In this document: positions 1 through 53,613 of the stretch, in pieces
How the letters are laid out: each line of letters begins with the position of its first letter
Position numbering within the stretch: the first letter of the stretch is position 1
Source of the DNA: a bacterium
GTDB lineage: Bacteria; Bacteroidota; Ignavibacteria; UBA10030
Assembly: GCA_007280275.1 (NCBI GenBank)
Contig: QYQB01000076.1
Location: 1 to 53,613 of the forward strand
Direction: 5' to 3'
DNA: 53,613 nt
Notes under the pieces: generated by a model
Seen by the model: the letters and a program-made list of their open reading frames with translations, nothing else
What the model was told of the DNA's origin: nothing
Database searches by the model: none
Program-made: the position numbers and the translations under genes

Positions 1-174
1 TACAGCCTCACGTTGGCGCTCGCTGGCGGCACAGCGCCGCTCGTATCGTCGTGGCTCATCGAATCGCTGGGCCACCCACTGGCACCAGCATACTACATTA
101 TGATATACGGTTTGATTGGCCTCGCAATCATGTGGCCGATGGCAGAAACCAACACGCGACGACTCGACGAGTAA
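1..174 (+). CDS. MFS-type transporter, C-terminal fragment (5' end lies outside the window)
   Basis: Frame 1 is open from base 1 to TAA at 172-174. Translation: YSLTLALAGGTAPLVSSWLIESLGHPLAPAYYIMIYGLIGLAIMWPMAETNTRRLDE. This is terminal hydrophobic helices plus a short polar tail, as in metabolite:H+ symporter MFS proteins. It is the only credible + strand gene and is followed by a hairpin terminator. Track ORF 51..509 is a different, implausible frame. Confidence 0.5.
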   Translation, partial: YSLTLALAGGTAPLVSSWLIESLGHPLAPAYYIMIYGLIGLAIMWPMAETNTRRLDE

Positions 175-210
175 GCATTGGGATTTCGCCGAAGAAGCGA
201 ACTCATCCTC

Positions 211-253
211 AAAAAGACAAAAGCCGACCCTACCAGGATCGGCTTTTCATTTT
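211..253. terminator. Bidirectional rho-independent terminator between the convergent MFS gene and the minus-strand array
   Basis: Stem aagccga (221-227) pairs with tcggctt (239-245). A T-run follows on the + strand (246-253) and an A-run precedes it (211-220), giving a T-run on the minus strand. Confidence 0.6.
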
Positions 254-313
254 GTTACACCGCTTGATCTATCTCTTCAATAGAAGATCAGAAATCGGGA
301 ATTGCAAATTGCT

Positions 314-334
314 TGGTACCCTCAACGAGATCTC
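314..334 (-). repeat. Degenerate second copy of the tRNA-3'-end-like sequence (ends ...GAGGGTACCA on the minus strand)
   Basis: Minus strand reads gagatctcgttgagggtacca. The core gtaccc[t/c]caacgagat (316-331) matches 439-454 at 15 of 16 positions. It lacks an intact T-loop. Confidence 0.4.
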
Positions 335-386
335 CGCCTTCGTCTTTCGAAACAGACTCCTGAGGACAGGCGAACTCGCGTCCCCC

Positions 387-417
387 AAACAACAAAACCG
401 ACCTGTTTCCAGATCGG
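387..417 (-). terminator. Rho-independent terminator on the minus strand, just downstream of the tRNA-like fragment
   Basis: Minus strand reads ccgatctg-gaaa-caggtcgg (8-bp stem with one mismatch, GNRA loop; + coordinates 398-417), followed by ttttgttgttt (+ 387-397). Confidence 0.55.
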
Positions 418-436
418 CCCTTCAATCGACAATGAT

Positions 437-464
437 TAGTACCCCCAACGAGATTCGAACTCGT
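437..464 (-). other. tRNA 3'-half-like fragment (T-arm plus acceptor 3' strand) with no tRNA body; possible att-site remnant
   Basis: Minus strand reads ACGAG-TTCGAAT-CTCGT-TGGGGGT-A. This is a perfect 5-bp T-stem with a consensus TTCGAAT loop, then a 7-nt acceptor strand and discriminator A. No D-arm, anticodon arm or complementary 5' acceptor strand (ACCCCCA) exists upstream, so it is not an intact tRNA. Confidence 0.45.
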
Positions 465-774
465 GTACCGAGCTTGAAAAGACAATCGAGTTTGCAGAAA
501 CCGCTGTAATACCAACGCTTTTTTCAGCTCACGATTCGAACGTTGTTAGCACCTGTTAGCAGAGAATCCCACCGCTAACACGTGGATTCACATCGAAGTT
601 ACGTATAATTGAATTTTCTCGCAAGTCTTTGAAATGACTTTGGAATAGCAGGCCTACGATTCAGCCATCTCGATTTCATTTGCGGATCGTCAGCATCTGG
701 ACCATATGCTGGCAGAGCACTTGCGCTTTCCTTGCACGAGCGACAATTCGTTCGATTGTCTTGGCTTCCATTGC

Positions 775-975
775 TTACAGCGACCCTGTATCTTGTAAAC
801 CTAAATACTTGCGCAGAATCAACCGAATCACGTAGGATTTTTCACGGCCAAGCCTCGCTGCCTCCATCTGGATACGCTTGGCAAGCACTTCGTCGGCCAT
901 GAAACTCACCACACGCCCCTTATGGAAGAACGCTTTGCGGTGATTTTTTGTCGGAATATGTTGTTCTAAGATCAT
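775..975 (-). CDS. Small ribbon-helix-helix (CopG/Arc-like) DNA-binding protein
   Basis: 66 aa. VVSFMADEVLAKRIQMEAARLGREKSYVIRLILRKYLG fits the beta-strand/helix/helix RHH pattern. ATG at 973-975 is preceded by a GAGG. Two short ORFs flank it in coupled positions (972..1106 with an ATGA overlap, and 673..771). Confidence 0.6.
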   Translation of the reverse strand: MILEQHIPTKNHRKAFFHKGRVVSFMADEVLAKRIQMEAARLGREKSYVIRLILRKYLGLQDTGSL

Positions 976-1151
976 CGTGCCTCACTTTTTGGGTTCATCG
1001 ATTCACTCCTGCTCTCGATCTGGCCGTGTTTAAGTGCCAATGCAAAGTTAGTTTTTTCCTGGTCACGCATTGGTGCTGGACGTAGGCTAAATCCTACTGG
1101 CGCCATAGAGATACCGAAATCTCCTTCATCGCGATATGGAATCGACACAAC

Positions 1152-3308
1152 TCAACCCCCGTTGGCCTGCATCCAGTCTCGCACCAATTTGTGATACGTC
1201 TGCTCCGGCGTGATCAGGAAGGACAGGTCCGCAGGCACATCAGCCATATCCGGTCTGTCAGGCCAGGTGTTGAGAAACTTCGCCATGACATAGCCCGGAG
1301 GTGGACCGTAGAAGCGGGTCTTGCCGTAGGCGGTCTTCAGATTCTCCCATGTCTTGTTGAAGTACTCAAGAGAAGCTCTGACGTTCTTCATGCCACTCTT
1401 TTGCTGCGCCTTGTCAGCGACATCGCATTGTTGCAGTGCCAATAACAGCTTTGCGGCAGCAATTTGAAAGTCATTGGTTACCGCAAGAATCTCGAAATGA
1501 TAGCGGTTCCTTCTGGCCTTCTTTGACAGTTCCGCTATCTGCGCGGAGGTTACTTCAAATCGTTTGATCTCCTGCCCCGCGACCTTGAGCCTTTCGGCAT
1601 TCTGCTTTGACCACGCCCCGGGCGAGCCTAGATTCGGGACTGCAAGGATGTTTCGCTCTCTTTCTGGTGGCGAAGACATTTCTCTGCTTCCCTTTGTGAA
1701 AAAGCACCAATCCCAGAACTCAGACGCTCTGAAAAGCTCAGCATAGAGGCCTGTAGCTCCGGTGCATTCGGGGCCAAACTCTCTCTGCCAGAACGCCTCC
1801 TCATACTCCGGTTGGCTTCTTCCGAATGGCGACCAGCCGTACTCTGCTGAGGCAATTAATCCTCTCCAGTATGTTTCCATGTGCGGTGATGCATCATCCC
1901 AGGCCGAGCAAAGATGCTTGTCAATTCCTTTATCGATAGCAAGTTGAATGAAACTTTTAATCGTCTGGACCCTGTCGTCATAGAATTCCGTCGTGTGTAC
2001 TTTCGGCGTGACGCAAGCCCTTGGATACAAAGGCGATAAATCGGCGGCAGCGGTGCAGATCATGACATTGAGTCCGCTTTGTTTATACCAATCAAGAGCC
2101 ATGATATTACCGGGCTGCATCGCCATCGAGTAATCCCATCGCATATAGAATGCATCCTTGGGAAATTTACTGGCATTCGCATCCAGCTCCGACCGGCCTT
2201 TTGCCCATGCCTTGTCTGCAACTTCCTTCGTAGCCGCCGGATCATGGACAGACTCATAGAGATTCGAATGCTCGAATATCATATCATCCCAAAAAATGGC
2301 TGTGCGTCCATGCTGACGTGCAAACTCGTTCACTTTGTTGAACCAGTACAGATTGAGCCCCAACATTCCTTCTTTATCAACGAACGCCTTGCAACGCGGA
2401 CATTTCCCGATCGCCCCCGTCTCGTCTCCGCCAAAGTGCAGGTACCTGCTCCCCGGTGTAGCCTCGATGGCATCCTTGCACATGTCGAAGATCACCTGAT
2501 ACGTGCTATCGTTCGTTGGACAAAATACCCAAGCGCTTTTCGGATCTTCCCGAAGATTCGCATACTGAGGATGCTTCAGAAGATAAGCCATATGACCAAG
2601 ACTTTGGACCAGAGGGGTTATTTCGATGTGTCGATCCCTTGCATAGTTGGTCAGCGCTGCCATCTCTTCAATGCTCATCGCAAGTGGCGATCCGATCAAC
2701 GGCTGCCTGCGGAACTGAAGTTTGTCCTCGAATTCAAAGATGACGCCGTTAATCTTGTATCGCGCCAGCCGGTCGATGCTTTTGTAATAGTACTCCATGT
2801 TGTCGAGGTGATGTCTCACATCGAATTGAACTGACCGATAGCTCATCGCGGGATAATCTGTGATCTTGCATGCCGGGATGGTCACCCCGAGATCGCGTGC
2901 GTCTTCAAGGAGCTGCTCGAGTGTCTGGCAGCCATAGAAAAGTCCGGCTTCGCCCCTGGAAGTTATTGCGACCTTCCCGCCAGCAATGAGCAGAACATAT
3001 CCCTCCGGCGACTTGGGAACATCAGCACTCTCAACCAGCTGAAGCCTCAGCACTCCAACGCCTTTGCCAATCTGTGGAAGTGCGGAGAGCATCGGTCCGG
3101 TGGCAGGCAGGGGGAAATCTCCTTTCAGCTCAATCGATTTCAAATCCCCAAGGTTCAATCCTGTCCCCCCAAGCAGTTCCACCCCTTGCGGCTGCGGAAG
3201 AATCTTGAAAGGAGCCGGAAGCTGTTGGCCCCCCGCCAGCAGTAGTGCTGAGTTAACGAGCATAGCCACGACTAGTGTCACAAGACCGATCCATTTCAAA
3301 TTGGTCAT
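1152..3308 (-). CDS. GH20 beta-N-acetylhexosaminidase, exported
   Basis: Has a GH20b-type N-domain (GYVLLIAGGKVAITSRGEAGLFYGCQTLEQLL), then ITDYPAMSYRSVQFDVRHH and the catalytic YLHFGGDE (HxGGDE) motif. N-terminal signal peptide present. The track start at 3323 is TTG. The ATG at 3308 is preceded by AAGGAGG plus 5 nt, so it was chosen. Confidence 0.9.
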   Translation of the reverse strand: MTNLKWIGLVTLVVAMLVNSALLLAGGQQLPAPFKILPQPQGVELLGGTGLNLGDLKSIELKGDFPLPATGPMLSALPQIGKGVGVLRLQLVESADVPKSPEGYVLLIAGGKVAITSRGEAGLFYGCQTLEQLLEDARDLGVTIPACKITDYPAMSYRSVQFDVRHHLDNMEYYYKSIDRLARYKINGVIFEFEDKLQFRRQPLIGSPLAMSIEEMAALTNYARDRHIEITPLVQSLGHMAYLLKHPQYANLREDPKSAWVFCPTNDSTYQVIFDMCKDAIEATPGSRYLHFGGDETGAIGKCPRCKAFVDKEGMLGLNLYWFNKVNEFARQHGRTAIFWDDMIFEHSNLYESVHDPAATKEVADKAWAKGRSELDANASKFPKDAFYMRWDYSMAMQPGNIMALDWYKQSGLNVMICTAAADLSPLYPRACVTPKVHTTEFYDDRVQTIKSFIQLAIDKGIDKHLCSAWDDASPHMETYWRGLIASAEYGWSPFGRSQPEYEEAFWQREFGPECTGATGLYAELFRASEFWDWCFFTKGSREMSSPPERERNILAVPNLGSPGAWSKQNAERLKVAGQEIKRFEVTSAQIAELSKKARRNRYHFEILAVTNDFQIAAAKLLLALQQCDVADKAQQKSGMKNVRASLEYFNKTWENLKTAYGKTRFYGPPPGYVMAKFLNTWPDRPDMADVPADLSFLITPEQTYHKLVRDWMQANGG

Positions 3309-3368
3309 TGAAACCTCCTTCAATCCTATTGAATTCTGAGTGTAGCGGTATCCACAATCAAGGCAACT

Positions 3369-4319
3369 CTATTTTGCATCTGGCTTTTCAGTTTCTGAAG
3401 GTACCGAGGCCTCGAGCGTGGACTCAGTTGGTCTATCCCAAATGGTAATAAGGAGTGTGCTGCCCAGAACGAAGATTCCGCCGATAATGGCAAGCGGAGA
3501 AAGTCTTTCACCGAGAGTGAAGGCGGCAATGGGCAAACCGAAGAACGTGATCAGATAGTTTGTGAGTGCTACCTGTATCGCATCCAGCTCTTTGAGGACC
3601 CGCAGGAAGATAATCATAGATAGATAATTGTGGAAGAAGGTCAGGAGTATCATACCTATCCAAGTGTTTGTTGTGAAGCTAGGAATACCGGAAAGAAACT
3701 GACCGAGTTCAGGAATGACAAACGGAAGCAACAGAATGAGCATCAAGCAATATGTCCAAAAGAGCATCTCCAGCGGCGAGAAGCGTCGGAGAATCACTTT
3801 GCCAAAGGAGTTATTCAAGGAATTCCCCAGAAGCGCTGTCAGGATCAGCAGATCACCGGCGAGATATTGGAAAGCAAAATGTGATCCTTGTATGTCCTTA
3901 GCCGATATGATCACGACACCTACGATTGCGAAGCTGAAGCTGATCCATCGTGCCGTATTCATCTTTTCTTTAAGGATGAGCATGGCCATAACGGCCGTGA
4001 AGACAGGGAGGGCTAGTGTAAGGAGAGCGCCGTTGCTTGCCAAACTCATCCGGGTTCCCCAAGTCATTAGCACCTGTGCGGGAAAGAACCCGAAAGCAGC
4101 GAGGATAAAGAAATTGACGACATCTCTTTTATTCGTAACACGAACTGAACGATGTCTTCGAGCCTCGGCTATCACAAATGGAATGAGTCCGATCGTAGCT
4201 AAGCACATTGGTCCCCAAACAGTCATATAGGGGCCAACCTGATCTTCAACGAGTTTAATACACGTAAATTGTAGAGCCCACATCAAATTGCAGGCGAAAA
4301 GCAAGATCCAGTTGCGCAT
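3369..4319 (-). CDS. EamA/DMT-superfamily permease
   Basis: 316 aa with about 10 hydrophobic helices in two-EamA-repeat organisation (MRNWILLFACNLMWALQFTCIKL...). This is the only obvious small-molecule transporter in the array. Confidence 0.75.
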   Translation of the reverse strand: MRNWILLFACNLMWALQFTCIKLVEDQVGPYMTVWGPMCLATIGLIPFVIAEARRHRSVRVTNKRDVVNFFILAAFGFFPAQVLMTWGTRMSLASNGALLTLALPVFTAVMAMLILKEKMNTARWISFSFAIVGVVIISAKDIQGSHFAFQYLAGDLLILTALLGNSLNNSFGKVILRRFSPLEMLFWTYCLMLILLLPFVIPELGQFLSGIPSFTTNTWIGMILLTFFHNYLSMIIFLRVLKELDAIQVALTNYLITFFGLPIAAFTLGERLSPLAIIGGIFVLGSTLLITIWDRPTESTLEASVPSETEKPDAK

Positions 4320-4427
4320 TATTCCCCTCTTCCATTAGTAGGTGTGTAGATTACGCGCTGATAGACAGAGAAGCCCTTGCCTGAAGCTTTGTCTCCAAAG
4401 ATGTTCATGTGCCAGAATGATCTTGTT

Positions 4428-5723
4428 CTATTTGCTATCAAGGGGAGAAAACACAAAGACCTCGCATTCGTGCGGTCTTAACTTTGCTGAGATTGTACCG
4501 TTCGCTTTTTCCACAAATTTGTGTTTCCAAACATCATAGATTTTATACTTAGCATCTACCTTCAGTTCCAATTCCTTCCAAGAGGCAGAAATAGATTGTT
4601 CGGTCGAGTTCCGATTTAGTAATGCGATGGCCACTTTCTTATTTGCCAGAGGTTTTTTCCACGCTTCGAATCCATCTTTTTTGATTACACGGAAGCCCTG
4701 TTTTCCCAATGAATCTTGATCGATATCGATGATATCTTTGTTTGACAAGATCATTTTTGTCATTTCATCCATCTTGCTAATATCACATCCTATCATTAAC
4801 GGCGCGGCGATCATACACCACATACTCATTTGCGATCGATATTCAATTTCAGTGCAACCGCCTCCTTTGATATTGCCGGTGTTCTTCAGGCCTACGACAA
4901 GCATATCAGGATCATTCCAACCACCGGGTCCGGCGAAACGATCGAGATTTGATGCCACATCCAGCGACGTGACAACTCCGACCGGGCTTCCTACGTTACG
5001 TGCTACCTCCCACACATCATACACATCATAGGATGTACGCCACATATGACCGCCAACTTCTTTGCCCCATAACCATGGCGAACGCGGACCCCATTCACAA
5101 ATACTATAGATGATCGGTCTTCCTGTTGCCTTAAGAGCATCTCCCATTCTTTTGTAGCGATCAATTGCCATCTTGTAATCATTATTGGCTGATGTATAAT
5201 CTGGACAGAAGCAATAATCGTATTTCAGGAAATCAACACCCCATGCTGCGAACAACGTCGCATCCTTCTTTTCAAAACCATAGCTGCCCGGCATCTTTCC
5301 GCACGTCATCGTACCCGCATCTGAATAAATGCCAAACTTCAGTCCCTTACTATGGACGTAATCTGCTAATGCTTTAATACCGGATGGGAATCTCTTGGGA
5401 TCGGGGAATAAATTCCCATTCGCGTCTCTGCCGCCATGCCAATAATCATCAATCACGACATACGTGTAGCCAACATCTTTCAAACCCGTACTTACCATGA
5501 AGTCTGCAGTCGCGCGAATTGCTTTCTCATCGACATTGATCCCGAACGAGTTCCAACTATTCCATCCCATTGGAGGAGTGAGGGCGAGTTGTTGTTGGAC
5601 CGGTGTCCCTTTGTCCTGCTGTCCGGAGTCTTTTGCATCCGTCTTGTTCTCCCAGCCTACGCTGGCAACAGCCAATGTGAGAACTGAAGTCCAGACTATT
5701 ACATGCTTATTGTACCTTGTCAT
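4428..5723 (-). CDS. GH27 alpha-galactosidase / alpha-N-acetylgalactosaminidase, exported
   Basis: LALTPPMGWNSWNSFG...YVVIDDYWHG...FPSGIKALADYVHSKGLKFGIYSDAGTMTCG...WGVDFLKYDYC is near-textbook GH27. Signal peptide present. AGGAGG lies 7 nt before the ATG. Confidence 0.9.
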   Translation of the reverse strand: MTRYNKHVIVWTSVLTLAVASVGWENKTDAKDSGQQDKGTPVQQQLALTPPMGWNSWNSFGINVDEKAIRATADFMVSTGLKDVGYTYVVIDDYWHGGRDANGNLFPDPKRFPSGIKALADYVHSKGLKFGIYSDAGTMTCGKMPGSYGFEKKDATLFAAWGVDFLKYDYCFCPDYTSANNDYKMAIDRYKRMGDALKATGRPIIYSICEWGPRSPWLWGKEVGGHMWRTSYDVYDVWEVARNVGSPVGVVTSLDVASNLDRFAGPGGWNDPDMLVVGLKNTGNIKGGGCTEIEYRSQMSMWCMIAAPLMIGCDISKMDEMTKMILSNKDIIDIDQDSLGKQGFRVIKKDGFEAWKKPLANKKVAIALLNRNSTEQSISASWKELELKVDAKYKIYDVWKHKFVEKANGTISAKLRPHECEVFVFSPLDSK

Positions 5724-5750
5724 AACTATTCCTCCTGAGTGAATGTTATA

Positions 5751-7760
5751 CTACTTGGTATTAATCTCAATTCGGTGTGTCCCGAGTCCAGCCGGAATAT
5801 TCAGTACTTGTTTTGAATCTAATACCATTCTTGCCTTTTTCCCGTCAATGCGAACGGTCGCTCCCTCTCCAAACTTCTCCCTGGTACCATCGGACAGTTC
5901 CAGCGTCCACAGGGAGGGTTTCTTTTCGAAATACTTGCAGTAATGGTCATCATATTGAAACTCGATCCCCAGGGTGCTCCTCTTCATCTCCTTGACATTA
6001 CTGTGCAGATACGCGCAAGTCTCATTAAAGCCCATCCAGTGTTTGTCCTTGTGGGCATCGATCCAGTTGGTGTTATCTGTCAGGTTGGCCCTTCGCCCTC
6101 CGGCGATCTTCGATGCCATCAACTCCTCTGTGGTCATCTTCAGAAGAGCATCCCAGCCTTCTTCAGTTGCATCTGCCGGATTGTTCGTTCTTGCCGTCAG
6201 GTCCAGATCATGGCAGGTAAACTGCTCGGGCATCATCATACTGAATTCGATGGTCCTGTCGAAGCCCACGTAACATTCCCGACTGACACCCAATCCTGCG
6301 ATTGCAGCCACGCGACCATTATCGTTCCCACCCGGCTTCGACGGACTTATCTCTGCGCCTGTGCGAACTTCTGCGGAAAGGGAAACGACACCAAACGCCT
6401 TTCGAATGGCATCGATACCGCTCTTGTAGAGAAACAGCAGATCGTTCGACGGTACCGACACACCACCGCGCCGCACGTCAACGATCTCGTTATACCAATT
6501 TGTCACGGCCATTTCGCCGTCGATCGGACTCCCCCACCACGGCCCCGGCTCCGAATCCAGGTCCCAGTTCATGTGCGACCAGGCACGGTGCGGTTGAATC
6601 TCAAAGACGCCGCGCCGAAGTCCTTCATCAAGTCCGGCCTTTGTAGAACCGTAATCTTGCCAGTTACCGAAGATATCTTTGAATGGTTTGACCGACCACG
6701 GCGACTCGATGATCTTGTTTTTCGGATTCGCGAAACCGGGCGTAATATTCTGAACCATCATGAGCCCGCGCTTCTCGAGCGGCTCTATCAGGTATTTCAT
6801 CAGAGTTTCTTTGCTCGGCGTCGGATAGTGCCACCTCAGGCTCCATGCATGTTCGCTGCAACCGATATCGTCCATGATGAAAATGAATCCGTTGTCGAAG
6901 TTATCATTGAAGATGCCGTACCCGATCGCATACACCAACGACTTCCTAAAGACCCTCCTCATCACCGGATACGTACGAAACCAGTTCTTCCCTCCGCCGA
7001 TCCAAATTACTTTCGTGTCGCTGGTTACGTCCCTTACAGTCAGTTGAGGAGTCTGACCAACCTGGCCAAGCACTTTTGTCGCATCGCCTGCCGTGCAACG
7101 AATAACAGAGATCTTGGATTTCTCCTCGATGACTTCTCCCGGTTTTAGAGTGACACCGTTGCCTCCCACGATGCTTGGTGCCGCTGACAACTTCTCGTCC
7201 GGCAGCACTGTTCCCACGGCTCCAGACGTAATGAAATGCTTGCCCGAGATCGTGAACCCATCTGTCTTTCTACCTTGCCGCAAATCCACAACCCCCTCGT
7301 ACTTCACACCAATTAAATCAGCCACCTGTGTAGTCTTGATATTGTCAAAGAGGGCGATCAAGCTTATTCCATACTCTTCGACGACTCGTTTGAGTGTCTG
7401 GTAGTTCGCGGAAAACCCCTGGAGCTTGTCCGGGTCCGCCATCCATATCACGCAGCCATAGTTGGGCTTTGCCTCACCGTCCAGAAAACGGTTTATCTGG
7501 AGCCGCTGCTCATCTAGGCGCAAAATGTCGAATGGAACCCCCCAGATCTTGAGCATCGTCACGACATCGATAAACTCCCCTCCCTTGACACGCTTCGAGT
7601 CGATGTTGTAGCTAAGCGGATCAGTCCACTGGTCACCGATGACGACGAGAACGCGGAAGGGTTTGACTGCCGGTGGTTGTTTGTTGCCGGCGAGTGCGAC
7701 GACAGCAAATGCCAACAGAACGAAACTCAAAATGAAAATTCGTTGCTTGGCTGTATTCAC
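5751..7760 (-). CDS. Secreted protein of unknown function (669 aa)
   Basis: Long ORF co-oriented with its neighbours, GTG start, clear signal peptide (NTAKQRIFILSFVLLAFAVVALAG). The N-terminal FRVLVVIGDQW... segment resembles a flavodoxin/GATase1-like fold. I recognise no catalytic motif. Confidence 0.7.
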   Translation of the reverse strand: MNTAKQRIFILSFVLLAFAVVALAGNKQPPAVKPFRVLVVIGDQWTDPLSYNIDSKRVKGGEFIDVVTMLKIWGVPFDILRLDEQRLQINRFLDGEAKPNYGCVIWMADPDKLQGFSANYQTLKRVVEEYGISLIALFDNIKTTQVADLIGVKYEGVVDLRQGRKTDGFTISGKHFITSGAVGTVLPDEKLSAAPSIVGGNGVTLKPGEVIEEKSKISVIRCTAGDATKVLGQVGQTPQLTVRDVTSDTKVIWIGGGKNWFRTYPVMRRVFRKSLVYAIGYGIFNDNFDNGFIFIMDDIGCSEHAWSLRWHYPTPSKETLMKYLIEPLEKRGLMMVQNITPGFANPKNKIIESPWSVKPFKDIFGNWQDYGSTKAGLDEGLRRGVFEIQPHRAWSHMNWDLDSEPGPWWGSPIDGEMAVTNWYNEIVDVRRGGVSVPSNDLLFLYKSGIDAIRKAFGVVSLSAEVRTGAEISPSKPGGNDNGRVAAIAGLGVSRECYVGFDRTIEFSMMMPEQFTCHDLDLTARTNNPADATEEGWDALLKMTTEELMASKIAGGRRANLTDNTNWIDAHKDKHWMGFNETCAYLHSNVKEMKRSTLGIEFQYDDHYCKYFEKKPSLWTLELSDGTREKFGEGATVRIDGKKARMVLDSKQVLNIPAGLGTHRIEINTK

Positions 7761-7800
7761 TCTCTGTTGTCCTTATGGTGTTGTCCGCTGCGGCGATAAC

Positions 7801-8910
7801 TCATATCTTCAGAAAAGTCTTCTTGCTGTACATCCAATACAGGATAAGCCAGATCACCGTGAGCGCCGCTGCCTCCTGGACAAATTCATTCCAGGGACCC
7901 AGCCACGGAGCAAGTCCCCCGACGAACACATTTCCAATATGTTTGAAGTCGAAAAGGTGAGTCGCAACGTAGACGCCAATGGCATTCATGCCGATCACAA
8001 CAAAAAAGAACGCCCATTTTCTGTACCCCCACACATCGATGACAAGATAGAAGAGGGCCAGGAGCAGGTAGCTCCATCCGGCGGCGTACAACACGAGAGA
8101 ACTGGTCCACAGGTGATGAATGATCGGGAACCAGATGCCCCAGATCAGGCCGGCGACTACGCAGCCGATCCCGAGTAGTGCCAATTCACCCGCTTTCCGC
8201 ATTTGCGCGCGCTTCGAAAGCAGGATCTGACCCGCGAAGACCCCAAGCATCACAGAGCAGATAAATGTCATGTTTGTGATGATGTACGTCCAGCCTTCCC
8301 CTTCCTGCCAGTGGCCGAGGACGGCATTGTCGACGTAGAGAGCCAGGTTCGTGTTCCGCTCAAAGAAGCCAGCCCCAATCCCCGGAATGGGAACCAACGC
8401 CATCACCGCCCAGTACAGCAACAGGAGGATTGCTGTTACAGCCACCTGCCATCGAAACTTTAACTCAAGGATCATGACGGAACTAACAAGATACCCCACA
8501 GCGATGGCATGTAACGTATCTGTCCACAGATGTAGCTTTGTCGAATCAAATTTCAGTAAGTGACCGGAGGCAATCAGTCCGAGGATGTAGAGGATGACCA
8601 CTCTTCTCAAGACGTGAAGATAGAGTTTCTTCTTGGTATCGCCGTGATCAAGCCGCTTGACAAACGAAAAGGGCATGACAGCCCCTACAATGAAAAGGAA
8701 CAGGGGCATGATCAAATCATAGAAATGAAACCGCCCCCATGAGTGTTCAAAATTCACGTCCATCCCCTGGAGAAAACCAATGCCAGAATTCTTGGCAAGG
8801 GAAACAAGGACCTGGGCACCTCCGATGATCCAAAGCATGTCAAAGCCTCTGAGGGCATCGACGCACATCAGTCTTTGACTGGCAACCGGTGATTGAGTTT
8901 GGGAATCCAT
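7801..8910 (-). CDS. HGSNAT-like (DUF5009/DUF1624) polytopic membrane acyltransferase, copy 1
   Basis: 369 aa, multi-TM. N-terminal RLMCVDALRGFDMLWIIG and FEHSWGRFHFYDLIMPLFLFIVG match the heparan-alpha-glucosaminide N-acetyltransferase catalytic-domain family signature. Confidence 0.75.
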   Translation of the reverse strand: MDSQTQSPVASQRLMCVDALRGFDMLWIIGGAQVLVSLAKNSGIGFLQGMDVNFEHSWGRFHFYDLIMPLFLFIVGAVMPFSFVKRLDHGDTKKKLYLHVLRRVVILYILGLIASGHLLKFDSTKLHLWTDTLHAIAVGYLVSSVMILELKFRWQVAVTAILLLLYWAVMALVPIPGIGAGFFERNTNLALYVDNAVLGHWQEGEGWTYIITNMTFICSVMLGVFAGQILLSKRAQMRKAGELALLGIGCVVAGLIWGIWFPIIHHLWTSSLVLYAAGWSYLLLALFYLVIDVWGYRKWAFFFVVIGMNAIGVYVATHLFDFKHIGNVFVGGLAPWLGPWNEFVQEAAALTVIWLILYWMYSKKTFLKI

Positions 8911-8950
8911 CGTGCTTCCCTTGTTGAATAAGTTGCAGCGGAGAAGAAGA

Positions 8951-10753
8951 TTATTTCACGCTGTCGATCAATATGAAATCGTACTCCTTCAGCATGTTTT
9001 TATATGGGGCTTTGTATGTGACGGTTTCCTCGGATTTCAAGTTGTGCTTGTTGTCCCAGACGACGACATGAATCTTTGAACCATCGGCGAGACCCGGGAT
9101 TGAGACTTCAAGCTCAGTCGTTTCGATTGCGAGGAGTGCTGTCACATTCTTTCCGACAATGCCCCAGACATTTGAGGATGGAGGTATTCCACCGCCTGAA
9201 AGCAGATTGGAGATCGGATAGGCGACCTCCCAGTTTAACGCAGTCGCTGTAACGAGATACTTCTTGTCTTTGCCGACGATGTACGGTCCCCGACCATATG
9301 TTTTGTTCGGCTCGCAGTAGATGGTTCCACTGATTGCGTCCTTTGGAATGACGGTGCCCGCACGCAAATCCCCGCCGTGCTGTACATCCGAGCCGGTGAA
9401 TCTCAAGTACACATTCCCATAATATCCGGTGTATGGAAGCTGAGCCTCCTGGTTCTTTGGAAGAGAGACGTCAGCTTCACCGTCTTCCCCGCCGCCAAAC
9501 CGAAACGACTTCGTCCCGTCAACACCGCACTTTTCCAAAGCCGTCTTCCAACTTGGACTTACACTTGATCCACCCGGGATGCTGCTGCCGCATTGAACGA
9601 AGACGGGCTTATCGCCACTGAACAGTGCCACAACGTCGTCGGGCAGGACGTCGCCGCTGCCGCCCGAGGCATAAATCCAATACGCATCGGCGGGCACTAC
9701 TTTGTCACTCACAATGATGTTGTAGCCGGCATTCAGCGCGCCGGAAGTAATGGCATCGCCGGAGTTGAACAGGCGGCTCCATCCGGGATCGACCGCCTGA
9801 CTGCCGGACGATTTGCTCCATTGCTTCAGGAGAACCACAATGTTCATTACGGGTCTGTCTTTTTCCTGCTTGTTAACATATTCCGTGATCCAGGCCTGTG
9901 TCTTGATGGGGTCGAACAGATTCATCCCTCCCCAGATCATGAAATTGTCCACCCTGAACTGCAGAGCGCGAATCATGCAAATGTCAGCGACCACTGCTGG
10001 AGAGTACTCGCCCGGAATGCCCCAGTTGCGAGTCAAGGGCGAAATCAAGGATGTAGGCTTCTTCCAGTATTTTGCCCAACCAAAACCGAGCGTACCGTGC
10101 TCGGCCAGCGTGGCTATGTTGAATATCTTGTCACGTTTGAGATAATAATTGTAGATATCGATGGTGCCTGTCTCGGGCCAGAGTGGGACGAAATGAGGCT
10201 CCTTGAGCAGCATCGGATCAGTGCCGGAGACATAATCGACGCCTCTCTTTTTGAGTTCTCTCGCCAGTGACACAAAGACATCCGGCTTCACTTCGAAGCA
10301 CTCTTCGAATACACCATCCGCCCCGCAGTTTGCAATGTCATCAGCGACCTCCTTGATATTCTCCGGAGTCCACTGATTTTGTTTCCAGTGCCACGGATTA
10401 ACCCCCTCTATATTGATCGATACCTTAAGTCCTTTCTTGTGTGCAGCCTTCGCAACCGGAGTGAGCATATCCCATTTGAACACTCCCCACTTCTGTTTTT
10501 CGAGAAAGGGAGATTTGAAATAGTAGTGCATCTCCGGCCCGACGCGATCAGCACCCCACATTTCGAGACCTCGCCAGCCTTTCGCATACGCATCATCCAT
10601 CAGCGCTGACAACCGAGCGTCGGTCCCCTGGTCCACCGCCTGCCGATGGTCGATGATCCCTTCAACCCAGTAGCGAGGGCTGTACTGTTCCTGTGCGACA
10701 ACGATTGATACAAACTGAAGCACCACATAGAGTCTAAGCACTTTCTTGAACAT
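8951..10753 (-). CDS. Secreted protein of unknown function (600 aa), possibly a TIM-barrel glycosidase-like protein
   Basis: Signal peptide MFKKVLRLYVVLQFVSIVVAQ, with GGGAGG 6 nt before the ATG. The alternating beta/alpha-like N-terminal half (GLKVSINIEG..., GADGVFEECFEV) suggests a barrel, but no family is recognised. Confidence 0.7.
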   Translation of the reverse strand: MFKKVLRLYVVLQFVSIVVAQEQYSPRYWVEGIIDHRQAVDQGTDARLSALMDDAYAKGWRGLEMWGADRVGPEMHYYFKSPFLEKQKWGVFKWDMLTPVAKAAHKKGLKVSINIEGVNPWHWKQNQWTPENIKEVADDIANCGADGVFEECFEVKPDVFVSLARELKKRGVDYVSGTDPMLLKEPHFVPLWPETGTIDIYNYYLKRDKIFNIATLAEHGTLGFGWAKYWKKPTSLISPLTRNWGIPGEYSPAVVADICMIRALQFRVDNFMIWGGMNLFDPIKTQAWITEYVNKQEKDRPVMNIVVLLKQWSKSSGSQAVDPGWSRLFNSGDAITSGALNAGYNIIVSDKVVPADAYWIYASGGSGDVLPDDVVALFSGDKPVFVQCGSSIPGGSSVSPSWKTALEKCGVDGTKSFRFGGGEDGEADVSLPKNQEAQLPYTGYYGNVYLRFTGSDVQHGGDLRAGTVIPKDAISGTIYCEPNKTYGRGPYIVGKDKKYLVTATALNWEVAYPISNLLSGGGIPPSSNVWGIVGKNVTALLAIETTELEVSIPGLADGSKIHVVVWDNKHNLKSEETVTYKAPYKNMLKEYDFILIDSVK

Positions 10754-10845
10754 CTTATACCTCCCGGATTGAACCCGAAAATCAGGCGATTGCCGTATTC
10801 ACCCTATTTATCTTTTCTTGGCGGTTTGATTCTACGACGAGAGCG

Positions 10846-11787
10846 TTAGCGTGCGTACTTTTGGACACAGTGCGCATAATGATCTGTCACGTAGATGCTT
10901 CCATCGGCTCCAACTGCTATCCCTATCGGGAAATGCTTACTGTCGTCCAGGACTCCCGGTGTCATCCAATGCTCTTTGTATTCCCCGCTAGCGGTCAACA
11001 ATTGAATCCGGAAGTTGTACCGATCACACACGTAAACGTCTCCTTTGGAGTCAACCGCGACACCGTGCGGCTCGCTGAATTGTCCCCCCTTTGCTTCCTT
11101 TCCTTCTCCATATTGTCCGAATCGCTTCACCAATGCCCCTTCCTTCGAAAAGATGGAGATACGATGGTTTTGTCTGTCGCTCAGGATGATGTTCCCGTCT
11201 CTGCCTATCGCTATCTCATGCGGCATATAGGCTTTGAAACCAATACTTTCTTCCGAGCCCCATTTTGCCAGGAACTTCAGATCTGAATCGAATGTCTGGA
11301 TTCTGTAATTGAATGCATCAATCACATAGAGAACGTCCTTCTCATCGACGGCGATGCCGTAGGGGTATTTGAATTGCCCGTCTTGCGTTCCGTAGGAACC
11401 AATTGACGCCAAATACTCGCCTCTTGGAGAGAACTTCTGGACTCGATTGTTGTTCATATCGGCCACATAGACGAAGCCTTTCGAATCGATCGCTATGCCG
11501 TACGGGTACGTGAATTCCCCGGGTCCCTTGCCCAATCTGCCCCACATGAGAATGAAGTTCCCTTCCGCATCGAATTTCTGGATCCGTTGATTGTGTTGGT
11601 CCACCACGTAGACATTCGAGGATTTGTCCACAGCAATCATCGTCGGGTATTTCAGCTGCCCTGGTTTGTCCCCAAACTCTCCCCACTGCTTGGTCATGCC
11701 CTGACCGGACTGAGCGTTCACTATCGGCGTGATGCCGCAGATAAGTACTGCAGCAAAAATCACCTTGATAAGCTGACTATTCTTCAT
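10846..11787 (-). CDS. NHL-repeat beta-propeller protein, exported
   Basis: Six repeats of the type YPxGIAVDxxGxVYVxDxxNxRIQKF. The track start at 11811 is GTG. The ATG at 11787 (MKNSQLIKVIFAAVLICG...) follows AAGAGGAAA and was preferred. Confidence 0.85.
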   Translation of the reverse strand: MKNSQLIKVIFAAVLICGITPIVNAQSGQGMTKQWGEFGDKPGQLKYPTMIAVDKSSNVYVVDQHNQRIQKFDAEGNFILMWGRLGKGPGEFTYPYGIAIDSKGFVYVADMNNNRVQKFSPRGEYLASIGSYGTQDGQFKYPYGIAVDEKDVLYVIDAFNYRIQTFDSDLKFLAKWGSEESIGFKAYMPHEIAIGRDGNIILSDRQNHRISIFSKEGALVKRFGQYGEGKEAKGGQFSEPHGVAVDSKGDVYVCDRYNFRIQLLTASGEYKEHWMTPGVLDDSKHFPIGIAVGADGSIYVTDHYAHCVQKYAR

Positions 11788-11830
11788 GGTTCGTTTCCTC
11801 TTTACAGTCACGAGTTAAGAAACGCTGCGA

Positions 11831-12736
11831 TTACTTTTTCGTGTTATCGAGCACTGTGATAAACTTCTCGAAATCCTGGTCATACCCATCGCTCCGGGAC
11901 ATAAAGCCTTTTTCTATGTCGCCGCCATTCTGACTTCTGTGCTTATTCCACGCTTCATATTTTATTGTACGATATTTTCTAATGTCCATTCGAACGTCGG
12001 CCCTTCCTCTTCCACTCTCCTGCGCTTCGGTGTCTGACAGCCAGCCATGGGGCAGCGTCCACAATTTCCCAACTGCCATACCTTGTGCAATCGCCTTTTT
12101 GAACGCCAAGTACATCAAATATCCGCTATCTCCGTGATCGAGCTTTTCTCCGCCCGGCGTGTGAATGATCGTGATCTCGGATTGATATTTCTTCAGCAAT
12201 GCGACGACGAAATTCACATCTTCGCTATATCTTGTGGCAAGGCTTACATGTTTTCTGCCTGGCGGATCATATTTCAGATACTCTTCCGTACCATAAATGA
12301 CCAATTTGCGGCCAAGCCATAGTTCTGGCTCACAAAAATCGAGGAAGACCGGCTCGGCGCCAAACACCTTAGCTGCCTGCAAAGCTTCCTCTCTTCTGAT
12401 CTGCATTGTTTCCAGTGCATCCACCTGGTACACCTTCGGGGACCCTGTTACAGCAGCGGTCAACTTCCTGCCCGCAAAATCCCAGTTACCCGGCACCTTT
12501 TCAATCTGATTGCCCGAGAGGTTATTCATGACGCAAACGTAAATGCCTTGATAGCCCTCCGCGATATATTTGGCAAAGGTTCCGCCGGCCATTTGTTCAA
12601 CATCATCGGCATGAGCCCCGAACACCAGAATGCATTTTCGAGGTTTGTTTCCGTCGCCGGCAATAATGAAAGTCGCAGGGACAAGGAATGCCAAGATCGA
12701 GTACTTCAGAAACCTCAGGAATGTGCCTGGCTTCAT
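11831..12736 (-). CDS. LmbE/PIG-L-family deacetylase with N-terminal signal/anchor, paralog 1
   Basis: Hydrophobic leader, then KPRKCILVFGAHADDVEQMAGGT (AHPDD-type zinc motif) and LDHGDSGYLMYLAF. It is one of three tandem paralogs. Confidence 0.8.
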   Translation of the reverse strand: MKPGTFLRFLKYSILAFLVPATFIIAGDGNKPRKCILVFGAHADDVEQMAGGTFAKYIAEGYQGIYVCVMNNLSGNQIEKVPGNWDFAGRKLTAAVTGSPKVYQVDALETMQIRREEALQAAKVFGAEPVFLDFCEPELWLGRKLVIYGTEEYLKYDPPGRKHVSLATRYSEDVNFVVALLKKYQSEITIIHTPGGEKLDHGDSGYLMYLAFKKAIAQGMAVGKLWTLPHGWLSDTEAQESGRGRADVRMDIRKYRTIKYEAWNKHRSQNGGDIEKGFMSRSDGYDQDFEKFITVLDNTKK

Positions 12737-12802
12737 CTCACAACTCCAATCACGTAGTCAGTAAACACTTGTTGACCCCAGCGCCCGAATTGCACGACAA
12801 CA

Positions 12803-13699
12803 TCATTTTGTGTTATCGAGGACTGTGATGTACTCTTCGACCATACCTTCGGGTGTCACCTGGCCTCTTTCTACATAGTCTTTGTAGAAGATGCTTTTTT
12901 GGCTGACGTGTCTACAGTATGCTTCATACTTGATCTTCAGATAGTTTTTGATATCGATGCTGACGTCGGGCTTTCCTCTGCCACTTTTCCGTGCCTCAGG
13001 ATCCAGCAACCACCCGCCCACATCCATCCAGAGCTTCCCGACTGGTATTCCTTGCGCAATTGCCTTTGTGAATGCCAAATACATGAGATATGCGCTGTTT
13101 CCGTGCTCATCTTTGTCACCACCCAAGGCATGGATAATAACAATCTCAGGTTGATACTTCTTCAGCAGGTCGACAACAATGCCCACTTCCTTGCTCATGG
13201 TCGAAGCCACACTGATTTGTGGTCCTCCGGGAGGTTGGTATTGATGGAACTCATCGGAGCCGATATAGCATTCCTTGCGTCCCTGCCAAATGAATATTTC
13301 ACGATAACCAAGGAATACGGGCGTTGCGCCATACAACGCCGCTGCATTTCTGGCCTCCTCCTGCCGAATCTGGATCGTCTCGAGTGCATCCACCGGGTAG
13401 AGATGAGGCGAGTTTGAAACGGTAAACCTCGTGCCCCTGCCGTACCGGGGATTCTGAGTATTCTGAATCGTGCATCCCGCTGTGTTGTTGTTGACGACGA
13501 CGTAAATTCCTTCATACCCAGATCCGATGTATTTGGCGAACGTGCCTCCGGCCACCGCTTCGACATCATCTGCATGAGCGCCGAATACGAGTATACATTT
13601 CCTGGGTTTCTCTTTGTCCCCTGCAAGTACAATGCTTGCGGAAAGGAGCAGGAAGAGCACAGAACATTCCAGAATTCTGAAATTCGTCTTCGCTTTCAC
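12803..13699 (-). CDS. LmbE/PIG-L-family deacetylase with N-terminal signal/anchor, paralog 2
   Basis: KPRKCILVFGAHADDVEAVAGGT and DEHGNSAYLMYLAF. GTG start preceded by AAGGAG plus 7 nt. Confidence 0.8.
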   Translation of the reverse strand: MKAKTNFRILECSVLFLLLSASIVLAGDKEKPRKCILVFGAHADDVEAVAGGTFAKYIGSGYEGIYVVVNNNTAGCTIQNTQNPRYGRGTRFTVSNSPHLYPVDALETIQIRQEEARNAAALYGATPVFLGYREIFIWQGRKECYIGSDEFHQYQPPGGPQISVASTMSKEVGIVVDLLKKYQPEIVIIHALGGDKDEHGNSAYLMYLAFTKAIAQGIPVGKLWMDVGGWLLDPEARKSGRGKPDVSIDIKNYLKIKYEAYCRHVSQKSIFYKDYVERGQVTPEGMVEEYITVLDNTK

Positions 13700-13745
13700 T
13701 CTAGGACTCCTTGTCTCGACAACCCTCTCGTACTTCCGAATGGCG

Positions 13746-14702
13746 CTAGTGAGTATTGTCTATGACCGTGATGAATTCTTCGATTGTTTCTTTTGCCTGT
13801 GCCTTATTCTTTGCCACATAGTTCTTCCCAAAGCCACCGTTCTGACTCAGGTGTTTATTCAGAGCCTCGTATTTCGTCTTTAGATACTTTTTCACATCGA
13901 TGTGAACATCCGGCTTTCCTCTTCCGGTTTTCTGCGCCGTATCATCCAGGAACCATCCATCAACTTTCATCCACAACTTCCCCACTGCAATACCTTTGCT
14001 CATCGCCTTCTTGAATGCCAGATACATCAGATAGGCACTGTTGCCGTGATCAAGCTTTTCACCACCCAACGTGTGAATGATGATGATCTCCGGTTGGTAC
14101 TTTTGCAGCAGTTCCACTACAATGTTGATATCCTCGCCATATCTAGTGGCAAGACTAACATCGTGTTTGGCCTGAGGGCTGTACTTCAAGAACTCTTCCG
14201 AGCCATACACAACGATTTTGCGGCCCAGCAGAATCTCAGGTTCACTGAAATTCAGAAAGACCGGCACTGCACCATACACAGCTGCCGCTTGCCTGCATTC
14301 TTCCTCACGAATTTGATTCGTTTCCAGAGCATCGACTGGATACATTTGGGGCGAACTGGAAACCGAGAACTTTGGACCCCATTTGTCGCCGGGCGCCTTC
14401 TCGATATTGCAGCCGGCAGTATTATTCGTGACACAGACATAGATGCCTTGATAGCCCTGAGCTGTGTACCTGGCTAATGTCCCGCCGGCAATCTCATCGA
14501 CATCATCGGCGTGAGCGCCAAAGACCAGGATACATTTCCGGGGTTTATCTTTTGCTCCAGCCATAAGGAAGTCTGATGATACCACGAGTGCGACGACAAG
14601 GAGCACTTGGAAGAGAGGAAATCTATTTGGTCGCATCGGGATTGCCATGTTTAGAATGTTGCACAACATTTCCTGAAGTCCTTCTGAGGAGCCCCGCTTC
14701 AA
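13746..14702 (-). CDS. LmbE/PIG-L-family deacetylase with N-terminal signal/anchor, paralog 3 (start uncertain)
   Basis: KPRKCILVFGAHADDVDEIAGGT and LDHGNSAYLMYLAF. The longest ORF starts at TTG 14702. The internal ATG at 14636 (MRPNRFPLFQVLLVVALVV...) gives a leader of the same length as the paralogs. Confidence 0.75.
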   Translation of the reverse strand: MKRGSSEGLQEMLCNILNMAIPMRPNRFPLFQVLLVVALVVSSDFLMAGAKDKPRKCILVFGAHADDVDEIAGGTLARYTAQGYQGIYVCVTNNTAGCNIEKAPGDKWGPKFSVSSSPQMYPVDALETNQIREEECRQAAAVYGAVPVFLNFSEPEILLGRKIVVYGSEEFLKYSPQAKHDVSLATRYGEDINIVVELLQKYQPEIIIIHTLGGEKLDHGNSAYLMYLAFKKAMSKGIAVGKLWMKVDGWFLDDTAQKTGRGKPDVHIDVKKYLKTKYEALNKHLSQNGGFGKNYVAKNKAQAKETIEEFITVIDNTH

Positions 14703-14742
14703 CGGGTCGTGCTCCTCAACAGAAAACCCTCGCGCTATACGG

Positions 14743-15843
14743 TTATATCTTGATCAAGATCTTGTTCTTATAGAGCCAGTAACACATATACCAAAGCAGA
14801 AACCATGCTGCGAAGGCCGTGGCATACGGCAGAAGTACTGGCGACCAGAAGAACAGGGCATAGGTAAACGGTTTCGCTATCTTAATCAGAAGAGAAGCGC
14901 CACCAAACTGATCGAACAGATAGATGAACAGGCAATTCATACCGACGATTGCAAAGAACTTCGGGACTTTTTGAATCTTCTTCAGATCCACCATCCAATA
15001 GGAGAATGCAAGAGCCACCAAACACCATCCACCGGTTTCGATGACATAGGAAGATGTGGCAATTCTCTTGACGATCGGTGTAATGGGATCGAGAGCGAAG
15101 CCGAGGGCGATGCCGATGAGCCCTGCGATGATGAGAATCTTCAACTTCTGGTTGGACGTCCTCTCGCTCCGCAGGATCAACCCCGCGACAACTCCCCAGA
15201 TCGTAAATGCCGCCGTGGGAACAGCGTTAAAGGCCACCCAATACCCCTTCTCAGTCATCCCCATCAGCTGTAGATCAACCCAGGTCCCAAAATTCTGTGC
15301 TGGCACAAATGCCTGGTTGAATCCTTCGACAGGCCAGAAACGATAGAGCAATTCGCTCAGCAGGAGGAATCCAAAGCTAACAGCCACCTGAACCTTAATC
15401 GGCTTTCTCATCAACAAAAACGCAACGATGTAGGTAAATCCCAGTTGAGTGAGGACATTCCAGAGTTTCCAGACCGGCCTGCCTGCGCTGATGCTGTAAT
15501 AAATGATGCCGAGCATGAAGAGCCAGGCCGAACGCTCAACGGCGTGCAAGAGTATCTTCTTCCAGGGATCTCCTCTTTCCAGCCGTTTCAATGCCGAAAA
15601 CGGGATCGCAACGCCGACAATGAACATGAAGAAGGGCTCGACGAAATCCCAGAAGGTCAACCCATTCCATGGATGGTGCTCAAACTGAAACCCGATGAAT
15701 GAGAGGATGCCGTTATCGGAAGCTTGCAGAAGGCGATACAGGCCTGACGACTTACCGATGAGAAGAAGCATTGTCAACCCTCGGAAGAAATCGAGCGAGA
15801 GGAGACGCTGCGCACTTGCTTGAGGCGAGATGTCCTGGGTCAT
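14743..15843 (-). CDS. HGSNAT-like (DUF5009/DUF1624) polytopic membrane acyltransferase, copy 2
   Basis: RLLSLDFFRGLTMLLLIG and FEHHPWNGLTFWDFVEPFFMFIVG, multi-TM. The ATG at 15843 follows AAGGGA plus 7 nt and sits 1 nt after the upstream TGA, so it was preferred over the ATG at 15861. Confidence 0.75.
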   Translation of the reverse strand: MTQDISPQASAQRLLSLDFFRGLTMLLLIGKSSGLYRLLQASDNGILSFIGFQFEHHPWNGLTFWDFVEPFFMFIVGVAIPFSALKRLERGDPWKKILLHAVERSAWLFMLGIIYYSISAGRPVWKLWNVLTQLGFTYIVAFLLMRKPIKVQVAVSFGFLLLSELLYRFWPVEGFNQAFVPAQNFGTWVDLQLMGMTEKGYWVAFNAVPTAAFTIWGVVAGLILRSERTSNQKLKILIIAGLIGIALGFALDPITPIVKRIATSSYVIETGGWCLVALAFSYWMVDLKKIQKVPKFFAIVGMNCLFIYLFDQFGGASLLIKIAKPFTYALFFWSPVLLPYATAFAAWFLLWYMCYWLYKNKILIKI

Positions 15844-15844
15844 T

Positions 15845-16861
15845 TCATTTTCCCTTTTCATTCAAATCGATAGTGATTTCCGCCTGTTCACTCCCCTGGT
15901 GTGTAACAAGTATGCGGTTCTCAGTGAACTGGAACAATCGCCAATTCAGAGACCCCTCGGCCACCGAACCCGTTTCAATCTGATAAACCGTCTGGCCGGC
16001 CGGGAATCTGATCCCTTCAAAAATGTTCGAATGCCCATGGCCGACAACCATTGCTTTGATGTTCGGATTCTCGTTCACGAGCTTTAACAGCCCATCCGAA
16101 CATTGCTTCGCGGTGGGCCAATCCAACAGACCGTGTTCCTTGAAGCAGATGCCATCTCCGTTGATGTCCCCAACCGAAAAATAGATATGAAAGAACAAGA
16201 TGACCGGCTCGCGCCCGGCGCTCGACAGTAGTTCCTTGAGCCAGTCAAACTGAACCTTGTCGATGACCCTTCCTTCGTCGTGCAGGCTGTAGCCGTTGTC
16301 AAGAAAGATGAAATGATAGTTGGTCCTGCCAACCCGAAAGATCCTGGAATAATAGGTGCCATCATGAAAACACGGGATGTTTCTTATCCAACTTGCACGC
16401 GCCCGGTCGGCAGAGGTCTGGGATTCAACGATCGTTGAGTCAGTATCATGAACGACATACTTCGTAAGGTCGTGATTGCCCAGCGTCAGATACAGTGGAA
16501 CCGGACACTGATCATTCACTGTTCTCAATTGTTCAATCTGATTCGCCAACAGCTTGTGGGATTTTGTTTCCCCCTCATACATGTCGAGCACATCTCCGGT
16601 GATTACAACAGCATCGGCTTTCACTTGTCTGGGAACCGATCTGAAAAACTCGGTCAGCGAATCGAGTCCGCTTCTGACAACGAAATGCCTGACCGGGAGC
16701 AACGGATGACATTCATCCTGGTTATACAGCAGATGGAGATCACTTGTATGAAGGACGTTCAGCGTGTCGACAGCTTGACCACGTGCTCCGTATGCAATCA
16801 GCACTGTGAACAGTGTCAAAGAGAACGCAATTTTGTAACGGCTCATCGAGATTCGTGACAT
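15845..16861 (-). CDS. Calcineurin-like metallophosphoesterase, exported
   Basis: Motifs LHTSDLHLL, VVITGDVLD, LGNHD and VVGHGH. Signal peptide present. Confidence 0.8.
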   Translation of the reverse strand: MSRISMSRYKIAFSLTLFTVLIAYGARGQAVDTLNVLHTSDLHLLYNQDECHPLLPVRHFVVRSGLDSLTEFFRSVPRQVKADAVVITGDVLDMYEGETKSHKLLANQIEQLRTVNDQCPVPLYLTLGNHDLTKYVVHDTDSTIVESQTSADRARASWIRNIPCFHDGTYYSRIFRVGRTNYHFIFLDNGYSLHDEGRVIDKVQFDWLKELLSSAGREPVILFFHIYFSVGDINGDGICFKEHGLLDWPTAKQCSDGLLKLVNENPNIKAMVVGHGHSNIFEGIRFPAGQTVYQIETGSVAEGSLNWRLFQFTENRILVTHQGSEQAEITIDLNEKGK

Positions 16862-16926
16862 ATGCGCTATTGGAAGACTTTACGCCTGGTTACTCTGGTA
16901 CGGAATGGATCCTGCAACGCAAAGAA

Positions 16927-17955
16927 TCATTTCCCCTGGTGTTGGGCCTCATCGATGAATGCGAGCATATTCTCCAACGGAATGTCCCCCTGCAGTTCAT
17001 GCGAAGGGGCCAGGATGTAGCCGCCCCCTTTACCCAAAACCCTGATCCGCTCCCTGATTTCTTTCCTGACATCATCCGGTGTGCCGTAAGGCAATGTTCT
17101 TTGTGTGCTCACTCCCCCCCAGAAGGTCAGGTCCCTGCCGTATTCTTTCTTGAGTTTTTCGAAATCGAAGGCTTCGGCCTGAAGCGGTGTTATCATATTG
17201 ACGCCGATCTCGATCAGATCCGGGATAATCTCTGAAATGTCGCCGCACGAATGAATTGAAACTGGCAGGCCTGCATCGTGGACGGCATCGTACAATTTCC
17301 GGAGTCGTTTCTTGAACATCGTTCGCCACAAGTCGGGGCTCATGATGAGACCATGCTGCTGCCCCCAGTCATCACCAAAGTGGAACGCGTCGATTGGGTA
17401 TTGACAGAGTCTCTTTGTGATCACCAGATTAAACTCAGTAATTCTTTCAAAAAGCTCTTCGATAAACGCCGGATTCTCTACAAAATCCATCAGAACTGGT
17501 TCAATACCCCTTAGAATCCACGCCCTTTCGTAAAGCGAAAACCCTATGGCACCCACGACAAACCTGTCTCTGTTCCCGTCGATGAACGCAGGAATCTCAC
17601 CCAGCTCCATGATTTTGTTTGCATCGGGAAAATCATACCCTTTCAATGTCGCTTCTTTCAGCGGGTAGTCGATGACGGTCCCAATATCTTCTCCTGGCTT
17701 CAGTTCCCACGTGGCTCCGAATGCATCCTTGAACTTGCCCGGACCCACGTCCTCCGTTTTGAAGATCGAATAGAAGCTTGGCTCAAACATGGCTATATGA
17801 TTGCCGATAACCTCACCCAGGTCCCTCTCACCGAAATGCCCTCTAAGCTTCTTCTCAGCTGCGGAGAGACAATCCATCTGGTAGGGAATGAAATCGGTTT
17901 CGTGATGAGCCATCGCGTCTTTTACTCTCTCCTTCTTCGTCATCTCGAATCCCAT
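16927..17955 (-). CDS. Uroporphyrinogen-decarboxylase (URO-D) family protein, copy 1
   Basis: 342 aa, no leader. Overall URO-D/MtaA-like TIM-barrel pattern: N-terminal KERVKDAMAHHETDFIPYQ, HFGDDWGQQHG, SIHSCGD. Family assignment is by recognition only. Confidence 0.6.
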   Translation of the reverse strand: MGFEMTKKERVKDAMAHHETDFIPYQMDCLSAAEKKLRGHFGERDLGEVIGNHIAMFEPSFYSIFKTEDVGPGKFKDAFGATWELKPGEDIGTVIDYPLKEATLKGYDFPDANKIMELGEIPAFIDGNRDRFVVGAIGFSLYERAWILRGIEPVLMDFVENPAFIEELFERITEFNLVITKRLCQYPIDAFHFGDDWGQQHGLIMSPDLWRTMFKKRLRKLYDAVHDAGLPVSIHSCGDISEIIPDLIEIGVNMITPLQAEAFDFEKLKKEYGRDLTFWGGVSTQRTLPYGTPDDVRKEIRERIRVLGKGGGYILAPSHELQGDIPLENMLAFIDEAQHQGK

Positions 17956-18013
17956 GGATTGTCCTGCTCACGTCCGAGAGAGCGGGTGATGAGAGTCCGG
18001 TTCTTCACGCTGT

Positions 18014-19318
18014 TCAATCCTTCTTGATGATTGTGAAATAGTCCCAAACGTGGCTTCCTTTTTCATTCAATTCATCGCAAAGAAATTTCACATCCATCCT
18101 GTCACCGTGAACATCGATGACGACGGATCCCTCATTATCAGATCCGGGGAAGTAAACGGGAAATATCTGATAATGCCTGAATGTCTTGATGGGATTCGAA
18201 GTCCCGCCTGCTGCCGTTGTGATGAATACGGTCCCCTGGTGCGGCATTCCCTTCTTCTTCACGTACGGACCACCAGTGTCTTCCCTGCCGATTCCAGCAT
18301 TTTTCTTGTTCGCTTCGGTCAACGTTGTTGTTGGTCCAATCAATTTGTCCAGCAAATAAGACCGTTCATACACGTGGTTATGTCCCTGCAGAACGAGGTC
18401 CACGCCATGGTCTTCCAGTATGGGCAGCCAATCTGTCCTTTGTGGCGGCGCATATTCGACCTCATCCGAGGGGTGATACCCCCCGCTATGAAATGGTTGA
18501 TGCATGCACGCGATCAGCCATTCTTGCTTGTTGTTGTCCAGGTCCTTCTTCAACCATTCCCGTTGGGCTTTTCTGCCGTTTTCATCATGTATCTCAGTGC
18601 ACAAACTTACCACGTGAATATTCGCGTAATCAAACGAGTAATACTCTGCGGCGACGGAGGCGATCCCCCCAGCTTCGGCTTTTGATGGGATCGTAAAAGT
18701 TCTCTTGTAGTTGTATATGCTGTCGTGTTCGTCATGATTGCCGACCGTTGTGTAGAGCGGTGACGACTTCAAAACGGGTTCGAGCTGATCGAAATAGTTG
18801 TGCTGCAACTGAAACAATGCATCATCTTCAGTCTGATCTCCCATGGAAAGAACAAAACTCGCATGGTAGCCGTTGTTGAAAGCCTTCCACTGAGCGACCG
18901 TCTCGAGCCGTCGCGCATTGTTTTTGGAATTGGTTTGGCCAAAATCTGAAATGGCCCAGATTCGGACTGGTGTTCCGGTGCCCACAGAGGGGGCGGTAAT
19001 GAAATATTGTTCTTCGTTTCCCTTCGACGAACCATCAACGGTGTAATAGTATTTCGTGTTTGGCACGAGTCCGGTCACCGGCACCTGGTGATAGATTCTC
19101 TCGTCTTCAGATTCCACAATTGTTTCGGACAGTGGGGAGAGTGAAGTGCCGTAACGGACTTTTCCGATGTCCCCTGTACCACTTTGCCACCGGATGATGA
19201 CGCTTGTCGGCGTGGGGACCTGAAGATAGGGTTGCCGGGTAACCTGGGCGAACGCCTGCACAGCGAACAAGAACAACAGCAGCAAAGATTGTTTCCTGAC
19301 AAACATGGATTTCTTCAT
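18014..19318 (-). CDS. Purple-acid-phosphatase-like metallophosphoesterase, exported, without T9SS tail
   Basis: FN3-like N-domain (VTRQPYLQVPTPTSVIIRWQS...NTKYYYTV). Phosphoesterase motifs SMGDQTEDD, TVGNHD, CMHQPFHSGG, QGHNHVYERS. Ends WDYFTIIKKD, exactly where the paralogs continue into a T9SS domain. The ATG at 19318 (MKKSMFVRKQSLLLLFLFAVQAFAQ) was preferred over the TTG at 19366. Confidence 0.8.
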   Translation of the reverse strand: MKKSMFVRKQSLLLLFLFAVQAFAQVTRQPYLQVPTPTSVIIRWQSGTGDIGKVRYGTSLSPLSETIVESEDERIYHQVPVTGLVPNTKYYYTVDGSSKGNEEQYFITAPSVGTGTPVRIWAISDFGQTNSKNNARRLETVAQWKAFNNGYHASFVLSMGDQTEDDALFQLQHNYFDQLEPVLKSSPLYTTVGNHDEHDSIYNYKRTFTIPSKAEAGGIASVAAEYYSFDYANIHVVSLCTEIHDENGRKAQREWLKKDLDNNKQEWLIACMHQPFHSGGYHPSDEVEYAPPQRTDWLPILEDHGVDLVLQGHNHVYERSYLLDKLIGPTTTLTEANKKNAGIGREDTGGPYVKKKGMPHQGTVFITTAAGGTSNPIKTFRHYQIFPVYFPGSDNEGSVVIDVHGDRMDVKFLCDELNEKGSHVWDYFTIIKKD

Positions 19319-19375
19319 TTCGTCTTCGATCCTCAGTAATTGTGATCGTTGTCTGCAGGTCTGCAAGACCTGATG

Positions 19376-20986
19376 TTAACGCACCAGCAGCATCTTCGTG
19401 CTCTTGATCATCGTTCCCGTTTGGATCTGCGCGATATACATGCCACTCGGTAAGTCGTTTCCATTTCCATCTTTCGCAATCCAACTCATCGTATGATGGC
19501 CTTTGTCCGTCACTCCGTCGAGCAGGGTCGCGGCACTGCGACCGAGTACATCATAGATCACGATCTTCGCAGATCCTCGTTGCGGCAGATCGTAAGAGAT
19601 GTTTGTTGACGGGTTGAATGGATTGGGATAATTGGCGATCGCAAATTCGTCAGGGACGTGAGTCATACTCCCACGAACTGCTGAGACAATCTGGGGCGCT
19701 GCGACGGTGAATGAATCGATCACAGTCCCCGGCGTACTGCAAACCTGTTCCTCTCGCGGCTTGTAGTCATTACCAGGATTGGTCGTGTTGGGAGAACAGA
19801 TGAATCGGCCCTGAATTGCGTCATCGGTGAAATCAAGAACCAGAATGCCGTAATGAATCGCACGAAAAGCACAGTTCGATGGCTTTGTCGGGCTATCCCA
19901 TCCACGAAAATATGACCCCGTCGTGCTATTGATAATATATGTCATTCCGCTTGATAGCGGATAACGCTCATACTGGTGGTTATGGCCGCTGAGATCAAGC
20001 ACATACTTCGGAAAAGCAGTATGGAAACCATCCAGGACGGTCCGCATACTTGTTTCACCGGGGCTGCGTCCACTTGCGCTTGTATAAGAAGACCTGTGAC
20101 CGAAAGTTACTATGAACCTGATATTGGGATCATTCTGGGCGGCTGAGAACACAGGTGTAACCTGGTTTTTCCACTCGATGCGGGTTGAAGAAGTCCATGG
20201 TTCAGGAAAGCTGATAAACCTTGTGTTACCGTAGTCAAACCAACCCCAGTCCTCACCTCCGGCGCTCACTGCCGGTGAAAATAGCATCGTCCCTGGATTT
20301 GGTATGTCAAAGCGCCCCTTAAAGGTTCGCAGATCATCTGCGGTGGTGTACTCCCAATCGTGGTTCCCCTCGACGGGCATCCAAGCAGCGCTCTGCGACC
20401 AGACCATCGCATCCTGAAAACGTCGTACGACTTTCTGCTGCCCATCGGGGCCCGCCCCTGTTAAGTCTCCGGTTGACAGCACCAAGGCAGGTTTGAACCC
20501 CGCGATCTGAGCGAACATAGCTATGCACTCCGGCGAGTTGTCATGCATATCGCTCGTAGTGCAGATCCTGAAGCCCGCCGTCCCGGGTGGAGGAGGCGTC
20601 CGGAACTTGTTCATCTGTCCGGTGCTGCCGATTCTGTAGTAATAGCTGGTGTTCTGCTGAAGCCCGGTAAGCTTTGCTTCCCAATAAGGACCGGGATCTG
20701 AAATCCACGGTGATGTCACCGGCAAGAAGGCCGGATGTGACGCCAGAACTGAAGTGCTGAGATTGCTGGAGTCAGCACCGTACCGAATCTGGTCGGCTGT
20801 TCCTATCCAATCAAATGTAATTGCCGTATTGCTGATAATGGAGTAGTGCACCTGATCGACCTCGGCCACTCTCGTCCTTGTTGCTCCGCTACTCTCCTGC
20901 TTCGCCACAGTTTGTGCTAACATCGGTTCATAGGAGGCCAGGAGGAAGGAAACTGAGAGAAGTATGATCGCAACGCTCTTCTTCAT
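19376..20986 (-). CDS. Purple-acid-phosphatase-like metallophosphoesterase with T9SS C-terminal sorting domain (divergent paralog)
   Basis: Motifs TTSDMHD, STGDLTG, EGNHDWEY, FGHRSSY, SGHNHQYERY. C-terminus NYPNPFNPSTNISYDLPQRGSAKIVIYDVLGR...MLLVR. Confidence 0.8.
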   Translation of the reverse strand: MKKSVAIILLSVSFLLASYEPMLAQTVAKQESSGATRTRVAEVDQVHYSIISNTAITFDWIGTADQIRYGADSSNLSTSVLASHPAFLPVTSPWISDPGPYWEAKLTGLQQNTSYYYRIGSTGQMNKFRTPPPPGTAGFRICTTSDMHDNSPECIAMFAQIAGFKPALVLSTGDLTGAGPDGQQKVVRRFQDAMVWSQSAAWMPVEGNHDWEYTTADDLRTFKGRFDIPNPGTMLFSPAVSAGGEDWGWFDYGNTRFISFPEPWTSSTRIEWKNQVTPVFSAAQNDPNIRFIVTFGHRSSYTSASGRSPGETSMRTVLDGFHTAFPKYVLDLSGHNHQYERYPLSSGMTYIINSTTGSYFRGWDSPTKPSNCAFRAIHYGILVLDFTDDAIQGRFICSPNTTNPGNDYKPREEQVCSTPGTVIDSFTVAAPQIVSAVRGSMTHVPDEFAIANYPNPFNPSTNISYDLPQRGSAKIVIYDVLGRSAATLLDGVTDKGHHTMSWIAKDGNGNDLPSGMYIAQIQTGTMIKSTKMLLVR

Positions 20987-21054
20987 TCAAGATTCTTGAT
21001 TAGAAATTCAACGATTGAATTCGAATTTAGCTAAGTCTGACTTCTTCTCAACTC

Positions 21055-22671
21055 TCACCGCAGGAGCATCATTTTTGTACTCTTCAAAAATTGTCCCGAC
21101 TGAATACGGGCGATGTACATGCCGCTTGTCACATCGTTCCCTCTTCCGTCTTTCCCGGACCAATCGATGGTGTGATTTCCTGTTGCGACTTCCCCGTCGA
21201 CCAACGTGGAAACGACTCGGCCTAGAACATCATAGATTGTTATCGTAACGTGCCCGGTTTGCGGAGCAGTATACGAAATCCGTGTTGATGGATTGAAAGG
21301 GTTGGGGTAGTTCGATATAGAGAAATCTTCCGGGAGCAAAGCCCGACTATCTTCAACGGAAGTCGCATTCGCCGACTTCAGTATCGTAAAATAGTCCCAA
21401 ATGTGGCTTCCCTTGGCGTCCAATTCGTCACAGAGAAACTTCACATCCATCCGGTTGCTACCGTCAACATCAACCACCAAGGATCCTTCATAGTCTGAGC
21501 CTCTGAAGACTACCGGAGTGAAGGCGAACGGATAGCGGAGATTACTGGCATCACTTGAAGTTCCGCCGCCTTCACAGTTGACGAAGATTTCTCCGCCGTG
21601 CGGCCGACCTGCCACCTTTTTATATGCGTGATCAACATCTATCCTGCCGAGTGCCGTATCGATTTTGTTCGCCTCAGTCAGGCTTGTCGATTTTCCCGTG
21701 AGGTTGTCGAGCATATAGGATCTCTCGTAGACGTGGTTGTGGCCCGCCAGAATGAGATCGACCCCTGCGTCTTCCAGCACGGGCAGCCAATTCGCTCTCT
21801 CCGTCATGGAAAATGGGTCCGTATCTGACTTGTGGTCGCCTGCGCTGTGCATTGGGTGGTGCATGAGAGCAATCAACCAATCAGATTTGTTGGCCGACAA
21901 GTCATTCTTCAGCCATTCTGTTTCAGGACTTATATCGAAACCGTCCGCGCAGAGCACCACAACATGGATATTGGCATAGTTGAAGGAATAGTAATCCTCG
22001 GTGCCCGAAGCCAGCCCCCCGGCCTCAGCGTTGGCCGGCAGTGTAAACGAGGCTTTGTAGACAACGCGTTGATCACCAGCATCATGATTGCCTACGGTGG
22101 TAAAAAGAGGAGTTATCCTGAGAACATCCTGAAGCTGGTTGAAGTAGTTTGCCTGAAGCTGACTCTCCCAGTCTGATTCTGATTGATCACCTAACGAGAG
22201 AACGAGATCGGCAGCGAGCGAATTGTTATTGAACTCCTTCCAGACATTAACAGTGACAGTCCTGCGGGCATCGTCCGAGGTGGAAAACGATTGACCAAAA
22301 TCCGAAATCACCCAAAGTCTTGTGAATTGACGTGTACCTGTAACGGGTGCCGTTACGAAATATTGATCCGATGTGCCACCAGAAGGACCCGTCACCGAGT
22401 AGTAGTATTTCTGCTTTGGGGACAGTCCGGTAATTGTTATCTCATGTTTTATTGCGTTGCCGGTGTCAGACTTTGCTTTTGTCAGCGACGTCGTTGAAGC
22501 CCCATAATAGACCGTCCCAACCCTTGCGCTGTCCGAATCCCACCGCACGACGATGCTGTTTGGCGTGACAATTTGAAGATACGGCTGGCGCGTAACTTGC
22601 GCAGACATCTGGACTGACAGCAAAAACAGAATCAGCAACAGTCCGTTTCTGTGAAGAAGGCGATGGTTCAT
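21055..22671 (-). CDS. Purple-acid-phosphatase-like metallophosphoesterase with T9SS C-terminal sorting domain
   Basis: Close paralog of 18014 and 22725 (VTRQPYLQIVTPNSIVVRWDS, SLGDQSESD, TVGNHD, AGHNHVYERS), plus NYPNPFNPSTRISYTAPQ...MMLLR. GAGGGA lies 5 nt before the ATG. Confidence 0.85.
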   Translation of the reverse strand: MNHRLLHRNGLLLILFLLSVQMSAQVTRQPYLQIVTPNSIVVRWDSDSARVGTVYYGASTTSLTKAKSDTGNAIKHEITITGLSPKQKYYYSVTGPSGGTSDQYFVTAPVTGTRQFTRLWVISDFGQSFSTSDDARRTVTVNVWKEFNNNSLAADLVLSLGDQSESDWESQLQANYFNQLQDVLRITPLFTTVGNHDAGDQRVVYKASFTLPANAEAGGLASGTEDYYSFNYANIHVVVLCADGFDISPETEWLKNDLSANKSDWLIALMHHPMHSAGDHKSDTDPFSMTERANWLPVLEDAGVDLILAGHNHVYERSYMLDNLTGKSTSLTEANKIDTALGRIDVDHAYKKVAGRPHGGEIFVNCEGGGTSSDASNLRYPFAFTPVVFRGSDYEGSLVVDVDGSNRMDVKFLCDELDAKGSHIWDYFTILKSANATSVEDSRALLPEDFSISNYPNPFNPSTRISYTAPQTGHVTITIYDVLGRVVSTLVDGEVATGNHTIDWSGKDGRGNDVTSGMYIARIQSGQFLKSTKMMLLR

Positions 22672-22724
22672 AGCATCCCTCGATTTCCGCCGGAAGGTCC
22701 TCGTTCATGAGGCCACCGACGATT

Positions 22725-24350
22725 TTACCTTAGCAACAGCATTTTTGTGTTCTTTATGAACTCACCAGCGCGGAGTCGCGCGATGTACATTCCGCTCACA
22801 AGATTGTTACCTCTCTCATCTTTTCCAGACCAATCAACAGTATGAGTCCCTTTCTCCTGCTCTCCGTCGACCAGAGTCGCCACAGTGCGACCAAGCAGAT
22901 CATAGATCGAGATTCTCACTGAACCCCGTTGCGGGAGAGTATAGGATATCTTTGTCGACGGGTTGAATGGGTTGGGATAATTTGTAATCGAGAAATCACT
23001 CGGAAGGAGGGTCCTGTCACCGACAACAGATGATACCTTCGGTGCCTTGATGATTGTCAAGCTGTCCCAGACGTGGCTGAGAGTGATAAGATGTGGTTGA
23101 TCACAGATGAATTTGACATCCATGCGGTTGCTACCGCTGACATCGATGACCAACGAGCCTTCGTTGTTGGATTGCTTGAAAACTATTGGAGTGAAGCTCA
23201 AGGGAACTGTCAGGTATTTGGGATCGTTTGCTGTTCCGCCCCCCTGGCATGAAATGAAGATTTCCCCCTGATGCGGTCGGCCCGGTTCTTTCTGATAGGC
23301 ATGGTCTATCCCGATCCTGCCGAGCGCGGTGTCTATCTTATTGGCAGATGTGATGCTTGCGGAATTACCTGTGAGGTTATCAAGAAGGTACGATCTTTCG
23401 TATACATGGTTATGACCAGAAAGGATGAGATCGACCCCTGCTCCTTCCAGCAACGGGAGCCAATTTGCCTTTTGCGCGAGCGCAGTTGCATCGCCATCCG
23501 TTGGATGATAGCCGGCGCTGTGCATTGGCCGGTGCATGTAGGCAATCAGCCAATCGGACTTATTGTTTGCCAGATCGTTCTGAAGCCATGTCTTCTGAGC
23601 CCCCGAAATGCTCACATTGTTTTCAACCGTGAGGGCGACGAAGTGAATGTTTGCGAAGTTGAAGGAGTAGTAGTCCTCCGTTCCCGATGGGGATCCGCCC
23701 GCTTCAGCGCGCGTCGGCAGGGTAAAATCGGCCTTATAGTTGACTTCACCGTCGGTGTCTTCATGGTTCCCTGCAATCGTAAACAGGGGCGTGCATTTGA
23801 GAACATCTTGAAGCTGGTTGAAGTAGTTGGCCTGGAGTTGTGCTTCCGTGTCTTCTTCCGACTGATCGCCAAGAGAAAGCAGCACGTCAGCATGCACATC
23901 GTTGTTGTTGAATGCCTTCCAAAAACCAACAGTCTGAAGCCTTCGAGTGTCATCCGATGTGCTGTTTGATTGACCAAAATCAGACACCACCCAGATTCTG
24001 GTCGACTGAGCGCTCCCTGTAGGCGGCGCAGTGACAAAATATTGATCAAAAGCGCCTCCGGTCGTGCCGGCTACGGAGTAGTAGTATTTCTGTTTTGGAG
24101 ATAATCCCACAATCGTTATCTCATGTTTCGTTCTGGCGCTGCTTTCTGATTGAGTGCTTGTCAGCGATGTCACTGACGCACCGTAATGAACGGTACCGAC
24201 TTCCGAAGTCTGCGTGTCCCAGCGTATGGTGATACTGTTCGGCGTTACTATTTGCTGGTAAGGCTGGCGCGTAATCTGCGCCAGAGCCATCGAGGTAATC
24301 AGACACAGGAATAACAAGATCTGCTTTCGATGAAGGACATTTCGGATCAC
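22725..24350 (-). CDS. Purple-acid-phosphatase-like metallophosphoesterase with T9SS C-terminal sorting domain
   Basis: ITRQPYQQIVTPNSITIRWDT, SLGDQSEED, IAGNHED, SGHNHVYERS, plus NYPNPFNPSTKISYTLPQ...MLLLR. GTG start after AGAGGAGAG. Confidence 0.85.
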   Translation of the reverse strand: MIRNVLHRKQILLFLCLITSMALAQITRQPYQQIVTPNSITIRWDTQTSEVGTVHYGASVTSLTSTQSESSARTKHEITIVGLSPKQKYYYSVAGTTGGAFDQYFVTAPPTGSAQSTRIWVVSDFGQSNSTSDDTRRLQTVGFWKAFNNNDVHADVLLSLGDQSEEDTEAQLQANYFNQLQDVLKCTPLFTIAGNHEDTDGEVNYKADFTLPTRAEAGGSPSGTEDYYSFNFANIHFVALTVENNVSISGAQKTWLQNDLANNKSDWLIAYMHRPMHSAGYHPTDGDATALAQKANWLPLLEGAGVDLILSGHNHVYERSYLLDNLTGNSASITSANKIDTALGRIGIDHAYQKEPGRPHQGEIFISCQGGGTANDPKYLTVPLSFTPIVFKQSNNEGSLVIDVSGSNRMDVKFICDQPHLITLSHVWDSLTIIKAPKVSSVVGDRTLLPSDFSITNYPNPFNPSTKISYTLPQRGSVRISIYDLLGRTVATLVDGEQEKGTHTVDWSGKDERGNNLVSGMYIARLRAGEFIKNTKMLLLR

Positions 24351-24402
24351 TTGGAACTCTCCTCTATTGAGCCTTCTTTGAGTTTCGCAATTTGGACATT
24401 CT

Positions 24403-26529
24403 TCAGTTCACTTGAGTCAGATCCACCGGTAAGGTCCTCACTCTTTTTCCAGTGGCTGAGTAAATTGCATTGCAGAGCGCAGGTGCAGTAACGCCTATCC
24501 CCAATTCTCCAATTCCACCAACCGGAAGGGTATTCTGCACGATATGCACTTCTACCTTTGGCATCTCTTCGTACGTGAGAATCGGATAACTGTCAAAATT
24601 GCCTTCACTTACTCCGCCGTTCCGAACTGTAATCCGTTGCTTCAGAGCCGCTGACAAAGCAAACGCAATGCAACTCTGCATCTGCGCTTCGACTGTATCC
24701 GGATTCACTACCAGGCCGCAATCGATCGCGCAGACGTACCGATCCACTTTCAGATTGTCTTTCCGATCAAGAGTGATCTCAGCAACAAATGCACAATAAC
24801 TGTCATACGCCGATGCGCACGCGATCCCTCTCCCATGCCCCTTACTCAATGCGGCGTACCAGTCTGACTTCTGAGCGGCGATCGTAAGCACGTTCAGCAG
24901 TCTCGATTTTTCCGGGAGCATATCTCTTCTGAATTCAAACGCATCCTTCCGGGCTGCCAGGGCCATTTCATCGACGAATGATTCAAGAGCAAACGGGTTC
25001 TGCGAACGATAGACAGACCGCCAGTACCCGAGGGGAACGGGAGTGGTTACGATGCTGCCGGTCAATTCCATGAACGGAATCTGATACTCCCTCTCGATTG
25101 CCCCCCCTTTGAAGTCATAATGAGCCGGATCCAACTTCGTTTGCGATTTGAACTCTTCAATGGAAGGGGTGATGACATGATGCCGGAGGGATGCCGGCTT
25201 CCCGTGTTCATTGAGCGTCCCTTTCAGCTGATGAATGCTCGGAGGACGATAGAAGTCGTGCCTGGTATCTTCCTCCCTTGTCCACGTGAGCTTGATGGGT
25301 TTGCCGGCGTGTTTGGATAATTCGGCTGCCTCGACTGCGTAGTCAACATCGCCTCTGCGGCCAAAGCCGCCGCCACTGAATGTCACATACACCGTAACAT
25401 CTTCCTCTTTCAACCTCAGCGCCCTGGCCACGGCTGTCTGAGCAGCTTGAGGATTCTGTGTCGGGGCCCAGAGTTCGACTTTGCCATCCTTGAAATGCGC
25501 AAGACAATTCATCGGCTCCATCGCTGCGTGGGCAAGGAAAGGCGTCTCGTACACTGCCTCGATCACCGTCTCGTTTTTCTGCGGCATCGCGGAAGTCCCG
25601 ATCCGTGTGAGCATTTCCCCGGGTTCCCTGAGCTTTGCGGACATCGAGTTGCGGATGCTCTCGGAACTCACGTTCGCGTTCGGGCCCGGCTCCCAATTCA
25701 CTGAGAGAAGCCCTTTCCCCATGAACGCGAGCCACGTCGATTCTGCGATGACAGCTACTCCTGTGCTGATGGCGGTTGCATCGAGCACTCCATTCAGCGC
25801 CTTCGTTCTTGTGGCATCAAAGCTCTTTATTCCGCCACCGAACGTCGGGATATGGCTTATCGTGGCAAAGCGCATTCCGGGCAACGTGTGATCTATGCCG
25901 AAAAGAGCTTCGCCGTACAGCTTGCCGGGTGTGTCGAGTCGATGGATTTTCTTCCCGATGATCTTGTAGTCTTTCGGGTCTTTCAGTTTCACACTCGTTG
26001 GAACGGGCAGTTTTGATGCATCTTCAACCAGTTCGCCGTAAGGAAGTTTCGTGCCGGAGATCTTGTTAACAACGACCCCCATTTCTGCTGAGCAGTCGGA
26101 TGGTGTTATTTTCCAACGCGCAGCAGCGGCCGTTATGAGCATCGTTTTTGCGGTCGCTCCCACAACCCGAAGTGGTTCCCAGGATCTACGAATACTTGTG
26201 CTTCCACCAGTATTCTGGTCGCCGAACCTTTTGTCCGAAAACGCGTTTTCGACTTTTATCTTCTCCCAATCCACTTCGAGTTCTTCTGCGACCAGCATTG
26301 TCAGTGATGTGAATACGCCCTGACCCAGTTCCGATCTCGGCACGATAACCGTCACCAATCCGCTCGACTCAATTCTGATGAAGACATTGGGTGCAAAAAC
26401 CTTCGGCGTATCACCTTTCTTTTGGATGAATCCTCTAAGCGGAACGTACGATGCCAGAATGAGCCCTGATCCGCCAACACTGAATATTCTGATAAACTCT
26501 CGTCTCGTATGTTTTATTCGTTCGGCCAT
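24403..26529 (-). CDS. Molybdopterin-dependent hydroxylase large subunit (IorB / aldehyde-oxidase family) with Tat signal
   Basis: Twin-arginine leader MAERIKHTRREFIRIFSVGGSGLILAS. GGSTSIR and FSGGGFGRR motifs of the xanthine-dehydrogenase/aldehyde-oxidase Mo-binding family. 708 aa. Confidence 0.8.
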   Translation of the reverse strand: MAERIKHTRREFIRIFSVGGSGLILASYVPLRGFIQKKGDTPKVFAPNVFIRIESSGLVTVIVPRSELGQGVFTSLTMLVAEELEVDWEKIKVENAFSDKRFGDQNTGGSTSIRRSWEPLRVVGATAKTMLITAAAARWKITPSDCSAEMGVVVNKISGTKLPYGELVEDASKLPVPTSVKLKDPKDYKIIGKKIHRLDTPGKLYGEALFGIDHTLPGMRFATISHIPTFGGGIKSFDATRTKALNGVLDATAISTGVAVIAESTWLAFMGKGLLSVNWEPGPNANVSSESIRNSMSAKLREPGEMLTRIGTSAMPQKNETVIEAVYETPFLAHAAMEPMNCLAHFKDGKVELWAPTQNPQAAQTAVARALRLKEEDVTVYVTFSGGGFGRRGDVDYAVEAAELSKHAGKPIKLTWTREEDTRHDFYRPPSIHQLKGTLNEHGKPASLRHHVITPSIEEFKSQTKLDPAHYDFKGGAIEREYQIPFMELTGSIVTTPVPLGYWRSVYRSQNPFALESFVDEMALAARKDAFEFRRDMLPEKSRLLNVLTIAAQKSDWYAALSKGHGRGIACASAYDSYCAFVAEITLDRKDNLKVDRYVCAIDCGLVVNPDTVEAQMQSCIAFALSAALKQRITVRNGGVSEGNFDSYPILTYEEMPKVEVHIVQNTLPVGGIGELGIGVTAPALCNAIYSATGKRVRTLPVDLTQVN

Positions 26530-26533
26530 GGAA

Positions 26534-26992
26534 TCAGCCCTCCCGAACGATTGTTTCGATGGCTTCCCTGATCCTCTGGTACGTTCCGCATCTGCACAAC
26601 ACTCCGTTCATCGTCTCTGCTATTTGTTGTGGCGATGGCTTTGCGTTCTGATTCAGCATCGCCGCGAGGGTCATGATTTGACCGGGCTGACAGTATCCGC
26701 ATTGCGACACTTCCCGTTCAATCCATATTTTGAAAATGGGGTTGTTTTTGTTTGCTGCCAGACCTTCGATGGTCGTGATGGATTTGCCGGCAGCTTTCTC
26801 AATTGGCACGGAACAGGATTTCTCTGCTTTTCTATCGATGTGGACAGTGCATGCTCCGCACAACCCTTCACCGCATCCAAACTTCGTTCCCGTCAAACCA
26901 AGCGTGTCCCGCAGCACCCAAAGCAACGGCGTGTCCCCGTCGACCTCGACCGTTCTCTGTGTTCCGTTCACCTCGATTGCGTATCGTGCCAT
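26534..26992 (-). CDS. [2Fe-2S]-binding small subunit of the molybdo-hydroxylase (IorA-like)
   Basis: CGEGLCGACTV and QCGYCQPGQIM cluster motifs. The ATG at 26992 (MARYAIEVNG...) was chosen because the longer track ORF would overlap the upstream gene. Its stop lies 4 nt before the large-subunit ATG. Confidence 0.8.
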   Translation of the reverse strand: MARYAIEVNGTQRTVEVDGDTPLLWVLRDTLGLTGTKFGCGEGLCGACTVHIDRKAEKSCSVPIEKAAGKSITTIEGLAANKNNPIFKIWIEREVSQCGYCQPGQIMTLAAMLNQNAKPSPQQIAETMNGVLCRCGTYQRIREAIETIVREG

Positions 26993-27044
26993 AGGATTCC
27001 CTGCTGAATATTTCCCACTCGACGATTGATCTAAAGCCAGACGG

Positions 27045-28382
27045 TTACTTGCGGACGACATCGCCGTCCGCGTGTCCTGCCATCGTGTTGTCAAGAACCC
27101 GGATGTTCAAGGCCCCTTTGCTGATCAGAACCCCGCATTTCTGAGCTCTGGTTCCGGTGTCGCGGATCGTGTTGTGTTGAACGGTGATGTCCCTGATACC
27201 CGAACTAATGAAAAAGCCGTATCCGGGATTCTTCCTCCCATTATTCTCGACGACGTTCCCCGTGAAGACATTCCGATGGCTGTTGTTCGCCTCGCCATAG
27301 TTGTTGAACCAAATGCCGTTGCGTCCGTTTTCATACACGTGGTTCTGCACAAAGGTGTTGTCCGTGTCCTTCTTGTTGACCGATATTCCATCGCGCTTGT
27401 TGCTGAACACTTTGTTATTTCTGAATGTACTCTGCTTGACTCGCCAGCAGAGAAATATGCCATCAAGATTGTCATGCGAGCTGCATCCTTCAACCAGCGT
27501 GTTTTCGCACCCGGTCCCCGGATGAAAGCCCTTCCCGGTGGAATGCGAAGCCTCACAATTTCGGACAGTTATGTTCCTGGTCGTTTGCCAGCTGAAGACA
27601 TCTCCGTTGAAATTCCTGGCCTTCACATTTTCCACCACACAGCCCGATGCGCGTTGAAGATAGATTGCGCCGCCGCGGCAACCGCCAAGCACATCGTTCG
27701 TTTCTTTGTTTCCATCCACCACGAGATTGGCGACACAAACATTCTCCGCACCTGTTACTTCGATGATGGAGCACGCGTTTGTCAATACGGCCTTGTGCCC
27801 GCAATCGTAATCCCGCAGCGTGGGTTGATCGAGAAAGAGCGTGTTGCCTTCGATTGCAACAATCGTTGCAACTGTCACATCGTAGTCGGACGGATACTGA
27901 GAATCCGACAGCTGCACGCCCATGCCGGGACGAAAGCCCTTCGCGTCGCGAACGGTGACCTTCACCATGCCGTAATCGCCGTCAACTTCCAGCAAGCTTC
28001 GATAACCATCGACCTTGTGCAAGACGGTCGAGTCCCCGGCTCCGACAAGCGTGATATTGCTCGACAGTTTTATTGGAGCTGAAATCTGATACGTTCCTGC
28101 CTTCAATTGCACTGTGCCGCCGCCATTCTTTGCTGCGTCGTCAACCGCAACCTGAATGGCAGCCGAGGTGAATGCCTGGATCTGCGTTGAAATTCCTCCG
28201 ACCGCGATGGTTTGCTTCACAGACCTCGGAGAGATCAGCAGATCGCCGTCAACCAGGTCATTGCGGACCGTGATCATCGTATCGGACGCAGCCGAGGTCT
28301 TGGGGGTCGGTTGCGCATACGCGACAACAACCGGGATTAACAGTCCCAACACCACCTCAATAACAGTCCCTTTTTGCATCAT
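27045..28382 (-). CDS. Right-handed parallel beta-helix (pectate-lyase-fold) protein, exported
   Basis: AAKNGGGTVQLKAGTYQISAPIKLSSNITLVGAG start (pectate_lyase_3-like), then many N-x-V/I-x-N coil repeats. AGGGAG lies 4 nt before the ATG. Confidence 0.7.
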   Translation of the reverse strand: MMQKGTVIEVVLGLLIPVVVAYAQPTPKTSAASDTMITVRNDLVDGDLLISPRSVKQTIAVGGISTQIQAFTSAAIQVAVDDAAKNGGGTVQLKAGTYQISAPIKLSSNITLVGAGDSTVLHKVDGYRSLLEVDGDYGMVKVTVRDAKGFRPGMGVQLSDSQYPSDYDVTVATIVAIEGNTLFLDQPTLRDYDCGHKAVLTNACSIIEVTGAENVCVANLVVDGNKETNDVLGGCRGGAIYLQRASGCVVENVKARNFNGDVFSWQTTRNITVRNCEASHSTGKGFHPGTGCENTLVEGCSSHDNLDGIFLCWRVKQSTFRNNKVFSNKRDGISVNKKDTDNTFVQNHVYENGRNGIWFNNYGEANNSHRNVFTGNVVENNGRKNPGYGFFISSGIRDITVQHNTIRDTGTRAQKCGVLISKGALNIRVLDNTMAGHADGDVVRK

Positions 28383-28424
28383 GTATCTCCCTGTGAAAGG
28401 CCACCCGCATCGTTGAGCGGGATT

Positions 28425-30758
28425 CTACTGAGCCTCGGTCCCCTTCGCTTCCGTTCCCTTTTTCTTTTCGGAAACGGTCAACGCAAGGAGCATCACCGCA
28501 TTTTCGTTGTCCTTTGTGAACTCGGCCGGCTTTAGAGTGATTGTCCTGATCTTCTTTCCGTAGCGGGAGTTCTCCCATTCGAACGAGAAAAACGTGACGG
28601 GTTTGACCTTATCGCCGGAACAATCAACAGCGGTCGCATCATACGCGTACTTGTTCTGACTGTATTTGGCCTTATCTTTTTCATTTCCCGCTATCCGTTG
28701 CTTCCATTTCCAATCAAGAATGTTGACACCGTAGCGAATCGGGACCGTCTCTATGAATCCATCTTCATAGAGGATCTCGTACCAACCCAACAGGTCAGCA
28801 GAATCGTCGAAGTTGAATATCATGTCATACGCCTTTTTATTCACAGCTTCCCTGGCGCATGCGTGCAGAAACATTATACTGCTGACATCTTCGTTCATCT
28901 CGAATACTCGGACGGCCTGTGAGGGCTTCGCGTCCTTCTGAGTCTTCACGACGAGAGCTCTGTTTCCCTGGTCTGACGGACGAACAAGCCTGTAAAACTT
29001 GTTGCCATCTCTCACGTCGCCCGACAACAATGCCGAACTATTGAGCCCCTCGATACCCTCGCTTAATGAAGAATTGAAACGGGAGGAGATGTCCAATGTC
29101 CTCACGGTACAACCATTGTCGCTCGGCAGAACCTTGCCGGTCAGGCGTGTCCGGATGTCGCTGATCAGCGGTTCGAATATGAACACGAGCGAATCGACGC
29201 TGAGAGAATGCTTCGACCAGAGCAGATTGGCCCCGCCGAGAAGATCAAACAGCAGGTCTTTCCCGAAGTTGCCTTCCGTCGTTCCGGCCCATGATGAAGG
29301 TGCTCCTCCCAACACTCCCCGTATCGCTTTGCGTTGATCCCACTGGCCGATATCCGGGCGCAAATTCCCATACACCTGCCGAAAACCGAACTGCGACACT
29401 TGCTTGTCGTTGTTGATATCATTCCAGAACCAGTTGAAGACCAGAATGTCCTTCGGGATCAATTTCTCCACCTGTTCGGGCCTGAGCGAAGCCGGAACCT
29501 TGTATTCATATCCGCTCGAGCTCTTCCAAACCTGGAAGTTCTTCCCATAGACAGATTCCAGTAGATGATCGCCCCAGATAGCAACCTTGATGTTTCGCTT
29601 CGTGAGGTACTGGTGAATGGTGTTAAGATCTTTCGCATACAACTCATTGTAATCCTTCCCCCGGCACAAGTCACACACGTCTTTTTCCATCCTCCACTCA
29701 TCGTGGCCGATATGGATCATCGATGGATGGATGACGCCGATATATTCATCCAACACATCAAAATAGATCTTGTAGGCCTCAGGTTTGAGTGGACAGTAGG
29801 TGTCGGGATATTCCTGATTCGGGTTCTCGGCGAGGTCCTTATGACCGGCGAGCAAATAGTAGGAATGTGTAAGCGAAGGCAGCTCGGGAATAACCTCTAT
29901 ATTGAACGACCGCATATAGCTGACCAGATCCGCCACTTCTTCTTTTTCGAGGATGAGACCATCGGCATTGTCCTGGTGGGAAGAATTCTGATATTCGCGA
30001 TGTCGTCCAGGGGGGCGCCCAAGCCTGCTGTACTTCAAATGCTCTGCGAACTCAACCGCACCTATGTTCAATTCCGGATGCTGGTCCAAACGCATGTTCG
30101 CGTTGAGCTCAAGAATGATCGTGTTGAACTTGTAATAGGCGACGAAATCCTTGATGAAGCGCTTGAAGAACGGGATATTGTCCCTTCCCGGCACGTACAG
30201 TTTGATACCCCGGAGCCCGTATTGCGGCGCATCTCGTACTGTGAGTTGAGGAATTACAACAGTCCCTCCCTCTTTCTTCATGATCTGGCGAAGCGACTCG
30301 AGACCAAACAACGTCCCCTTTTGGGTATTTGCCGCAACGACAACATTCTTCTCCGTAACCGTCAGGATGTAGCCCTCGTCTCCCAATTCTTTTAGGGGCG
30401 TCATCAGGCCCTGCTGTTCACAGTAACTTCTGACGAGAGGATCAGCGGTTGTCCCCAACAGGATGAACTTGTCGTCACGGGAAATCCTTGATTTTCTGAT
30501 GATGTTGATCGGATGTCTGTACCGATCGACAAATTCCTGAGAGAGGAGCCTCGCCAGAGAGCGCTCCGTGTCGCTACCCCGATCATGAATGGCGACAAAC
30601 GCAGATTTGTCCGCGGTAAATGTCCCTGTACGGACTTGAATCTCGAGGGGAATTGGAAATATCGAAGGTTGCCCTTGGGCAATCGCGGCATCGGCGACCC
30701 AAATCAAGCCAGAGGCGACGAGCAAAATTGAAGCTTGAACCATTTTCCCGGCATTCAT
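28425..30758 (-). CDS. GH20-like glycosidase with long C-terminal extension, paralog A
   Basis: GH20b-like N-domain (ELGDEGYILTVTEKNVVVAANTQKGTLFGLESLRQIM), barrel with VIPELPSLTHSYYLL and MIHIGHDEW (HxGxDE). About 330 extra C-terminal residues of unknown function. The ATG at 30758 follows AAGGA plus 7 nt; the track start at 30764 is TTG. Confidence 0.75.
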   Translation of the reverse strand: MNAGKMVQASILLVASGLIWVADAAIAQGQPSIFPIPLEIQVRTGTFTADKSAFVAIHDRGSDTERSLARLLSQEFVDRYRHPINIIRKSRISRDDKFILLGTTADPLVRSYCEQQGLMTPLKELGDEGYILTVTEKNVVVAANTQKGTLFGLESLRQIMKKEGGTVVIPQLTVRDAPQYGLRGIKLYVPGRDNIPFFKRFIKDFVAYYKFNTIILELNANMRLDQHPELNIGAVEFAEHLKYSRLGRPPGRHREYQNSSHQDNADGLILEKEEVADLVSYMRSFNIEVIPELPSLTHSYYLLAGHKDLAENPNQEYPDTYCPLKPEAYKIYFDVLDEYIGVIHPSMIHIGHDEWRMEKDVCDLCRGKDYNELYAKDLNTIHQYLTKRNIKVAIWGDHLLESVYGKNFQVWKSSSGYEYKVPASLRPEQVEKLIPKDILVFNWFWNDINNDKQVSQFGFRQVYGNLRPDIGQWDQRKAIRGVLGGAPSSWAGTTEGNFGKDLLFDLLGGANLLWSKHSLSVDSLVFIFEPLISDIRTRLTGKVLPSDNGCTVRTLDISSRFNSSLSEGIEGLNSSALLSGDVRDGNKFYRLVRPSDQGNRALVVKTQKDAKPSQAVRVFEMNEDVSSIMFLHACAREAVNKKAYDMIFNFDDSADLLGWYEILYEDGFIETVPIRYGVNILDWKWKQRIAGNEKDKAKYSQNKYAYDATAVDCSGDKVKPVTFFSFEWENSRYGKKIRTITLKPAEFTKDNENAVMLLALTVSEKKKGTEAKGTEAQ

Positions 30759-30778
30759 AAGCAAATCCTTGATAAGTG

Positions 30779-32389
30779 CTATTTCGCCAACACCATTCTT
30801 CCTGTTTGCATGAACTTGCCCGCCCTCATCTGGTAAAAATAGACTCCTGAGTTGAGATGCGATCCATCGAACGATGCTTGATATGATCCGGCTGGAAGCT
30901 CTTTGTCCACAAGCGTTGCGACTTCTCTGCCGAGGACGTCGAACACTTTGAGTGTCGTAATGCTGATAGCTGACCCCTCGACTTTGCTCGGGGCAGGTAG
31001 CTGATAGCTAATTGTTGTTGTCGGGTTGAATGGGTTCGGATAGTTTCCGATCAGCGATGGCCCGGAACTCAGCGGACTGGCACCGATGGCCTGTACGGAA
31101 GTGGCGATGATCTTATCCCGGAAATCGGCGACGTAGACTTGTACGGGGTAGGCACCTTTGTCCCAATCGCTGGCGAAGATCACTCTGAGACCATCGGGTG
31201 AGGGGCAACCATGTGATTCGAAATAGTATTGATCGCCACCGGGAAGAAGATATTTGTCCACGCGCACGTTACATATTCTCTCAACTCTCGAACCGTCGAG
31301 TCTTACCGCATCAATTTCATTGATATAGGGGAGGTACTGCGTATTTGTCTGCAAATTTTGATGCGTGACAAATACCCAGCCTGGCCGTTTCAGGTTTCGT
31401 CCGGACGTATGGCTTGCGTACCCGGTTTTCGTCAGCGCGGTGATGGTGCCATCAGAGAGTTTCCTCTTAATGATGATGCCGGTATTAGGAACCCCAACGA
31501 CACCTGATTTTGCCACACCTGCAATGACTTCATCACCGTTCTGATCGATCTGAACATCAAAATGACTGGGCAGGCCATAGCGAGTCTCCGTCCAAACAAG
31601 GGTCCCATCGGACGCTTTGTGGACCCGAATAAAATCTCCCGGATCAGGACCGTAGTTGATGATGACGTAGTTGCCCAAGTATGACAATGTGCAATTATCG
31701 AAGGCCGGTCGCCCCAAGAAATCATGAGGAGCCTCGATGTCTACTCCTTTCGTCTTGTTCACGACATCAACGACGAATACCACGTCTTTGCCATCACTCT
31801 TGCGTATTCCATAAATGGCTGCCTTTGTGCCATCAGCGCAAAAATTGCCTTCACCTTCTCCAAGACTGCATGATGAGTATGCTCTCAAATCTATCAGTTC
31901 AGTCGACACATTCTTGACGACATCCCATTTACCTATATGACTCTGACCGGACATCCCGGTGTGATACATGATGTTGGGTTCAGTATGACTCCACAATAGC
32001 GTACGATCACTCGGTTTCGAAGGTCTTGTGAACAAGACCTGATAGGTATTTCCATCGAGCCACAGATTCGGATAATGCCTGCCAAGATACATCATGCTCT
32101 GATCGCAGTTCCACACCTGGGTTTTCGAGTACTCGTGCCGTTCCTGTTGCGCTGCCCAAACGACGCCTGGGATATTGGGTATGGGATCACCGGGATTGCC
32201 GACAATGCGTGTTATCTTAGTTCCAAAGGTGGGGTCGGTAATAGGCTTAAGGTATTCCGGTTTGCTCAGTGTCGGCGCCGGCCAATACGTGGTGGAATTC
32301 GTCAGAAGATTGCAGAGAACATCTTGGGCAATCGCATACGAAGATACAGTGCTTAGCAAAGCGACGAGCATTATTCTTGATCTGTCCAT
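30779..32389 (-). CDS. Secreted protein of unknown function (possibly beta-propeller) with T9SS C-terminal sorting domain
   Basis: 536 aa with signal peptide. GAGGAGAGGA lies upstream of the ATG. C-terminus NYPNPFNPTTTISYQLP...VFDVLGREVATLVD...MVLAK. No catalytic motif recognised. Confidence 0.7.
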   Translation of the reverse strand: MDRSRIMLVALLSTVSSYAIAQDVLCNLLTNSTTYWPAPTLSKPEYLKPITDPTFGTKITRIVGNPGDPIPNIPGVVWAAQQERHEYSKTQVWNCDQSMMYLGRHYPNLWLDGNTYQVLFTRPSKPSDRTLLWSHTEPNIMYHTGMSGQSHIGKWDVVKNVSTELIDLRAYSSCSLGEGEGNFCADGTKAAIYGIRKSDGKDVVFVVDVVNKTKGVDIEAPHDFLGRPAFDNCTLSYLGNYVIINYGPDPGDFIRVHKASDGTLVWTETRYGLPSHFDVQIDQNGDEVIAGVAKSGVVGVPNTGIIIKRKLSDGTITALTKTGYASHTSGRNLKRPGWVFVTHQNLQTNTQYLPYINEIDAVRLDGSRVERICNVRVDKYLLPGGDQYYFESHGCPSPDGLRVIFASDWDKGAYPVQVYVADFRDKIIATSVQAIGASPLSSGPSLIGNYPNPFNPTTTISYQLPAPSKVEGSAISITTLKVFDVLGREVATLVDKELPAGSYQASFDGSHLNSGVYFYQMRAGKFMQTGRMVLAK

Positions 32390-32407
32390 AACATCCTCTC
32401 CTCGATA

Positions 32408-33586
32408 CTACTTCGCCAACAGCAGCTTCTTTGTTTCGACGAAATTGCCGGCTTGAAGCCGATAGAAGTACACCCCGCTCGGCATCGATGGAGCATCCCA
32501 ACGGATCGTGTGTACTCCGGCGGCGCGATTCCCGCTCACGAGCGTCGCAACTTCTCTGCCGAGGACATCAAAAACCTTAAGCGTCGCAAAGCCAACAGCT
32601 GCTAGTTGATAGCTAATGGCTGTACTCGGATTGAACGGGTTAGGAAAGTTCTGAGACAGCGAGAACCGAGTCGGCTGCAATTCTCTTTCCGTTACTCCAG
32701 TCAGAGAAAGGTAGCTTGACAACCGAGCCACTACGCTCCACCTGTCGACTCCTGAACTATCGTAGCGATCTTTGCTCAACCAACATGTATAATCCGTAGA
32801 TGACCTGTCCCACGGATACCAGAAAACACCATCGAGTTTGTTCCTCTCAAGCACTAGCTGCCCCCAATTCTGCATTTCTGACGCAGAGGGCATTCGGTAC
32901 GCGAAGCCATCGGTGGCAAAAGTCTGCAATGCAAAAAACAACTGTATATTCAACCCCTTTTGCTTTATCAAAGAGTAATCGTCATCAATTTCCTTGAGAG
33001 CATCGGCCATCGTCCCTTCCTGCGTTCCAAACCAGTGTCTATAGATTCCGGCTATATCCATTATTCCATCTTCAATTTTCGTAAACAGTCTCTTGTCATA
33101 GTAAGCCATGTCGTTCATATAGACAAAGAGCTTCACATGAGGTGCGAAACTTTTTAGTGTGGAATAGAGAGCTTTCATTTGCGCCGCAGTGAATGGATGC
33201 CCGTCATTATAGAAGGGTTCATGCGACATCAGGAGAGCTAAGAGAGATTTTCCTCCTGAAGAAGTATATTGTTCGGCAAACTTCAGGACGTTTAGTCCTT
33301 CAGAAATGTCCCATGTTCCGGTTGAGGGGTTCCAGGCCCATGGTGTCCATTGGTGCCCATGTCCTTCGGACCAAATGATAAGCTTTATGCCGTTTTTCTC
33401 CGCTTCACTCAGAGCATTTTTCCACGACAAGGTGTCTGATGGAAGCTCGATGAGGGCGAAATTGCCCTTCAATGAATTTTTCAAGAATGAATATTGACTT
33501 GGCTCAATGTCGTGAACACCATAGTATTTCAGCACGGTTTGGCCGAAACACAGATCAGCCAGACTTACCAGAATGAACATCACCAA
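32408..33586 (-). CDS. Secreted protein of unknown function with T9SS C-terminal sorting domain, paralog 1 (start uncertain)
   Basis: QTVLKYYGVHDIEPSQYSFLKNSLKGNFALIE..., LLMSHEPFY, C-terminus NFPNPFNPSTAISYQL...LLLAK. Candidate starts are TTG 33586, GTG 33583 and ATG 33580. The ancestral ATG position reads GAG (see findings). Confidence 0.7.
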   Translation of the reverse strand: MVMFILVSLADLCFGQTVLKYYGVHDIEPSQYSFLKNSLKGNFALIELPSDTLSWKNALSEAEKNGIKLIIWSEGHGHQWTPWAWNPSTGTWDISEGLNVLKFAEQYTSSGGKSLLALLMSHEPFYNDGHPFTAAQMKALYSTLKSFAPHVKLFVYMNDMAYYDKRLFTKIEDGIMDIAGIYRHWFGTQEGTMADALKEIDDDYSLIKQKGLNIQLFFALQTFATDGFAYRMPSASEMQNWGQLVLERNKLDGVFWYPWDRSSTDYTCWLSKDRYDSSGVDRWSVVARLSSYLSLTGVTERELQPTRFSLSQNFPNPFNPSTAISYQLAAVGFATLKVFDVLGREVATLVSGNRAAGVHTIRWDAPSMPSGVYFYRLQAGNFVETKKLLLAK

Positions 33587-33649
33587 CGCTCTGTTCTTGA
33601 TCTCACCCTCCCTTGACCTGCAACCGTTGTCTATTCACTTGTGAGAGGC

Positions 33650-34876
33650 CTATTTCGCAATTACCATTTTTTTGGTTTCGATGAAACCGCCGGCGCGAAC
33701 TTGGTAGAAATAGACCCCGCTCGGGAGCGATGATGCCTCCCAACGGACCGTATGTACTCCGGCAGAGCGATTCTCGTCCACGAGCACGGCTGCTTCTCTG
33801 CCGAGGAGGTCAAACACGACAAGCCTGACGAAGCTGACCGCCGACAGCTGAAAGCTGATCGCTGTTGTTGGATTAAACGGGTTTGGAAAGTTTTGAGAAA
33901 GCGAGAACTGAGTCGGCTGCAATTCTCTTTCCTTCACTCCAGTCACAGAAAGGTGGCTCGACAACCGGGTCACAACACTCCATCGATCTCCCCCCGAGCT
34001 ATCATAACGGTCTTTGCTGAGCCAATTCACGTAGCTCGTAGACACCCGGTTCCAGGGATACCAGAACGCTCCGTCCAGCTTTTTCTTTTCAAGAATCTTC
34101 GTTGCTAAAGCCTGCATTTCTGAGGCCAGAGGCATCCTGTAGTCGGGAGTTGCATAGCCAAATGTCTGCAATGCAAAGAAGAGCTGTATATGCAGTCCCT
34201 TCCGCTGGATGAGATCGTAGTCGTCGTCAATTTCTTGCAACGTCTCTGCCTGGGTATTCTTCGTTCCAAAACTGTGTTTGTACGTGCCGCAGATATCCAT
34301 CATTCCGTCTGACATTTGCCTAGCGGGATCTTTCCGATCATAGTACGCGAAGTCGTTCATGTAGATGTATGTCTTGACATGCGGAGCAACTTTCTTGAAA
34401 GCTGCATAGAGAGACTTCAGCTGACTGCTGTTGAAGATTTGTTCACCCTGAGCGTAGAACGGTTCATGCGACAGAACGATGGCAAGGAGTGATTGCCCAC
34501 CTGAGGTGATGTACTGCTCAGCGAATTTCAGGTCATTCAGACCTTCAGTGAGATCCCATCCTTGAGTGGGATCTTGCAGCCACTTCAGGAAATCGAAAGC
34601 CCAGGGAGTATACCGTTGTCCATGCCCTTGGGGCCAGATAATGAGCTTCAGGTTGTTTTTTTCGGCCTCCTGCAACGTCCTTCTCCATGTCGCTGTGTCT
34701 GTCGAGATTTCAACCAAGGCGAAATTGCCCTTCAGCGAGTCACGCAAGAATGAAAATTGGCTGGCCTCAATATCATCCACGCCATAATATTTCAGGACAG
34801 TCTGGCCAACGCATGTGGTAGTCCAGAATACAAGAATCGCATACAACAAGACTGTGGTTCGCCTGTCTTGAATCAT
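33650..34876 (-). CDS. Secreted protein of unknown function with T9SS C-terminal sorting domain, paralog 2
   Basis: Collinear with 32408..33586 (QTVLKYYGVDDIEASQFSFLRDSLKGNFALVE, IVLSHEPFY, FFALQTFG, FWYPWNR). C-terminus NFPNPFNPTTAISFQL...MVIAK. Confidence 0.75.
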   Translation of the reverse strand: MIQDRRTTVLLYAILVFWTTTCVGQTVLKYYGVDDIEASQFSFLRDSLKGNFALVEISTDTATWRRTLQEAEKNNLKLIIWPQGHGQRYTPWAFDFLKWLQDPTQGWDLTEGLNDLKFAEQYITSGGQSLLAIVLSHEPFYAQGEQIFNSSQLKSLYAAFKKVAPHVKTYIYMNDFAYYDRKDPARQMSDGMMDICGTYKHSFGTKNTQAETLQEIDDDYDLIQRKGLHIQLFFALQTFGYATPDYRMPLASEMQALATKILEKKKLDGAFWYPWNRVSTSYVNWLSKDRYDSSGGDRWSVVTRLSSHLSVTGVKERELQPTQFSLSQNFPNPFNPTTAISFQLSAVSFVRLVVFDLLGREAAVLVDENRSAGVHTVRWEASSLPSGVYFYQVRAGGFIETKKMVIAK

Positions 34877-34887
34877 TGCTGGAGCGC

Positions 34888-36180
34888 TTATTCAACAAGC
34901 AATTTGTTCTGTTGCAAAGCATACACCTCAGCAAGCGCAAGCAGCATCAGCCCATTTCCGTGATGATCGTCGTCTTGTGTCGGCCTGGTATTGTAATAGT
35001 CCAGGTTCAGTCCGATGGAAGTGCTTCTGCTTACCTTGTTAATGCCTCCAACCTCATTGATTTCTTTCTTGAGACCCTGGAGAGCCTTTTGAACTGCCGG
35101 GGCATACGACTTATCCAACCAGCCCCTGTTCATCCCTCTTGCGAGAGCGTAGGTAAATTGTGCGCTGCACGATGTTTCAGTCCCCCAGGTTAACTCGGGA
35201 TGATCAGGAACCTGATGCCATAAGCCCGATGCCGATTGGTACCTGCAGAGTCCATCAATTTGCTTCTTGCAGATTTCCAGCACTTTGTTGTATTGAGGAT
35301 GCTCTTTCGGCAGCACCGACAACACCTCCGCGATAGCGACCGCCACCCAGCCGTTTGCCCTCCCCCATTTGCAGCAGGTCGGGCTCTTTTTGTCGACAAA
35401 GTACCCATGGAACCAGACGCCATCGGTATCCTGCAGGTATGATGCGTAATTGATGATTTGCCGCGCTGCATCATCGAGATCGGAAGGGTTCTTCTTGTAT
35501 TCAGCCCACCGTACGAGGAACGGCAAGCTCATGTAAAGATCATCTGCCCAGATTGTCAGACCGTCGGGAGAATTTGGCCTCCAGAAGGTACCGTCCTTCA
35601 GCCGAAACTGGACGTTGGTGACATAATTGCCCATGATCTCTGTGAGTTGCTCCAGGTGATCCGTGAACTCAACGTGGTGGCGCAGTGTCGATTCGAGAAT
35701 TGCCGCACCCATTGCTCCGCAGTCGTCAAGCATATCAAGCCGCCAGAGTTTTTCGAAATCCGCATGCTTGTAGAATGTCCCGAATTGCATTTTCTGCCAG
35801 CGCAAATATGCATACATGTCTGCCGAGATCCGGTTGTTGTCGCTTACAAACTTCATGATCCTCTTGTCACCCGTGATATCGTAAACGCGCTGCATTGCCA
35901 GAAGAGTGACCCCGGTGGGATAAGACCAGTACAGCGTCTTGGGCAGTTTCGCTTTCCTGACTGCATCCCAATCACCTCTCGGATACTCCCCATCCACCAA
36001 TTGATTTTCCTGAATCTGATGGGTGGTGATCAGGTTCATCAATTCCAATACCGAACGGGTTGGTTTGACTTGGTTATGGCTGGAAGGAGATTTGTCCTGC
36101 GAGATACTTCGCGGACAGAGCAGGAGAGACAAGAGAACTGCGCAGGCTATCTTGCAGGACGCCGTCGTGTGTCTGAACAT
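34888..36180 (-). CDS. GH105/GH88-family unsaturated uronyl hydrolase, exported
   Basis: (alpha/alpha)6-type motifs IWADDLYMSLPFLVRWAEY, WGRANGWVAVAIAEVL, GLWHQV, ETSCSAQFTYALARG. The ATG at 36180 is preceded by GAGGAG plus 6 nt; the track start at 36201 is GTG. Confidence 0.8.
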   Translation of the reverse strand: MFRHTTASCKIACAVLLSLLLCPRSISQDKSPSSHNQVKPTRSVLELMNLITTHQIQENQLVDGEYPRGDWDAVRKAKLPKTLYWSYPTGVTLLAMQRVYDITGDKRIMKFVSDNNRISADMYAYLRWQKMQFGTFYKHADFEKLWRLDMLDDCGAMGAAILESTLRHHVEFTDHLEQLTEIMGNYVTNVQFRLKDGTFWRPNSPDGLTIWADDLYMSLPFLVRWAEYKKNPSDLDDAARQIINYASYLQDTDGVWFHGYFVDKKSPTCCKWGRANGWVAVAIAEVLSVLPKEHPQYNKVLEICKKQIDGLCRYQSASGLWHQVPDHPELTWGTETSCSAQFTYALARGMNRGWLDKSYAPAVQKALQGLKKEINEVGGINKVSRSTSIGLNLDYYNTRPTQDDDHHGNGLMLLALAEVYALQQNKLLVE

Positions 36181-36233
36181 CGTTATCTCCTCAAAATACA
36201 CTGGAGGAAAAGAGCAAGAATCCCGATTTCCCG

Positions 36234-37271
36234 TTAGTAAGTAGCCAGGCGCTTCACTGTTTTCACCATCGCTGAGATGTTCTCCTCGGGAGTATCCCTT
36301 GGAACCATTTCGCCGGAACTGAAAATGAATCCTCCCCCCTCCTTGCAGATACCCATAATTCGCTCAACCTCACTCTCAACAACCTCGGGAGTTCCTTTCC
36401 AAAGGACCTTGATCGGATCGATATTGCCGCTAATCGGTACCCGCCCTTTGGATGCTTCGCGAATCTCCCTGATGTCAGCGTCGGGCCCTATGTTCTCGAA
36501 ACTGTAGCCCAGAGGAAAATGGGATCTGACGTGATCCGCATGAATCTCACTATTGTGGAGCCACATCATGATGTCAATGTTGTTCTCGCAATATTCTATC
36601 AGATCTCTTGTCACAGGGAGAATGTGTTCGTTGTACAAATCCACGGAAACCATGGAACTGAAAGCATTGCAGTCGCCAAGCCAGATCGCGTCTGCGCCGG
36701 CGTCCTTCTGTGCCTTGATATATCGCACATAGAAATCCTTCCAGCACTCCATGGCTTCACGCAACAGGTCTTTATCGGTAAGCAGGAGGAGCATTGATTC
36801 TTCGATACTCCACATCAAACCAATCGCACTGAACGGAGCAGCACATGATCCTGTCACCAACACTGTATCTCCGAAGTATGCTTTCAGTTTCTCAAGTGCT
36901 TTCAGTTTTTCAGGCATGCGTCCGCCCCTGCAAGGATCCATGGCGCGTACACGCTCCAGGCTTTCCCTCCCAACCGGCAAGTACTGATAGGTCCCCCGCA
37001 GGATGTTCCCTTCGCCTTTAACACCGACACCGATCGGTTCAAATTCAAAGCAGTCATCAATTTGTACCCAGGCCCAGTCATAATCAAAATGCTCAACTGC
37101 GGCTCTGATGACTTCAAAGATCTTATCCCCATCCTGACAGAACTCCTCGTACGTGTATTTGCCGTACCACTTGACATCAAATTCCTCACTCGCGGCGGTA
37201 CAGGGAACCCTCGATGGCATCTTTCTTCTTCTGATTGCCTGGAAATCGTTGACTGCTCCTCTGTATCCCAT
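36234..37271 (-). CDS. Uroporphyrinogen-decarboxylase (URO-D) family protein, copy 2
   Basis: 345 aa, no leader. The RRRKMPSRVPC N-terminal segment, LVTGSCAAPFS and IWLGDCNAFSSMV resemble the URO-D/MtaA-like family. Only distantly related to copy 1. Confidence 0.55.
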   Translation of the reverse strand: MGYRGAVNDFQAIRRRKMPSRVPCTAASEEFDVKWYGKYTYEEFCQDGDKIFEVIRAAVEHFDYDWAWVQIDDCFEFEPIGVGVKGEGNILRGTYQYLPVGRESLERVRAMDPCRGGRMPEKLKALEKLKAYFGDTVLVTGSCAAPFSAIGLMWSIEESMLLLLTDKDLLREAMECWKDFYVRYIKAQKDAGADAIWLGDCNAFSSMVSVDLYNEHILPVTRDLIEYCENNIDIMMWLHNSEIHADHVRSHFPLGYSFENIGPDADIREIREASKGRVPISGNIDPIKVLWKGTPEVVESEVERIMGICKEGGGFIFSSGEMVPRDTPEENISAMVKTVKRLATY

Positions 37272-37387
37272 GTGATGTCGCTCTCTGTGAGGATATAAAA
37301 TTTCGTGTGAGCATGAAGGCGGCCAACACCTTAAGGGGCCACCTTCATTCGGTAACTTCGTGTTCGCCGGTTCCAGCCCGGCGGTTG

Positions 37388-38515
37388 CTACACCTTCACC
37401 CAGTTCTTCGACTCAACCGCTTTGTAAATTGTCTCAAGGAGATGGTGAAGCTTCAGGGCGTCGTGGAAATTTGGCGAGGGCATTCTGTCATTGACCACAC
37501 AGTCGAGAAAATTGAACTGGGCGGCAACGTGTGACCGAATCCAGCCCATCGAAAATTTGGGAGCCGGCATAATCGCCGGAGCCGGATATTTTTGGGCCGT
37601 ACTGATCGCCTTGTAACCCTGAATCCCCTTTGGTTCGTTCGCATTGTACGCCAGAAGCTCATTTGGCTTCATCAAATTGAAGCCCAGCGCACCATTCTGA
37701 CCGTTGATCTCGAAGCGCATTTCGTCTTCAGCGCCGGTTGCTACGCGCGACATTTCTGCAATCCCGATGCCCCCGTTCTTGAACCTCAAGACCGCCGTGA
37801 TCGCGTCCTCCACGTCCACTTTCCCCATCTTCTTCGGATTCTCCGGCAGCGGACGCTCCTTGAAAAATGTCTCCATCGTTGCGGAAACCATGTCAACATC
37901 TCCTACGAGGTATTGCATGATATCCAGGATGTGCGGACCAAGATCGACGAGAACGCCGCCGCCGATCAATTCCTTGACTAAGCGCCATTCGCGCGGTCGC
38001 TTTGGATCAATGTAGCCTGAATGAAGGTAGAGTCCCCGGAAATGAAATACCCGGCCTACAAAGTCTGCGTTGATCAATTCCTTGGCCTTCATGATCGCTG
38101 GAATGAACCTATATTCCGCTGTAATCTGGTGTTTCAGACCTGATTGGTCGGCAACTGCTACAATTTCCTTAGCTTCTGCCTCACTGAACGCAAGTGGCTT
38201 CTCACAGTATACGTGTTTGCCGTTCTTGAGAGCACCGATCACTTCCTCTTTGTGCATTTTATTGGGTGTACAGATGTTGACGACATCGATGTCGTTGCGT
38301 GCAATGAGCTCCCGATAATCTGTCGTGAATGACTCAAATCCCGCCTGCTCAACCCCCTTCTTCGCTAGGGATTCGTTCGTGTCACATACGCACTTAAGGT
38401 TGATTTTGCACGGATTGCCATCGTAGTAGAGCGGGATGGATCGGTAGGCGTATGAATGGATCCGGCCCATTTGCCCAAACCCGATCATCCCCACCCGGAT
38501 TTCCTTCTGCTTCAT
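37388..38515 (-). CDS. Gfo/Idh/MocA-family NAD(P)-dependent oxidoreductase
   Basis: Rossmann start IRVGMIGFGQMGRIH and the EKPLA motif (VYCEKPLAFS). The ATG at 38515 follows GGAAAGGGA; the track start at 38530 is TTG. Confidence 0.85.
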   Translation of the reverse strand: MKQKEIRVGMIGFGQMGRIHSYAYRSIPLYYDGNPCKINLKCVCDTNESLAKKGVEQAGFESFTTDYRELIARNDIDVVNICTPNKMHKEEVIGALKNGKHVYCEKPLAFSEAEAKEIVAVADQSGLKHQITAEYRFIPAIMKAKELINADFVGRVFHFRGLYLHSGYIDPKRPREWRLVKELIGGGVLVDLGPHILDIMQYLVGDVDMVSATMETFFKERPLPENPKKMGKVDVEDAITAVLRFKNGGIGIAEMSRVATGAEDEMRFEINGQNGALGFNLMKPNELLAYNANEPKGIQGYKAISTAQKYPAPAIMPAPKFSMGWIRSHVAAQFNFLDCVVNDRMPSPNFHDALKLHHLLETIYKAVESKNWVKV

Positions 38516-38587
38516 TGTTTCCCTTTCCAAATGATTGTTCTATGCCGCTTCAGTATAGTGACGCGTTCTCGAAACAACAGCCACGTG

Positions 38588-39412
38588 TTAGAGAGCCTTC
38601 AAGGCCTTCGTGACGCTCTGGCCGTCATGCACGATTGCCGCGAGGGCATGAAGAATCTTGGCAGGGTCTTTATGCTGCCACACGTTCCGTCCAAATACGA
38701 TCCCCTTCGCCCCACGATCTATCGCGTCTTTTACCATCTGCAGCATTTCACGGTCTGAATCCATCTTCGGTCCGCCACGCACCAAGATCGGTACGGACGA
38801 AACCCCGATCAGTTCCTCGAACTGTTTCTTTGTTTCAGGGAAATCGGCCTTGATGAGATCCGCTCCAATTTCTGACGCCATGCGGATAATCAATTTCATG
38901 ATTTCAAAGTCCCGTACAACATTTGCACCCTTCTGAATCGCCAGGGGCTCGACAATGAATGGAATCCCATACTCGCGGCTCTCGGCTCCAATCCGGGCCA
39001 GAGTTTGCATGTTGTCCGCTTCCTGCGCGTCGGTATCATACCCCGCGAAGAGAAACGTTACCACGGCGTCTGCACCGAGCTGCACGGCATCCTTCACCGA
39101 CGCAACATGTGTGTAGTATCCTTCTTTCGGGGTCGGCTTCTTCCGCCAGATATTGGTTGCGTCCAGACGTACGATCACACCCGGCTTATTCTTGCCATAG
39201 AACTTTGACAGGTTAGCGCGTGTCGTGCCGGGGGTCATTTGAATGGCGTCCGGATGTCCGGGGAGAAGCCCGTCGATCGCTTTCGCTGAATTTTCGATTC
39301 CCGGAAGAGGTCCGATGAACAGTCCGTGATCGATCGCAACAACAATGCCGTTGCCTGAAGATGGGTTCAGTATTCTGCTTGTTCGAAGTTGGTTGCCTGC
39401 TAAGGTTGACAT
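38588..39412 (-). CDS. Class I aldolase of the DeoC/FbaB(DhnA)/LacD superfamily
   Basis: VVAIDHG..., ADAVVTFLFAGY, ADLIKADFP (Schiff-base lysine context), ILVRGGPK, GIVFGRNVWQH. No Shine-Dalgarno site; preceded by the A/C-rich leader. Confidence 0.75.
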   Translation of the reverse strand: MSTLAGNQLRTSRILNPSSGNGIVVAIDHGLFIGPLPGIENSAKAIDGLLPGHPDAIQMTPGTTRANLSKFYGKNKPGVIVRLDATNIWRKKPTPKEGYYTHVASVKDAVQLGADAVVTFLFAGYDTDAQEADNMQTLARIGAESREYGIPFIVEPLAIQKGANVVRDFEIMKLIIRMASEIGADLIKADFPETKKQFEELIGVSSVPILVRGGPKMDSDREMLQMVKDAIDRGAKGIVFGRNVWQHKDPAKILHALAAIVHDGQSVTKALKAL

Positions 39413-39514
39413 AGTTGGTTTTTCAGTTTTGAGTTGTGAGTGTGAGTTTGGAGTTTCAGGTTTTGAGTTTTGAGTTCTTAAGCTAACAGCTAAACGCTAA
39501 CAGCCCGAATTCTC
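39413..39514 (-). promoter_or_regulatory. A/C-rich, G-poor repeat leader plus tandem GCTGTTAGC motifs upstream of the aldolase gene
   Basis: Minus strand reads gctgttagc-gttta-gctgttagc-ttaagaactcaaaactcaaaacctgaaactccaaactcacactcacaactcaaaactgaaaaaccaact-ATG. Only 3 G occur in the last ~68 nt, and ACTCA/CTCAAAAC units repeat. Confidence 0.5.
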
Positions 39515-40771
39515 TTATCGTTTGATATCCTTCTGCAATTCGAAAGAATCGTACAGAGTGCCGGTCACGGTGTAGGACTTGTAGATGAGCTTACCTTCCT
39601 GGAACGAGATCACCTGGAAGAGCTGATGCTCTTTCCCGGTCTTCTGCATCAGATAATCATATTTCGGATTGTGGTCATATCCCCTCGGGCCGCATACGGA
39701 TACGACGTAGACGGTTCCTTGTTCCTGGTCGCCGACGACCTTTCCGTTTTTCAGACTCTTGCTTCTCGCGTAGCCATGATCGTGGCCGGTGAGGACGAGG
39801 TCGACGGAATACTTGTCGAACAAGGCCATGAAGGCATTCCGTGTGTTATGTTCATCCCGACCTTTTGCTATCGAGAAAACCGGTTCATGCATTGCGGCAA
39901 CCGTCCATTTGTTCGGATTGGCAGCAAGCACCTTGTCAAGCCACTCCGTTTGTTCCTTCAAGCCCATTTGGGCATCGAGCACGACAAATCGAACGCCCTG
40001 ATAATCGAGATAGTAGACCCTTCCTTCCAGTCCCTTTGGCCCGTTCTGGGGAAAAGTAAAATGCGCCTTCCAGGTTGGGGAGAACATATCCCAACGCACC
40101 ACGCCCTTTGTTTTCAATGCATACTCATGACTACCGGGCGCCACGATGCTCGGAATAATCGAATGAATGAATCCAGTAGCATAGAACCATTCCACCCAAT
40201 TTCTGTCATACTGCGGAAGATCGAACAGATCTCCGGTGAACAGCCAGAACTTTGCCGTGGGAGCCGTCAGGAGAGCTTCCCTGAACACCCGGGAGATCAT
40301 GTCTTTCACTTCGTACTGAGGATCGCCGAGGAAAACAAAACTAAAAGGTGCATCACCTTCTTTTGCAGTGGTAAACTGATTCCATTCACTCCACGCTGAA
40401 TCCCCTCCGACCCGGTATGCATACAGTGTGTTGGCCTTCAAGCCGCTCATGATCGACGAGTGCGAGTACACTATTGCGCGCGTATCCAGCTCGAATTTCT
40501 CGGACGTGGCGCTCCCGTTCACCGCACCCTTTTGAAAGCCGTCCCAGTCACCTGCTGGCGCAACCTGAACAACCGGATTCTTCACTTCCCCCTCCGTTCG
40601 CCATGTTACCGCCATGCTGCTCGAAGGGGTAGTCGTAAGATTGAGCACGATCCGCTGCGGAATGAGTGTCTGTCGTTGAGGTTGTCCGTTCGAGACACTC
40701 AGGCAGAACATCAGTCCGATGATGAACCCGGAAAGTAATCTCTTCAATCTTCTCTCCCGTGTGCTTTTCAA
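39515..40771 (-). CDS. Purple-acid-phosphatase-like metallophosphoesterase, exported
   Basis: SSMAVTWRTEG...TLYAYRVGG N-domain, then FVFLGDPQ, FTGDLFD, APGSHEY, AMHEPVF, LTGHDHGYARS. The TTG at 40771 is preceded by AAGGAG plus 5 nt and lies 19 nt after the upstream TAG. The longer track ORF (to 40888) would overlap the upstream gene. Confidence 0.8.
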   Translation of the reverse strand: MKSTRERRLKRLLSGFIIGLMFCLSVSNGQPQRQTLIPQRIVLNLTTTPSSSMAVTWRTEGEVKNPVVQVAPAGDWDGFQKGAVNGSATSEKFELDTRAIVYSHSSIMSGLKANTLYAYRVGGDSAWSEWNQFTTAKEGDAPFSFVFLGDPQYEVKDMISRVFREALLTAPTAKFWLFTGDLFDLPQYDRNWVEWFYATGFIHSIIPSIVAPGSHEYALKTKGVVRWDMFSPTWKAHFTFPQNGPKGLEGRVYYLDYQGVRFVVLDAQMGLKEQTEWLDKVLAANPNKWTVAAMHEPVFSIAKGRDEHNTRNAFMALFDKYSVDLVLTGHDHGYARSKSLKNGKVVGDQEQGTVYVVSVCGPRGYDHNPKYDYLMQKTGKEHQLFQVISFQEGKLIYKSYTVTGTLYDSFELQKDIKR

Positions 40772-40790
40772 TGTGGCTCCTTCGTGAATT

Positions 40791-41561
40791 CTAGACTCTG
40801 AAAACAAGGCTGCCCAATTCCCGCTCCAGGATGTTGTCTTGTGGGAACGCGTGCCCCAGGTGCTGACGGAACCCCTCACCGAACGCAACGCCGACTTCTT
40901 TCCCCCGTTTGGCCGAGAGCTGCTTCAACGAAGAATTGATATAGTCATCAACTTCGTGATGTGCCTGCAGCCAGCTTTGCTGGCTGGCGTGGCACCTGAA
41001 CATCTTTTCCTTCAAAGTCATCTTGCTGCTTATGTTCACAATCGTGGAAGCCTTGACCGCATCGCCGAGTATATCCTTCCCCTCAATAGGATCGACGTAG
41101 TAAAGGGCAGGGATCTTCAGGAACGGCCCGGTCCCCTCCGTTTCGATGTTCTTGATCCCGGCAGAAAAGCATGCAGTGCGGACCACTGCGCTCGTCATTT
41201 CGTGGTCGACCATATAGTCCTGCGGACTCATCGTCATCACGATTCCCGGTCGGACCTCCCTGATCAACCGGATAACCTTCAACAACGTAGGGCGGTCGTA
41301 CGTCACGAAGATGTCGTCGCACTCCATGCAATGGTACTTGCCATCCAGTATTTTCGCAGAGGCCGCGGCCTCTCCCTTACGGATTGTGCTGATCTCTGCT
41401 CTCGGGAGGCTCGTGGAGCCGCAATCCCCCGGGGTCATGGTAGCGAATTCGATCCGCCAGTCTTGTTCGTGCAGCAAGGCCAGGGTCCCGGCGCACAGGA
41501 TCTCGATGTCATCAGGATGCGCACCAATTGCCAAAACAGTTTTGGATTGTTCTATACCCAC
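40791..41561 (-). CDS. PIG-L/LmbE-family deacetylase, leaderless (cytoplasmic type)
   Basis: Canonical VLAIGAHPDDIEILCAGTL motif at the very N-terminus. 256 aa, GTG start. Confidence 0.8.
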   Translation of the reverse strand: MGIEQSKTVLAIGAHPDDIEILCAGTLALLHEQDWRIEFATMTPGDCGSTSLPRAEISTIRKGEAAASAKILDGKYHCMECDDIFVTYDRPTLLKVIRLIREVRPGIVMTMSPQDYMVDHEMTSAVVRTACFSAGIKNIETEGTGPFLKIPALYYVDPIEGKDILGDAVKASTIVNISSKMTLKEKMFRCHASQQSWLQAHHEVDDYINSSLKQLSAKRGKEVGVAFGEGFRQHLGHAFPQDNILERELGSLVFRV

Positions 41562-41659
41562 GATGATTTCTTCCTCAGTACTCTGTGTGTTCGGTCAGTC
41601 CAGCGAATGAACTACTTCCTCTCGCTCAACGAGGTAACAATTGATGCGATTGCAGAACA

Positions 41660-43603
41660 CTATTTTACTTCAAACTCACGCACGATGGTCTTCATCCCGG
41701 TCCCCTTTTTTGCAGTCACCTTCAACGTTGTTCTGTTTGGATCCAGGGAAATGACGTTTCTGAATTGACCATCAGTACCGACCTTCACGGGTTTGTCGTT
41801 GATTGAAATTTCTGTTCCCGATTCAGTCCAGCCGTTGATTTCAAGGAGAATCTGGCCAAAGACGATTCTTGTGTTTGCCATTGGATTCGACTGAACATAC
41901 AGCATCGGGCTTTTGCGGAGATCGAAGATCTCCTTAAGTACTTCACGCTTTGCGCCGTAAAGAACGTCTGGATCACGCGAAAACTCGGTTGTGGCCTTCA
42001 TGACCTTCGAAGCGATTTCCTGCCCCCGTTGCTCAGGCTTCATCCAGAATGCCGTGGGTCCCATCTCTTTCTTAAGTTGTATCATCTCCTGCTCGAGGAG
42101 CCAGAAATATTCATAGTCCGATAATGAGTTTCGCTCCTGTTCCAACCGGATGGAGTTGAGGATACCGTCCCTCTTCGGATAGACAAGGCAGTCTGAGCCA
42201 ATCCCATGCTGAGTCAGTCCCAGCTGCGTATACGGATCATCCGAGGCCCACTGATTGTAGCCCCAATGCAAATACCCTGTGATGCCGAACCTGTAGTTCA
42301 ACCAGTGAAGAAGTCTGGTCTCAATCAGCGGCGAGTCGATAAACCGATTTGGGTACGTTGTCGTTGACATAGCCATGTAGTACCACAACTCATTTCCTTC
42401 GGCCTGTCTCTTCTTGTAGATCTCCCACCAGTTGGTCAATTCATCCAATTTCGGGACCCACACCTCAAGCCTGTCGTCAAAGTACGTTCCCTCGATCGCA
42501 TCGATTCGCCTGACCGATGGCGCATAGGTATGCACGAAATCAGAAGCTTCGCGCCACGAGAGCACATTGTGATTGCATGGTTCATCGGAGATATGGAACA
42601 GGGTCTTCTCCAGCCACCCTTTTTCCTTCAGGTGTTTCTCGAACGCAGGGAGGAACTGCGGCAGAAATGCATCTCCTTTCATCTTGATGGACTTCCCCGT
42701 CACCTGATCCAGCACTTCACGTTCTTTCAGAACGATCTTTGTGTCCTCCCAATCGCCTGTTTCGAACTCTGCGATAAAGCCGGTTTCGATGCGGGACATT
42801 GCCCCCGTCTTTTCAAAGATCGTGACCCAGCGATCGAAATTCGTGAAATCAAAATGCAGGCTCTTCTCCCGATCCAGCTCGGCTGCAATGGAGTAGAGTT
42901 CCACGCGGAAGACATTCTGGCGATGGGAAGCCATGTTCTTGGCGTAGATTTCGATCAGCTTGAAGAATTGTTCATCGAAGGGTTTTTGAAAATCGTGATA
43001 CTTCTTGTTCATCTGATACCAGTTGGTGGTATACAGATTCGATTTCGCCGGCATCGTGAGCGGATAGACAGTCAGCTGCATATCCAGGAATTTGCTCCCT
43101 TTGTCGGTTTCGATTGTGAGCGTCCCTGTGTACTTTCCGGGAGCAGCATCTTTTGGGATGTCGATTGTCAGCCAGACGGACTGGAATTTGTCTTTCGGCA
43201 CGGCGATGCTTCGGTCTTCAGAAAGATAGTCCGGGAACAAACCAGGAGCTTTCCGGATCAGCGACTCCCCGCGGGAGATGTCGGTATTTACCTTCATCGG
43301 GACGCTTCTGACAAAATTGTAACGTATCTGCGCGGGAGGAATAGACCTATGCGACTCCAGGTTGACGAGCGTTACGGGCAGGACATGAACGGCGCCAAGA
43401 TCCGCATCGCCATGAATGACTGCCTGGGCGGAGAGCGTTTCACCTCTGATTCCAAATATGTCGATGTTCTTAACTTTTGGAGGAAGCTTGTATCCATCTT
43501 CGAACACTTTCACGACGTCACTGACACAGAACAGGTCAAAGGGGACGGTCTGCGCCTGAAGTGAAGCGCTCAAGAACAGGAGAGCAAGTAGTTTGGTTTT
43601 CAT
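41660..43603 (-). CDS. DUF4091 / GH123-like putative beta-N-acetylgalactosaminidase-type glycosidase, exported
   Basis: Signal peptide MKTKLLALLFLSASLQAQ. N-terminal beta-sandwich-like region, then a barrel-like region with FHISDEP (adjacent Asp-Glu, as in substrate-assisted HexNAc-ases). Family call is from memory of DUF4091 proteins, so moderate. The start overlaps the upstream stop (ATGA). Confidence 0.5.
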   Translation of the reverse strand: MKTKLLALLFLSASLQAQTVPFDLFCVSDVVKVFEDGYKLPPKVKNIDIFGIRGETLSAQAVIHGDADLGAVHVLPVTLVNLESHRSIPPAQIRYNFVRSVPMKVNTDISRGESLIRKAPGLFPDYLSEDRSIAVPKDKFQSVWLTIDIPKDAAPGKYTGTLTIETDKGSKFLDMQLTVYPLTMPAKSNLYTTNWYQMNKKYHDFQKPFDEQFFKLIEIYAKNMASHRQNVFRVELYSIAAELDREKSLHFDFTNFDRWVTIFEKTGAMSRIETGFIAEFETGDWEDTKIVLKEREVLDQVTGKSIKMKGDAFLPQFLPAFEKHLKEKGWLEKTLFHISDEPCNHNVLSWREASDFVHTYAPSVRRIDAIEGTYFDDRLEVWVPKLDELTNWWEIYKKRQAEGNELWYYMAMSTTTYPNRFIDSPLIETRLLHWLNYRFGITGYLHWGYNQWASDDPYTQLGLTQHGIGSDCLVYPKRDGILNSIRLEQERNSLSDYEYFWLLEQEMIQLKKEMGPTAFWMKPEQRGQEIASKVMKATTEFSRDPDVLYGAKREVLKEIFDLRKSPMLYVQSNPMANTRIVFGQILLEINGWTESGTEISINDKPVKVGTDGQFRNVISLDPNRTTLKVTAKKGTGMKTIVREFEVK

Positions 43604-45510
43604 CAGTCGGTCTTCTTGATGTTTTGATACCGCAAGTAGACTTTCGCTATTTTTAGATGCGAAGCGGGATTGGCAGCGCTTACTTCAAAGTGCACCTTCG
43701 TGTCGTTCTCGTACTCCTTGACCAATGATATGGGAGCCCATCCCCATGCGCCCCAGCTGACGGTAAATTCCTGCGTGTTCCCTTCATACTTCAATAGAAG
43801 TTTTTCAGGCATTGGTGAGTCGTTCAAGACAAGCAAACAGAGTTGAAGCGGTCCCCTCTTTGTAATGCCAAGATCGACCACAAGAGGTTTGCTTCTCAGA
43901 TCATGGGCTGTGAATCCCTGGATTTTCTCGCCCTGACCAACCGAGACCTTGGAGTCGGTGTCGAAATCGTCAAAGGTTTGAAGATCAGGAAGAGCCGGGA
44001 CTTGCACCAGTTCGCGTTGATCCGGCTGCAGGACATTGTTCGAGCATGTGAGCTTCACACACGTACCTTCCTCCGCTTCCACAAGTGCCTTCGTCACACC
44101 AACCGATCGACAGAACGCCGCGACAACGTTCGTTGAATTGCGGACATGGACAAGCGGTGCCGCGGCATTCCTGACTTCCCCGCGGACGAGGAGCAGGTCA
44201 GCATCCTTGACCCTGTCCAGGACAAGCGGCGCCCTTTTTTCATTCTCGACCGAATACATGGCAAGATTGTTGAGACGGAGTCCTTCAACGTTCCGGCAAT
44301 AAATACCGTACGCCGGAAGGTTTTTGAACATTCTTGCATACGGGTAGAGAAACTCTTCAAACGGGACCTTGTTGTACGGGAGCGGATTTTCGGTCTCGCT
44401 GTTGCGGACAGTATAATTGCTGATGGTTACGTTCTCGATTTTCTTCCCATGCATACCCATGATGCTGGACGGATACTTGGCATTCAGGACGGAAATGTTG
44501 CTCAGTGTAATGTCCTTTACATCATCGACTCTTGAGACATACTGCGCCGCCTTGTAGGGTCGCGCCCGGACTCCTATGCGAATGAAGAATGGAGTTGCGA
44601 CATTGACCATGGTGATGTTGTCGACCACGATGTTCTGCATCATGCCGCCATCGACTGTCATGAGCTCAATCCCCGCGTGATGCGGAAGATCTCTGATCGT
44701 GCAATTGCTGACGGTGATGTTCCGGAATCCGCCATTTGATTCGGTCCCGGTCTTTATGGCTGATGCTCTGGTTCTGATCACACAATTTGTAATAGCGATA
44801 TCTTCGCATATGACATCGCTTGAGGCTTTCATCACGATTGCATCATCGCCTGTCAAGAATCGGGAATTGGCTACGGTAACCCTTTGGCAACAATCGATGT
44901 CGAGGCCATCCCTGTTGGAGTCGACTCCATTTTCAATCACAATGCCATCGACGTTGACATCCCGGCAGCCGAGGAGGTGGAGGGTCCAGTTTGCAGCTTC
45001 CACAAGATGCACATCGCGGATGATCACGTTATCACAGTTGACCAATCGCATGAGAAATGGCCTCATGTTCTGAGGATTCCCCTTCTGAAAATTCTTCAGC
45101 CCGTTTCCATTGATAGTCCCACCACCGGTAACCGAAATGTTCCTGGCCCCTTCGGAAAACACCATGAAATACTTCGCATAGAGCAGGTTGGTTCGTGATT
45201 CGTATTTCTGAGTTATCTCGGTGTAGTCTGTGCTGTTCGGACTGCCGATCAGTTCCGCGCCAAGCTGCAGATGCAAATCGATGTTGTCCTTCAGCATCAG
45301 GGTTCCAATCTTGTATTTGCCCGGGGGAACGGTGACCACGCCTCCCCCGTTCTCATACGCCTTATCAATTGCGCGCTGGATGAAGGCTGTTTCGAGTGCG
45401 ATCCCGTCTCCCTTTGCACCCATGGTTTTCACGTCAAACTGCGACTGAGCGTTGGTCACACTCGGACAGAGCACCAACACCGCAGCAATCAGGGCCCGCA
45501 TCGTTTTCAT
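43603..45510 (-). CDS. GH28-family polygalacturonase-like glycosidase, exported
   Basis: FDVKTMGAKGDGIALETAFIQRAID..GGGVVTVPPGKY start, then NRDGLDIDCC and TGDDAIVMKAS (GH28 catalytic Asp motifs). Beta-helix repeats plus a ~200-aa C-terminal extension. Confidence 0.8.
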   Translation of the reverse strand: MKTMRALIAAVLVLCPSVTNAQSQFDVKTMGAKGDGIALETAFIQRAIDKAYENGGGVVTVPPGKYKIGTLMLKDNIDLHLQLGAELIGSPNSTDYTEITQKYESRTNLLYAKYFMVFSEGARNISVTGGGTINGNGLKNFQKGNPQNMRPFLMRLVNCDNVIIRDVHLVEAANWTLHLLGCRDVNVDGIVIENGVDSNRDGLDIDCCQRVTVANSRFLTGDDAIVMKASSDVICEDIAITNCVIRTRASAIKTGTESNGGFRNITVSNCTIRDLPHHAGIELMTVDGGMMQNIVVDNITMVNVATPFFIRIGVRARPYKAAQYVSRVDDVKDITLSNISVLNAKYPSSIMGMHGKKIENVTISNYTVRNSETENPLPYNKVPFEEFLYPYARMFKNLPAYGIYCRNVEGLRLNNLAMYSVENEKRAPLVLDRVKDADLLLVRGEVRNAAAPLVHVRNSTNVVAAFCRSVGVTKALVEAEEGTCVKLTCSNNVLQPDQRELVQVPALPDLQTFDDFDTDSKVSVGQGEKIQGFTAHDLRSKPLVVDLGITKRGPLQLCLLVLNDSPMPEKLLLKYEGNTQEFTVSWGAWGWAPISLVKEYENDTKVHFEVSAANPASHLKIAKVYLRYQNIKKTD

Positions 45511-45577
45511 AGACTCTGCTCCAACCTATTGAAATTACATTCCGTGTGCCGGACCATCGTTTACACCCCTCAACGTC

Positions 45578-45736
45578 AAGGGGCTGCCCCAAGAGTACTT
45601 CCGACCATCGATCTCTCCCCGGATTTCACCCACCATCGACGATGTTCGATACCCGTCCTGGTCGAAACGGCATTCCCGCGAACCCGCATGCACAGACAAC
45701 GGCGGGAAAGTCGACTAACGCTTGGGACAGCCCCTC
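45578..45736 (-). promoter_or_regulatory. Pair of 16-bp near-identical palindromes, or a 15-bp long-range RNA helix, in the 245-nt spacer upstream of the GH28 gene
   Basis: AAGGGGCTGCCCCAAG (45578-45593) and CTTGGGACAGCCCCTC (45721-45736) are reverse complements at 14 of 16 positions. In the minus-strand transcript the internal mismatch becomes a G-U pair. The 127 nt between them contain further local stems (ttcccgc/gcgggaa, ttcga/tcgaa, tcgat/atcga). Confidence 0.45.
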
Positions 45737-45756
45737 GGTACATCAGAGAATGGGTC

Positions 45757-47079
45757 TTAGACTGTTACCGCTCTCTTGGCAACTTTCTTCGCCGCATTCT
45801 TTATTCCCTGTACCATCATGTCGATATCATTGTCCGTCAGTCTCGGATGCATCGGCAGGTTGAACTCTCTCTTATAGAAGAACTTCGACGCGTTCGGACA
45901 TTGATTCGGATCGTATCCCATCTTCTTCAATCCGGTCAGGTGGAATGTCGGCTGATAGTGGAGAATCCCCTGGATCCCCTCTTCTTTGTAGAGCACTCTC
46001 ATGAATTCATCACGGCTCGCACCGAGCTCTTCTTCCTCGACGCAAACCGTATACAGGTGGAACACGTGCTTTGCCCATGCTTCTTCGAACACCGGAGAGA
46101 TTCCCTCAATCCCGGAGAGTCCTTTTGTGATCTTGTGGCCAATTTCCCTGCGCTTGTTTGTCAACATTTCAAGTTTGTCGAGCTGTGCAACTCCAACAGC
46201 AGCCTGAATTTCATTCATCCTGTAGTTGTTCCCCCAATGTCCTTTCCAGGTATCGACGTCGAAGTGCGATGGGAGCCAATAATCGAGGCTGCTTTCCTTT
46301 TTGATTACCGTGTCGCCAAAATGCCATTCCGTCTGCCCAGGCTTCCACTCTCCGAGATTCATACAACGAAGTTTATCGATCCCCTCGGCGAATTCATCAT
46401 TGTTCGTCGTGATCATCCCACCCTCGCCGCAGGTTGTCATATTCTTGAGAGAATGGAATGAAAACACACCGACATCGCCGATACTTCCTGCTTTTCGTCC
46501 CTTGTATTCGGCGGCGTGTGCATGGGCACAGTCTTCCATGACGAACAGTTTGTGCTTTTTCGCGATTTCCATGATCGGATCCATATCGACCATCTGACCA
46601 CCATAATGGACGACATAGATTGCCTTTGTCTTGCTTGTCACCTTCTCAGCGACTTTTTTCGGATCGATGTTGAATGTCCGGGGGTCGATATCCGCATATA
46701 CTGGAATCGCCTTTTCTTTCAAAACGACCAATGATGTCGCGATGAAGGTAGCGGGAGTGACGATGACTTCATCCCCTTCCTTGATATCGAATAGCTGGGT
46801 GGCGACGTGCATTCCCGTTGTGCAGTTCGTTGTTGCCCGCGCATGCTTTACTCCACACATTTTCGCAAAACCGGTCTGGAACTGTGTCGTCTTGGGACCC
46901 ATGGTGAGAGTCTCCCCATGCAACGCTGCAATGGCAGCCTTTTCTTCGGCTTCATCGTAAATCGAGCCCATGAACGCATAGGGTACTTTCAGCTTGACCC
47001 CGTCGTTGGTTGCATACGAACTCGTAATGCCCCCTTCTGTTTCCCCGCCCGAGATGTGCTTTTTTTCTTCGGTATTCAT
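45757..47079 (-). CDS. DegT/DnrJ/EryC1/StrS-family PLP-dependent sugar aminotransferase
   Basis: FIATSLVVL, HYGGQMVDMDPIMEIAKKHKLFVMEDCAHAHAAEY, GDVGVFSFHSLKNMTTCGEGGMITT (PLP-lysine context SxHxxK). 440 aa, no leader. Confidence 0.85.
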   Translation of the reverse strand: MNTEEKKHISGGETEGGITSSYATNDGVKLKVPYAFMGSIYDEAEEKAAIAALHGETLTMGPKTTQFQTGFAKMCGVKHARATTNCTTGMHVATQLFDIKEGDEVIVTPATFIATSLVVLKEKAIPVYADIDPRTFNIDPKKVAEKVTSKTKAIYVVHYGGQMVDMDPIMEIAKKHKLFVMEDCAHAHAAEYKGRKAGSIGDVGVFSFHSLKNMTTCGEGGMITTNNDEFAEGIDKLRCMNLGEWKPGQTEWHFGDTVIKKESSLDYWLPSHFDVDTWKGHWGNNYRMNEIQAAVGVAQLDKLEMLTNKRREIGHKITKGLSGIEGISPVFEEAWAKHVFHLYTVCVEEEELGASRDEFMRVLYKEEGIQGILHYQPTFHLTGLKKMGYDPNQCPNASKFFYKREFNLPMHPRLTDNDIDMMVQGIKNAAKKVAKRAVTV

Positions 47080-47100
47080 TTTCTCAATCTCCCTTGTTTG

Positions 47101-48168
47101 TTAGATCTGAATTTTAATACCATTGGCTTTAGCCGATTCATGGACTTTGAGAACCAACTCCAGGTTGTGGAGGGCATCGTCACCTGACATTCTGGGACCG
47201 CTCATGACAGAGCGGGCATGGTTTTGAATCACCATCCGGTAGATGTTTTGCTCTTTCTTGACTCTTAATTTGTGAGCGGCGGACTGGCGGCCGTCAATCT
47301 CGAGTCTGAGTTTAAGCGGTTCGTCCGAGTGACCTGAAAGCTGAAACAGAGTACCATAAGTGCTTAATGTCTTCTTGCTTCCATAGACTTCGTACCCGAG
47401 ATTCAACAGTGTGCCGTTTACCGAACCGCGTGGTTCGCTGAATGATACTCGAATGGTACCGGTTACATTCTTCTTCGTTGTGAAGTTTATGAATGCGCCA
47501 TTCTCAGCCTTGATCTCAATGACAGGCGGGGTATACACCGCCTGCACCGAGGCAATGGTGTCATTCAGAAGAAATTCGGCCATATACATACAGTGACTCG
47601 CCACATCACCCACGGGACCGCCGACCTCTTCGGGATTTGAGCACCTCCACGTCGCTGCCTCTTCCTTCGCAAACCCGTATGGGAATTCCATGTGCAACAC
47701 GATATGACTCACGTCGCCCACTCCCCCTTTTTGAATAATCTGACTTGCCTTGATGTTGTAGGCGTTGTAGAGCATCATATGATCAACGGCAAGACTCAGA
47801 TCGTTGTTCGAGGCGAGTTGCATCAGTTCCCTCGCATGGTCGAGGGTGGTCGTTATCGGTTTCTCAATGATCACATGTTTCCGTGCTTCCAGGAGTTGTT
47901 TTGCTATAGGGTAGTGAGAAAGATTGTTCGTCGCAACAAACACGGCGTCGGTATCTTTGCTTTCGCAGAGAGCATCAACTGAATCAAACCATTTCAACCC
48001 CATCTTTTTCGCCGCACTCTTCCTGGCTGCTGAAATGTCCATGGCTCCAGTTAGACGGGCATTGGGAAGAGGTTTGAACCGCGTTGAATCCATCGCGAAC
48101 CCTTCCTTGGCGATTCTGTTTTCAGCAATGCCACCAAAACCTGCGATTGCGTACCTGACGGTTTTCAT
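47101..48168 (-). CDS. Gfo/Idh/MocA-family NAD(P)-dependent oxidoreductase
   Basis: VRYAIAGFGGIAENRI Rossmann start and the VIIEKPIT motif. The start overlaps the kinase stop (ATGA). Confidence 0.85.
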   Translation of the reverse strand: MKTVRYAIAGFGGIAENRIAKEGFAMDSTRFKPLPNARLTGAMDISAARKSAAKKMGLKWFDSVDALCESKDTDAVFVATNNLSHYPIAKQLLEARKHVIIEKPITTTLDHARELMQLASNNDLSLAVDHMMLYNAYNIKASQIIQKGGVGDVSHIVLHMEFPYGFAKEEAATWRCSNPEEVGGPVGDVASHCMYMAEFLLNDTIASVQAVYTPPVIEIKAENGAFINFTTKKNVTGTIRVSFSEPRGSVNGTLLNLGYEVYGSKKTLSTYGTLFQLSGHSDEPLKLRLEIDGRQSAAHKLRVKKEQNIYRMVIQNHARSVMSGPRMSGDDALHNLELVLKVHESAKANGIKIQI

Positions 48169-49208
48169 TCGACCCCCTTTTCAACATGTTCGTGGTGCAA
48201 TTCGTGAAACGAGTATGTATCTCCCAATGCGAGACATGCTTCGTAGTCCCTGATGCCATCGGAGCAACTAATATCCTGCAGGCAAGCCGCTGCGGTGCAT
48301 ACTCCCAATCGAACCGATTGGTGCATATCCCAGCCTTCATGAATTCCCCAGAGAGTGCCTGCGGCAAAGGCATCTCCTGCACCAACGGTGCTCATAATCC
48401 GGCTGCCCGGAACTTGTACGGCACCCTGGAGTATCTCCTCACCCTGCTTGCTCAATGCAAAGACCCCTTTGGGGAAATGGATTAACACCCACTGGTTCAC
48501 CCCATGACGCAGGAGTTGTTTCGCTGCATCCCGCAGGATCTCCCGATCCGGGATATCATTGCACAAATCCAACCCGGTGCATCGACTTGCTTCGAATTCA
48601 TTCATGAAGAGCAAGTCCACATAAGGGAGCGACGGGACAATGATGTCGTTAAATCGATTACTCTCTTCACTGACCGTATCGACTGACGTAATAAGCCCGG
48701 TTTCTTGTGCTGCTTTCAGTAACCGTGCGGCACCGGTTACTCCATGACTGTCCATTTTATCAAGCTCGTCGAGAAGAAGAAGATACCCGAGATGGAACAA
48801 CTTGGCTGTCGACTGATGAACGTCAATGGGCTCAACCCCAAAGAGCGCATTCGCTCCCCGCTGATGGAAAAAAGTCCTCCGACCGGTGTTTTCAACGGAC
48901 ATCACATCCGTATACGAGGTATGAATACCCGGCGCACTCTTGAGACCACCCGTGTCGATTCTGTTGTTTCTGCATTCTTCTCTTATCCATCCACTGTCGT
49001 TGTCATCGCCAACCAACCCGAAACCCTTCAATGGAAAACGTGCACCCAAACGGGACAGATCCTTCAACACATTGAACGGAGCACCGCCGTTGCTTATTGA
49101 TTCGCGCCTTATGTTTGCCAGCGATTGCTCAGCCGGATAGACGTCGACCACTTTAATGTGGTCTACAATCCAGTTACCAGCTCCAATGATCCCGGCTCTT
49201 TCAGACAT
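48165..49208 (-). CDS. PfkB-family (ribokinase-like) sugar or sugar-phosphate kinase
   Basis: IIGAGNWIVDHI..., NGGAPFNVLKDLSRLG, and the C-terminal VGAGDAFAAG anion-hole motif. The ATG at 49208 follows GAGGGA plus 7 nt; the track start at 49223 is TTG. Confidence 0.85.
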   Translation of the reverse strand: MSERAGIIGAGNWIVDHIKVVDVYPAEQSLANIRRESISNGGAPFNVLKDLSRLGARFPLKGFGLVGDDNDSGWIREECRNNRIDTGGLKSAPGIHTSYTDVMSVENTGRRTFFHQRGANALFGVEPIDVHQSTAKLFHLGYLLLLDELDKMDSHGVTGAARLLKAAQETGLITSVDTVSEESNRFNDIIVPSLPYVDLLFMNEFEASRCTGLDLCNDIPDREILRDAAKQLLRHGVNQWVLIHFPKGVFALSKQGEEILQGAVQVPGSRIMSTVGAGDAFAAGTLWGIHEGWDMHQSVRLGVCTAAACLQDISCSDGIRDYEACLALGDTYSFHELHHEHVEKGVE

Positions 49209-49219
49209 TTGCAGATCCC

Positions 49220-49888
49220 TCAATCCCTCGCCGATTCGAAAATCAGCTTCCCGAAATACTGAGGCAGATGGAAATTCGGCGTCGGGTTTACAACCTCGCT
49301 CCAGGAGCCGTAGTGTTCAAACTCGGTCTCATCTCCGCATTTGTTGAAGTTGGCAATTGTCGCTTTGTCCACGAACTTTCTGCCGTAGTGCTTTTCAAAA
49401 AAGCTCTTCGGAATTCTTGCATGAAGCGTCCAATACGCGGATCCGTGGCTTCCGACAACAGGATGCTTAATTGACGAGATTATCTCAAAGCCCTCCGTGT
49501 CCTCCTCCTTGAAGTAGTGTCTCTTGCTGTCATCCCCGTCTTTGCCAACGCCGATCAACAGAACACCGAGGGCGTTCATTTCCATGTTTACATACTCTTC
49601 CGAGGACTCAGGAAACGGGTTCAGGAAGAATTCGACGCAGCTGTCCTTGAAGACATCGGATCCAAACGACGTATGCCTGATCGTTATGCGGTCTTCGAGA
49701 ACCAGGTAGTGCACATAGATGAATTTGTCGGTATGGAATACCTTGACACTCACCTGTGGAGCATACTTGTTTTGCACCCACTTGTAGTTGGCTATGAACA
49801 GTGCGCTAATGTCAGCCCAGAGTGCCGGCCTGGTGAAATCGTCTAAGTTTTGATGTTTCTTGATGACCGAATACGTTTGCTGTACCAT
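49220..49888 (-). CDS. Carbohydrate-binding-family-9-like (CBM9_2/DOMON-like) protein, leaderless
   Basis: 222 aa. DSCVEFFLNPFP, ANFNKCGDETEFEHYGSWSEV and PNFHLPQYFGKLIF match my recollection of the ~220-aa 'carbohydrate-binding family 9-like' proteins. No signal peptide. Confidence 0.55.
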   Translation of the reverse strand: MVQQTYSVIKKHQNLDDFTRPALWADISALFIANYKWVQNKYAPQVSVKVFHTDKFIYVHYLVLEDRITIRHTSFGSDVFKDSCVEFFLNPFPESSEEYVNMEMNALGVLLIGVGKDGDDSKRHYFKEEDTEGFEIISSIKHPVVGSHGSAYWTLHARIPKSFFEKHYGRKFVDKATIANFNKCGDETEFEHYGSWSEVVNPTPNFHLPQYFGKLIFESARD

Positions 49889-49946
49889 ATGCGATATCTT
49901 TTTAGAACATGTCTATAAAGCAGTCAAAAAACGACCAGTGCAGCGT

Positions 49947-52289
49947 CTACTCTCTGGCTTTCGTAAGCTCACCGAGGATATCCGTCTTTTCTACAACACT
50001 GACACCCAGAAGGATAATCGCGTTCTCATTGTTCTTGGTGAACTTGACCGTTTTCAGATTCACGTGTTTGATCTTCTCCCCGAAGCGCGTGTTCTTCCAT
50101 TCGTATGCGAAAAAGGTCACCGGCTGTGCGCTGATCGTTGCCACCGAAACGGCGTCCGCTGCGTACGCATACTTATCCTGGTTGTAGTGAATTGTTTCCT
50201 TTTCGTTTCTCGCAATGCGTTGACGCCACCCCCAATCCAGAATGTTGACGCCATAGCGGATCGGAATGATCTCCATCAATCCGTCCTCATAGACAACTTC
50301 GTACCAGCCGAGGAGGTCTGCAGTCTCATCGAAATTATAGATGTTGTAGTACACTTTTCGATTGGCAACGTTCTTCGCGCACGCGTGCAGGAAGATGATG
50401 CTGCTGACATCTTCGTTGATCGGAATCTCCTTGAGCTCTTTTGCTTCGGCTGTCCCATTTGATATTTTCGCGACACCCCCCCGATTCCCCTTCTCTCCAC
50501 CGGCAATGAGATTGAAGAGCACGGGTCCGGATTTGATCTCTCCCGAGACAATATCATCCGCCTTGAGTCCCGCAGCTGCTCCGTTCAACGTTGAGTTGAA
50601 ATGGGATGCCAGATTCAATGGCCTGACTTTATATCCCGCGTCACTTGGCAGGACGCTTCCGCTCATATCGCGGTGCACCTCGTGAACGAGCGACTCAACC
50701 GTGTAAATAAGAGAGTCGAACGACATGTGATGTTCCGACCAGAGAAAATTTGCGCATCCCAGGAAATTGAGGAGCTGATCCTTGCCGAAGTTCTTTTCCG
50801 TCGTTGCAGACCATGAAGAAGGCGCTCCGCCGAGGAACCCCGGCAGTTTGGTTCGTTCCACCCAATCCACGATGTCCGCCCGCATATTACCATAAACCTG
50901 TTTGAACCCCCACTTCGCCAACTTCGTGTCGTTGCTTCTCTCATATCGTTCATCCCAGAACCAATTGAATACCAGGATATCCTTGGGAACCAATTTCGCC
51001 ACTTGTTCGGGGCGGAGAGCTCCCGGTACTTTGTAGACATAGCCAGTAGATGACTTTGTGGTGCGCGGGTCTTTTTCCCGAACAGATTCCAGGAGATGAT
51101 CTCCCCACATGGCAGTTGCGATTCCCTTGCCGGCGAGATAGTCGTGAATTTTCTTCAGATCGTTGGCGAACAACTCACCGTAGTCTTTCCCCCTGCACAA
51201 CTCGCATTCGTCTTTTTCCATCCGCCACTCGTCATGACCGACGTGAACCATCGTGGGATGGATGACATCAATGTATTCATCCAGGACATCGAAGTAGATT
51301 TTATAGATTTCAGGCTGCAGCGGGCAATAGGTATCCGGGAACACTTCCTTCTTGTTTTCGGCAAGGTTCTTGTGTCCGGCCAGCAAATAATACGAGTGTG
51401 GCAACGAAGGGAGTTCCGGAATCACTTCGATGTCAAACATTCTCATGTAATTGACCAGGTCTGCCACCTCGCGCTTTTCGAGGATTCCCCCATCCGCATT
51501 GTCGTGGTGCGTGGAGTTCTTGGTCTTGTCGTTGACCCCGTGCGGCTCGCCAAGCCGGCTGTAGTTGAGGGCGTTCGCAAACTCCACGGCGCCGACGTTC
51601 AGCTCAGGATGGCGCTCGAGACGCATGTTGGCATTCAACTCGAGAATGATCTTGTTGTACTTGAACAACACGACGAAATCACGAATAAACCGCTTGAAAA
51701 ACGTGAAATTCTCTCTTCCCGGCAGATAGAGCTTTATGCCGCGAAAAGGGAACTTCGGTTTGTCTTTTACTCTGAGGAGTGGAACAGAAATCCGATTGTG
51801 GTCTGCACTCATGATCTGGCGGAGGGATGCCAAACCATACAAGGCCCCGCTTTGCTTGTTCGCGGCGACGACAATTCCGTGATCGGTTACATCCAGGATG
51901 TATCCTTCGTCCCCAAGTTCCTTCAAATCAGACTCAAGTCCGTGGGTTTCACAGTACTGCTTCACCAATGGATTTGCAATTGTGCCTACGAGAATTCTAT
52001 TTCCATCAGCAGCCAATTTTGATTCACTGATCATCCGAAGCGGAAGGCCGTATCGATCAGCGAACTCCGCGACAACCAATCCGCGCAGAAACCTGTCAGT
52101 CTCTGTTTCCGCCGTCGGGACGATGATGGACGTTGACGCGGTGACCACAAATGTTCCCTGAGAGCGCTGGACTGACACCGGGATCGGATAGATCAGCGGT
52201 TTGTCTTTCGAAAAAGTCTCAGCAATGCTCCCCAGGAAAAGGAGCACGAACACCAGGGTGATTATCCGATCGATGTGCTTTGTGATCAT
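49947..52289 (-). CDS. GH20-like glycosidase with long C-terminal extension, paralog B
   Basis: Collinear with 28425..30758 (ELGDEGYILDVTDHGIVVAANKQSGALYGLASLRQIM, VIPELPSLPHSYYLLAGHKNLAEN, MVHVGHDEWRMEKDECELCRGKDY). The ATG at 52289 (MITKHIDRIITLVFVLLFLGS) follows AGGAG plus 7 nt. The track ORF extends to 52346. Confidence 0.75.
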   Translation of the reverse strand: MITKHIDRIITLVFVLLFLGSIAETFSKDKPLIYPIPVSVQRSQGTFVVTASTSIIVPTAETETDRFLRGLVVAEFADRYGLPLRMISESKLAADGNRILVGTIANPLVKQYCETHGLESDLKELGDEGYILDVTDHGIVVAANKQSGALYGLASLRQIMSADHNRISVPLLRVKDKPKFPFRGIKLYLPGRENFTFFKRFIRDFVVLFKYNKIILELNANMRLERHPELNVGAVEFANALNYSRLGEPHGVNDKTKNSTHHDNADGGILEKREVADLVNYMRMFDIEVIPELPSLPHSYYLLAGHKNLAENKKEVFPDTYCPLQPEIYKIYFDVLDEYIDVIHPTMVHVGHDEWRMEKDECELCRGKDYGELFANDLKKIHDYLAGKGIATAMWGDHLLESVREKDPRTTKSSTGYVYKVPGALRPEQVAKLVPKDILVFNWFWDERYERSNDTKLAKWGFKQVYGNMRADIVDWVERTKLPGFLGGAPSSWSATTEKNFGKDQLLNFLGCANFLWSEHHMSFDSLIYTVESLVHEVHRDMSGSVLPSDAGYKVRPLNLASHFNSTLNGAAAGLKADDIVSGEIKSGPVLFNLIAGGEKGNRGGVAKISNGTAEAKELKEIPINEDVSSIIFLHACAKNVANRKVYYNIYNFDETADLLGWYEVVYEDGLMEIIPIRYGVNILDWGWRQRIARNEKETIHYNQDKYAYAADAVSVATISAQPVTFFAYEWKNTRFGEKIKHVNLKTVKFTKNNENAIILLGVSVVEKTDILGELTKARE

Positions 52290-52628
52290 TTCATAACTCC
52301 TGCAATGCAACCCGCGAGTGCGAAACAGTGTCTTCGGACCGCGCATATATAGAAAAGCGCATCCATACCTTGGGGCGTCAGAGTTCGCGTCTACAATCCG
52401 AAGGAGGATACGCTCGTGAAGAGGTGCAAGAAAACCGTCATCGATTCGACAGGATCATCCGATTCGCTCGCCTTTGAATCCACCAAACTCCCTGCACGAA
52501 GCCCGATGGCATGTCCCGTGTCGTCCATCTTCCCCAGGTTGTCAGGCAGCACCGTGTGCCGGTACCGCCTGACTTCCATGAGGACACTTCGATCTTAGCA
52601 GCTCACCCAAACCTGATGGTGCCTGATA

Positions 52629-53613
52629 CTATTTCAGGAGCATCATCTTCTGAGTCAGATTGAGGTTCGCGCCGGTCAACGTATAAAGGTACATACCCGA
52701 TGATAATTTGCTTGCATCGAATTGCACTCGATACACTCCCGGTGCAACTTCTTTATCCAGCAGGCTTGCTACTTTCTGTCCAAGAATGTTGTACACCTGG
52801 AGCGAATAGCTGCCGGCTTTTGCGATACTGAATTGTATCGTTGTCGTCGGATTGAACGGATTTGGATAGTTCTGCGAAAGCTGGAATGACGCCGGTACCT
52901 GGTCCGAGAAGGTTTCTACCTCTGTAGCAATTCCACCCGGCAGATATCCAATGTCCAAACCATCAGTTCCTGCATTCTTGCCTACCGAACCTGCCGCCAG
53001 CCTGTAGTCCCGATTGGCCGCATTGACGAACACTGGAGTTGCCCTGATGATTTTGCTTGTATCGGGATAGGCATTGCCCGCAGTGCTGCTGCTGCCGTAT
53101 GTCACGAATCGATTTGGAAAGGCGTTGTACACAACGTTCTTAATAGTCGAGCGTGGAGCACCCACGAAGCGGCCCGTCTCTGCTCCGAAGGCATATCTCG
53201 CTGTGTCTTTGCTGTTTATGACGATGCAATTCTGTACGACCGCTCCTGGCGTGGTGTAGGTGTTGATGCCACCGAGGGCCATCGAGTCAACAGTGAGGTG
53301 ATTGATAAACACCGTGGGCCATTTATACGAAGCCGAGTCTCTGTTGGCGGGTTCAATATAGGTAGCCCAACCATCGCTCGTGGAGGACGTACCAACTATA
53401 AGGCAATTCTCCATCTTAATATACTTGGCTCCCCCGGGTTGCGTCTTGTTTGTTGGGGTGTTGCGTATCCCCTTCTCATAGAGTATCATTTTCACGTTGT
53501 CGATGAAAATTGAATTTGTAATAAGGAGAGAATCCAACGCACGCATCGTGCCGTCAGAGGTGTAAACGCATCTCTGGCCGCAGTTGGTGAACTCGCAATT
53601 GTCAATTCGAACA
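52629..53613 (-). CDS. Parallel beta-helix repeat protein with T9SS C-terminal sorting domain (5' end outside the window)
   Basis: The frame stays open upstream of the track ATG (53546) to the window edge (...VRIDNCEFTNCGQRCVYTSDGT-MRALD...). Repeats of the N-C/S-I-hydrophobic coil type. C-terminus NYPNPFNPTTTIQFSI...VYNILGQKVASLLD...MMLLK. Confidence 0.75.
   Translation of the reverse strand, partial: VRIDNCEFTNCGQRCVYTSDGTMRALDSLLITNSIFIDNVKMILYEKGIRNTPTNKTQPGGAKYIKMENCLIVGTSSTSDGWATYIEPANRDSASYKWPTVFINHLTVDSMALGGINTYTTPGAVVQNCIVINSKDTARYAFGAETGRFVGAPRSTIKNVVYNAFPNRFVTYGSSSTAGNAYPDTSKIIRATPVFVNAANRDYRLAAGSVGKNAGTDGLDIGYLPGGIATEVETFSDQVPASFQLSQNYPNPFNPTTTIQFSIAKAGSYSLQVYNILGQKVASLLDKEVAPGVYRVQFDASKLSSGMYLYTLTGANLNLTQKMMLLK

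Follow-up and report, generated by a model that had tools for sequence, protein, structure and literature searches.

Exported PIG-L/LmbE deacetylases clustered with NagX-like membrane proteins suggest N-acetyl editing outside the cytoplasm during bacterial glycan digestion

Two described systems lie closest to the locus reported here. In archaea, the CE14 deacetylase Dac partners GlmA, a GH35/GH42-like exo-glucosaminidase, in an established catabolic logic (PMC6566704). In bacteria, the HGSNAT relative NagX is proposed to N-acetylate periplasmic glucosamine, a role supported by fitness data (PMC9007349). Both precedents were overlooked in the original prediction for this DNA. A DxxR motif has been described (PMC12423673), as have roles for HGSNAT residues R275, H297, D307 and R345 (PMC11199644). 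Our literature search found no published description of an exported deacetylase paired with a NagX-type acetyltransferase.

Here we analyze a 53,613-nucleotide contig (the window), a 53-kb single-strand array of ~38 mostly glycan-related genes that includes three predicted exported deacetylases and two NagX-like membrane proteins. Comparison with 21 long-flanked genome loci, drawn from Bacteroidales, Chitinophagaceae, Ignavibacteriaceae and Bryobacteraceae, leads us to propose, with a probability of about one half, that a conserved catabolic locus has its periplasmic core in this region, and that its target is a glycan containing amino sugars and phosphate. Judging from the gene content, amino sugars may lose and regain their acetyl groups outside the cytoplasm as the glycan is digested. 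In parallel with Dac and GlmA, CE14 deacetylases are here encoded near a potential glycosidase, the 600-aa protein unk600, whose three-domain model is GH164/GH42-like.

Gene content and the deacetylase fold

The original prediction described three paralogous ORFs of ~300 aa at 11831-14702, and they are real PIG-L/LmbE proteins. All exceed the PF02585 gathering score of 28.2 bits (Table 1) and they share 53–59% identity (E values 1e-107 to 1e-128), the value for PIGL2 being 53% against PIGL1 and 58% against PIGL3. Each carries the expected AHPDD-type zinc motif, KPRKCILVFGAHADDV..AGGT, followed by a DHG(D/N)S-type motif that reads KLDHGDS, KDEHGNS or KLDHGNS, the core being EHGNS in one copy. 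PIGL3 probably starts at its Met19; a database homolog begins MAIPMRP. Where another genome has one such gene per locus, that copy most resembles PIGL3, the best tblastn label in most of these loci.

Table 1. Features of the cluster and of the distal deacetylase gene (window coordinates; export and leaders are predictions)
Feature	Position	Strand	Description	Sub-features
GH20	1152..3323	-	beta-hexosaminidase; PF00728 + PF02838; downstream end of co-directional array	
EamA	3369-4319		transporter; before GH20 in co-directional array	
GH27	4428..5723	-	exported, alpha-galactosidase type (SICEWG); Melibiase_2 E = 5.7e-71	
unk669	5751..7760	-	exported 669-aa protein; no Pfam/NCBIfam match, no meaningful PDB match	
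NagX1	7801..8910	-	HGSNAT/NagX/DUF5009-type polytopic protein, 369 aa; NF046061 E = 3.6e-68, 230 bits	RLMCVDALRG 8845-8874; His56 8743-8745; Asp65 8716-8718; Arg103 8602-8604
unk600	8951..10753	-	exported 600-aa protein; no Pfam/NCBIfam family; just upstream of NagX1, conserved there	
NHL	10846..11811	-	exported six-bladed NHL beta-propeller; PF01436 E = 3.9e-47; directly downstream of PIGL genes	
PIGL1	11831..12736	-	exported LmbE/PIG-L (CE14) Zn-amidohydrolase, 301 aa; PF02585 44.9 bits	leader 12656-12736; HADD 12602-12613; KLDH 12134-12145
PIGL2	12803..13699	-	exported LmbE/PIG-L paralog, 298 aa; PF02585 44.9 bits	leader 13619-13699; HADD 13565-13576; KDEH 13103-13114
PIGL3	13746..14702	-	exported LmbE/PIG-L paralog, 318-aa ORF; PF02585 52.4 bits	leader 14556-14648 (probable start 14648); AHADD 14502-14516; KLDH 14046-14057
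NagX2	14743..15861	-	HGSNAT/NagX/DUF5009-type transmembrane acetyltransferase homolog, 372 aa; NF046061 E = 4e-38	RLLSLDFFRG 15778-15807; His62 15676-15678; Asp72 15646-15648
MPE338	15845..16861	-	exported calcineurin-like metallophosphoesterase; PF00149 E = 5.9e-16	
PIGL4	40791..41561	-	leaderless canonical BshB1-like LmbE deacetylase; PF02585 84.7 bits; TIGR04001 119 bits (below its cutoff)	

The AF2 model of PIGL1, searched with Foldseek, shows the LmbE fold and matches BC1534, Dac, BshB and MshB. Residues H42, D44, D45 and H201 are kept in a 16-sequence alignment in which H201 aligns with the BC1534 zinc ligand H113, and the zinc ligands H42/D45/H201 and general base D44 are conserved in the exported deacetylases. 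Two features count against a deacetylase activity: the HPDH motif has Lys198 in place of its first His, and GalB, a hydratase, shares the fold by Foldseek.

The cluster is packed like an operon, with intergenic gaps of -17 to 108 nt on one strand throughout; a search of these gaps found no terminator signal. The stop end of MPE338 and the start of NagX2 share 17 nt, and the order MPE338-NagX2-PIGL recurs in four other loci. The NHL propeller is closest among PDB sequences to the NHL domains of TRIM71, Thin and PknD. For unk600, whose 231 homologs are all named "hypothetical", a sequence-level PDB search returned no match. Its AF2 model (pLDDT 75) best matches a GH164 beta-mannosidase over its whole length (E = 7e-14, TM ~0.5) and predicts a three-domain, TIM-barrel glycosidase-like fold; inspection of the model for a Glu on the seventh barrel strand found no obvious one. 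unk669 lies between NagX1 and GH27 in six other loci. The fourth deacetylase copy, predicted to be canonical and leaderless, is confirmed as such by its PF02585 and BshB1-like scores; a search for a leader found none. It is presumably cytoplasmic, and is linked to DegT, EamA and GFO genes in six loci of other genomes.

A proposed route and the state of the substrate

From these families, residues and gene orders we infer each enzymatic activity, the glycan's identity and the order of steps. First, the three Sec-exported CE14/LmbE enzymes would strip N-acetyl, possibly other N-acyl, groups from HexNAc in periplasmic oligosaccharides. Linkages would then become open to co-encoded glycosidases that do not require the acetamido group, with unk600, unk669 and GH27 as candidates. 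NagX1 and NagX2 in the inner membrane could next move acetyl from cytoplasmic acetyl-CoA to the free amine of a periplasmic hexosamine; following the proposal for NagX, the acceptor would be the sugar once released, and following HGSNAT it would be a terminal residue. Finally, the re-acetylated sugar might be cut by GH20 or taken in as HexNAc, and in the cytoplasm PIGL4 and a DegT/GFO/kinase/aldolase set may continue the pathway.

An extracytoplasmic editing module had been predicted, coupled to the GH27 and GH20 that do flank the region. Family assignments, export signals and conserved linkage favor such a module, but a simple GH27 coupling in the style of HGSNAT/NAGLU does not fare as well. 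The nearest PDB entries to GH27 are alpha-galactosidases and its SICEWG motif is kept in orthologs; we take this motif to mark alpha-galactosidases rather than alpha-N-acetylgalactosaminidases, so acetylation followed by GH27 cleavage is not favored.

Two considerations weigh against sequential removal and restoration of acetyl. A deacetylase and an acetyltransferase sharing a compartment would need different substrates to avoid a futile cycle. Moreover, GH20 and GH123 enzymes require a 2-acetamido group, so deacetylation would block the three GH20 and one GH123 enzymes encoded in the window. In a different scheme, which we regard as possible though unlikely, the substrate, such as a partly de-N-acetylated exopolysaccharide or wall polymer, already holds free-amine hexosamine, the NagX-like proteins acetylate terminal HexN for cutting by GH20 or GH123, and the exported CE14 enzymes act on a different amide. 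One option is an "N-acyl swap", in which they strip an unusual N-acyl group and NagX puts acetyl in its place; another is deacetylation of some other sugar. This scheme resolves the futile cycle and fits the conserved HGSNAT catalytic dyad, the presence of GH20 in 15 of the 21 loci, and the breadth of CE14, whose members include Mca, an amidase acting on a non-acetyl amide, for which weak NCBIfam matches were obtained. Yet HexN or an unusual N-acyl group in the substrate is supposition, and experiments on NagX have dealt only with free glucosamine (PMC9007349). Exported deacetylase genes also adjoin NagX2 in many loci (the array does so in seven), which sequential action on one substrate fits equally well.

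NagX-like proteins as candidate acetyltransferases or importers

Both membrane proteins are related to HGSNAT, as had been proposed. The NCBIfam model NF046061 (NagX) matches each over its full length, although the scores (230 bits for NagX1, 131 for NagX2) are far under its equivalog cutoff of 480, and phmmer connects NagX1 (E = 1.7e-7) and NagX2 (8vkj; E = 1.5e-8) to human HGSNAT structures. These matches carry the homology in place of the Pfam models first suggested (PF07786/PF16401): a Pfam-A search with both proteins gave zero matches, even at E = 10. The PF16401 seed alignment holds two sequences only (PMC12423673), and the NCBI entry identical to NagX1 is named "DUF5009 domain-containing protein". 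The two proteins are 31% identical and carry RLMCVDALRGFDML with FEHSW (NagX1) and RLLSLDFFRGLTML with FEHHPW (NagX2); the predicted FEH(S/H)xW pattern fits the latter and is one residue off for the former. NagX2 lies where expected, but its ORF extends beyond the 14743-15843 first given, position 15843 being its Met7.

If the NagX-like proteins were instead inner-membrane importers of released periplasmic sugars, the deacetylases alone would set the N-acetyl state. Among relatives, Tannerella TfMurT has been called a putative MurNAc transporter (PMC9007349), the function of no DUF5009 protein has been confirmed by experiment (PMC12423673), and the compact locus of Chitinophaga alhagiae contains no other obvious sugar permease. 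We nevertheless consider import improbable. The catalytic and CoA-diphosphate-binding residues of HGSNAT (H297, D307, R275, R345) align in NagX2, and their equivalents, with that of D272, are invariant in 24 NagX-like ORFs from related loci, including the His/Asp dyad. Fitness data show a need for NagA, NagP and NagK as well, which speaks against NagX being purely a glucosamine transporter (PMC9007349), and HGSNAT does not transport its own substrate (PMC11199644). One difference counts against acetyl transfer: N286, the Asn that stabilizes the acetyl carbonyl in HGSNAT, has no conserved counterpart among the 24 ORFs.

Export signals and the conserved neighborhood

The hydrophobic N-terminal leaders noted in the original prediction are present in all three deacetylases, are Sec-type, and are predicted to be real export signals. 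Leaders of 17-69 aa occur in 113 of 123 family members. Their n-regions are net positive in 91%, their uncharged cores are 13 residues long at the median, and a small-residue -3/-1 site (AxA/AxG/A↓Q) is found in 105 of 109. The x↓Q junction that Bacteroidetes signal peptidase I substrates typically show (the Q-rule; PMC5837995) occurs in 44 of 109. Natural fusions point the same way: in one, a signal peptide precedes a purple acid phosphatase and a PIGL domain, and in another a single leader precedes two PIGL domains. The former type supports an extracytoplasmic site because it puts the deacetylase domain behind a secreted phosphatase with no leader of its own.

In eukaryotic PIG-L, the N-terminus forms a transmembrane segment and the catalytic domain is cytoplasmic. 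Were the leaders likewise membrane anchors, the enzymes would act on imported sugars and extracytoplasmic editing would be absent. A conserved basic KPRK stretch immediately after the predicted cleavage site, which puts more positive charge on the C-terminal side, counts in favor of anchoring and against export. We judge anchoring very unlikely given the short cores, positive n-regions, cleavage sites and single-leader fusions, and the cytoplasm is already served by the separate leaderless paralog.

Linkage of deacetylase, NagX-like and GH20/GH27 genes, expected to extend to related genomes, spans at least three phyla. Near the exported deacetylase, the 21 loci encode NHL (21), NagX-like (17), unk600 (15), GH20 (15) and GH27 (13) proteins. 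The NHL propeller is the most constant partner, and the tightest are the propeller, the GH164-like unk600 and purple-acid-type phosphoesterases, three partners absent from the earlier picture. The order unk600-NagX1-(unk669)-GH27 is repeated in other genomes, and a search seeded with unk600 returns the same module. That the deacetylase/acetyltransferase juxtaposition is incidental, unrelated genes sharing a large carbohydrate-active enzyme island, is scarcely credible: an array of this size yields many pairings by proximity, but this one recurs in 17 of 21 loci across all four groups, and C. alhagiae trims the cluster to six enzyme genes. In this cultured Chitinophaga the same genes are a SusC/SusD polysaccharide utilization locus, SusC-SusD-PIGL-NHL-GH20-unk600-NagX-GH27, with reading frames that overlap or nearly abut. 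Hosts of the cluster include soil and freshwater Bacteroidota.

Putative exported deacetylases of the LmbE/PIG-L family

The three tandem open reading frames PIGL1, PIGL2 and PIGL3 are, as the original prediction held, paralogous members of the LmbE/PIG-L family (carbohydrate esterase family CE14). They share 53-59% mutual identity, and all score above the 28.2-bit gathering threshold of Pfam PF02585 (44.9, 44.9 and 52.4 bits, respectively; PIGL4, a BshB1-like copy that has no leader, scores 84.7). An AlphaFold (AF2) model of PIGL1 has a mean pLDDT of 70, with a core above 85 and two low-confidence insertions. When this model was searched against the PDB with Foldseek, the best 42 matches all had the LmbE fold (BC1534, GalB, Dac, BshB, MshB, TT1542 and teicoplanin deacetylases). 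H42, D44, D45 and H201 are conserved in a 16-sequence alignment, and profile alignment places H201 on H113 of BC1534, its third zinc ligand. An invariant Lys198, within KLDH or KDEH, stands where the HPDH motif has its first His (His110 in BC1534, His144 in MshB). PIGL4 also lacks this His, so it is not universal in the family.

PIGL1-3 therefore combine shared and distinct features. With MshB, BshB, BC1534 and eukaryotic PIG-L they have in common the fold, the AH(A/P)DD motif, the zinc triad and the general-base Asp. Unlike these enzymes, they have a predicted cleavable leader, about 60 extra residues in the two low-confidence insertions and the Lys in place of the first HPDH His, and they form a narrow, separate clade: among 1.84 billion representatives, only 12 clusters (50% identity) match at E <= 1e-30. 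PIGL1-3 are predicted N-deacetylases or amidases acting on a GlcNAc-type substrate; the LmbE fold also contains a hydratase, GalB. Outside the cytoplasm, HexNAc glycans are de-N-acetylated by CE4 enzymes such as PgaB and IcaB, which are biosynthetic, and the Vibrio chitin-oligosaccharide deacetylase. The proposed activity of PIGL1-3 would be extracytoplasmic like theirs, but the NodB fold and family of CE4 are unrelated to PIGL1-3. Unassigned CE14 clades, including large ones, exist in Bacteroidota (PMC13450560).

Several features support the claim that PIGL1-3 carry export signals of the Sec/signal peptidase I type. We analyzed leaders heuristically, by n-region charge, uncharged core length and the -3/-1 residues. 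The conserved CILVFGAHADD motif occurs in 113 of 123 family members, and in all 113 it is preceded by 17-69 residues. By this heuristic, the leaders vary in sequence across the family but are constant in their properties: the n-region is net positive in 91%, the median uncharged core is 13 residues long, which is short for a membrane anchor, and 105 of 109 have small residues at -3/-1. An x|Q junction, found in 44 of 109 leaders and also in other exported proteins of the window, corresponds to the Bacteroidetes signal peptidase I "Q-rule" (PMC5837995). Natural fusions indicate that the PIGL leader is dispensable when another leader precedes it. In the database protein P0400, a signal peptide and purple acid phosphatase lead straight into ...KSGSKTKQPRKCILVFGAHADDVE, a second leader being absent, and in P0362 a single leader precedes two PIGL domains.

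These observations bear on whether the leader could instead be a cytoplasm-facing membrane anchor, as in eukaryotic PIG-L. The short cores, -3/-1 sites, x|Q junctions and fusions behind a single leader all speak against an anchor, and the separate leaderless paralog PIGL4 serves the cytoplasm; a cytoplasm-facing anchor is therefore unlikely.

Fusions of the exported deacetylase domain (P0400, P0362, P0365, P0368) come in two forms, purple acid phosphatase with PIGL and tandem PIGL-PIGL. The first PIGL copy of P0368 has lost its His/Asp motif. A Bryobacteraceae locus (L039, 9389-10789) encodes a 466-aa form with about 200 additional N-terminal residues.

NagX-like membrane proteins

The PIGL array is flanked by two membrane proteins, NagX1 and NagX2, originally described as HGSNAT-like. 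The Pfam families proposed for them, PF07786 and PF16401, were not recovered: neither protein matches any Pfam family, even at E <= 10, and homologs elsewhere have just a "weak" precomputed PF16401 match. The PF16401 seed alignment consists of two sequences (PMC12423673). Because Pfam gave nothing, we relied on NCBIfam and on sequence searches of the PDB. Both proteins match NF046061 (NagX_SO_3504) over its full length (NagX1, E = 3.6e-68, 230 bits; NagX2, E = 4e-38, 131 bits), but well under its equivalog cutoff of 480 bits, and thus are homologs or paralogous subfamilies rather than equivalogs. Both also match human HGSNAT structures (8vkj) directly by sequence, at E of about 1e-7 to 1e-8.

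Residue conservation agrees with this assignment. In 24 ORFs of related loci, H56, D65, D18, R21 and R103 of NagX1 and H62, D72, D24 and R27 of NagX2 are invariant, as is the DxxR(G) motif of the first helix, where a DxxR motif has been described (PMC12423673). In HGSNAT, H297 and D307 serve catalysis while R275 and R345 bind the CoA diphosphate (PMC11199644), and NagX1/NagX2 keep equivalents of all four. The HGSNAT-like identity thus holds, as do the originally described reading frames and motifs overall; the start of NagX2 and the FEHSW spacing in NagX1 needed correction. Unlike human HGSNAT, NagX1 and NagX2 lack the luminal beta-sandwich domain and the extra transmembrane helix. Nor is N286, the Asn that stabilizes the acetyl carbonyl in HGSNAT, conserved: the matching stretch of the 24 ORFs holds no conserved Asn, although loop length differs and the alignment is uncertain there. 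A crude hydropathy scan found 9 segments in NagX1 and 3 above threshold in NagX2, against a reference core of ten helices. NagX-like proteins could alternatively be transporters, but the conservation of catalytic and CoA-binding residues makes this less likely. We regard NagX1 and NagX2 as putative acetyl-CoA-dependent N-acetyltransferases for extracytoplasmic hexosamine.

Two known systems lie closest to NagX1 and NagX2. For DUF5009 and HGSNAT-like proteins of bacteria, no function has been confirmed by experiment (PMC12423673). For NagX in several bacteria, fitness data, its only support, indicate that periplasmic glucosamine is N-acetylated with cytoplasmic acetyl-CoA, then follows the GlcNAc route and is deacetylated again (PMC9007349). 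NagX1 and NagX2 resemble bacterial NagX (e.g. Shewanella SO_3504) in their full-length match, similar size (369 and 372 aa), conserved HGSNAT His and amino-sugar catabolic gene context. In contrast to NagX, they lie outside nagP/nagK/nagA chitin operons, beside exported CE14 enzymes, an NHL propeller and glycosidase-like proteins that have no family, and a single operon holds both diverged copies (31% identity). The second system is human lysosomal HGSNAT, which works with NAGLU on heparan sulfate. The logic proposed here is similar, with an extracytoplasmic glucosaminide acetylated so that a glycosidase can proceed, but the locus lacks a GH89 partner, its GH27 looks alpha-galactosidase-like and no sulfatase was found among the window ORFs scanned.

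A conserved gene module and its possible function

All sizeable ORFs of the 53.6-kb window, which holds about 38 genes, lie on the minus strand. From the calcineurin-like phosphoesterase MPE338 to GH20, neighboring genes are spaced by -17 to 108 nt, and the MPE338 and NagX2 ORFs overlap. A pattern scan of the window revealed no intergenic terminators, and its counts of promoter and terminator motifs were at chance level.

Features of the window, with order of transcription within the module region
Feature	Position	Strand	Order
MPE338, calcineurin-like phosphoesterase	15845-16861	-	1
NagX2	14743-15861	-	2
PIGL3	13746-14702	-	3
PIGL2	12803-13699	-	4
PIGL1	11831-12736	-	5
NHL propeller	10846-11811	-	6
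unk600	8951-10753	-	7
NagX1	7801-8910	-	8
unk669	5751-7760	-	9
GH27	4428-5723	-	10
EamA transporter	3369-4319	-	11
GH20	1152-3323	-	12
Calcineurin-type phosphoesterases (n = 6)	18014-24350; 39515-40888; 15845-16861		
Purple-acid-type phosphoesterases, rest of window (n = 5; 3 of 5 with T9SS C-terminal sorting domains)			
Two further GH20, GH123, GH28, GH88, beta-helix protein			
Molybdenum (molybdopterin) hydroxylase large subunit with Tat-like RREFIR leader, and 2Fe-2S subunit; PaoC/xanthine-dehydrogenase-like	24403-27094		
Leaderless set: PIGL4, DegT, two GFO oxidoreductases, PfkB, DeoC-family aldolase	37388-41561; 45757-49223		
PAP457, phosphoesterase ORF	39515-40888		
PIGL4	40791-41561		
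URO-D-fold (URO-D/MtaA-like) proteins, also leaderless (n = 2)	16927-17955; 36234-37271		
T9SS-sorting-domain proteins with no other recognizable domain (n = 4)	30779-34876; 52629-53546		
Paralogous pair, both T9SS-tailed	32408-33586; 33650-34876		

A search of one genome per species, based on the alignment of the family, gave 39 loci, from Bacteroidales, Chitinophagaceae (including the cultured Chitinophaga alhagiae T22), Ignavibacteriaceae, Bryobacteraceae and others. We mapped the window proteins onto these loci by tblastn and counted partners in those 21 that span 15 kb or more. The NHL propeller accompanies the exported deacetylase in all 21, followed by a NagX-like gene (17), unk600 and GH20 (15 each), GH27 (13), a purple-acid-type phosphoesterase (12) and GH28 (10). 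The pairing of NagX-like gene and exported deacetylase is a conserved neighborhood spanning several families. In seven loci besides this one, a NagX2-type gene directly adjoins the PIGL array; NagX1-type genes come after unk600 nearly throughout. The same module was recovered with unk600 homologs as the starting point. C. alhagiae has a compact version, SusC-SusD-PIGL-NHL-GH20-unk600-NagX-GH27, whose reading frames overlap or nearly abut; its SusC/SusD genes (Plug/CarbopepD_reg and SusD matches) immediately precede the orthologous genes. Among the window ORFs that were scanned (53.6 kb), there is no SusC/SusD pair, which places the outer-membrane import component outside it.

Two of the partners are exported proteins that have no family. 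unk600 (600 aa) matches neither Pfam nor NCBIfam and has no PDB relative by sequence or profile; its 231 homologs are all named "hypothetical". The protein is strongly conserved (64-90% identity). Its model (pLDDT 75) matches a three-domain GH164 beta-mannosidase best, along its whole length, which makes unk600 a candidate new glycoside hydrolase family with GH164/GH42-like three-domain architecture. In the model, the conserved neighbors Glu150 and Glu151 lie on one barrel strand; no evident Glu was seen on strand seven. unk669 (669 aa) likewise has no Pfam or NCBIfam family and no relative of solved structure by sequence or profile against the PDB. It lies between NagX1 and GH27 in several genomes, and its stretches FIFIMDDIG and HRAWSHMNW give a loose impression of metal-dependent deacetylase motifs. 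The NHL protein forms a canonical propeller of six blades. GH27 carries SICEWG, which we take to be an alpha-galactosidase-type motif, and its nearest structures are alpha-galactosidases; we rejected alpha-N-acetylgalactosaminidase, which would make it a NAGLU analogue, as the simplest reading.

From the observed families, residues, export signals and synteny we infer a chemistry whose most economical form would join the Dac/GlmA and NagX precedents in one periplasmic pathway. PIGL1-3 would de-N-acetylate particular HexNAc residues in the periplasm. The glycan would then be cut by glycosidases indifferent to or hindered by the acetamido group, for which unk600, unk669 and possibly GH27 are candidates. 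NagX1 and NagX2 would put acetyl back on the hexosamine, whether this is a free sugar or a chain end that GH20 would cut. After import, the HexNAc would be handled by PIGL4 together with the DegT/GFO/kinase/aldolase set. In Thermococcales, the CE14 enzyme Dac deacetylates chitobiose so that a GH35/GH42-like exo-glucosaminidase can cleave it (PMC6566704). In the manner proposed for PIGL1-3, Dac serves catabolism by letting a non-acetamido-dependent exo-glycosidase, the exo-beta-glucosaminidase GlmA, cut; Dac structures are among the best fold matches of the PIGL1 model, and the unk600 model is GH164/GH42-like. In contrast to Dac and GlmA, PIGL1-3 have predicted signal peptides and unk600 has no detectable sequence relation to solved structures. 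The archaeal enzymes are cytoplasmic, and we know of no NagX step in archaea.

The overlap of MPE338 with NagX2, the phosphatase-PIGL fusion and the many secreted phosphoesterases suggest that the target glycan carries phosphate. Candidates include partly deacetylated GalNAc/GlcNAc exopolysaccharides (Pel, fungal galactosaminogalactan, PNAG), teichoic-acid-like phosphoglycans and, because of weak IolC-, IolG- and MshB-like matches, glycosyl-inositol-phosphoceramides. In its most novel form, our reading would be a periplasmic N-acyl editing cycle, in which CE14 amidases strip N-acyl groups and HGSNAT-type enzymes re-install acetyl, toggling residues for the next glycosidase; unk600, unk669 and the NHL protein would be obligate partners, and the substrate would be a phosphate-bearing amino-sugar glycan digested by the FCB group and some Acidobacteriota. 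We give this tentative reading roughly one chance in four.

The chief difficulty of the stepwise scheme is that opposing activities sharing a compartment would be futile unless their specificities differ. A rival to it, invoking native HexN or an N-acyl swap, would solve the futile-cycle problem another way. A biosynthetic or cell-envelope role, which the DegT, GFO and acyltransferase-type genes might recall, was rejected: the window lacks glycosyltransferases and polymerases and encodes eight glycoside hydrolases from known families alongside unk600, and SusC/SusD accompany the orthologous module.

The components of the proposed editing cycle belong to known superfamilies (CE14/LmbE, and HGSNAT/NagX/DUF5009 within the TmAT superfamily), and the idea of NagX as a bacterial HGSNAT analogue is already published. 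Our literature search found no account of a CE14 clade that is exported, of its conserved link with NagX-type proteins or of the NHL/unk600/unk669 partners; nothing combining LmbE/PIG-L with HGSNAT or polysaccharide utilization; and, in the galactosaminogalactan literature, no bacterial pathway of this type. The module is not categorically new, but it is conserved and amenable to direct testing in a cultured organism: C. alhagiae T22 links both families in a compact six-enzyme PUL, where both functions can be tested. If the editing cycle operates, bacteria spend cytoplasmic acetyl-CoA on extracytoplasmic glycan editing during catabolism, a counterpart of the step that is missing in Sanfilippo syndrome type C. 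This would be the first bacterial coupling of lysosomal HGSNAT logic to its reverse reaction, in the digestion of a glycan that has no described degradation pathway. CE14 would likewise gain an exported clade; its characterized members, to our knowledge, all act on the cytoplasmic side. unk600 and unk669 are two candidate new glycosidase families.

Further genes of the window

The nearest genomes are Bacteroidota MAGs at 71-85% amino-acid identity; together with the T9SS tails, they indicate an uncultured Bacteroidota bacterium as the source. The same DNA is present in JGI metagenomes 3300013092 and 3300022553. Four of the six calcineurin-type phosphoesterases are tandem purple-acid-phosphatase-like genes, and three of these four carry T9SS sorting domains. 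The collection suggests that phosphate esters or diesters figure prominently in the target glycan, or that phosphate scavenging is a further role of the locus. The PAP457 ORF shares 98 nt with PIGL4. Its first ~50 residues do not look native, and the true start probably lies further downstream.

Within the leaderless set, DegT is PseC-like, GFO levoglucosan-dehydrogenase/IolG-like, PfkB IolC-like and the aldolase of DeoC/DhnA type, all scoring under the NCBIfam cutoffs. The set also lies beside the module in nine related loci (L004, L009, L013, L021, L023, L038, L042, L044 and L045), usually in the order DegT-EamA-GFO-PIGL4. It could be a candidate new cytoplasmic route in which an amino sugar or amino-cyclitol is deacetylated, transaminated and reduced. 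The URO-D-fold proteins, kept in L004, L023 and L045, are nearest to MtaA/CmuA corrinoid methyltransferases; inside a glycan-degradation locus, the pair may act in sugar O-demethylation. The molybdopterin hydroxylase and its 2Fe-2S subunit sit amid glycosidases, are also found beside the module in the related locus L006, and may form a periplasmic aldehyde or aldose oxidoreductase. Two of the T9SS-sorting-domain proteins are evident paralogs with similar N-termini (...GQTVLKYYGV...).

Follow-up and report, generated by a model that had tools for sequence, protein, structure and literature searches.

Exported metallophosphoesterases in a conserved glycan locus of an Ignavibacteria bacterium suggest digestion of a phosphate-bearing amino-sugar glycan

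Why should a locus rich in glycosidases hold six exported phosphoesterases, and what might they act on? This question is raised by a 53.6-kb contig of an uncultured Ignavibacteria bacterium, analysed here over its full length (53,613 nucleotides; the window), in which a single strand carries every gene. The initial annotation had listed six metallophosphoesterase (MPE) genes, and Pfam searches bear this out, with PF00149 (Metallophos; cut-off 21.5 bits) above cut-off in MPE1 (15845..16861, 59.9 bits), PAP2 (18014..19318, 62.0 bits), PAP3 (19376..20986, 49.2 bits), PAP4 (21055..22671, 58.0 bits), PAP5 (22725..24350, 58.5 bits) and PAP6 (39515..40771, 53.9 bits), all on the minus strand. The MPE-rich set is thus confirmed, as is the run of four consecutive genes (18014-24350), with one URO-D-like gene between these and MPE1. 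An FN3-like N-domain of the purple acid phosphatase (PAP) type had been ascribed to most of the proteins, and Pur_ac_phosph_N (PF16656) is indeed above cut-off in five of the six, the exception being MPE1. The genome as a whole holds about 14 MPE genes (13 search matches plus PAP3, which was missed by that search), six of them within 1.45% of the assembly, a concentration that a Poisson model would yield (six or more) with a probability of ~8e-8. The six proteins fall into four families with at most 30% identity between families and therefore do not represent one tandem array, as the earlier description had implied. Homologues in these four families bear generic names in their sources.

Signal peptides are present in all six proteins. 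PAP3, PAP4 and PAP5 also end in the sorting domains read earlier as ...NYPNPFNPST... tails (Por_Secre_tail; 19376..19633, 21055-21312 and 22725-22982, minus strand), which are above the cut-offs of both PF18962 and TIGR04183. The last 85 residues of these three proteins share 64-71% mutual identity; against the other four sorting tails encoded in the window, identity falls to 35-49%. [quoted passage not shown] Judging from these signals, PAP3, PAP4 and PAP5 would reside at the cell surface, while PAP2, PAP6 and MPE1 are probably periplasmic, PAP2 because it carries no sorting tail.

The surroundings of the array comprise three GH20 genes, GH27, GH123, GH88, GH28, PfkB, a DeoC-type aldolase, DegT and GFO, with more than 10 CAZymes and sugar-catabolic genes in the window; neither a SusCD/PusCD pair nor a regulator was found in it. 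Orthologues of the phosphoesterases in Chitinophagaceae, Bacteroidales, Ignavibacteriaceae and KSB1 adjoin GH20, GH123, GH27, GH28, PIG-L and NagX-like genes, and NHL genes also lie beside PAP2, PAP3 and MPE1 orthologues. All eight close loci with a PAP2/4-type gene (L001-L008) hold orthologues of other window genes as well. The Chitinophagaceae locus, which is of canonical SusC/SusD type and includes four phosphoesterases, reads SusC-SusD-MPE-PAP-PAP-GH20-GH28-PAP2-PIG-L x2-NHL-GH20-unk600-unk369-GH27, and the KSB1 locus reads GH123-unk669-unk369-GH123-beta-helix-MPE1-GH20-TonB receptor. A PAP3 orthologue is accompanied by an AraC-type regulator, PIG-L, NHL, unk600, GH20 and two GH123 genes. 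Because gene order is conserved across lineages, we link the phosphoesterases to glycan degradation; the suggestion that they are not scattered housekeeping genes holds, in that PAP2, PAP3 and MPE1 orthologues keep the same glycan neighbours across Bacteroidota classes and KSB1. The locus is conserved but patchily distributed: a PAP2-type gene, which is an accessory trait, was found in 3 of the 401 Bacteroidota genomes that were searched. Elsewhere in the genome (C217), an NPP/PafA-like gene adjoins another MPE gene.

The recurrence of MPE and glycan genes together in other bacteria suggests the digestion of a phosphate-bearing amino-sugar glycan. We posit, with moderate confidence, that the six proteins are exported accessory enzymes, three surface-located and three probably periplasmic, whose role is to strip or split phosphate esters of a phosphorylated glycoconjugate containing amino sugars and uronate. 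As binuclear MPEs they would serve a locus that digests a phosphate-containing glycoconjugate in which N-acetylhexosamine, hexosamine and uronate abound. PAP3, PAP4 and PAP5, carried over the outer membrane by the T9SS, would attack the polymer's phosphate esters on or close to the cell surface; these esters may bridge the polymer as phosphodiesters or decorate it as phosphomonoesters or phospho-alcohols. PAP2, PAP6 and MPE1, which have only a signal peptide, may act last, on fragments taken up into the periplasm, with MPE1 beside a NagX-like re-acetylation step. Dephosphorylation would allow the exo-glycosidases (GH20, GH123, GH27, GH28, GH88) to proceed, with phosphate as a by-product. What is observed here are the domains, the active-site residues, the export signals and the conserved gene order; that phosphate esters are hydrolysed, in which compartments and in what order, is inferred. 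As substrate, two kinds of candidate lead: wall polymers of the glycosylated teichoic or glycosyl-phosphate type, and inositol-phosphoglycan headgroups. The interpretation given in the initial annotation, a surface attack on a phosphodiester-containing polymer or coupled phosphate scavenging, is as a whole partly supported, namely in the export of the enzymes and their tie to glycan degradation, with a phosphodiester polymer as a candidate substrate only.

The genes might instead form a Pho/Pus-type starvation set that mineralises assorted organophosphates, in which the glycosidases only give access to, or remove, the part that bears phosphate, the prize being phosphorus rather than carbon. 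PUL-like Pus loci of Flavobacterium johnsoniae are induced by phosphate depletion (PMC8115612), and PF00149 or PF01663 genes occur in about 576 SusCD loci that lack CAZymes (PMC6499787). In other genomes, a GH28-like gene often adjoins the PAP2 orthologue, and since the F. johnsoniae phosphate-starvation loci are superficially similar, this gene order alone is compatible with a role in phosphorus acquisition. However, the locus consists predominantly of genuine CAZymes and genes of cytoplasmic sugar catabolism. No pst, phoU or phoBR was found in the window, and neither a phosphate transporter nor a Pho regulator is present in the window or the orthologous loci examined; the AraC-type gene is the sole regulator seen next to one of the latter. 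We therefore consider phosphorus scavenging as the main role rather unlikely; it is compatible with glycan digestion and the two are not mutually exclusive.

MPE1, an exported, stand-alone metallophosphoesterase of 338 aa, bears on both the glycan reading and a second alternative. Its motifs are canonical (DxH, GDxxD, GNHD, H, GHxH), and D41, H43, D90, N129, H130, H225, H275 and H277 are invariant among 30 homologues. The nearest solved relatives by profile are phosphodiesterases (GpdQ, 1.9e-9; SMPDL3B, 1e-8), and the AF2 model (pLDDT 91) matches the folds of ADPRibase-Mn, Lmo2642, GpdQ, SMPDL3A/B and Rv0805; in the proposed scheme MPE1 most probably acts as a phosphodiesterase. Its 3' end overlaps by 17 nt the start of a downstream gene for a NagX/HGSNAT-like transmembrane acetyltransferase (14743..15861, minus strand), which scores 131.5 bits with the NCBIfam NagX model NF046061, under the 480-bit cut-off. 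The adjacency is kept in locus L007, and in genomes of Ignavibacteriaceae and KSB1 the MPE1 orthologues have NagX-like, GH123 and GH20 genes as neighbours. A relative with 35% identity (locus L059) has GH123, GH28, two GH92 and a GDPD-family phosphodiesterase gene nearby.

Nucleases and nucleotide phosphodiesterases belong to the same superfamily, so that the enzymes might act as surface nucleases, nucleotidases or pyrophosphatases on extracellular DNA or RNA of a matrix, alongside the glycan. Nucleic acids were proposed as target of PF00149-bearing SusCD loci (Lapebie et al., PMC6499787); MPE1 has weak matches to SbcD, cyclic-nucleotide phosphodiesterases and ADPRibase-Mn, and the plant diphosphonucleotide phosphatase PPD1 is among the fold matches of PAP4. 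Yet the MPE1 matches to such families are far under the family cut-offs, genes for the salvage or transport of nucleosides or nucleotides are absent from the window, and general nucleases would not be expected to be so tightly co-conserved, across phyla, with hexosaminidases and deacetylases, which makes this alternative very improbable.

Of the five proteins with PAP architecture, PAP2, PAP4 and PAP5 belong together. PAP2 (434 aa, as in the public gene call) consists of the signal peptide, PAP N-domain and MPE domain, with motifs SDFGQ, GDQTE, GNHD, MHQP and GHNH; its orthologues, 62-80% identical, are found in the glycan loci L001-L008 and G365. PAP4 (538 aa) has the same domains, followed by a beta-rich region and a T9SS type-A tail, with motifs SDFGQ, GDQSE, GNHD, MHHP and GHNH. 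Plant PAPs are its closest PDB sequences (2.7e-15), and its AF2 model (pLDDT 82) best matches wheat purple acid phytase (8e-26), bean and sweet-potato PAPs, and PhoD (6.5e-17). PAP5 is 65% identical to PAP4 and resembles it in architecture, including the type-A tail (motifs SDFGQ, GDQSE, GNHE, MHRP, GHNH). Its length of 541 aa and its signal peptide, which parallels that of PAP4, require a GTG start preceded by GGAG at 8 nt; public gene calls begin 20 codons later. In PAP4 numbering, D124, D162, N195, H196, H271 and H311 are invariant in this group, and H280, nine residues past the metal-binding His, is about 90% conserved, a spacing that matches the phosphate-binding His residues of bean PAP. 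Natural fusions (P0052, P0082) join a PAP2/4-type to a PAP3-type module with a single sorting tail.

PAP3 (536 aa; signal peptide, PAP N-domain, MPE domain, type-A tail; motifs SDMH, GDLTG, GNHD, GHRS, GHNH) is a separate family, its core being 26-27% identical to PAP4/5. D146, D174, H209, H297, H335 and H337 are invariant in the family alignment, a profile of the family finds plant PAPs at 1.5e-14, and orthologues occur in L001, L008, L031 and L060. PAP6 (418 aa, PF16656 73 bits) has the signal peptide and both domains without a tail and lies 15 kb off the array, flanked by genes for a DeoC-type aldolase and a PIG-L deacetylase. The motifs attributed to all six proteins hold for five with respect to GNH(D/E); PAP6 (GDPQ, GDLFD, GSHE, MHEP, GHDH) has Ser for Asn, its GSHE aligning with GNHE of kidney-bean PAP. 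Its wider family, found in 36 of the 401 Bacteroidota genomes, has GNHE, and GSHE is common only to the G365 orthologue.

According to the family alignments, none of the five PAP-type proteins keeps the PAP tyrosine ligand, which is replaced by Glu in motif II of PAP2/4/5, by Gly in PAP3 and by Asp in PAP6; in the PAP3 clade the Tyr was lost and a motif-I His regained, while an outgroup of about 40% identity retains GDIG and GDLTY (alignment A2). The label "purple acid phosphatase-like" hence overstates the case, and the metal content and activity of these proteins are assumptions, since all five lack the Tyr and PAP6 the Asn. In PAP2-5 the other metal ligands are invariant or nearly so. That the Tyr-less proteins, PAP6 especially, cleave another ester such as sulfate or are mere binding proteins would also fit the GHNA for GHNH in one PAP2-type sub-clade and a locus without a sulfatase in a genome with five elsewhere, but it is the least probable alternative, as the phosphate-binding His too is at least nearly invariant in PAP2-5, alternative ligands are supplied by a Glu in PAP2/4/5 and, in PAP3, by the His of motif I, and we know of no MPE-fold sulfatase that acts on glycans.

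Phosphate-ester removal from a glycoconjugate, as we propose it, resembles several known systems in part. High-molecular-weight plant PAPs and phytases, such as kidney-bean PAP (1kbp, 4dhl) and wheat PAPhy (6git, 6gj2), have the FN3-like plus MPE architecture and motifs III, IV and V in common with the PAP-type proteins and are their best sequence (2.7e-15 to 5e-12) and fold matches (E down to 8e-26), at 16-21% identity. They differ in the Fe(III)-binding Tyr that gives the purple colour and, from PAP6, in the Asn ligand, whereas the window proteins are bacterial, T9SS-exported and part of a glycan locus. The wall teichoic acid hydrolases PhoD (2yeq), in which a PAP-like fold is likewise combined with a beta-sandwich at the N-terminus, and GlpQ of Bacillus subtilis split endo and exo labour. 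Their pairing of a PAP-fold with a GDPD-family enzyme on a phosphodiester wall polymer is paralleled in L059, where a GDPD gene accompanies a relative of MPE1. GlpQ is a teichoic-acid phosphodiesterase (PMC7086022, where PhoD is mentioned). PhoD and GlpQ are Pho-regulated and not associated with glycosidases; the PhoD catalytic family PF09423 has no match among the window proteins or in the genome, the only trace being PhoD_N at 19 bits, under cut-off.

GpdQ and SMPDL3A/B, to which MPE1 comes closest by profile and fold, are secreted binuclear phosphodiesterases, but the E-values are only 1e-8 to 1e-11 at 14-16% identity; sphingomyelinase-like enzymes have extra domains absent from MPE1, and the window holds no lipid-handling genes. 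Within the sphingomyelinase group, the Botrytis GIPC phospholipase C frees phosphorylated oligosaccharides (inositol phosphoglycans) from glycolipid (PMC11496612). By gene content, the window superficially resembles the PUL-like Pus loci of another Bacteroidota member, F. johnsoniae, with their exported phosphoesterases (a PF00149 phosphodiesterase and calcineurin-like proteins among them), polygalacturonase-like lipoproteins and T9SS proteins (PMC8115612; bioRxiv 10.64898/2026.09.03.749221), but those have PusCD transporters, ECF/anti-sigma pairs and few or no CAZymes, in contrast to the CAZyme-rich window without such a transporter pair or regulator. With the de-esterifying accessory enzymes of PULs, such as sulfatases, the window would share the logic that ester decorations are removed before exo-glycosidases proceed, and the Chitinophagaceae locus is, like PULs, of the SusCD type; the differences are the MPE fold, four to six such enzymes per locus, and a host that uses T9SS secretion instead of SusCD. 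The phosphatase of the yeast-mannan locus of B. thetaiotaomicron may be comparable to the phosphoesterases of the window.

Six metallophosphoesterase (MPE) genes are present in the window, as proposed in the initial annotation: MPE1 (15845-16861), PAP2 (18014-19318), PAP3 (19376-20986), PAP4 (21055-22671), PAP5 (22725-24350) and PAP6 (39515-40771). All six ORFs matched PF00149 (49-62 bits, gathering cut-off 21.5; Pfam), and the FN3-like N-terminal domain of purple acid phosphatases (PAPs), PF16656, expected there in most of them, precedes the MPE domain in PAP2 to PAP6 (31.5-73 bits, cut-off 30); MPE1 lacks this domain according to Pfam. The host, a metagenome-assembled genome of 3.7 Mb and 84% completeness in which the window is one entire contig (C312), contains approximately 14 MPE genes (the profile search listed 13 and missed PAP3), and six of these fall on 1.45% of the assembly (Poisson P ~8e-8). 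The six genes are no single array but fall into four families. PAP4 and PAP5 are 65% identical to each other and PAP2 is 51-53% identical to both, while PAP3, PAP6 and MPE1 each share at most 30% identity with any other family, and each of the four families has separate orthologues elsewhere. Judging from these identities, the cluster is thus an assembly of different phosphoesterases brought together, plus a single recent duplication (PAP4/PAP5). NCBIfam gave matches to the six enzymes only far below the cut-offs (e.g. SbcD, SpdA, LpxH), homologues carry generic names in their source records ('acid phosphatase type 7', 'CpdA', 'metallophosphoesterase'), and our literature search found no paper characterising the four families.

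Gene content was assigned by Pfam and NCBIfam, and all credible genes of the window lie on the minus strand. Besides the six MPE genes, these comprise glycosidases (three of GH20, together with GH27, GH123, GH28 and GH88), a beta-helix protein, four PIG-L/LmbE deacetylases, a NagX/HGSNAT-like membrane acetyltransferase (14743-15861), two GFO/IDH/MocA oxidoreductases, DegT, PfkB, a DeoC-type aldolase, CBM9, and four proteins with a type IX secretion system (T9SS) tail and no family assignment. The unassigned proteins unk669 and unk600 and a 536-aa T9SS protein showed no match to PDB sequences or to Pfam. Between the phosphoesterase array and the beta-helix protein sits a two-subunit molybdenum hydroxylase (24403-27094) of the IorAB/aldehyde-oxidase type, with a 708-aa MoCo-binding subunit and a 2Fe-2S subunit. 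Two URO-D/MtaA-CmuA-like proteins (16927-17955 and 36234-37271; matches below NCBIfam cut-offs) are kept at 68-85% identity in three other loci (L001, L006, L060) and might demethylate methylated sugars. An inositol route for the window genes found no support, with all relevant NCBIfam matches below their cut-offs: one of the oxidoreductases (GFO1) scored 139 bits against IolG (cut-off 355) and 307 bits against levoglucosan dehydrogenase (cut-off 650), and PfkB scored 79 bits against IolC (cut-off 300). Predicted promoters and terminators between 14.5 and 28.5 kb were not more numerous than in shuffled controls and none fell in any spacer, which makes co-transcription of the array region plausible. 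Immediately 5' of the PAP3 ATG lies ATCAAGAATCTT (20987-21010, minus strand), a possible signal for translation initiation or regulation. It is kept in the 75%-identical locus L001, where the remainder of the PAP3 5' spacer has diverged, and the palindrome noted near this start is preserved there only in part.

In order to follow gene order into other genomes, window proteins, including unk600, unk369 and unk669, were searched by tblastn against loci holding homologues. In a Bacteroidota MAG (L001) the PAP5-PAP4-PAP3-PAP2 order recurs with 75-80% identity, and the flanking genes are again the molybdenum hydroxylase (83% identical) and URO-D. PAP2 orthologues with 52-67% identity occur in seven loci of Bacteroidales, Chitinophagaceae and Ignavibacteriaceae (L002-L008), with GH28, GH27, GH20, PIG-L, NHL, unk600, unk369, unk669, DegT, GH123, NagX and MPE1 as neighbours; the Tyr-type PAPs of Acidobacteria and others (L009-L013) are without such neighbours. 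We defined a polysaccharide utilization locus (PUL) as an adjacent SusC/SusD pair with CAZymes. The orthologous locus of a Chitinophagaceae genome (G401) is a textbook PUL, in which SusC (516 bits) and SusD (283 bits) lie directly upstream of a 608-aa MPE, two PAPs of the GDNAY type, GH20, GH28 and the PAP2 orthologue, followed by two PIG-L, NHL, GH20, unk600, unk369 and GH27. The window itself does not qualify as a PUL, as Pfam and NCBIfam revealed no SusC, SusD or TonB-dependent receptor within it. A KSB1 genome has the order GH123-unk669-unk369-GH123-beta-helix-MPE1 (44% identity)-GH20-TonB receptor, and a PAP3 orthologue is accompanied by an AraC-type regulator, URO-D, PIG-L, an RGI-lyase-like gene, NHL, unk600, GH20 and two GH123. 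A more distant MPE1 relative (35% identity) in a 6.5-Mb genome (L059; ERZ21878447 ctg45527l 1923835-1940779) is surrounded by GH123, GH28, two GH92 (alpha-mannosidase family), an alginate-lyase-like gene, a GDPD-family phosphodiesterase and a metallo-beta-lactamase-fold protein; with the GDPD-family gene, this related locus includes phosphodiesterases of two kinds. As judged from gene order, the link of these MPEs to glycan degradation is conserved. The PAP2 type was found in three of the 401 Bacteroidota genomes searched and was not found in the only other congeneric genome searched; among MAGs labelled Chitinophagaceae, Bacteroidales and Ignavibacteriaceae it is 62-67% identical. This rarity, together with the identity across lineages, fits a horizontal spread of the locus.

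The serious rival to a role in glycan degradation is that the locus serves phosphate scavenging. The Pus loci of F. johnsoniae are PUL-like and induced by phosphate starvation, and they combine a PF00149 enzyme with polygalacturonase-like lipoproteins and T9SS proteins (PMC8115612). As characteristic of a Pho or Pus system we considered induction by phosphate limitation together with a locus that contains either PusCD or a Pho regulator. Pure scavenging is at odds with the heavy load of CAZyme and sugar-catabolic genes and with the absence of phosphate transport and Pho regulatory genes (Pfam and NCBIfam found no pst, phoU, phoBR, ECF or anti-sigma gene, or any regulator, within the window), and also with the AraC-type regulator adjoining one orthologous locus. 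The host moreover has a separate pair elsewhere, where an NPP/PafA-like phosphodiesterase gene (contig C217, 4661-6603; PF01663, 136 bits) lies beside another Metallophos gene, and this pair is a candidate for its general phosphate scavenging. Both readings can be true if the substrate yields carbon, nitrogen and phosphorus.

Active sites were compared with the five motifs that bind the two metals of MPEs (D-x-H/G, GD-x-x-D/Y, GNH(D/E), H and GH-x-H) and with the seven invariant PAP ligands (D, D, Y, N, H, H, H), which include the Fe(III)-binding Tyr of GDxxY; an Fe(III)-tyrosinate chromophore and an acid pH optimum are further hallmarks of PAPs. MPE1 contains all five motifs: DxH, GDxxD, GNHD, H and GHxH do not vary among 30 homologues, the most distant of which is 31% identical. 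The initial annotation had ascribed GDxxxD, GNH(D/E) and GH(N/D)H motifs to all six enzymes, from which PAP6 departs, as its motif III reads GSHE instead of GNHE (Asn to Ser). PAP2 to PAP5 keep the MPE motifs with substitutions at the first metal site. The Tyr position is occupied by Glu in PAP2, PAP4 and PAP5, by Gly in PAP3 and by Asp in PAP6, whereas outgroup homologues retain the Tyr (GDNAY or GDLTY). The PAP2/4/5 clade reads SDFGQ, GDQ(S/T)E, GNH(D/E), MH.P and GHNH. Its acidobacterial and other outgroups (~40% identity) show GD.GT, GDNAY and GHSH, the motifs of true PAPs, and the Fe(III)-binding Tyr therefore corresponds to Glu in this clade. The PAP3 clade has regained the motif-I His (SDMH) and reads GDLTG, as compared with GDIG and GDLTY in its outgroup, and its Tyr-less site arose by a different route. 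The wider PAP6 family shows GDAQN, GDL(I/V)N and GNHE, and PAP6 and its single close orthologue show GDPQ, GDL(F/M)D and GSHE. Because the Tyr is replaced in all five, none strictly qualifies as a purple acid phosphatase, and the label first given to them says too much. As the remaining ligands and the phosphate-binding histidines are otherwise conserved, we would expect the PAP-type proteins to be hydrolytically active, PAP6 being the least certain of the set, and we consider an altered or lost chemistry of the MPEs less likely. The idea that the Tyr was lost when these enzymes were recruited into the glycan locus was rejected, since the Chitinophagaceae locus contains two GDNAY-type PAPs. 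In alignment A1, a PAP2-type sub-clade absent from the window (P0043, P0046, P0047, P0049, P0050, P0091) has GHNA for GHNH and has thus lost the second motif-V His, a first-metal ligand; its members may bind a single metal or have altered activity.

The model of PAP4 (pLDDT 82) matched wheat purple acid phytase, the bean and sweet-potato PAPs and lupin PPD1 (E 1e-21 to 8e-26) ahead of B. subtilis PhoD (E 6.5e-17), and the family profile of PAP3 matched the same plant PAPs. The likeness to PhoD-type phosphodiesterases or teichoicases is one of fold only: a PhoD affiliation, considered at the outset, found no counterpart in the profiles, as the catalytic family PF09423 has zero matches across the host genome and PhoD_N reaches only 19 bits in the window (cut-off 30). 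For MPE1, the best matches of both the model (pLDDT 91) and the family profile are phosphodiesterases (GpdQ, SMPDL3B/3A, ADPRibase-Mn, Lmo2642, Rv0805), which makes a diesterase role the likeliest. As single sequences, MPE1 and PAP3 had no match in the PDB; matches came only with family profiles. For the PAP-type proteins the fold matches are compatible with monoesterase as well as diesterase chemistry. Nuclease or nucleotidase roles for the MPEs are less likely.

All six MPEs carry an N-terminal signal peptide with Gln after the probable cleavage site, which is typical of exported Bacteroidota proteins. The public gene calls for an identical PAP5 gene begin at an ATG 20 codons downstream (521 aa) and lack the signal peptide; from the GTG at 24350 (GGAG ahead) the protein has one parallel to that of PAP4, and its predicted signal peptide requires this start. 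T9SS type-A cargo was recognised by a signal peptide plus PF18962 and TIGR04183 above cut-off in a host with the machinery. PAP3, PAP4 and PAP5, the three enzymes for which sorting tails had been noted, end in NYPNPFNPST... and qualify as such cargo, with 29.0, 34.5 and 30.0 bits against PF18962 (cut-off 27) and 31.1, 42.3 and 37.8 bits against TIGR04183 (cut-off 23). The machinery was assessed by the PorU sortase, encoded on contig C257 (823 bits, cut-off 420), and by tail-bearing ORFs, about 85 in the genome, which together make T9SS routing of the three enzymes credible. Their tails (PAP3 19376-19633, PAP4 21055-21312, PAP5 22725-22982) are 64-71% identical and have a common KDG.GN insertion, despite only 26-27% identity between the cores of PAP3 and PAP4/5; the four other sorting tails of the window are 35-49% identical to them. 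This suggests a tail swap between neighbouring genes, or a separate tail subtype with its own destination. Two homologues (P0052, 930 aa; P0082, 939 aa) consist of a PAP2/4-type module, a PAP3-type module and a single T9SS tail, suggesting that the two families act together. Among the long homologues no fusion to carbohydrate-binding or glycosidase domains was found; beyond PAP-PAP fusions, these showed just a PKD domain and a weak match to dockerin.

Without SusCD here, the host appears to rely on T9SS secretion at this locus. We posit that PAP3, PAP4 and PAP5 would act outside the cell on a polymer, and that PAP2, PAP6 and MPE1 would act in the periplasm on fragments, where amino sugars may be edited by the deacetylases and NagX-like acetyltransferases. 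The four T9SS proteins without family assignment share the same kind of export signal. Once phosphate mono- or diesters had been removed, the exo-acting enzymes (GH20, GH123, GH27, GH28 and GH88) could carry on. The number and diversity of phosphoesterases in the locus suggest phosphate in more than one chemical context, as does the presence of three to six of them per locus in other lineages. Glycosylated teichoic or glycosyl-1-phosphate wall polymers are one candidate substrate, for which PhoD and GlpQ provide a precedent (PMC7086022) and to which the GDPD-family gene in L059 also points. The inositol-phosphoglycan headgroups of GIPC or GPI-type lipids are a second candidate: a secreted sphingomyelinase-type enzyme of Botrytis frees phosphorylated oligosaccharides from GIPC (PMC11496612), and a calcineurin-like protein of the Flavobacterium pus1 locus has been proposed to do likewise. 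Phosphorylated capsules or exopolysaccharides are a further candidate.

Glycan-degradation loci are usually interpreted via the glycosidases, lyases and sulfatases they encode, with phosphoesterases seldom taken into account. Four MPE families accompany the same hexosaminidase/deacetylase/acetyltransferase core in several Bacteroidota lineages and a KSB1 genome, and their travelling together implies a common environmental phosphate-bearing glycoconjugate without a described catabolic route. It is possible, though in our own estimation rather unlikely, that the Tyr-less PAP clades and the MPE1 family are new glycan-specific phosphoesterases that open widespread, unrecognised phosphodiester-bridged amino-sugar glycoconjugates to exo-glycosidases. 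If so, they would do for phosphate what sulfatases do for sulfate. The glycoconjugates in question might be wall polymers, either glycosylated teichoic or glycosyl-phosphate ones, or, more speculatively, the inositol-phosphoglycan headgroups of GIPC or GPI-type lipids. With the latter, functions could also be assigned to the IolG/IolC-like genes, the HGSNAT-like acetyltransferases and the expanded set of PIG-L deacetylases. Naming the phosphate-bearing glycoconjugate would tie the turnover of carbon to that of phosphorus, bacterial wall polymers or membrane glycolipids being examples, and would extend CAZy-style annotation by further enzyme families. The independent replacement of the PAP Tyr in these clades is also a tractable question of metalloenzyme evolution.

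Accessory de-esterifying enzymes in glycan-utilisation loci are already known, as are Sus-like loci bearing phosphoesterases. New with respect to the literature searched is the co-conservation of four MPE families, of which three derive from the PAP architecture and lack its Tyr, with a hexosaminidase/deacetylase/acetyltransferase core, a combination of which the predicted T9SS export forms a further part.

Follow-up and report, generated by a model that had tools for sequence, protein, structure and literature searches.

PLP aminotransferases of the DegT kind usually serve to build amino sugars. The locus analysed here raises the question of whether such an enzyme could instead take amino groups off sugars, since it is encoded within a large array of genes for the breakdown of N-acetylhexosamine polymers. 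On the minus strand of the analysed stretch of DNA (the window, 53.6 kb), four genes follow in succession that encode a CBM9_2 protein, a PfkB kinase, a Gfo/Idh/MocA oxidoreductase (Gfo355) and a DegT aminotransferase (Table 1). The open reading frames and Pfam matches agree with the families named in the initial annotation, which had proposed a catabolic amino-sugar route consisting of deacetylation, oxidation or transamination, phosphorylation and cleavage.

Table 1. Features of the locus, in window positions, with the evidence for each
Feature	Position	Strand	Evidence
Secreted GH20 beta-N-acetylhexosaminidase-like protein (GH20_c), 799 aa	49947..52346	-	Pfam Glyco_hydro_20b + Glyco_hydro_20; hydrophobic N-terminal signal
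CBM9-like protein, stand-alone, cytoplasmic, 222 aa	49220..49888	-	CBM9_2 PF16011, 1.6e-39, 136 bits; no signal peptide
PfkB-family sugar kinase, 347 aa from ATG 49208	48165..49208	-	PF00294, 6.5e-32, 111 bits
Gfo/Idh/MocA NAD-type oxidoreductase (Gfo355), 355 aa	47101..48168	-	PF01408 (N-terminal), PF22725, PF02894 (C-terminal)
DegT/DnrJ/EryC1/StrS-family PLP aminotransferase, 440 aa	45757..47079	-	PF01041 DegT_DnrJ_EryC1, 363 bits
Structured spacer after DegT, 246 nt	45511..45756	-	closing stem, folding energy
Secreted GH28-like beta-helix hydrolase	43603..45510	-	Pfam GH28
Secreted GH123, beta-N-acetylgalactosaminidase family	41660..43603	-	PF13320, 181 bits; signal peptide
PIG-L/LmbE-family de-N-acetylase, cytoplasmic	40791..41561	-	PF02585; no signal peptide
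DhnA/DeoC-family (DhnA-type) class I aldolase	38588..39412	-	family match
Second Gfo/Idh/MocA oxidoreductase (Gfo380, levoglucosan-dehydrogenase-like)	37388..38530	-	family + model matches
Second NagX-like acetyltransferase	14743..15861		NF046061
NagX-like transmembrane glucosamine N-acetyltransferase, one of two	7801..8910	-	NF046061

The genes are tightly packed, with one overlap of 4 nt and gaps of 11, 21 and 58 nt. The CBM9 stop codon was read from the sequence as TGA (49222-49220), and the kinase most likely starts at the ATG at 49208-49206 and not at the mechanically listed TTG at 49223 (open reading frame 48165-49223). The kinase Shine-Dalgarno sequence had been placed inside the 3' end of the CBM9 gene; a GAGGGA is indeed present there (49229-49224), but AGGGA at 49220-49216, which overlaps the CBM9 stop codon, is better spaced. 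As annotated, the oxidoreductase start and the kinase stop share an ATGA (48168-48165), and the aminotransferase ATG (47079) follows the oxidoreductase stop (TAA, 47103-47101) after 21 nt, a gap that contains AGGGAG. Gene overlaps are also kept in two related loci, L006 and L090. The description of the genes as lacking leaders is correct in the sense of signal peptides: an N-terminal hydrophobic signal is absent from all four proteins and present in GH20, GH28, GH123 and GH88. It does not apply to the mRNA, because Shine-Dalgarno-like sequences upstream of three of the four genes rule out a leaderless-mRNA operon.

No intergenic gaps in the window are larger than those before the GH20_c gene (282 nt) and after DegT (246 nt). 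Because these gaps bracket the genes, the transcription unit probably comprises five genes, of which the secreted GH20, located 58 nt upstream of the CBM9 gene, is the probable first. The spacer after DegT has a long closing stem (GGGGCTGTCCCAAG...CTTGGGGCAGCCCC) and a minimum folding energy of -101.5 kcal/mol (z -2.97); it matched no Rfam family, is conserved in L005 only, and likely forms the end of the unit.

One co-directional array fills the window. Its 38 genes, all scanned for families, include three GH20 genes, GH123, GH28, GH88 and GH27 genes, four PIG-L genes, two NagX-like acetyltransferase genes and seven metallophosphoesterase genes, and several of the encoded proteins carry T9SS sorting domains. 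Signal peptides are lacking only in the four unit proteins, one PIG-L, two URO-D-like proteins, Gfo380 and the aldolase. The GH28-like hydrolase scored 278 bits against a BT4146-type rhamnogalacturonidase model, under its cut-off. The nearest structures to the cytoplasmic PIG-L are those of BshB1 (GlcNAc-malate deacetylase) and archaeal diacetylchitobiose deacetylases.

The order GH20-CBM9-(PfkB)-Gfo-DegT-GH28 is syntenic in other Ignavibacteria. It recurs in four other loci (L006, L007, L086 and L090) with protein identities of 56-82%, and is therefore not due to chance. In all four the GH20 orthologue lies directly upstream of CBM9, and in these syntenic loci DegT is 79-82% identical, versus 56-64% for its neighbours. 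Orthologues of Gfo355 (51-63% identity) adjoin DegT in the same four loci and in L001 and L013, and a GH28 orthologue is found downstream of DegT in L005, L006, L084, L086 and L090. Cytoplasmic PIG-L orthologues (62-78% identity) are present in L005, L006, L084, L090 and L093; PIG-L, Metallophos and NagX genes lie further along in L006 and L090, and L005 also has a GH123 orthologue. The kinase is an optional member of the module: L006 and L093 have an orthologue, whereas L007, L086 and L090 lack one.

These comparisons bear on the route as first proposed, a route that would wholly replace NagA/NagB or AgaA/AgaS and in which GlcN or GalN would be deacetylated, transaminated or oxidised, phosphorylated by the PfkB kinase and cleaved by the class I aldolase. 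All the enzymes it names, including the nearby second oxidoreductase, aldolase and cytoplasmic PIG-L, are real, encoded in the window and cytoplasmic. The kinase translation shows GG and GAGD motifs, and among solved structures it is closest to E. coli YdjH (3h49, 1.7e-20), which acts alongside an aldolase on a phosphorylated ketose. The annotated absence of nagA, nagB and agaS from the window also holds, as the NagA, NagB, AgaS and ROK families had no match among the 38 scanned genes and tblastn of the window with a true nagA gave nothing. However, the closest relative, L005, has no Gfo380-aldolase pair between its PAP457 and URO-D orthologues, and the pair was not found in the examined stretches of L006, L086 and L090. 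Cleavage therefore falls outside the conserved module, and Gfo380 and the aldolase are a variable insertion. Nor is the kinase a fixed step, given the three loci that lack it. A LacC/LacD-type logic fares no better: the NCBIfam LacC and LacD models gave 41 and 35 bits, against cut-offs of 216 and 184, and every NCBIfam equivalog score of the kinase is far under cut-off. The claimed replacement of NagA/NagB, a view taken from the window alone, is further weakened by the two NagX-like genes (230 and 131 bits to NF046061, both below its 480-bit cut-off), which imply re-acetylation of GlcN; in the published model such acetyltransferases feed GlcN to the NagA route (PMC9007349). In addition, the DegT orthologues of L067 and L083 directly follow a true nagA in the same operon, and therefore the two routes would coexist rather than replace one another. 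Together these results make the complete substitute quite unlikely.

Sequence comparison places the DegT protein in a distinct, highly conserved group of 440-aa orthologues. Members that are 66-93% identical occur in Ignavibacteria, Lentisphaerota, Kiritimatiellia, Aminicenantes and Anaerolineae; the mean column identity is 76%, and Lys212 (in the motif SFHSLKN) and Asp183 are invariant. DegT carries a 37-aa insertion (241-277) when compared with perosamine synthase. In sequence and fold it comes closest to NDP-sugar aminotransferases (perosamine synthase, ArnB, PseC and Spr1654), and source databases name the orthologues 'perosamine synthetase'. These matches fit either presence or absence of a nucleotide-binding groove, which counts against a catabolic reading, and would suit ordinary nucleotide-sugar biosynthesis, with a UDP-sugar undergoing 3-oxidation and transamination as in GnnA/GnnB or WbpB/WbpE, placed in a degradative locus by coincidence. 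Yet DegT does not cluster with any named nucleotide-sugar enzyme: it scored under every NCBIfam equivalog cut-off (top, PseC, 277 versus 423 bits). Nucleotidyltransferase, sugar 4,6-dehydratase and glycosyltransferase families were not found among the 38 genes of the window, nor directly beside the orthologues in the contexts listed or scanned, with family scans covering fewer than half of the neighbour clusters; a lone GT2 (L042) lies four genes from a DegT orthologue, among unrelated genes. The partners of DegT are a sugar kinase and a CBM9-like protein, and its synteny is with GH20, GH28 and PIG-L. Nucleotide-sugar biosynthesis therefore seems highly improbable.

The neighbours of DegT orthologues were counted in 88 loci, those for deacylases within 3 kb on the same strand. 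Linkage to an N-deacylase is recurrent (44 of the 88 loci): creatininase-family hydrolases are found in 39, PIG-L in about 9, cyclase/formamidase-family proteins in 9, Amidase_3 in 4 and true nagA in 3. The initial catabolic reading is thus upheld in part, by the glycan-degrading setting, the N-deacylase neighbours and the conserved PIG-L, but not in its aldolase, its constant kinase or its replacement of NagA/NagB. NagC-like ROK regulators lie within 3 kb of the orthologue in 21 of the 88 loci, on the opposite strand in 20 of these 21, and GntR types also occur; both kinds of regulator are typical of catabolism. A setting that is catabolic and not biosynthetic is supported, against which it must be said that about half of the orthologue loci have no informative neighbour.

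In Lentisphaerota the neighbours include creatininase-family and cyclase/formamidase-family proteins, M55 D-aminopeptidase, S15 peptidase and Amidase_3. The DegT group might accordingly act on a non-sugar amine freed by amidases, such as a derivative of an N-acyl amino acid or of a peptidoglycan peptide, which would make its occurrence in this sugar locus secondary. Fic25 (8gyh), which has a DegT fold and whose substrate is an N-acetyl diamino acid, argues in the same direction and against sugar catabolism. In Ignavibacteria, however, two glycosidase genes enclose DegT, which is translationally packed together with the genes for a CBM9-fold protein, a sugar oxidoreductase and a sugar kinase, and this, with the ROK regulators, leaves a non-sugar substrate very unlikely.

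The direction of the reaction is a separate matter. To our knowledge, all characterised Gfo/Idh/MocA and DegT pairs (NtdC/NtdA, GnnA/GnnB, WbpB/WbpE and the inosose aminotransferases) run physiologically to amination. Gfo355 contains the motifs AGFGGIA and IIEKP and Asp44 after beta-2; the aspartate points to NAD+, hence to an oxidative function. NtdA (120 bits) and KabA (118 bits) are detectable relatives of DegT, and one of the top matches is the archaeal enzyme 7b0d, which bears the label glutamine-scyllo-inositol transaminase. Moreover, an AAC(3)-like N-acetyltransferase lies downstream of the orthologue in 10 Lentisphaerota loci, which is the biosynthetic order keto, amine, N-acetyl and speaks against catabolism, and in L026 and L063 the orthologue is preceded by a DHQS-like cyclase. 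These data would fit amination of a non-nucleotide, kanosamine-like or inosamine-like substrate, with the kinase making a sugar phosphate, Gfo355 oxidising it and DegT aminating it to an amino sugar or aminocyclitol for salvage, cell envelope or signalling. The module, however, contains no phosphatase or export gene, lies between secreted glycosidases beside deacetylases that create free amines, and has orthologues flanked by the catabolism-type regulators. We consider amination unlikely.

We favour, with chances that we judge about even, a reading in which the four genes and the secreted GH20 serve hexosamine-glycan degradation and DegT deaminates a sugar; the data suggest, short of proof, that transamination is how the bacterium strips amino groups from sugars. 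A catabolic route built on a DegT enzyme was not found in the literature searched. Observed directly are the genes present, the localisation signals and catalytic motifs, the synteny, and a DegT orthologue group that stands apart and is repeatedly linked to N-deacylases; what we infer here is the substrate, the position of the amine on the sugar and the sequence of steps, and most of all that the reaction runs towards deamination. The host would be an Ignavibacteria-type bacterium with a T9SS, and its very large locus would target a hexosamine-rich glycan, partly de-N-acetylated and probably phosphorylated. The secreted GH20, GH123, GH28, GH88 and GH27 enzymes, PIG-L and phosphoesterases would release small HexNAc/HexN sugars outside the cytoplasm, and the cytoplasmic PIG-L would take off the N-acetyl group, supplying a free amine. 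DegT could then transfer the sugar amino group via PLP to a 2-oxo acid, leaving a keto-sugar whose keto group Gfo355 would reduce to a hydroxyl. In support of this reading, 1,5-anhydro-D-fructose reductase (2glx, 2e-14) is among the top PDB hits of Gfo355, next to uncharacterised oxidoreductases. Where the kinase exists, it may phosphorylate the resulting neutral sugar or ketose and so admit it to central metabolism.

The CBM9-like protein would be a putative cytoplasmic accessory that binds reducing-end sugars. Its AF2 model (pLDDT 95) gave a Foldseek TM of 0.86 to BACUNI_03838 (4jpq), compared with 0.64-0.66 to the true CBM9 modules 7nwn, 7nwo and 1i82, and residues D82, S83, E86, N101, E103, W153, K183, C184, D186, H192 and W196 are invariant. 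In further support of the catabolic reading, CBM9 orthologues are also kept in a second type of locus (L089 and L093), in which the DegT proteins are non-orthologous paralogues and M20 and ceramidase-like amidases occur; L093 additionally has the PfkB kinase, the cytoplasmic PIG-L and an SSF transporter.

The four open reading frames of the module were assigned by Pfam to the families that the initial annotation had given them, and the assignments agree for all four (see the table). Base-by-base reading placed the CBM9 stop codon TGA at 49222-49220. For the kinase, the most plausible start is the ATG at 49208, giving a protein that begins MSERAGIIGAGN, the TTG at 49223 being simply the start codon that comes earliest in the open frame. 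A GAGGGA sequence is present within the 3′ end of the CBM9-like gene, and a second, better-spaced AGGGA overlaps its stop codon. The reported fusion of the kinase stop with the start of the oxidoreductase gene was read in the sequence as ATGA at 48168-48165, and the distance between the oxidoreductase stop and the DegT start is indeed 21 nt, with AGGGAG inside this gap. The four genes had also been described as being without leaders. None of the four module proteins has the hydrophobic N-terminus that is present in the surrounding GH20, GH28, GH123 and GH88 proteins, and the description is therefore right as to signal peptides; leaderless mRNA, its other meaning, was not seen.

All credible genes of the 53.6-kb window are on the minus strand and form one co-directional array of 38 genes. 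Intergenic gaps in this array are mostly shorter than 120 nt, the two largest being a 282-nt gap upstream of the GH20 gene that precedes the module and a 246-nt gap downstream of DegT. Because these two gaps bracket the genes between them, and only 58 nt separate the GH20 stop from the CBM9 start, the transcription unit is likely to be GH20-CBM9-PfkB-Gfo-DegT. Scans with sigma-70 promoter and intrinsic-terminator consensus sequences, which are uninformative for this lineage, gave counts at chance level and no site in the gaps.

Features of the window
Feature	Position (nt)	Strand	Description
Co-directional array	1152-53546	minus	38 genes, mostly short gaps
Secreted GH20	49947-52346	minus	upstream of module
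CBM9-like	49220-49888	minus	Pfam CBM9_2 (PF16011), 136 bits
PfkB kinase	48165-49223 (open frame)	minus	Pfam PF00294, 111.5 bits (cut-off 25.8)
Gfo355	47101-48168	minus	PF01408, 83.7 bits (N-terminal Rossmann); PF22725, 65.6 bits (C-terminal)
DegT	45757-47079	minus	DegT_DnrJ_EryC1 (PF01041), 362.8 bits (cut-off 19.8)
Spacer after DegT	45511-45756		246 nt
Cytoplasmic PIG-L	40791-41561	minus	
PAP457	39515-40888	minus	phosphoesterase
Aldolase and Gfo380 pair	37388-39412	minus	Gfo380, second Gfo/Idh/MocA oxidoreductase
URO-D/MtaA-like	16927-17955, 36234-37271	minus	cytoplasmic
Molybdopterin oxidoreductase large subunit and 2Fe-2S subunit	24403-27094	minus	twin-arginine signal (TRREFI)
NagX-like membrane N-acetyltransferases	7801-8910, 14743-15861	minus	230 and 131 bits (cut-off 480)
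Tandem PIG-L run	11831-14702	minus	3 paralogues
Tandem purple-acid-phosphatase-like run	18014-24350	minus	4 paralogues, 3 with T9SS tails
Tandem T9SS protein run	32408-34876	minus	2 paralogues
Glycosidases		minus	3 GH20, GH123, GH28, second beta-helix protein, GH88, GH27
Deacetylases		minus	4 PIG-L: 3 with signal peptides, 1 cytoplasmic
Phosphoesterases		minus	7 calcineurin/purple-acid-type metallophosphoesterases

The array combines glycosidases, deacetylases and phosphoesterases, many of its proteins carry type IX secretion (T9SS) sorting domains, and an EamA transporter is also encoded; the window gave no match to a SusC/SusD-like or a corrinoid protein family. The locus degrades a glycan that is rich in hexosamine, in part de-N-acetylated and probably phosphorylated, and which may be lipid A, teichoic acid, PNAG/Pel, a glycosphingolipid or an amino-uronic acid polymer, each of these candidates fitting some of the genes. 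The molybdopterin enzyme may act as an oxidoreductase on aldehydes or sugars in the periplasm. The start listed for its 2Fe-2S gene, which makes a 50-nt overlap with the upstream gene, is probably set too early; similarly, the listed TTG start of PAP457 overlaps the PIG-L gene by 98 nt, and the real start is probably further downstream. The paralogous NagX-like pair stands alongside the three secreted PIG-L proteins, so that apparently opposing reactions outside the cytoplasm are encoded in one locus.

For the observed gene content, localisation, motifs and synteny of the module, a transaminase-based catabolic mechanism is in our judgement the best explanation, with about an even chance of being correct; what the enzymes act on, which carbon carries the amine, how the steps follow one another and in which direction they run are inferred. 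The polymer would be trimmed by the secreted enzymes, and the cell would take in small HexNAc/HexN units, which the cytoplasmic PIG-L would de-N-acetylate. DegT would then pass the amine to a 2-oxo acid, the keto group of the resulting keto-sugar would be reduced by Gfo355, the oxidoreductase of the module, and the product would be phosphorylated by the kinase where a kinase is present, while the CBM9-like protein would bind free reducing sugar in an accessory role. In the case of a 2-amino sugar, GlcN would be converted to glucosone, then to mannose, glucose or fructose and finally to hexose phosphate, and the sugar nitrogen would be kept as glutamate.

The DegT protein has the predicted Schiff-base lysine K212 (in SFHSLKN), which aligns with the catalytic lysine of perosamine synthase, and D183 (in EDCAH), which pairs with the pyridine nitrogen. 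Both residues are invariant in 31 orthologues, and the protein is thus of the aminotransferase type and not a His-type dehydratase. Four cysteines (Cys86, 184, 239 and 394) are also invariant; an E1-like Fe-S site was considered for them and then set aside. The orthologue group is compact (about 435-445 aa; mean column identity 76% over 31 diverse members), and its members are 66-93% identical among Ignavibacteria, Lentisphaerota/Victivallales, Kiritimatiellia, Aminicenantes and Anaerolineae, the nearest being encoded in a Bacteroidota MAG (93%) and in Ignavibacteriaceae and Melioribacteraceae MAGs (80-82%). By these nearest loci, the window comes from a Bacteroidota member of the Ignavibacteria type. 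Compared with perosamine synthase, the group has a 37-residue insertion (241-277) and a conserved N-terminal extension, both near the expected entrance. Insertion length as a marker of free-sugar use was ruled out, since 6ewj, one of the longer relatives, is Spr1654, a predicted nucleotide-sugar (AATGal) aminotransferase. Sugar aminotransferases carry a motif after the catalytic lysine that, on our reading of bioRxiv 10.1101/2021.09.04.459008, is K-x4-GEGG in the C4 type and K-x-L-G-x-x-GDGG in the C3 type. The motif of the module's enzyme, K-NMTTC-GEGG, is a hybrid of the two, with five residues as in the Archaeoglobus protein 7b0d (KNLGAYGDGG) and GEGG/TT as in perosamine synthase (KIITTGEGG).

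Tight clustering of the DegT protein with nucleotide-sugar biosynthetic enzymes had been named as the outcome that would speak against a catabolic role. The protein scored below every NCBIfam equivalog cut-off, the best being PseC (277 versus 423.5 bits), followed by ArnB (228 versus 631), the WecE type (222 versus 375), RfbH (174 versus 423) and DesI (167 versus 650). In addition, its solved relatives mix NDP-sugar and non-nucleotide enzymes at similar scores: perosamine synthase (200 bits), 7b0d, which is labelled a glutamine-scyllo-inositol transaminase (191 bits), ArnB (182-185 bits) and QdtB (179 bits), with BtrR, NtdA, KabA and AHBA synthase lower in the list. By these scores, such clustering is not seen. 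Ordinary NDP-sugar biosynthesis, to which the matches with perosamine synthase, ArnB, PseC and Spr1654 would be suited, is most improbable, and no glycosyltransferase, nucleotidyltransferase, sugar 4,6-dehydratase or ROK family was found among the 38 genes of the window. Foldseek comparison of the AF2 model (pLDDT 82) gave TM scores of 0.71-0.77 alike for NDP-sugar, inosose and non-sugar DegT enzymes, and the fold therefore does not reveal the substrate. The Foldseek list includes Fic25, whose substrate is an N-acetyl diamino acid; we consider it very unlikely that the orthologue group acts on a non-sugar amine.

The preferred catabolic mechanism would give the CBM9-like protein a role in binding free sugar. 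Its AF2 model (pLDDT 95) has the CBM9 fold according to Foldseek, with a TM score of 0.86 to BACUNI_03838 (4jpq) and of 0.64-0.66 (probability 1.00) to the true CBM9 modules 7nwn, 7nwo (a glucose complex) and 1i82 (TmCBM9-2); haem-binding CBM9-like subunits of ethylbenzene dehydrogenase and nitrite oxidoreductase appear lower in the list. The orthologue family is small (96 matches) and has a conserved polar/aromatic constellation. CBM9 of xylanases, which shares this fold, binds reducing ends and free glucose (7nwo). Classical CBM9 modules are extracellular and appended to a glycosidase, whereas the module's protein is a stand-alone polypeptide of 222 aa that has no signal peptide and whose gene is translationally coupled to that of the kinase or the oxidoreductase. 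Such a stand-alone cytoplasmic CBM9 coupled to enzymes has no described role. In Parapedobacter (L091, 6847-8645) a distant CBM9_2 homologue (36%) directly follows an APH-family kinase gene, which is again a kinase together with a cytoplasmic CBM9-like protein. The cytoplasmic PIG-L is closest to BshB1 and to archaeal diacetylchitobiose deacetylases (3wl4, 3we7, 8bgn), enzymes that expose the C2 amine of GlcNAc glycosides.

The catalytic motifs of the other two enzymes are intact. The oxidoreductase Gfo355 contains the glycine-rich AGFGGIA, Asp44 and the EKP motif (IIEKP), and it matches generic family members, with 1,5-anhydro-D-fructose reductase (2glx, 4koa) among the top solved relatives at 52-57 bits. 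The latter enzyme acts on 2-keto sugars, glucosone among them, by reducing the keto group at C2, the chemistry that would be needed after transamination of a 2-amino sugar; it is however NADPH-dependent, whereas Gfo355 has the Asp typical of NAD enzymes. The kinase has the N-terminal GG (SNGGAPFN) and the C-terminal GAGD catalytic/anion-hole motif (VGAGDAF), and its nearest solved structure is that of E. coli YdjH (77 bits), which supplies its partner aldolase with phosphorylated higher ketose acids. An orthologue from Cytophagales that lies outside the group has housekeeping neighbours.

A PfkB kinase followed by an aldolase, as in YdjH/YdjI and LacC/LacD, is the logic that the initial annotation had invoked. 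The aldolase of the window differs from these systems in being DhnA/MJ0400/LsrF-like, in lying at a distance of about 9 kb and in not being conserved together with the module, and the LacC/LacD models were not reached by the kinase (TIGR03168, 41 versus 216 bits) or the aldolase (PRK12858, 35 versus 184 bits). The aldolase and the neighbouring Gfo380, which is levoglucosan-dehydrogenase-like (307 bits), form an insertion relative to L005, the closest related locus, where the PAP457 and URO-D orthologues adjoin with nothing between them (8117-8241). The pair, absent at that position in L005, is thus outside the conserved set, and its proposed part in the pathway is not upheld. The scheme as a whole, in which the aldolase is the last step and NagA/NagB are replaced, is quite unlikely. 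Its second element is in line with the finding of no Amidohydro_1 NagA, Glucosamine_iso NagB or SIS AgaS among the window's 38 genes; it is weakened by nagA standing in one operon with DegT orthologues at two loci (L067 and L083) and by the two NagX-like genes of the window, which in the published model feed GlcN back into the NagA route by re-acetylating it for use by NagK/NagA/NagB (Price et al. 2022, PMC9007349). Free-amine hexosamines are handled in the NagX route as they would be by the module, which however would bypass re-acetylation; the NagX-like enzymes and the module may serve different sugars.

The gene order GH20-CBM9-PfkB-Gfo-DegT-GH28 was found in L006, and a kinase-less version of it in L007, L086 and L090. 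PIG-L, Metallophos and NagX genes come after the module in L006 and L090, and overlapping or abutting stop-start junctions are kept (CBM9/PfkB in L006, CBM9/Gfo in L090). Across the syntenic loci identity is highest for DegT (79-82%), the CBM9-like protein, PfkB, Gfo and the glycosidases being 56-64% identical. At least 20 metagenome contigs apparently carry CBM9 and kinase orthologues together, judging by contigs of identical length in the two sets of matches. The DegT orthologue occurs with a Gfo355 orthologue (51%) and a GntR regulator in L001/L013, and near URO-D, Gfo, AP_endonuc_2, Amidohydro_2 and SSF transporter genes in L004 and L085. URO-D/MtaA-like genes recur beside DegT orthologues and Gfo genes (L004, 14512-15549; L085, 8828-9886 and 14952-17018; L025, 8104-9291), with one URO-D::Gfo fusion in L085. 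A second locus type (L089, 191-13291; L093, 1323-19122) has CBM9 orthologues at 50-53% identity, a Gfo protein and two non-orthologous DegT paralogues each (434-452 aa, 32-35% identical to that of the window), as well as an M20 amidohydrolase and neutral-ceramidase-like amidases (two in L093, one in L089); L093 additionally has orthologues of the kinase (60%) and the cytoplasmic PIG-L (62%) and an SSF transporter.

Neighbours of the DegT orthologue were counted as tblastn matches within 3 kb at 88 loci, about half of which are uninformative; because most loci are Lentisphaerota, they are phylogenetically non-independent and so are the counts. A deacylase-type neighbour of any sort was present at half of the loci (44/88). 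Encoded on the same strand as DegT were a creatininase-family hydrolase (PF02633; 39 loci), a cyclase/formamidase-family protein (9), a PIG-L of the Lentisphaerota type (8), Amidase_3 (4) and nagA (3; above its equivalog cut-off, 252.8 versus 225.65 bits), while a NagC-like ROK regulator was found at 21 loci, on the opposite strand in 20 of these. The orthologue is widespread in Ignavibacteria that degrade glycans and also in Lentisphaerota/Kiritimatiellia, where its partners are creatininase-family and other N-deacylases instead. Among the contexts listed or scanned (a minority of neighbour clusters was family-scanned), no nucleotidyltransferase, sugar 4,6-dehydratase or glycosyltransferase lies directly beside the DegT orthologue; a single GT2 was found in L042 four genes upstream, amid unrelated genes, and L002, L003 and L088 have genes of the NAD-dependent epimerase/dehydratase family at a distance of about 6-7 kb. 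A conserved operon of Victivallaceae encodes a creatininase-family hydrolase, a cyclase-family protein, the DegT orthologue and an AAC(3)-like N-acetyltransferase that is extended at its C-terminus, with the NagC-like ROK regulator divergent (L010, L012, L017-L019, L021 and L023; for example L017, 2267-7969). In L067 (5833-11332) and L083, the DegT orthologue is immediately preceded, on its own strand, by genes for a PdxK-like kinase, Amidase_3, a true NagA and a SAM methyltransferase, which may point to a connection with the recycling of peptidoglycan or amino sugars.

An AAC(3)-like N-acetyltransferase gene is located directly downstream of the DegT orthologue, on the same strand, at 10 of the 88 loci, and its presence in Lentisphaerota, like all biochemical precedent known to us, favours the same enzymes running toward amination of a non-nucleotide substrate in the manner of NtdC/NtdA. 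In the kanosamine systems NtdC/NtdA/NtdB of Bacillus subtilis and KabC/KabA/KabB of B. cereus, a Gfo/Idh/MocA dehydrogenase and a DegT-family aminotransferase likewise act on a sugar phosphate that is not nucleotide-linked. These systems are however biosynthetic, leading from glucose-6-P to kanosamine, and need a HAD phosphatase, whereas the module stands in a degradative context, adds a kinase and a CBM9-like protein, and has no HAD phosphatase in its unit. Moreover, NtdA (4k2b, 120 bits) and KabA (7kz3, 118 bits) match DegT no better than many NDP-sugar enzymes do, and NtdC is not among the matches of Gfo355 at E≤1e-10. We regard operation toward amination as unlikely. The same two protein families stand side by side in GnnA/GnnB and WbpB/WbpE (UDP-GlcNAc(A) 3-dehydrogenase and 3-aminotransferase), and WbpE structures match DegT; the UDP-GlcNAc 3-dehydrogenase model gave 71 bits with Gfo355 (cut-off 450), and these pairs act on UDP-sugars in envelope-biosynthesis clusters, whereas no nucleotide-sugar machinery is near the module.

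The degradative direction, which we prefer, resembles in part the archaeal chitin route of Thermococcus/Pyrococcus (Dac deacetylase, GlcN, kinase, GlmD), where a cytoplasmic PIG-L/LmbE deacetylase also yields free hexosamine that is then phosphorylated. There an isomerase-deaminase releases the amine of GlcN-6-P as ammonia, whereas an aminotransferase and a reductase are proposed for the module. A cytoplasmic PIG-L followed by a kinase is hence already known from archaeal chitin catabolism, and the pairing of Gfo/Idh/MocA and DegT proteins is well known from the kanosamine, GnnAB, WbpBE and inosamine pathways. Our literature search found no description of a DegT-type enzyme that lies within a glycan-degradation locus and is syntenic with it, of a distinct, very conserved DegT orthologue group linked to N-deacylases across phyla, or of a cytoplasmic CBM9-fold partner, and nothing relevant on DegT-based catabolism, glucosone/glucosamine transamination, PF16011/BACUNI_03838, kanosamine catabolism or YdjH. 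It is possible, if somewhat doubtful, that the module represents an undescribed form of amino-sugar catabolism, combining DegT transamination, Gfo reduction and phosphorylation with a cytoplasmic CBM9-fold protein as a new kind of pathway component.

In soils, sediments and guts, amino sugars make up a major pool of organic nitrogen. To our knowledge, the only bacterial ways out of this pool that are well established are deaminase/isomerase reactions on the 6-phosphates, and little is known of what becomes of the rarer amino sugars of microbial envelopes. The DegT route could supply a path, so far missing, for amino sugars from microbial cell-wall debris that are rare or carry the amine elsewhere than at C2. 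A sugar aminotransferase that works degradatively would pass sugar nitrogen straight to glutamate, would account for thousands of "perosamine synthetase" annotations in degraders that lack the matching biosynthetic genes, and would assign a function to a cytoplasmic CBM9-fold family. The module is a good and cheaply testable lead, not a demonstrated pathway.

The spacer after DegT folds as a long closed hairpin (-101.5 kcal/mol, z -2.97) with the closing stem GGGGCTGTCCCAAG/CTTGGGGCAGCCCC. An Rfam scan of the whole window matched no family, and the spacer is therefore not a known riboswitch or ncRNA. There is no second copy of it within the window, and its outer stem is kept in L005 only.
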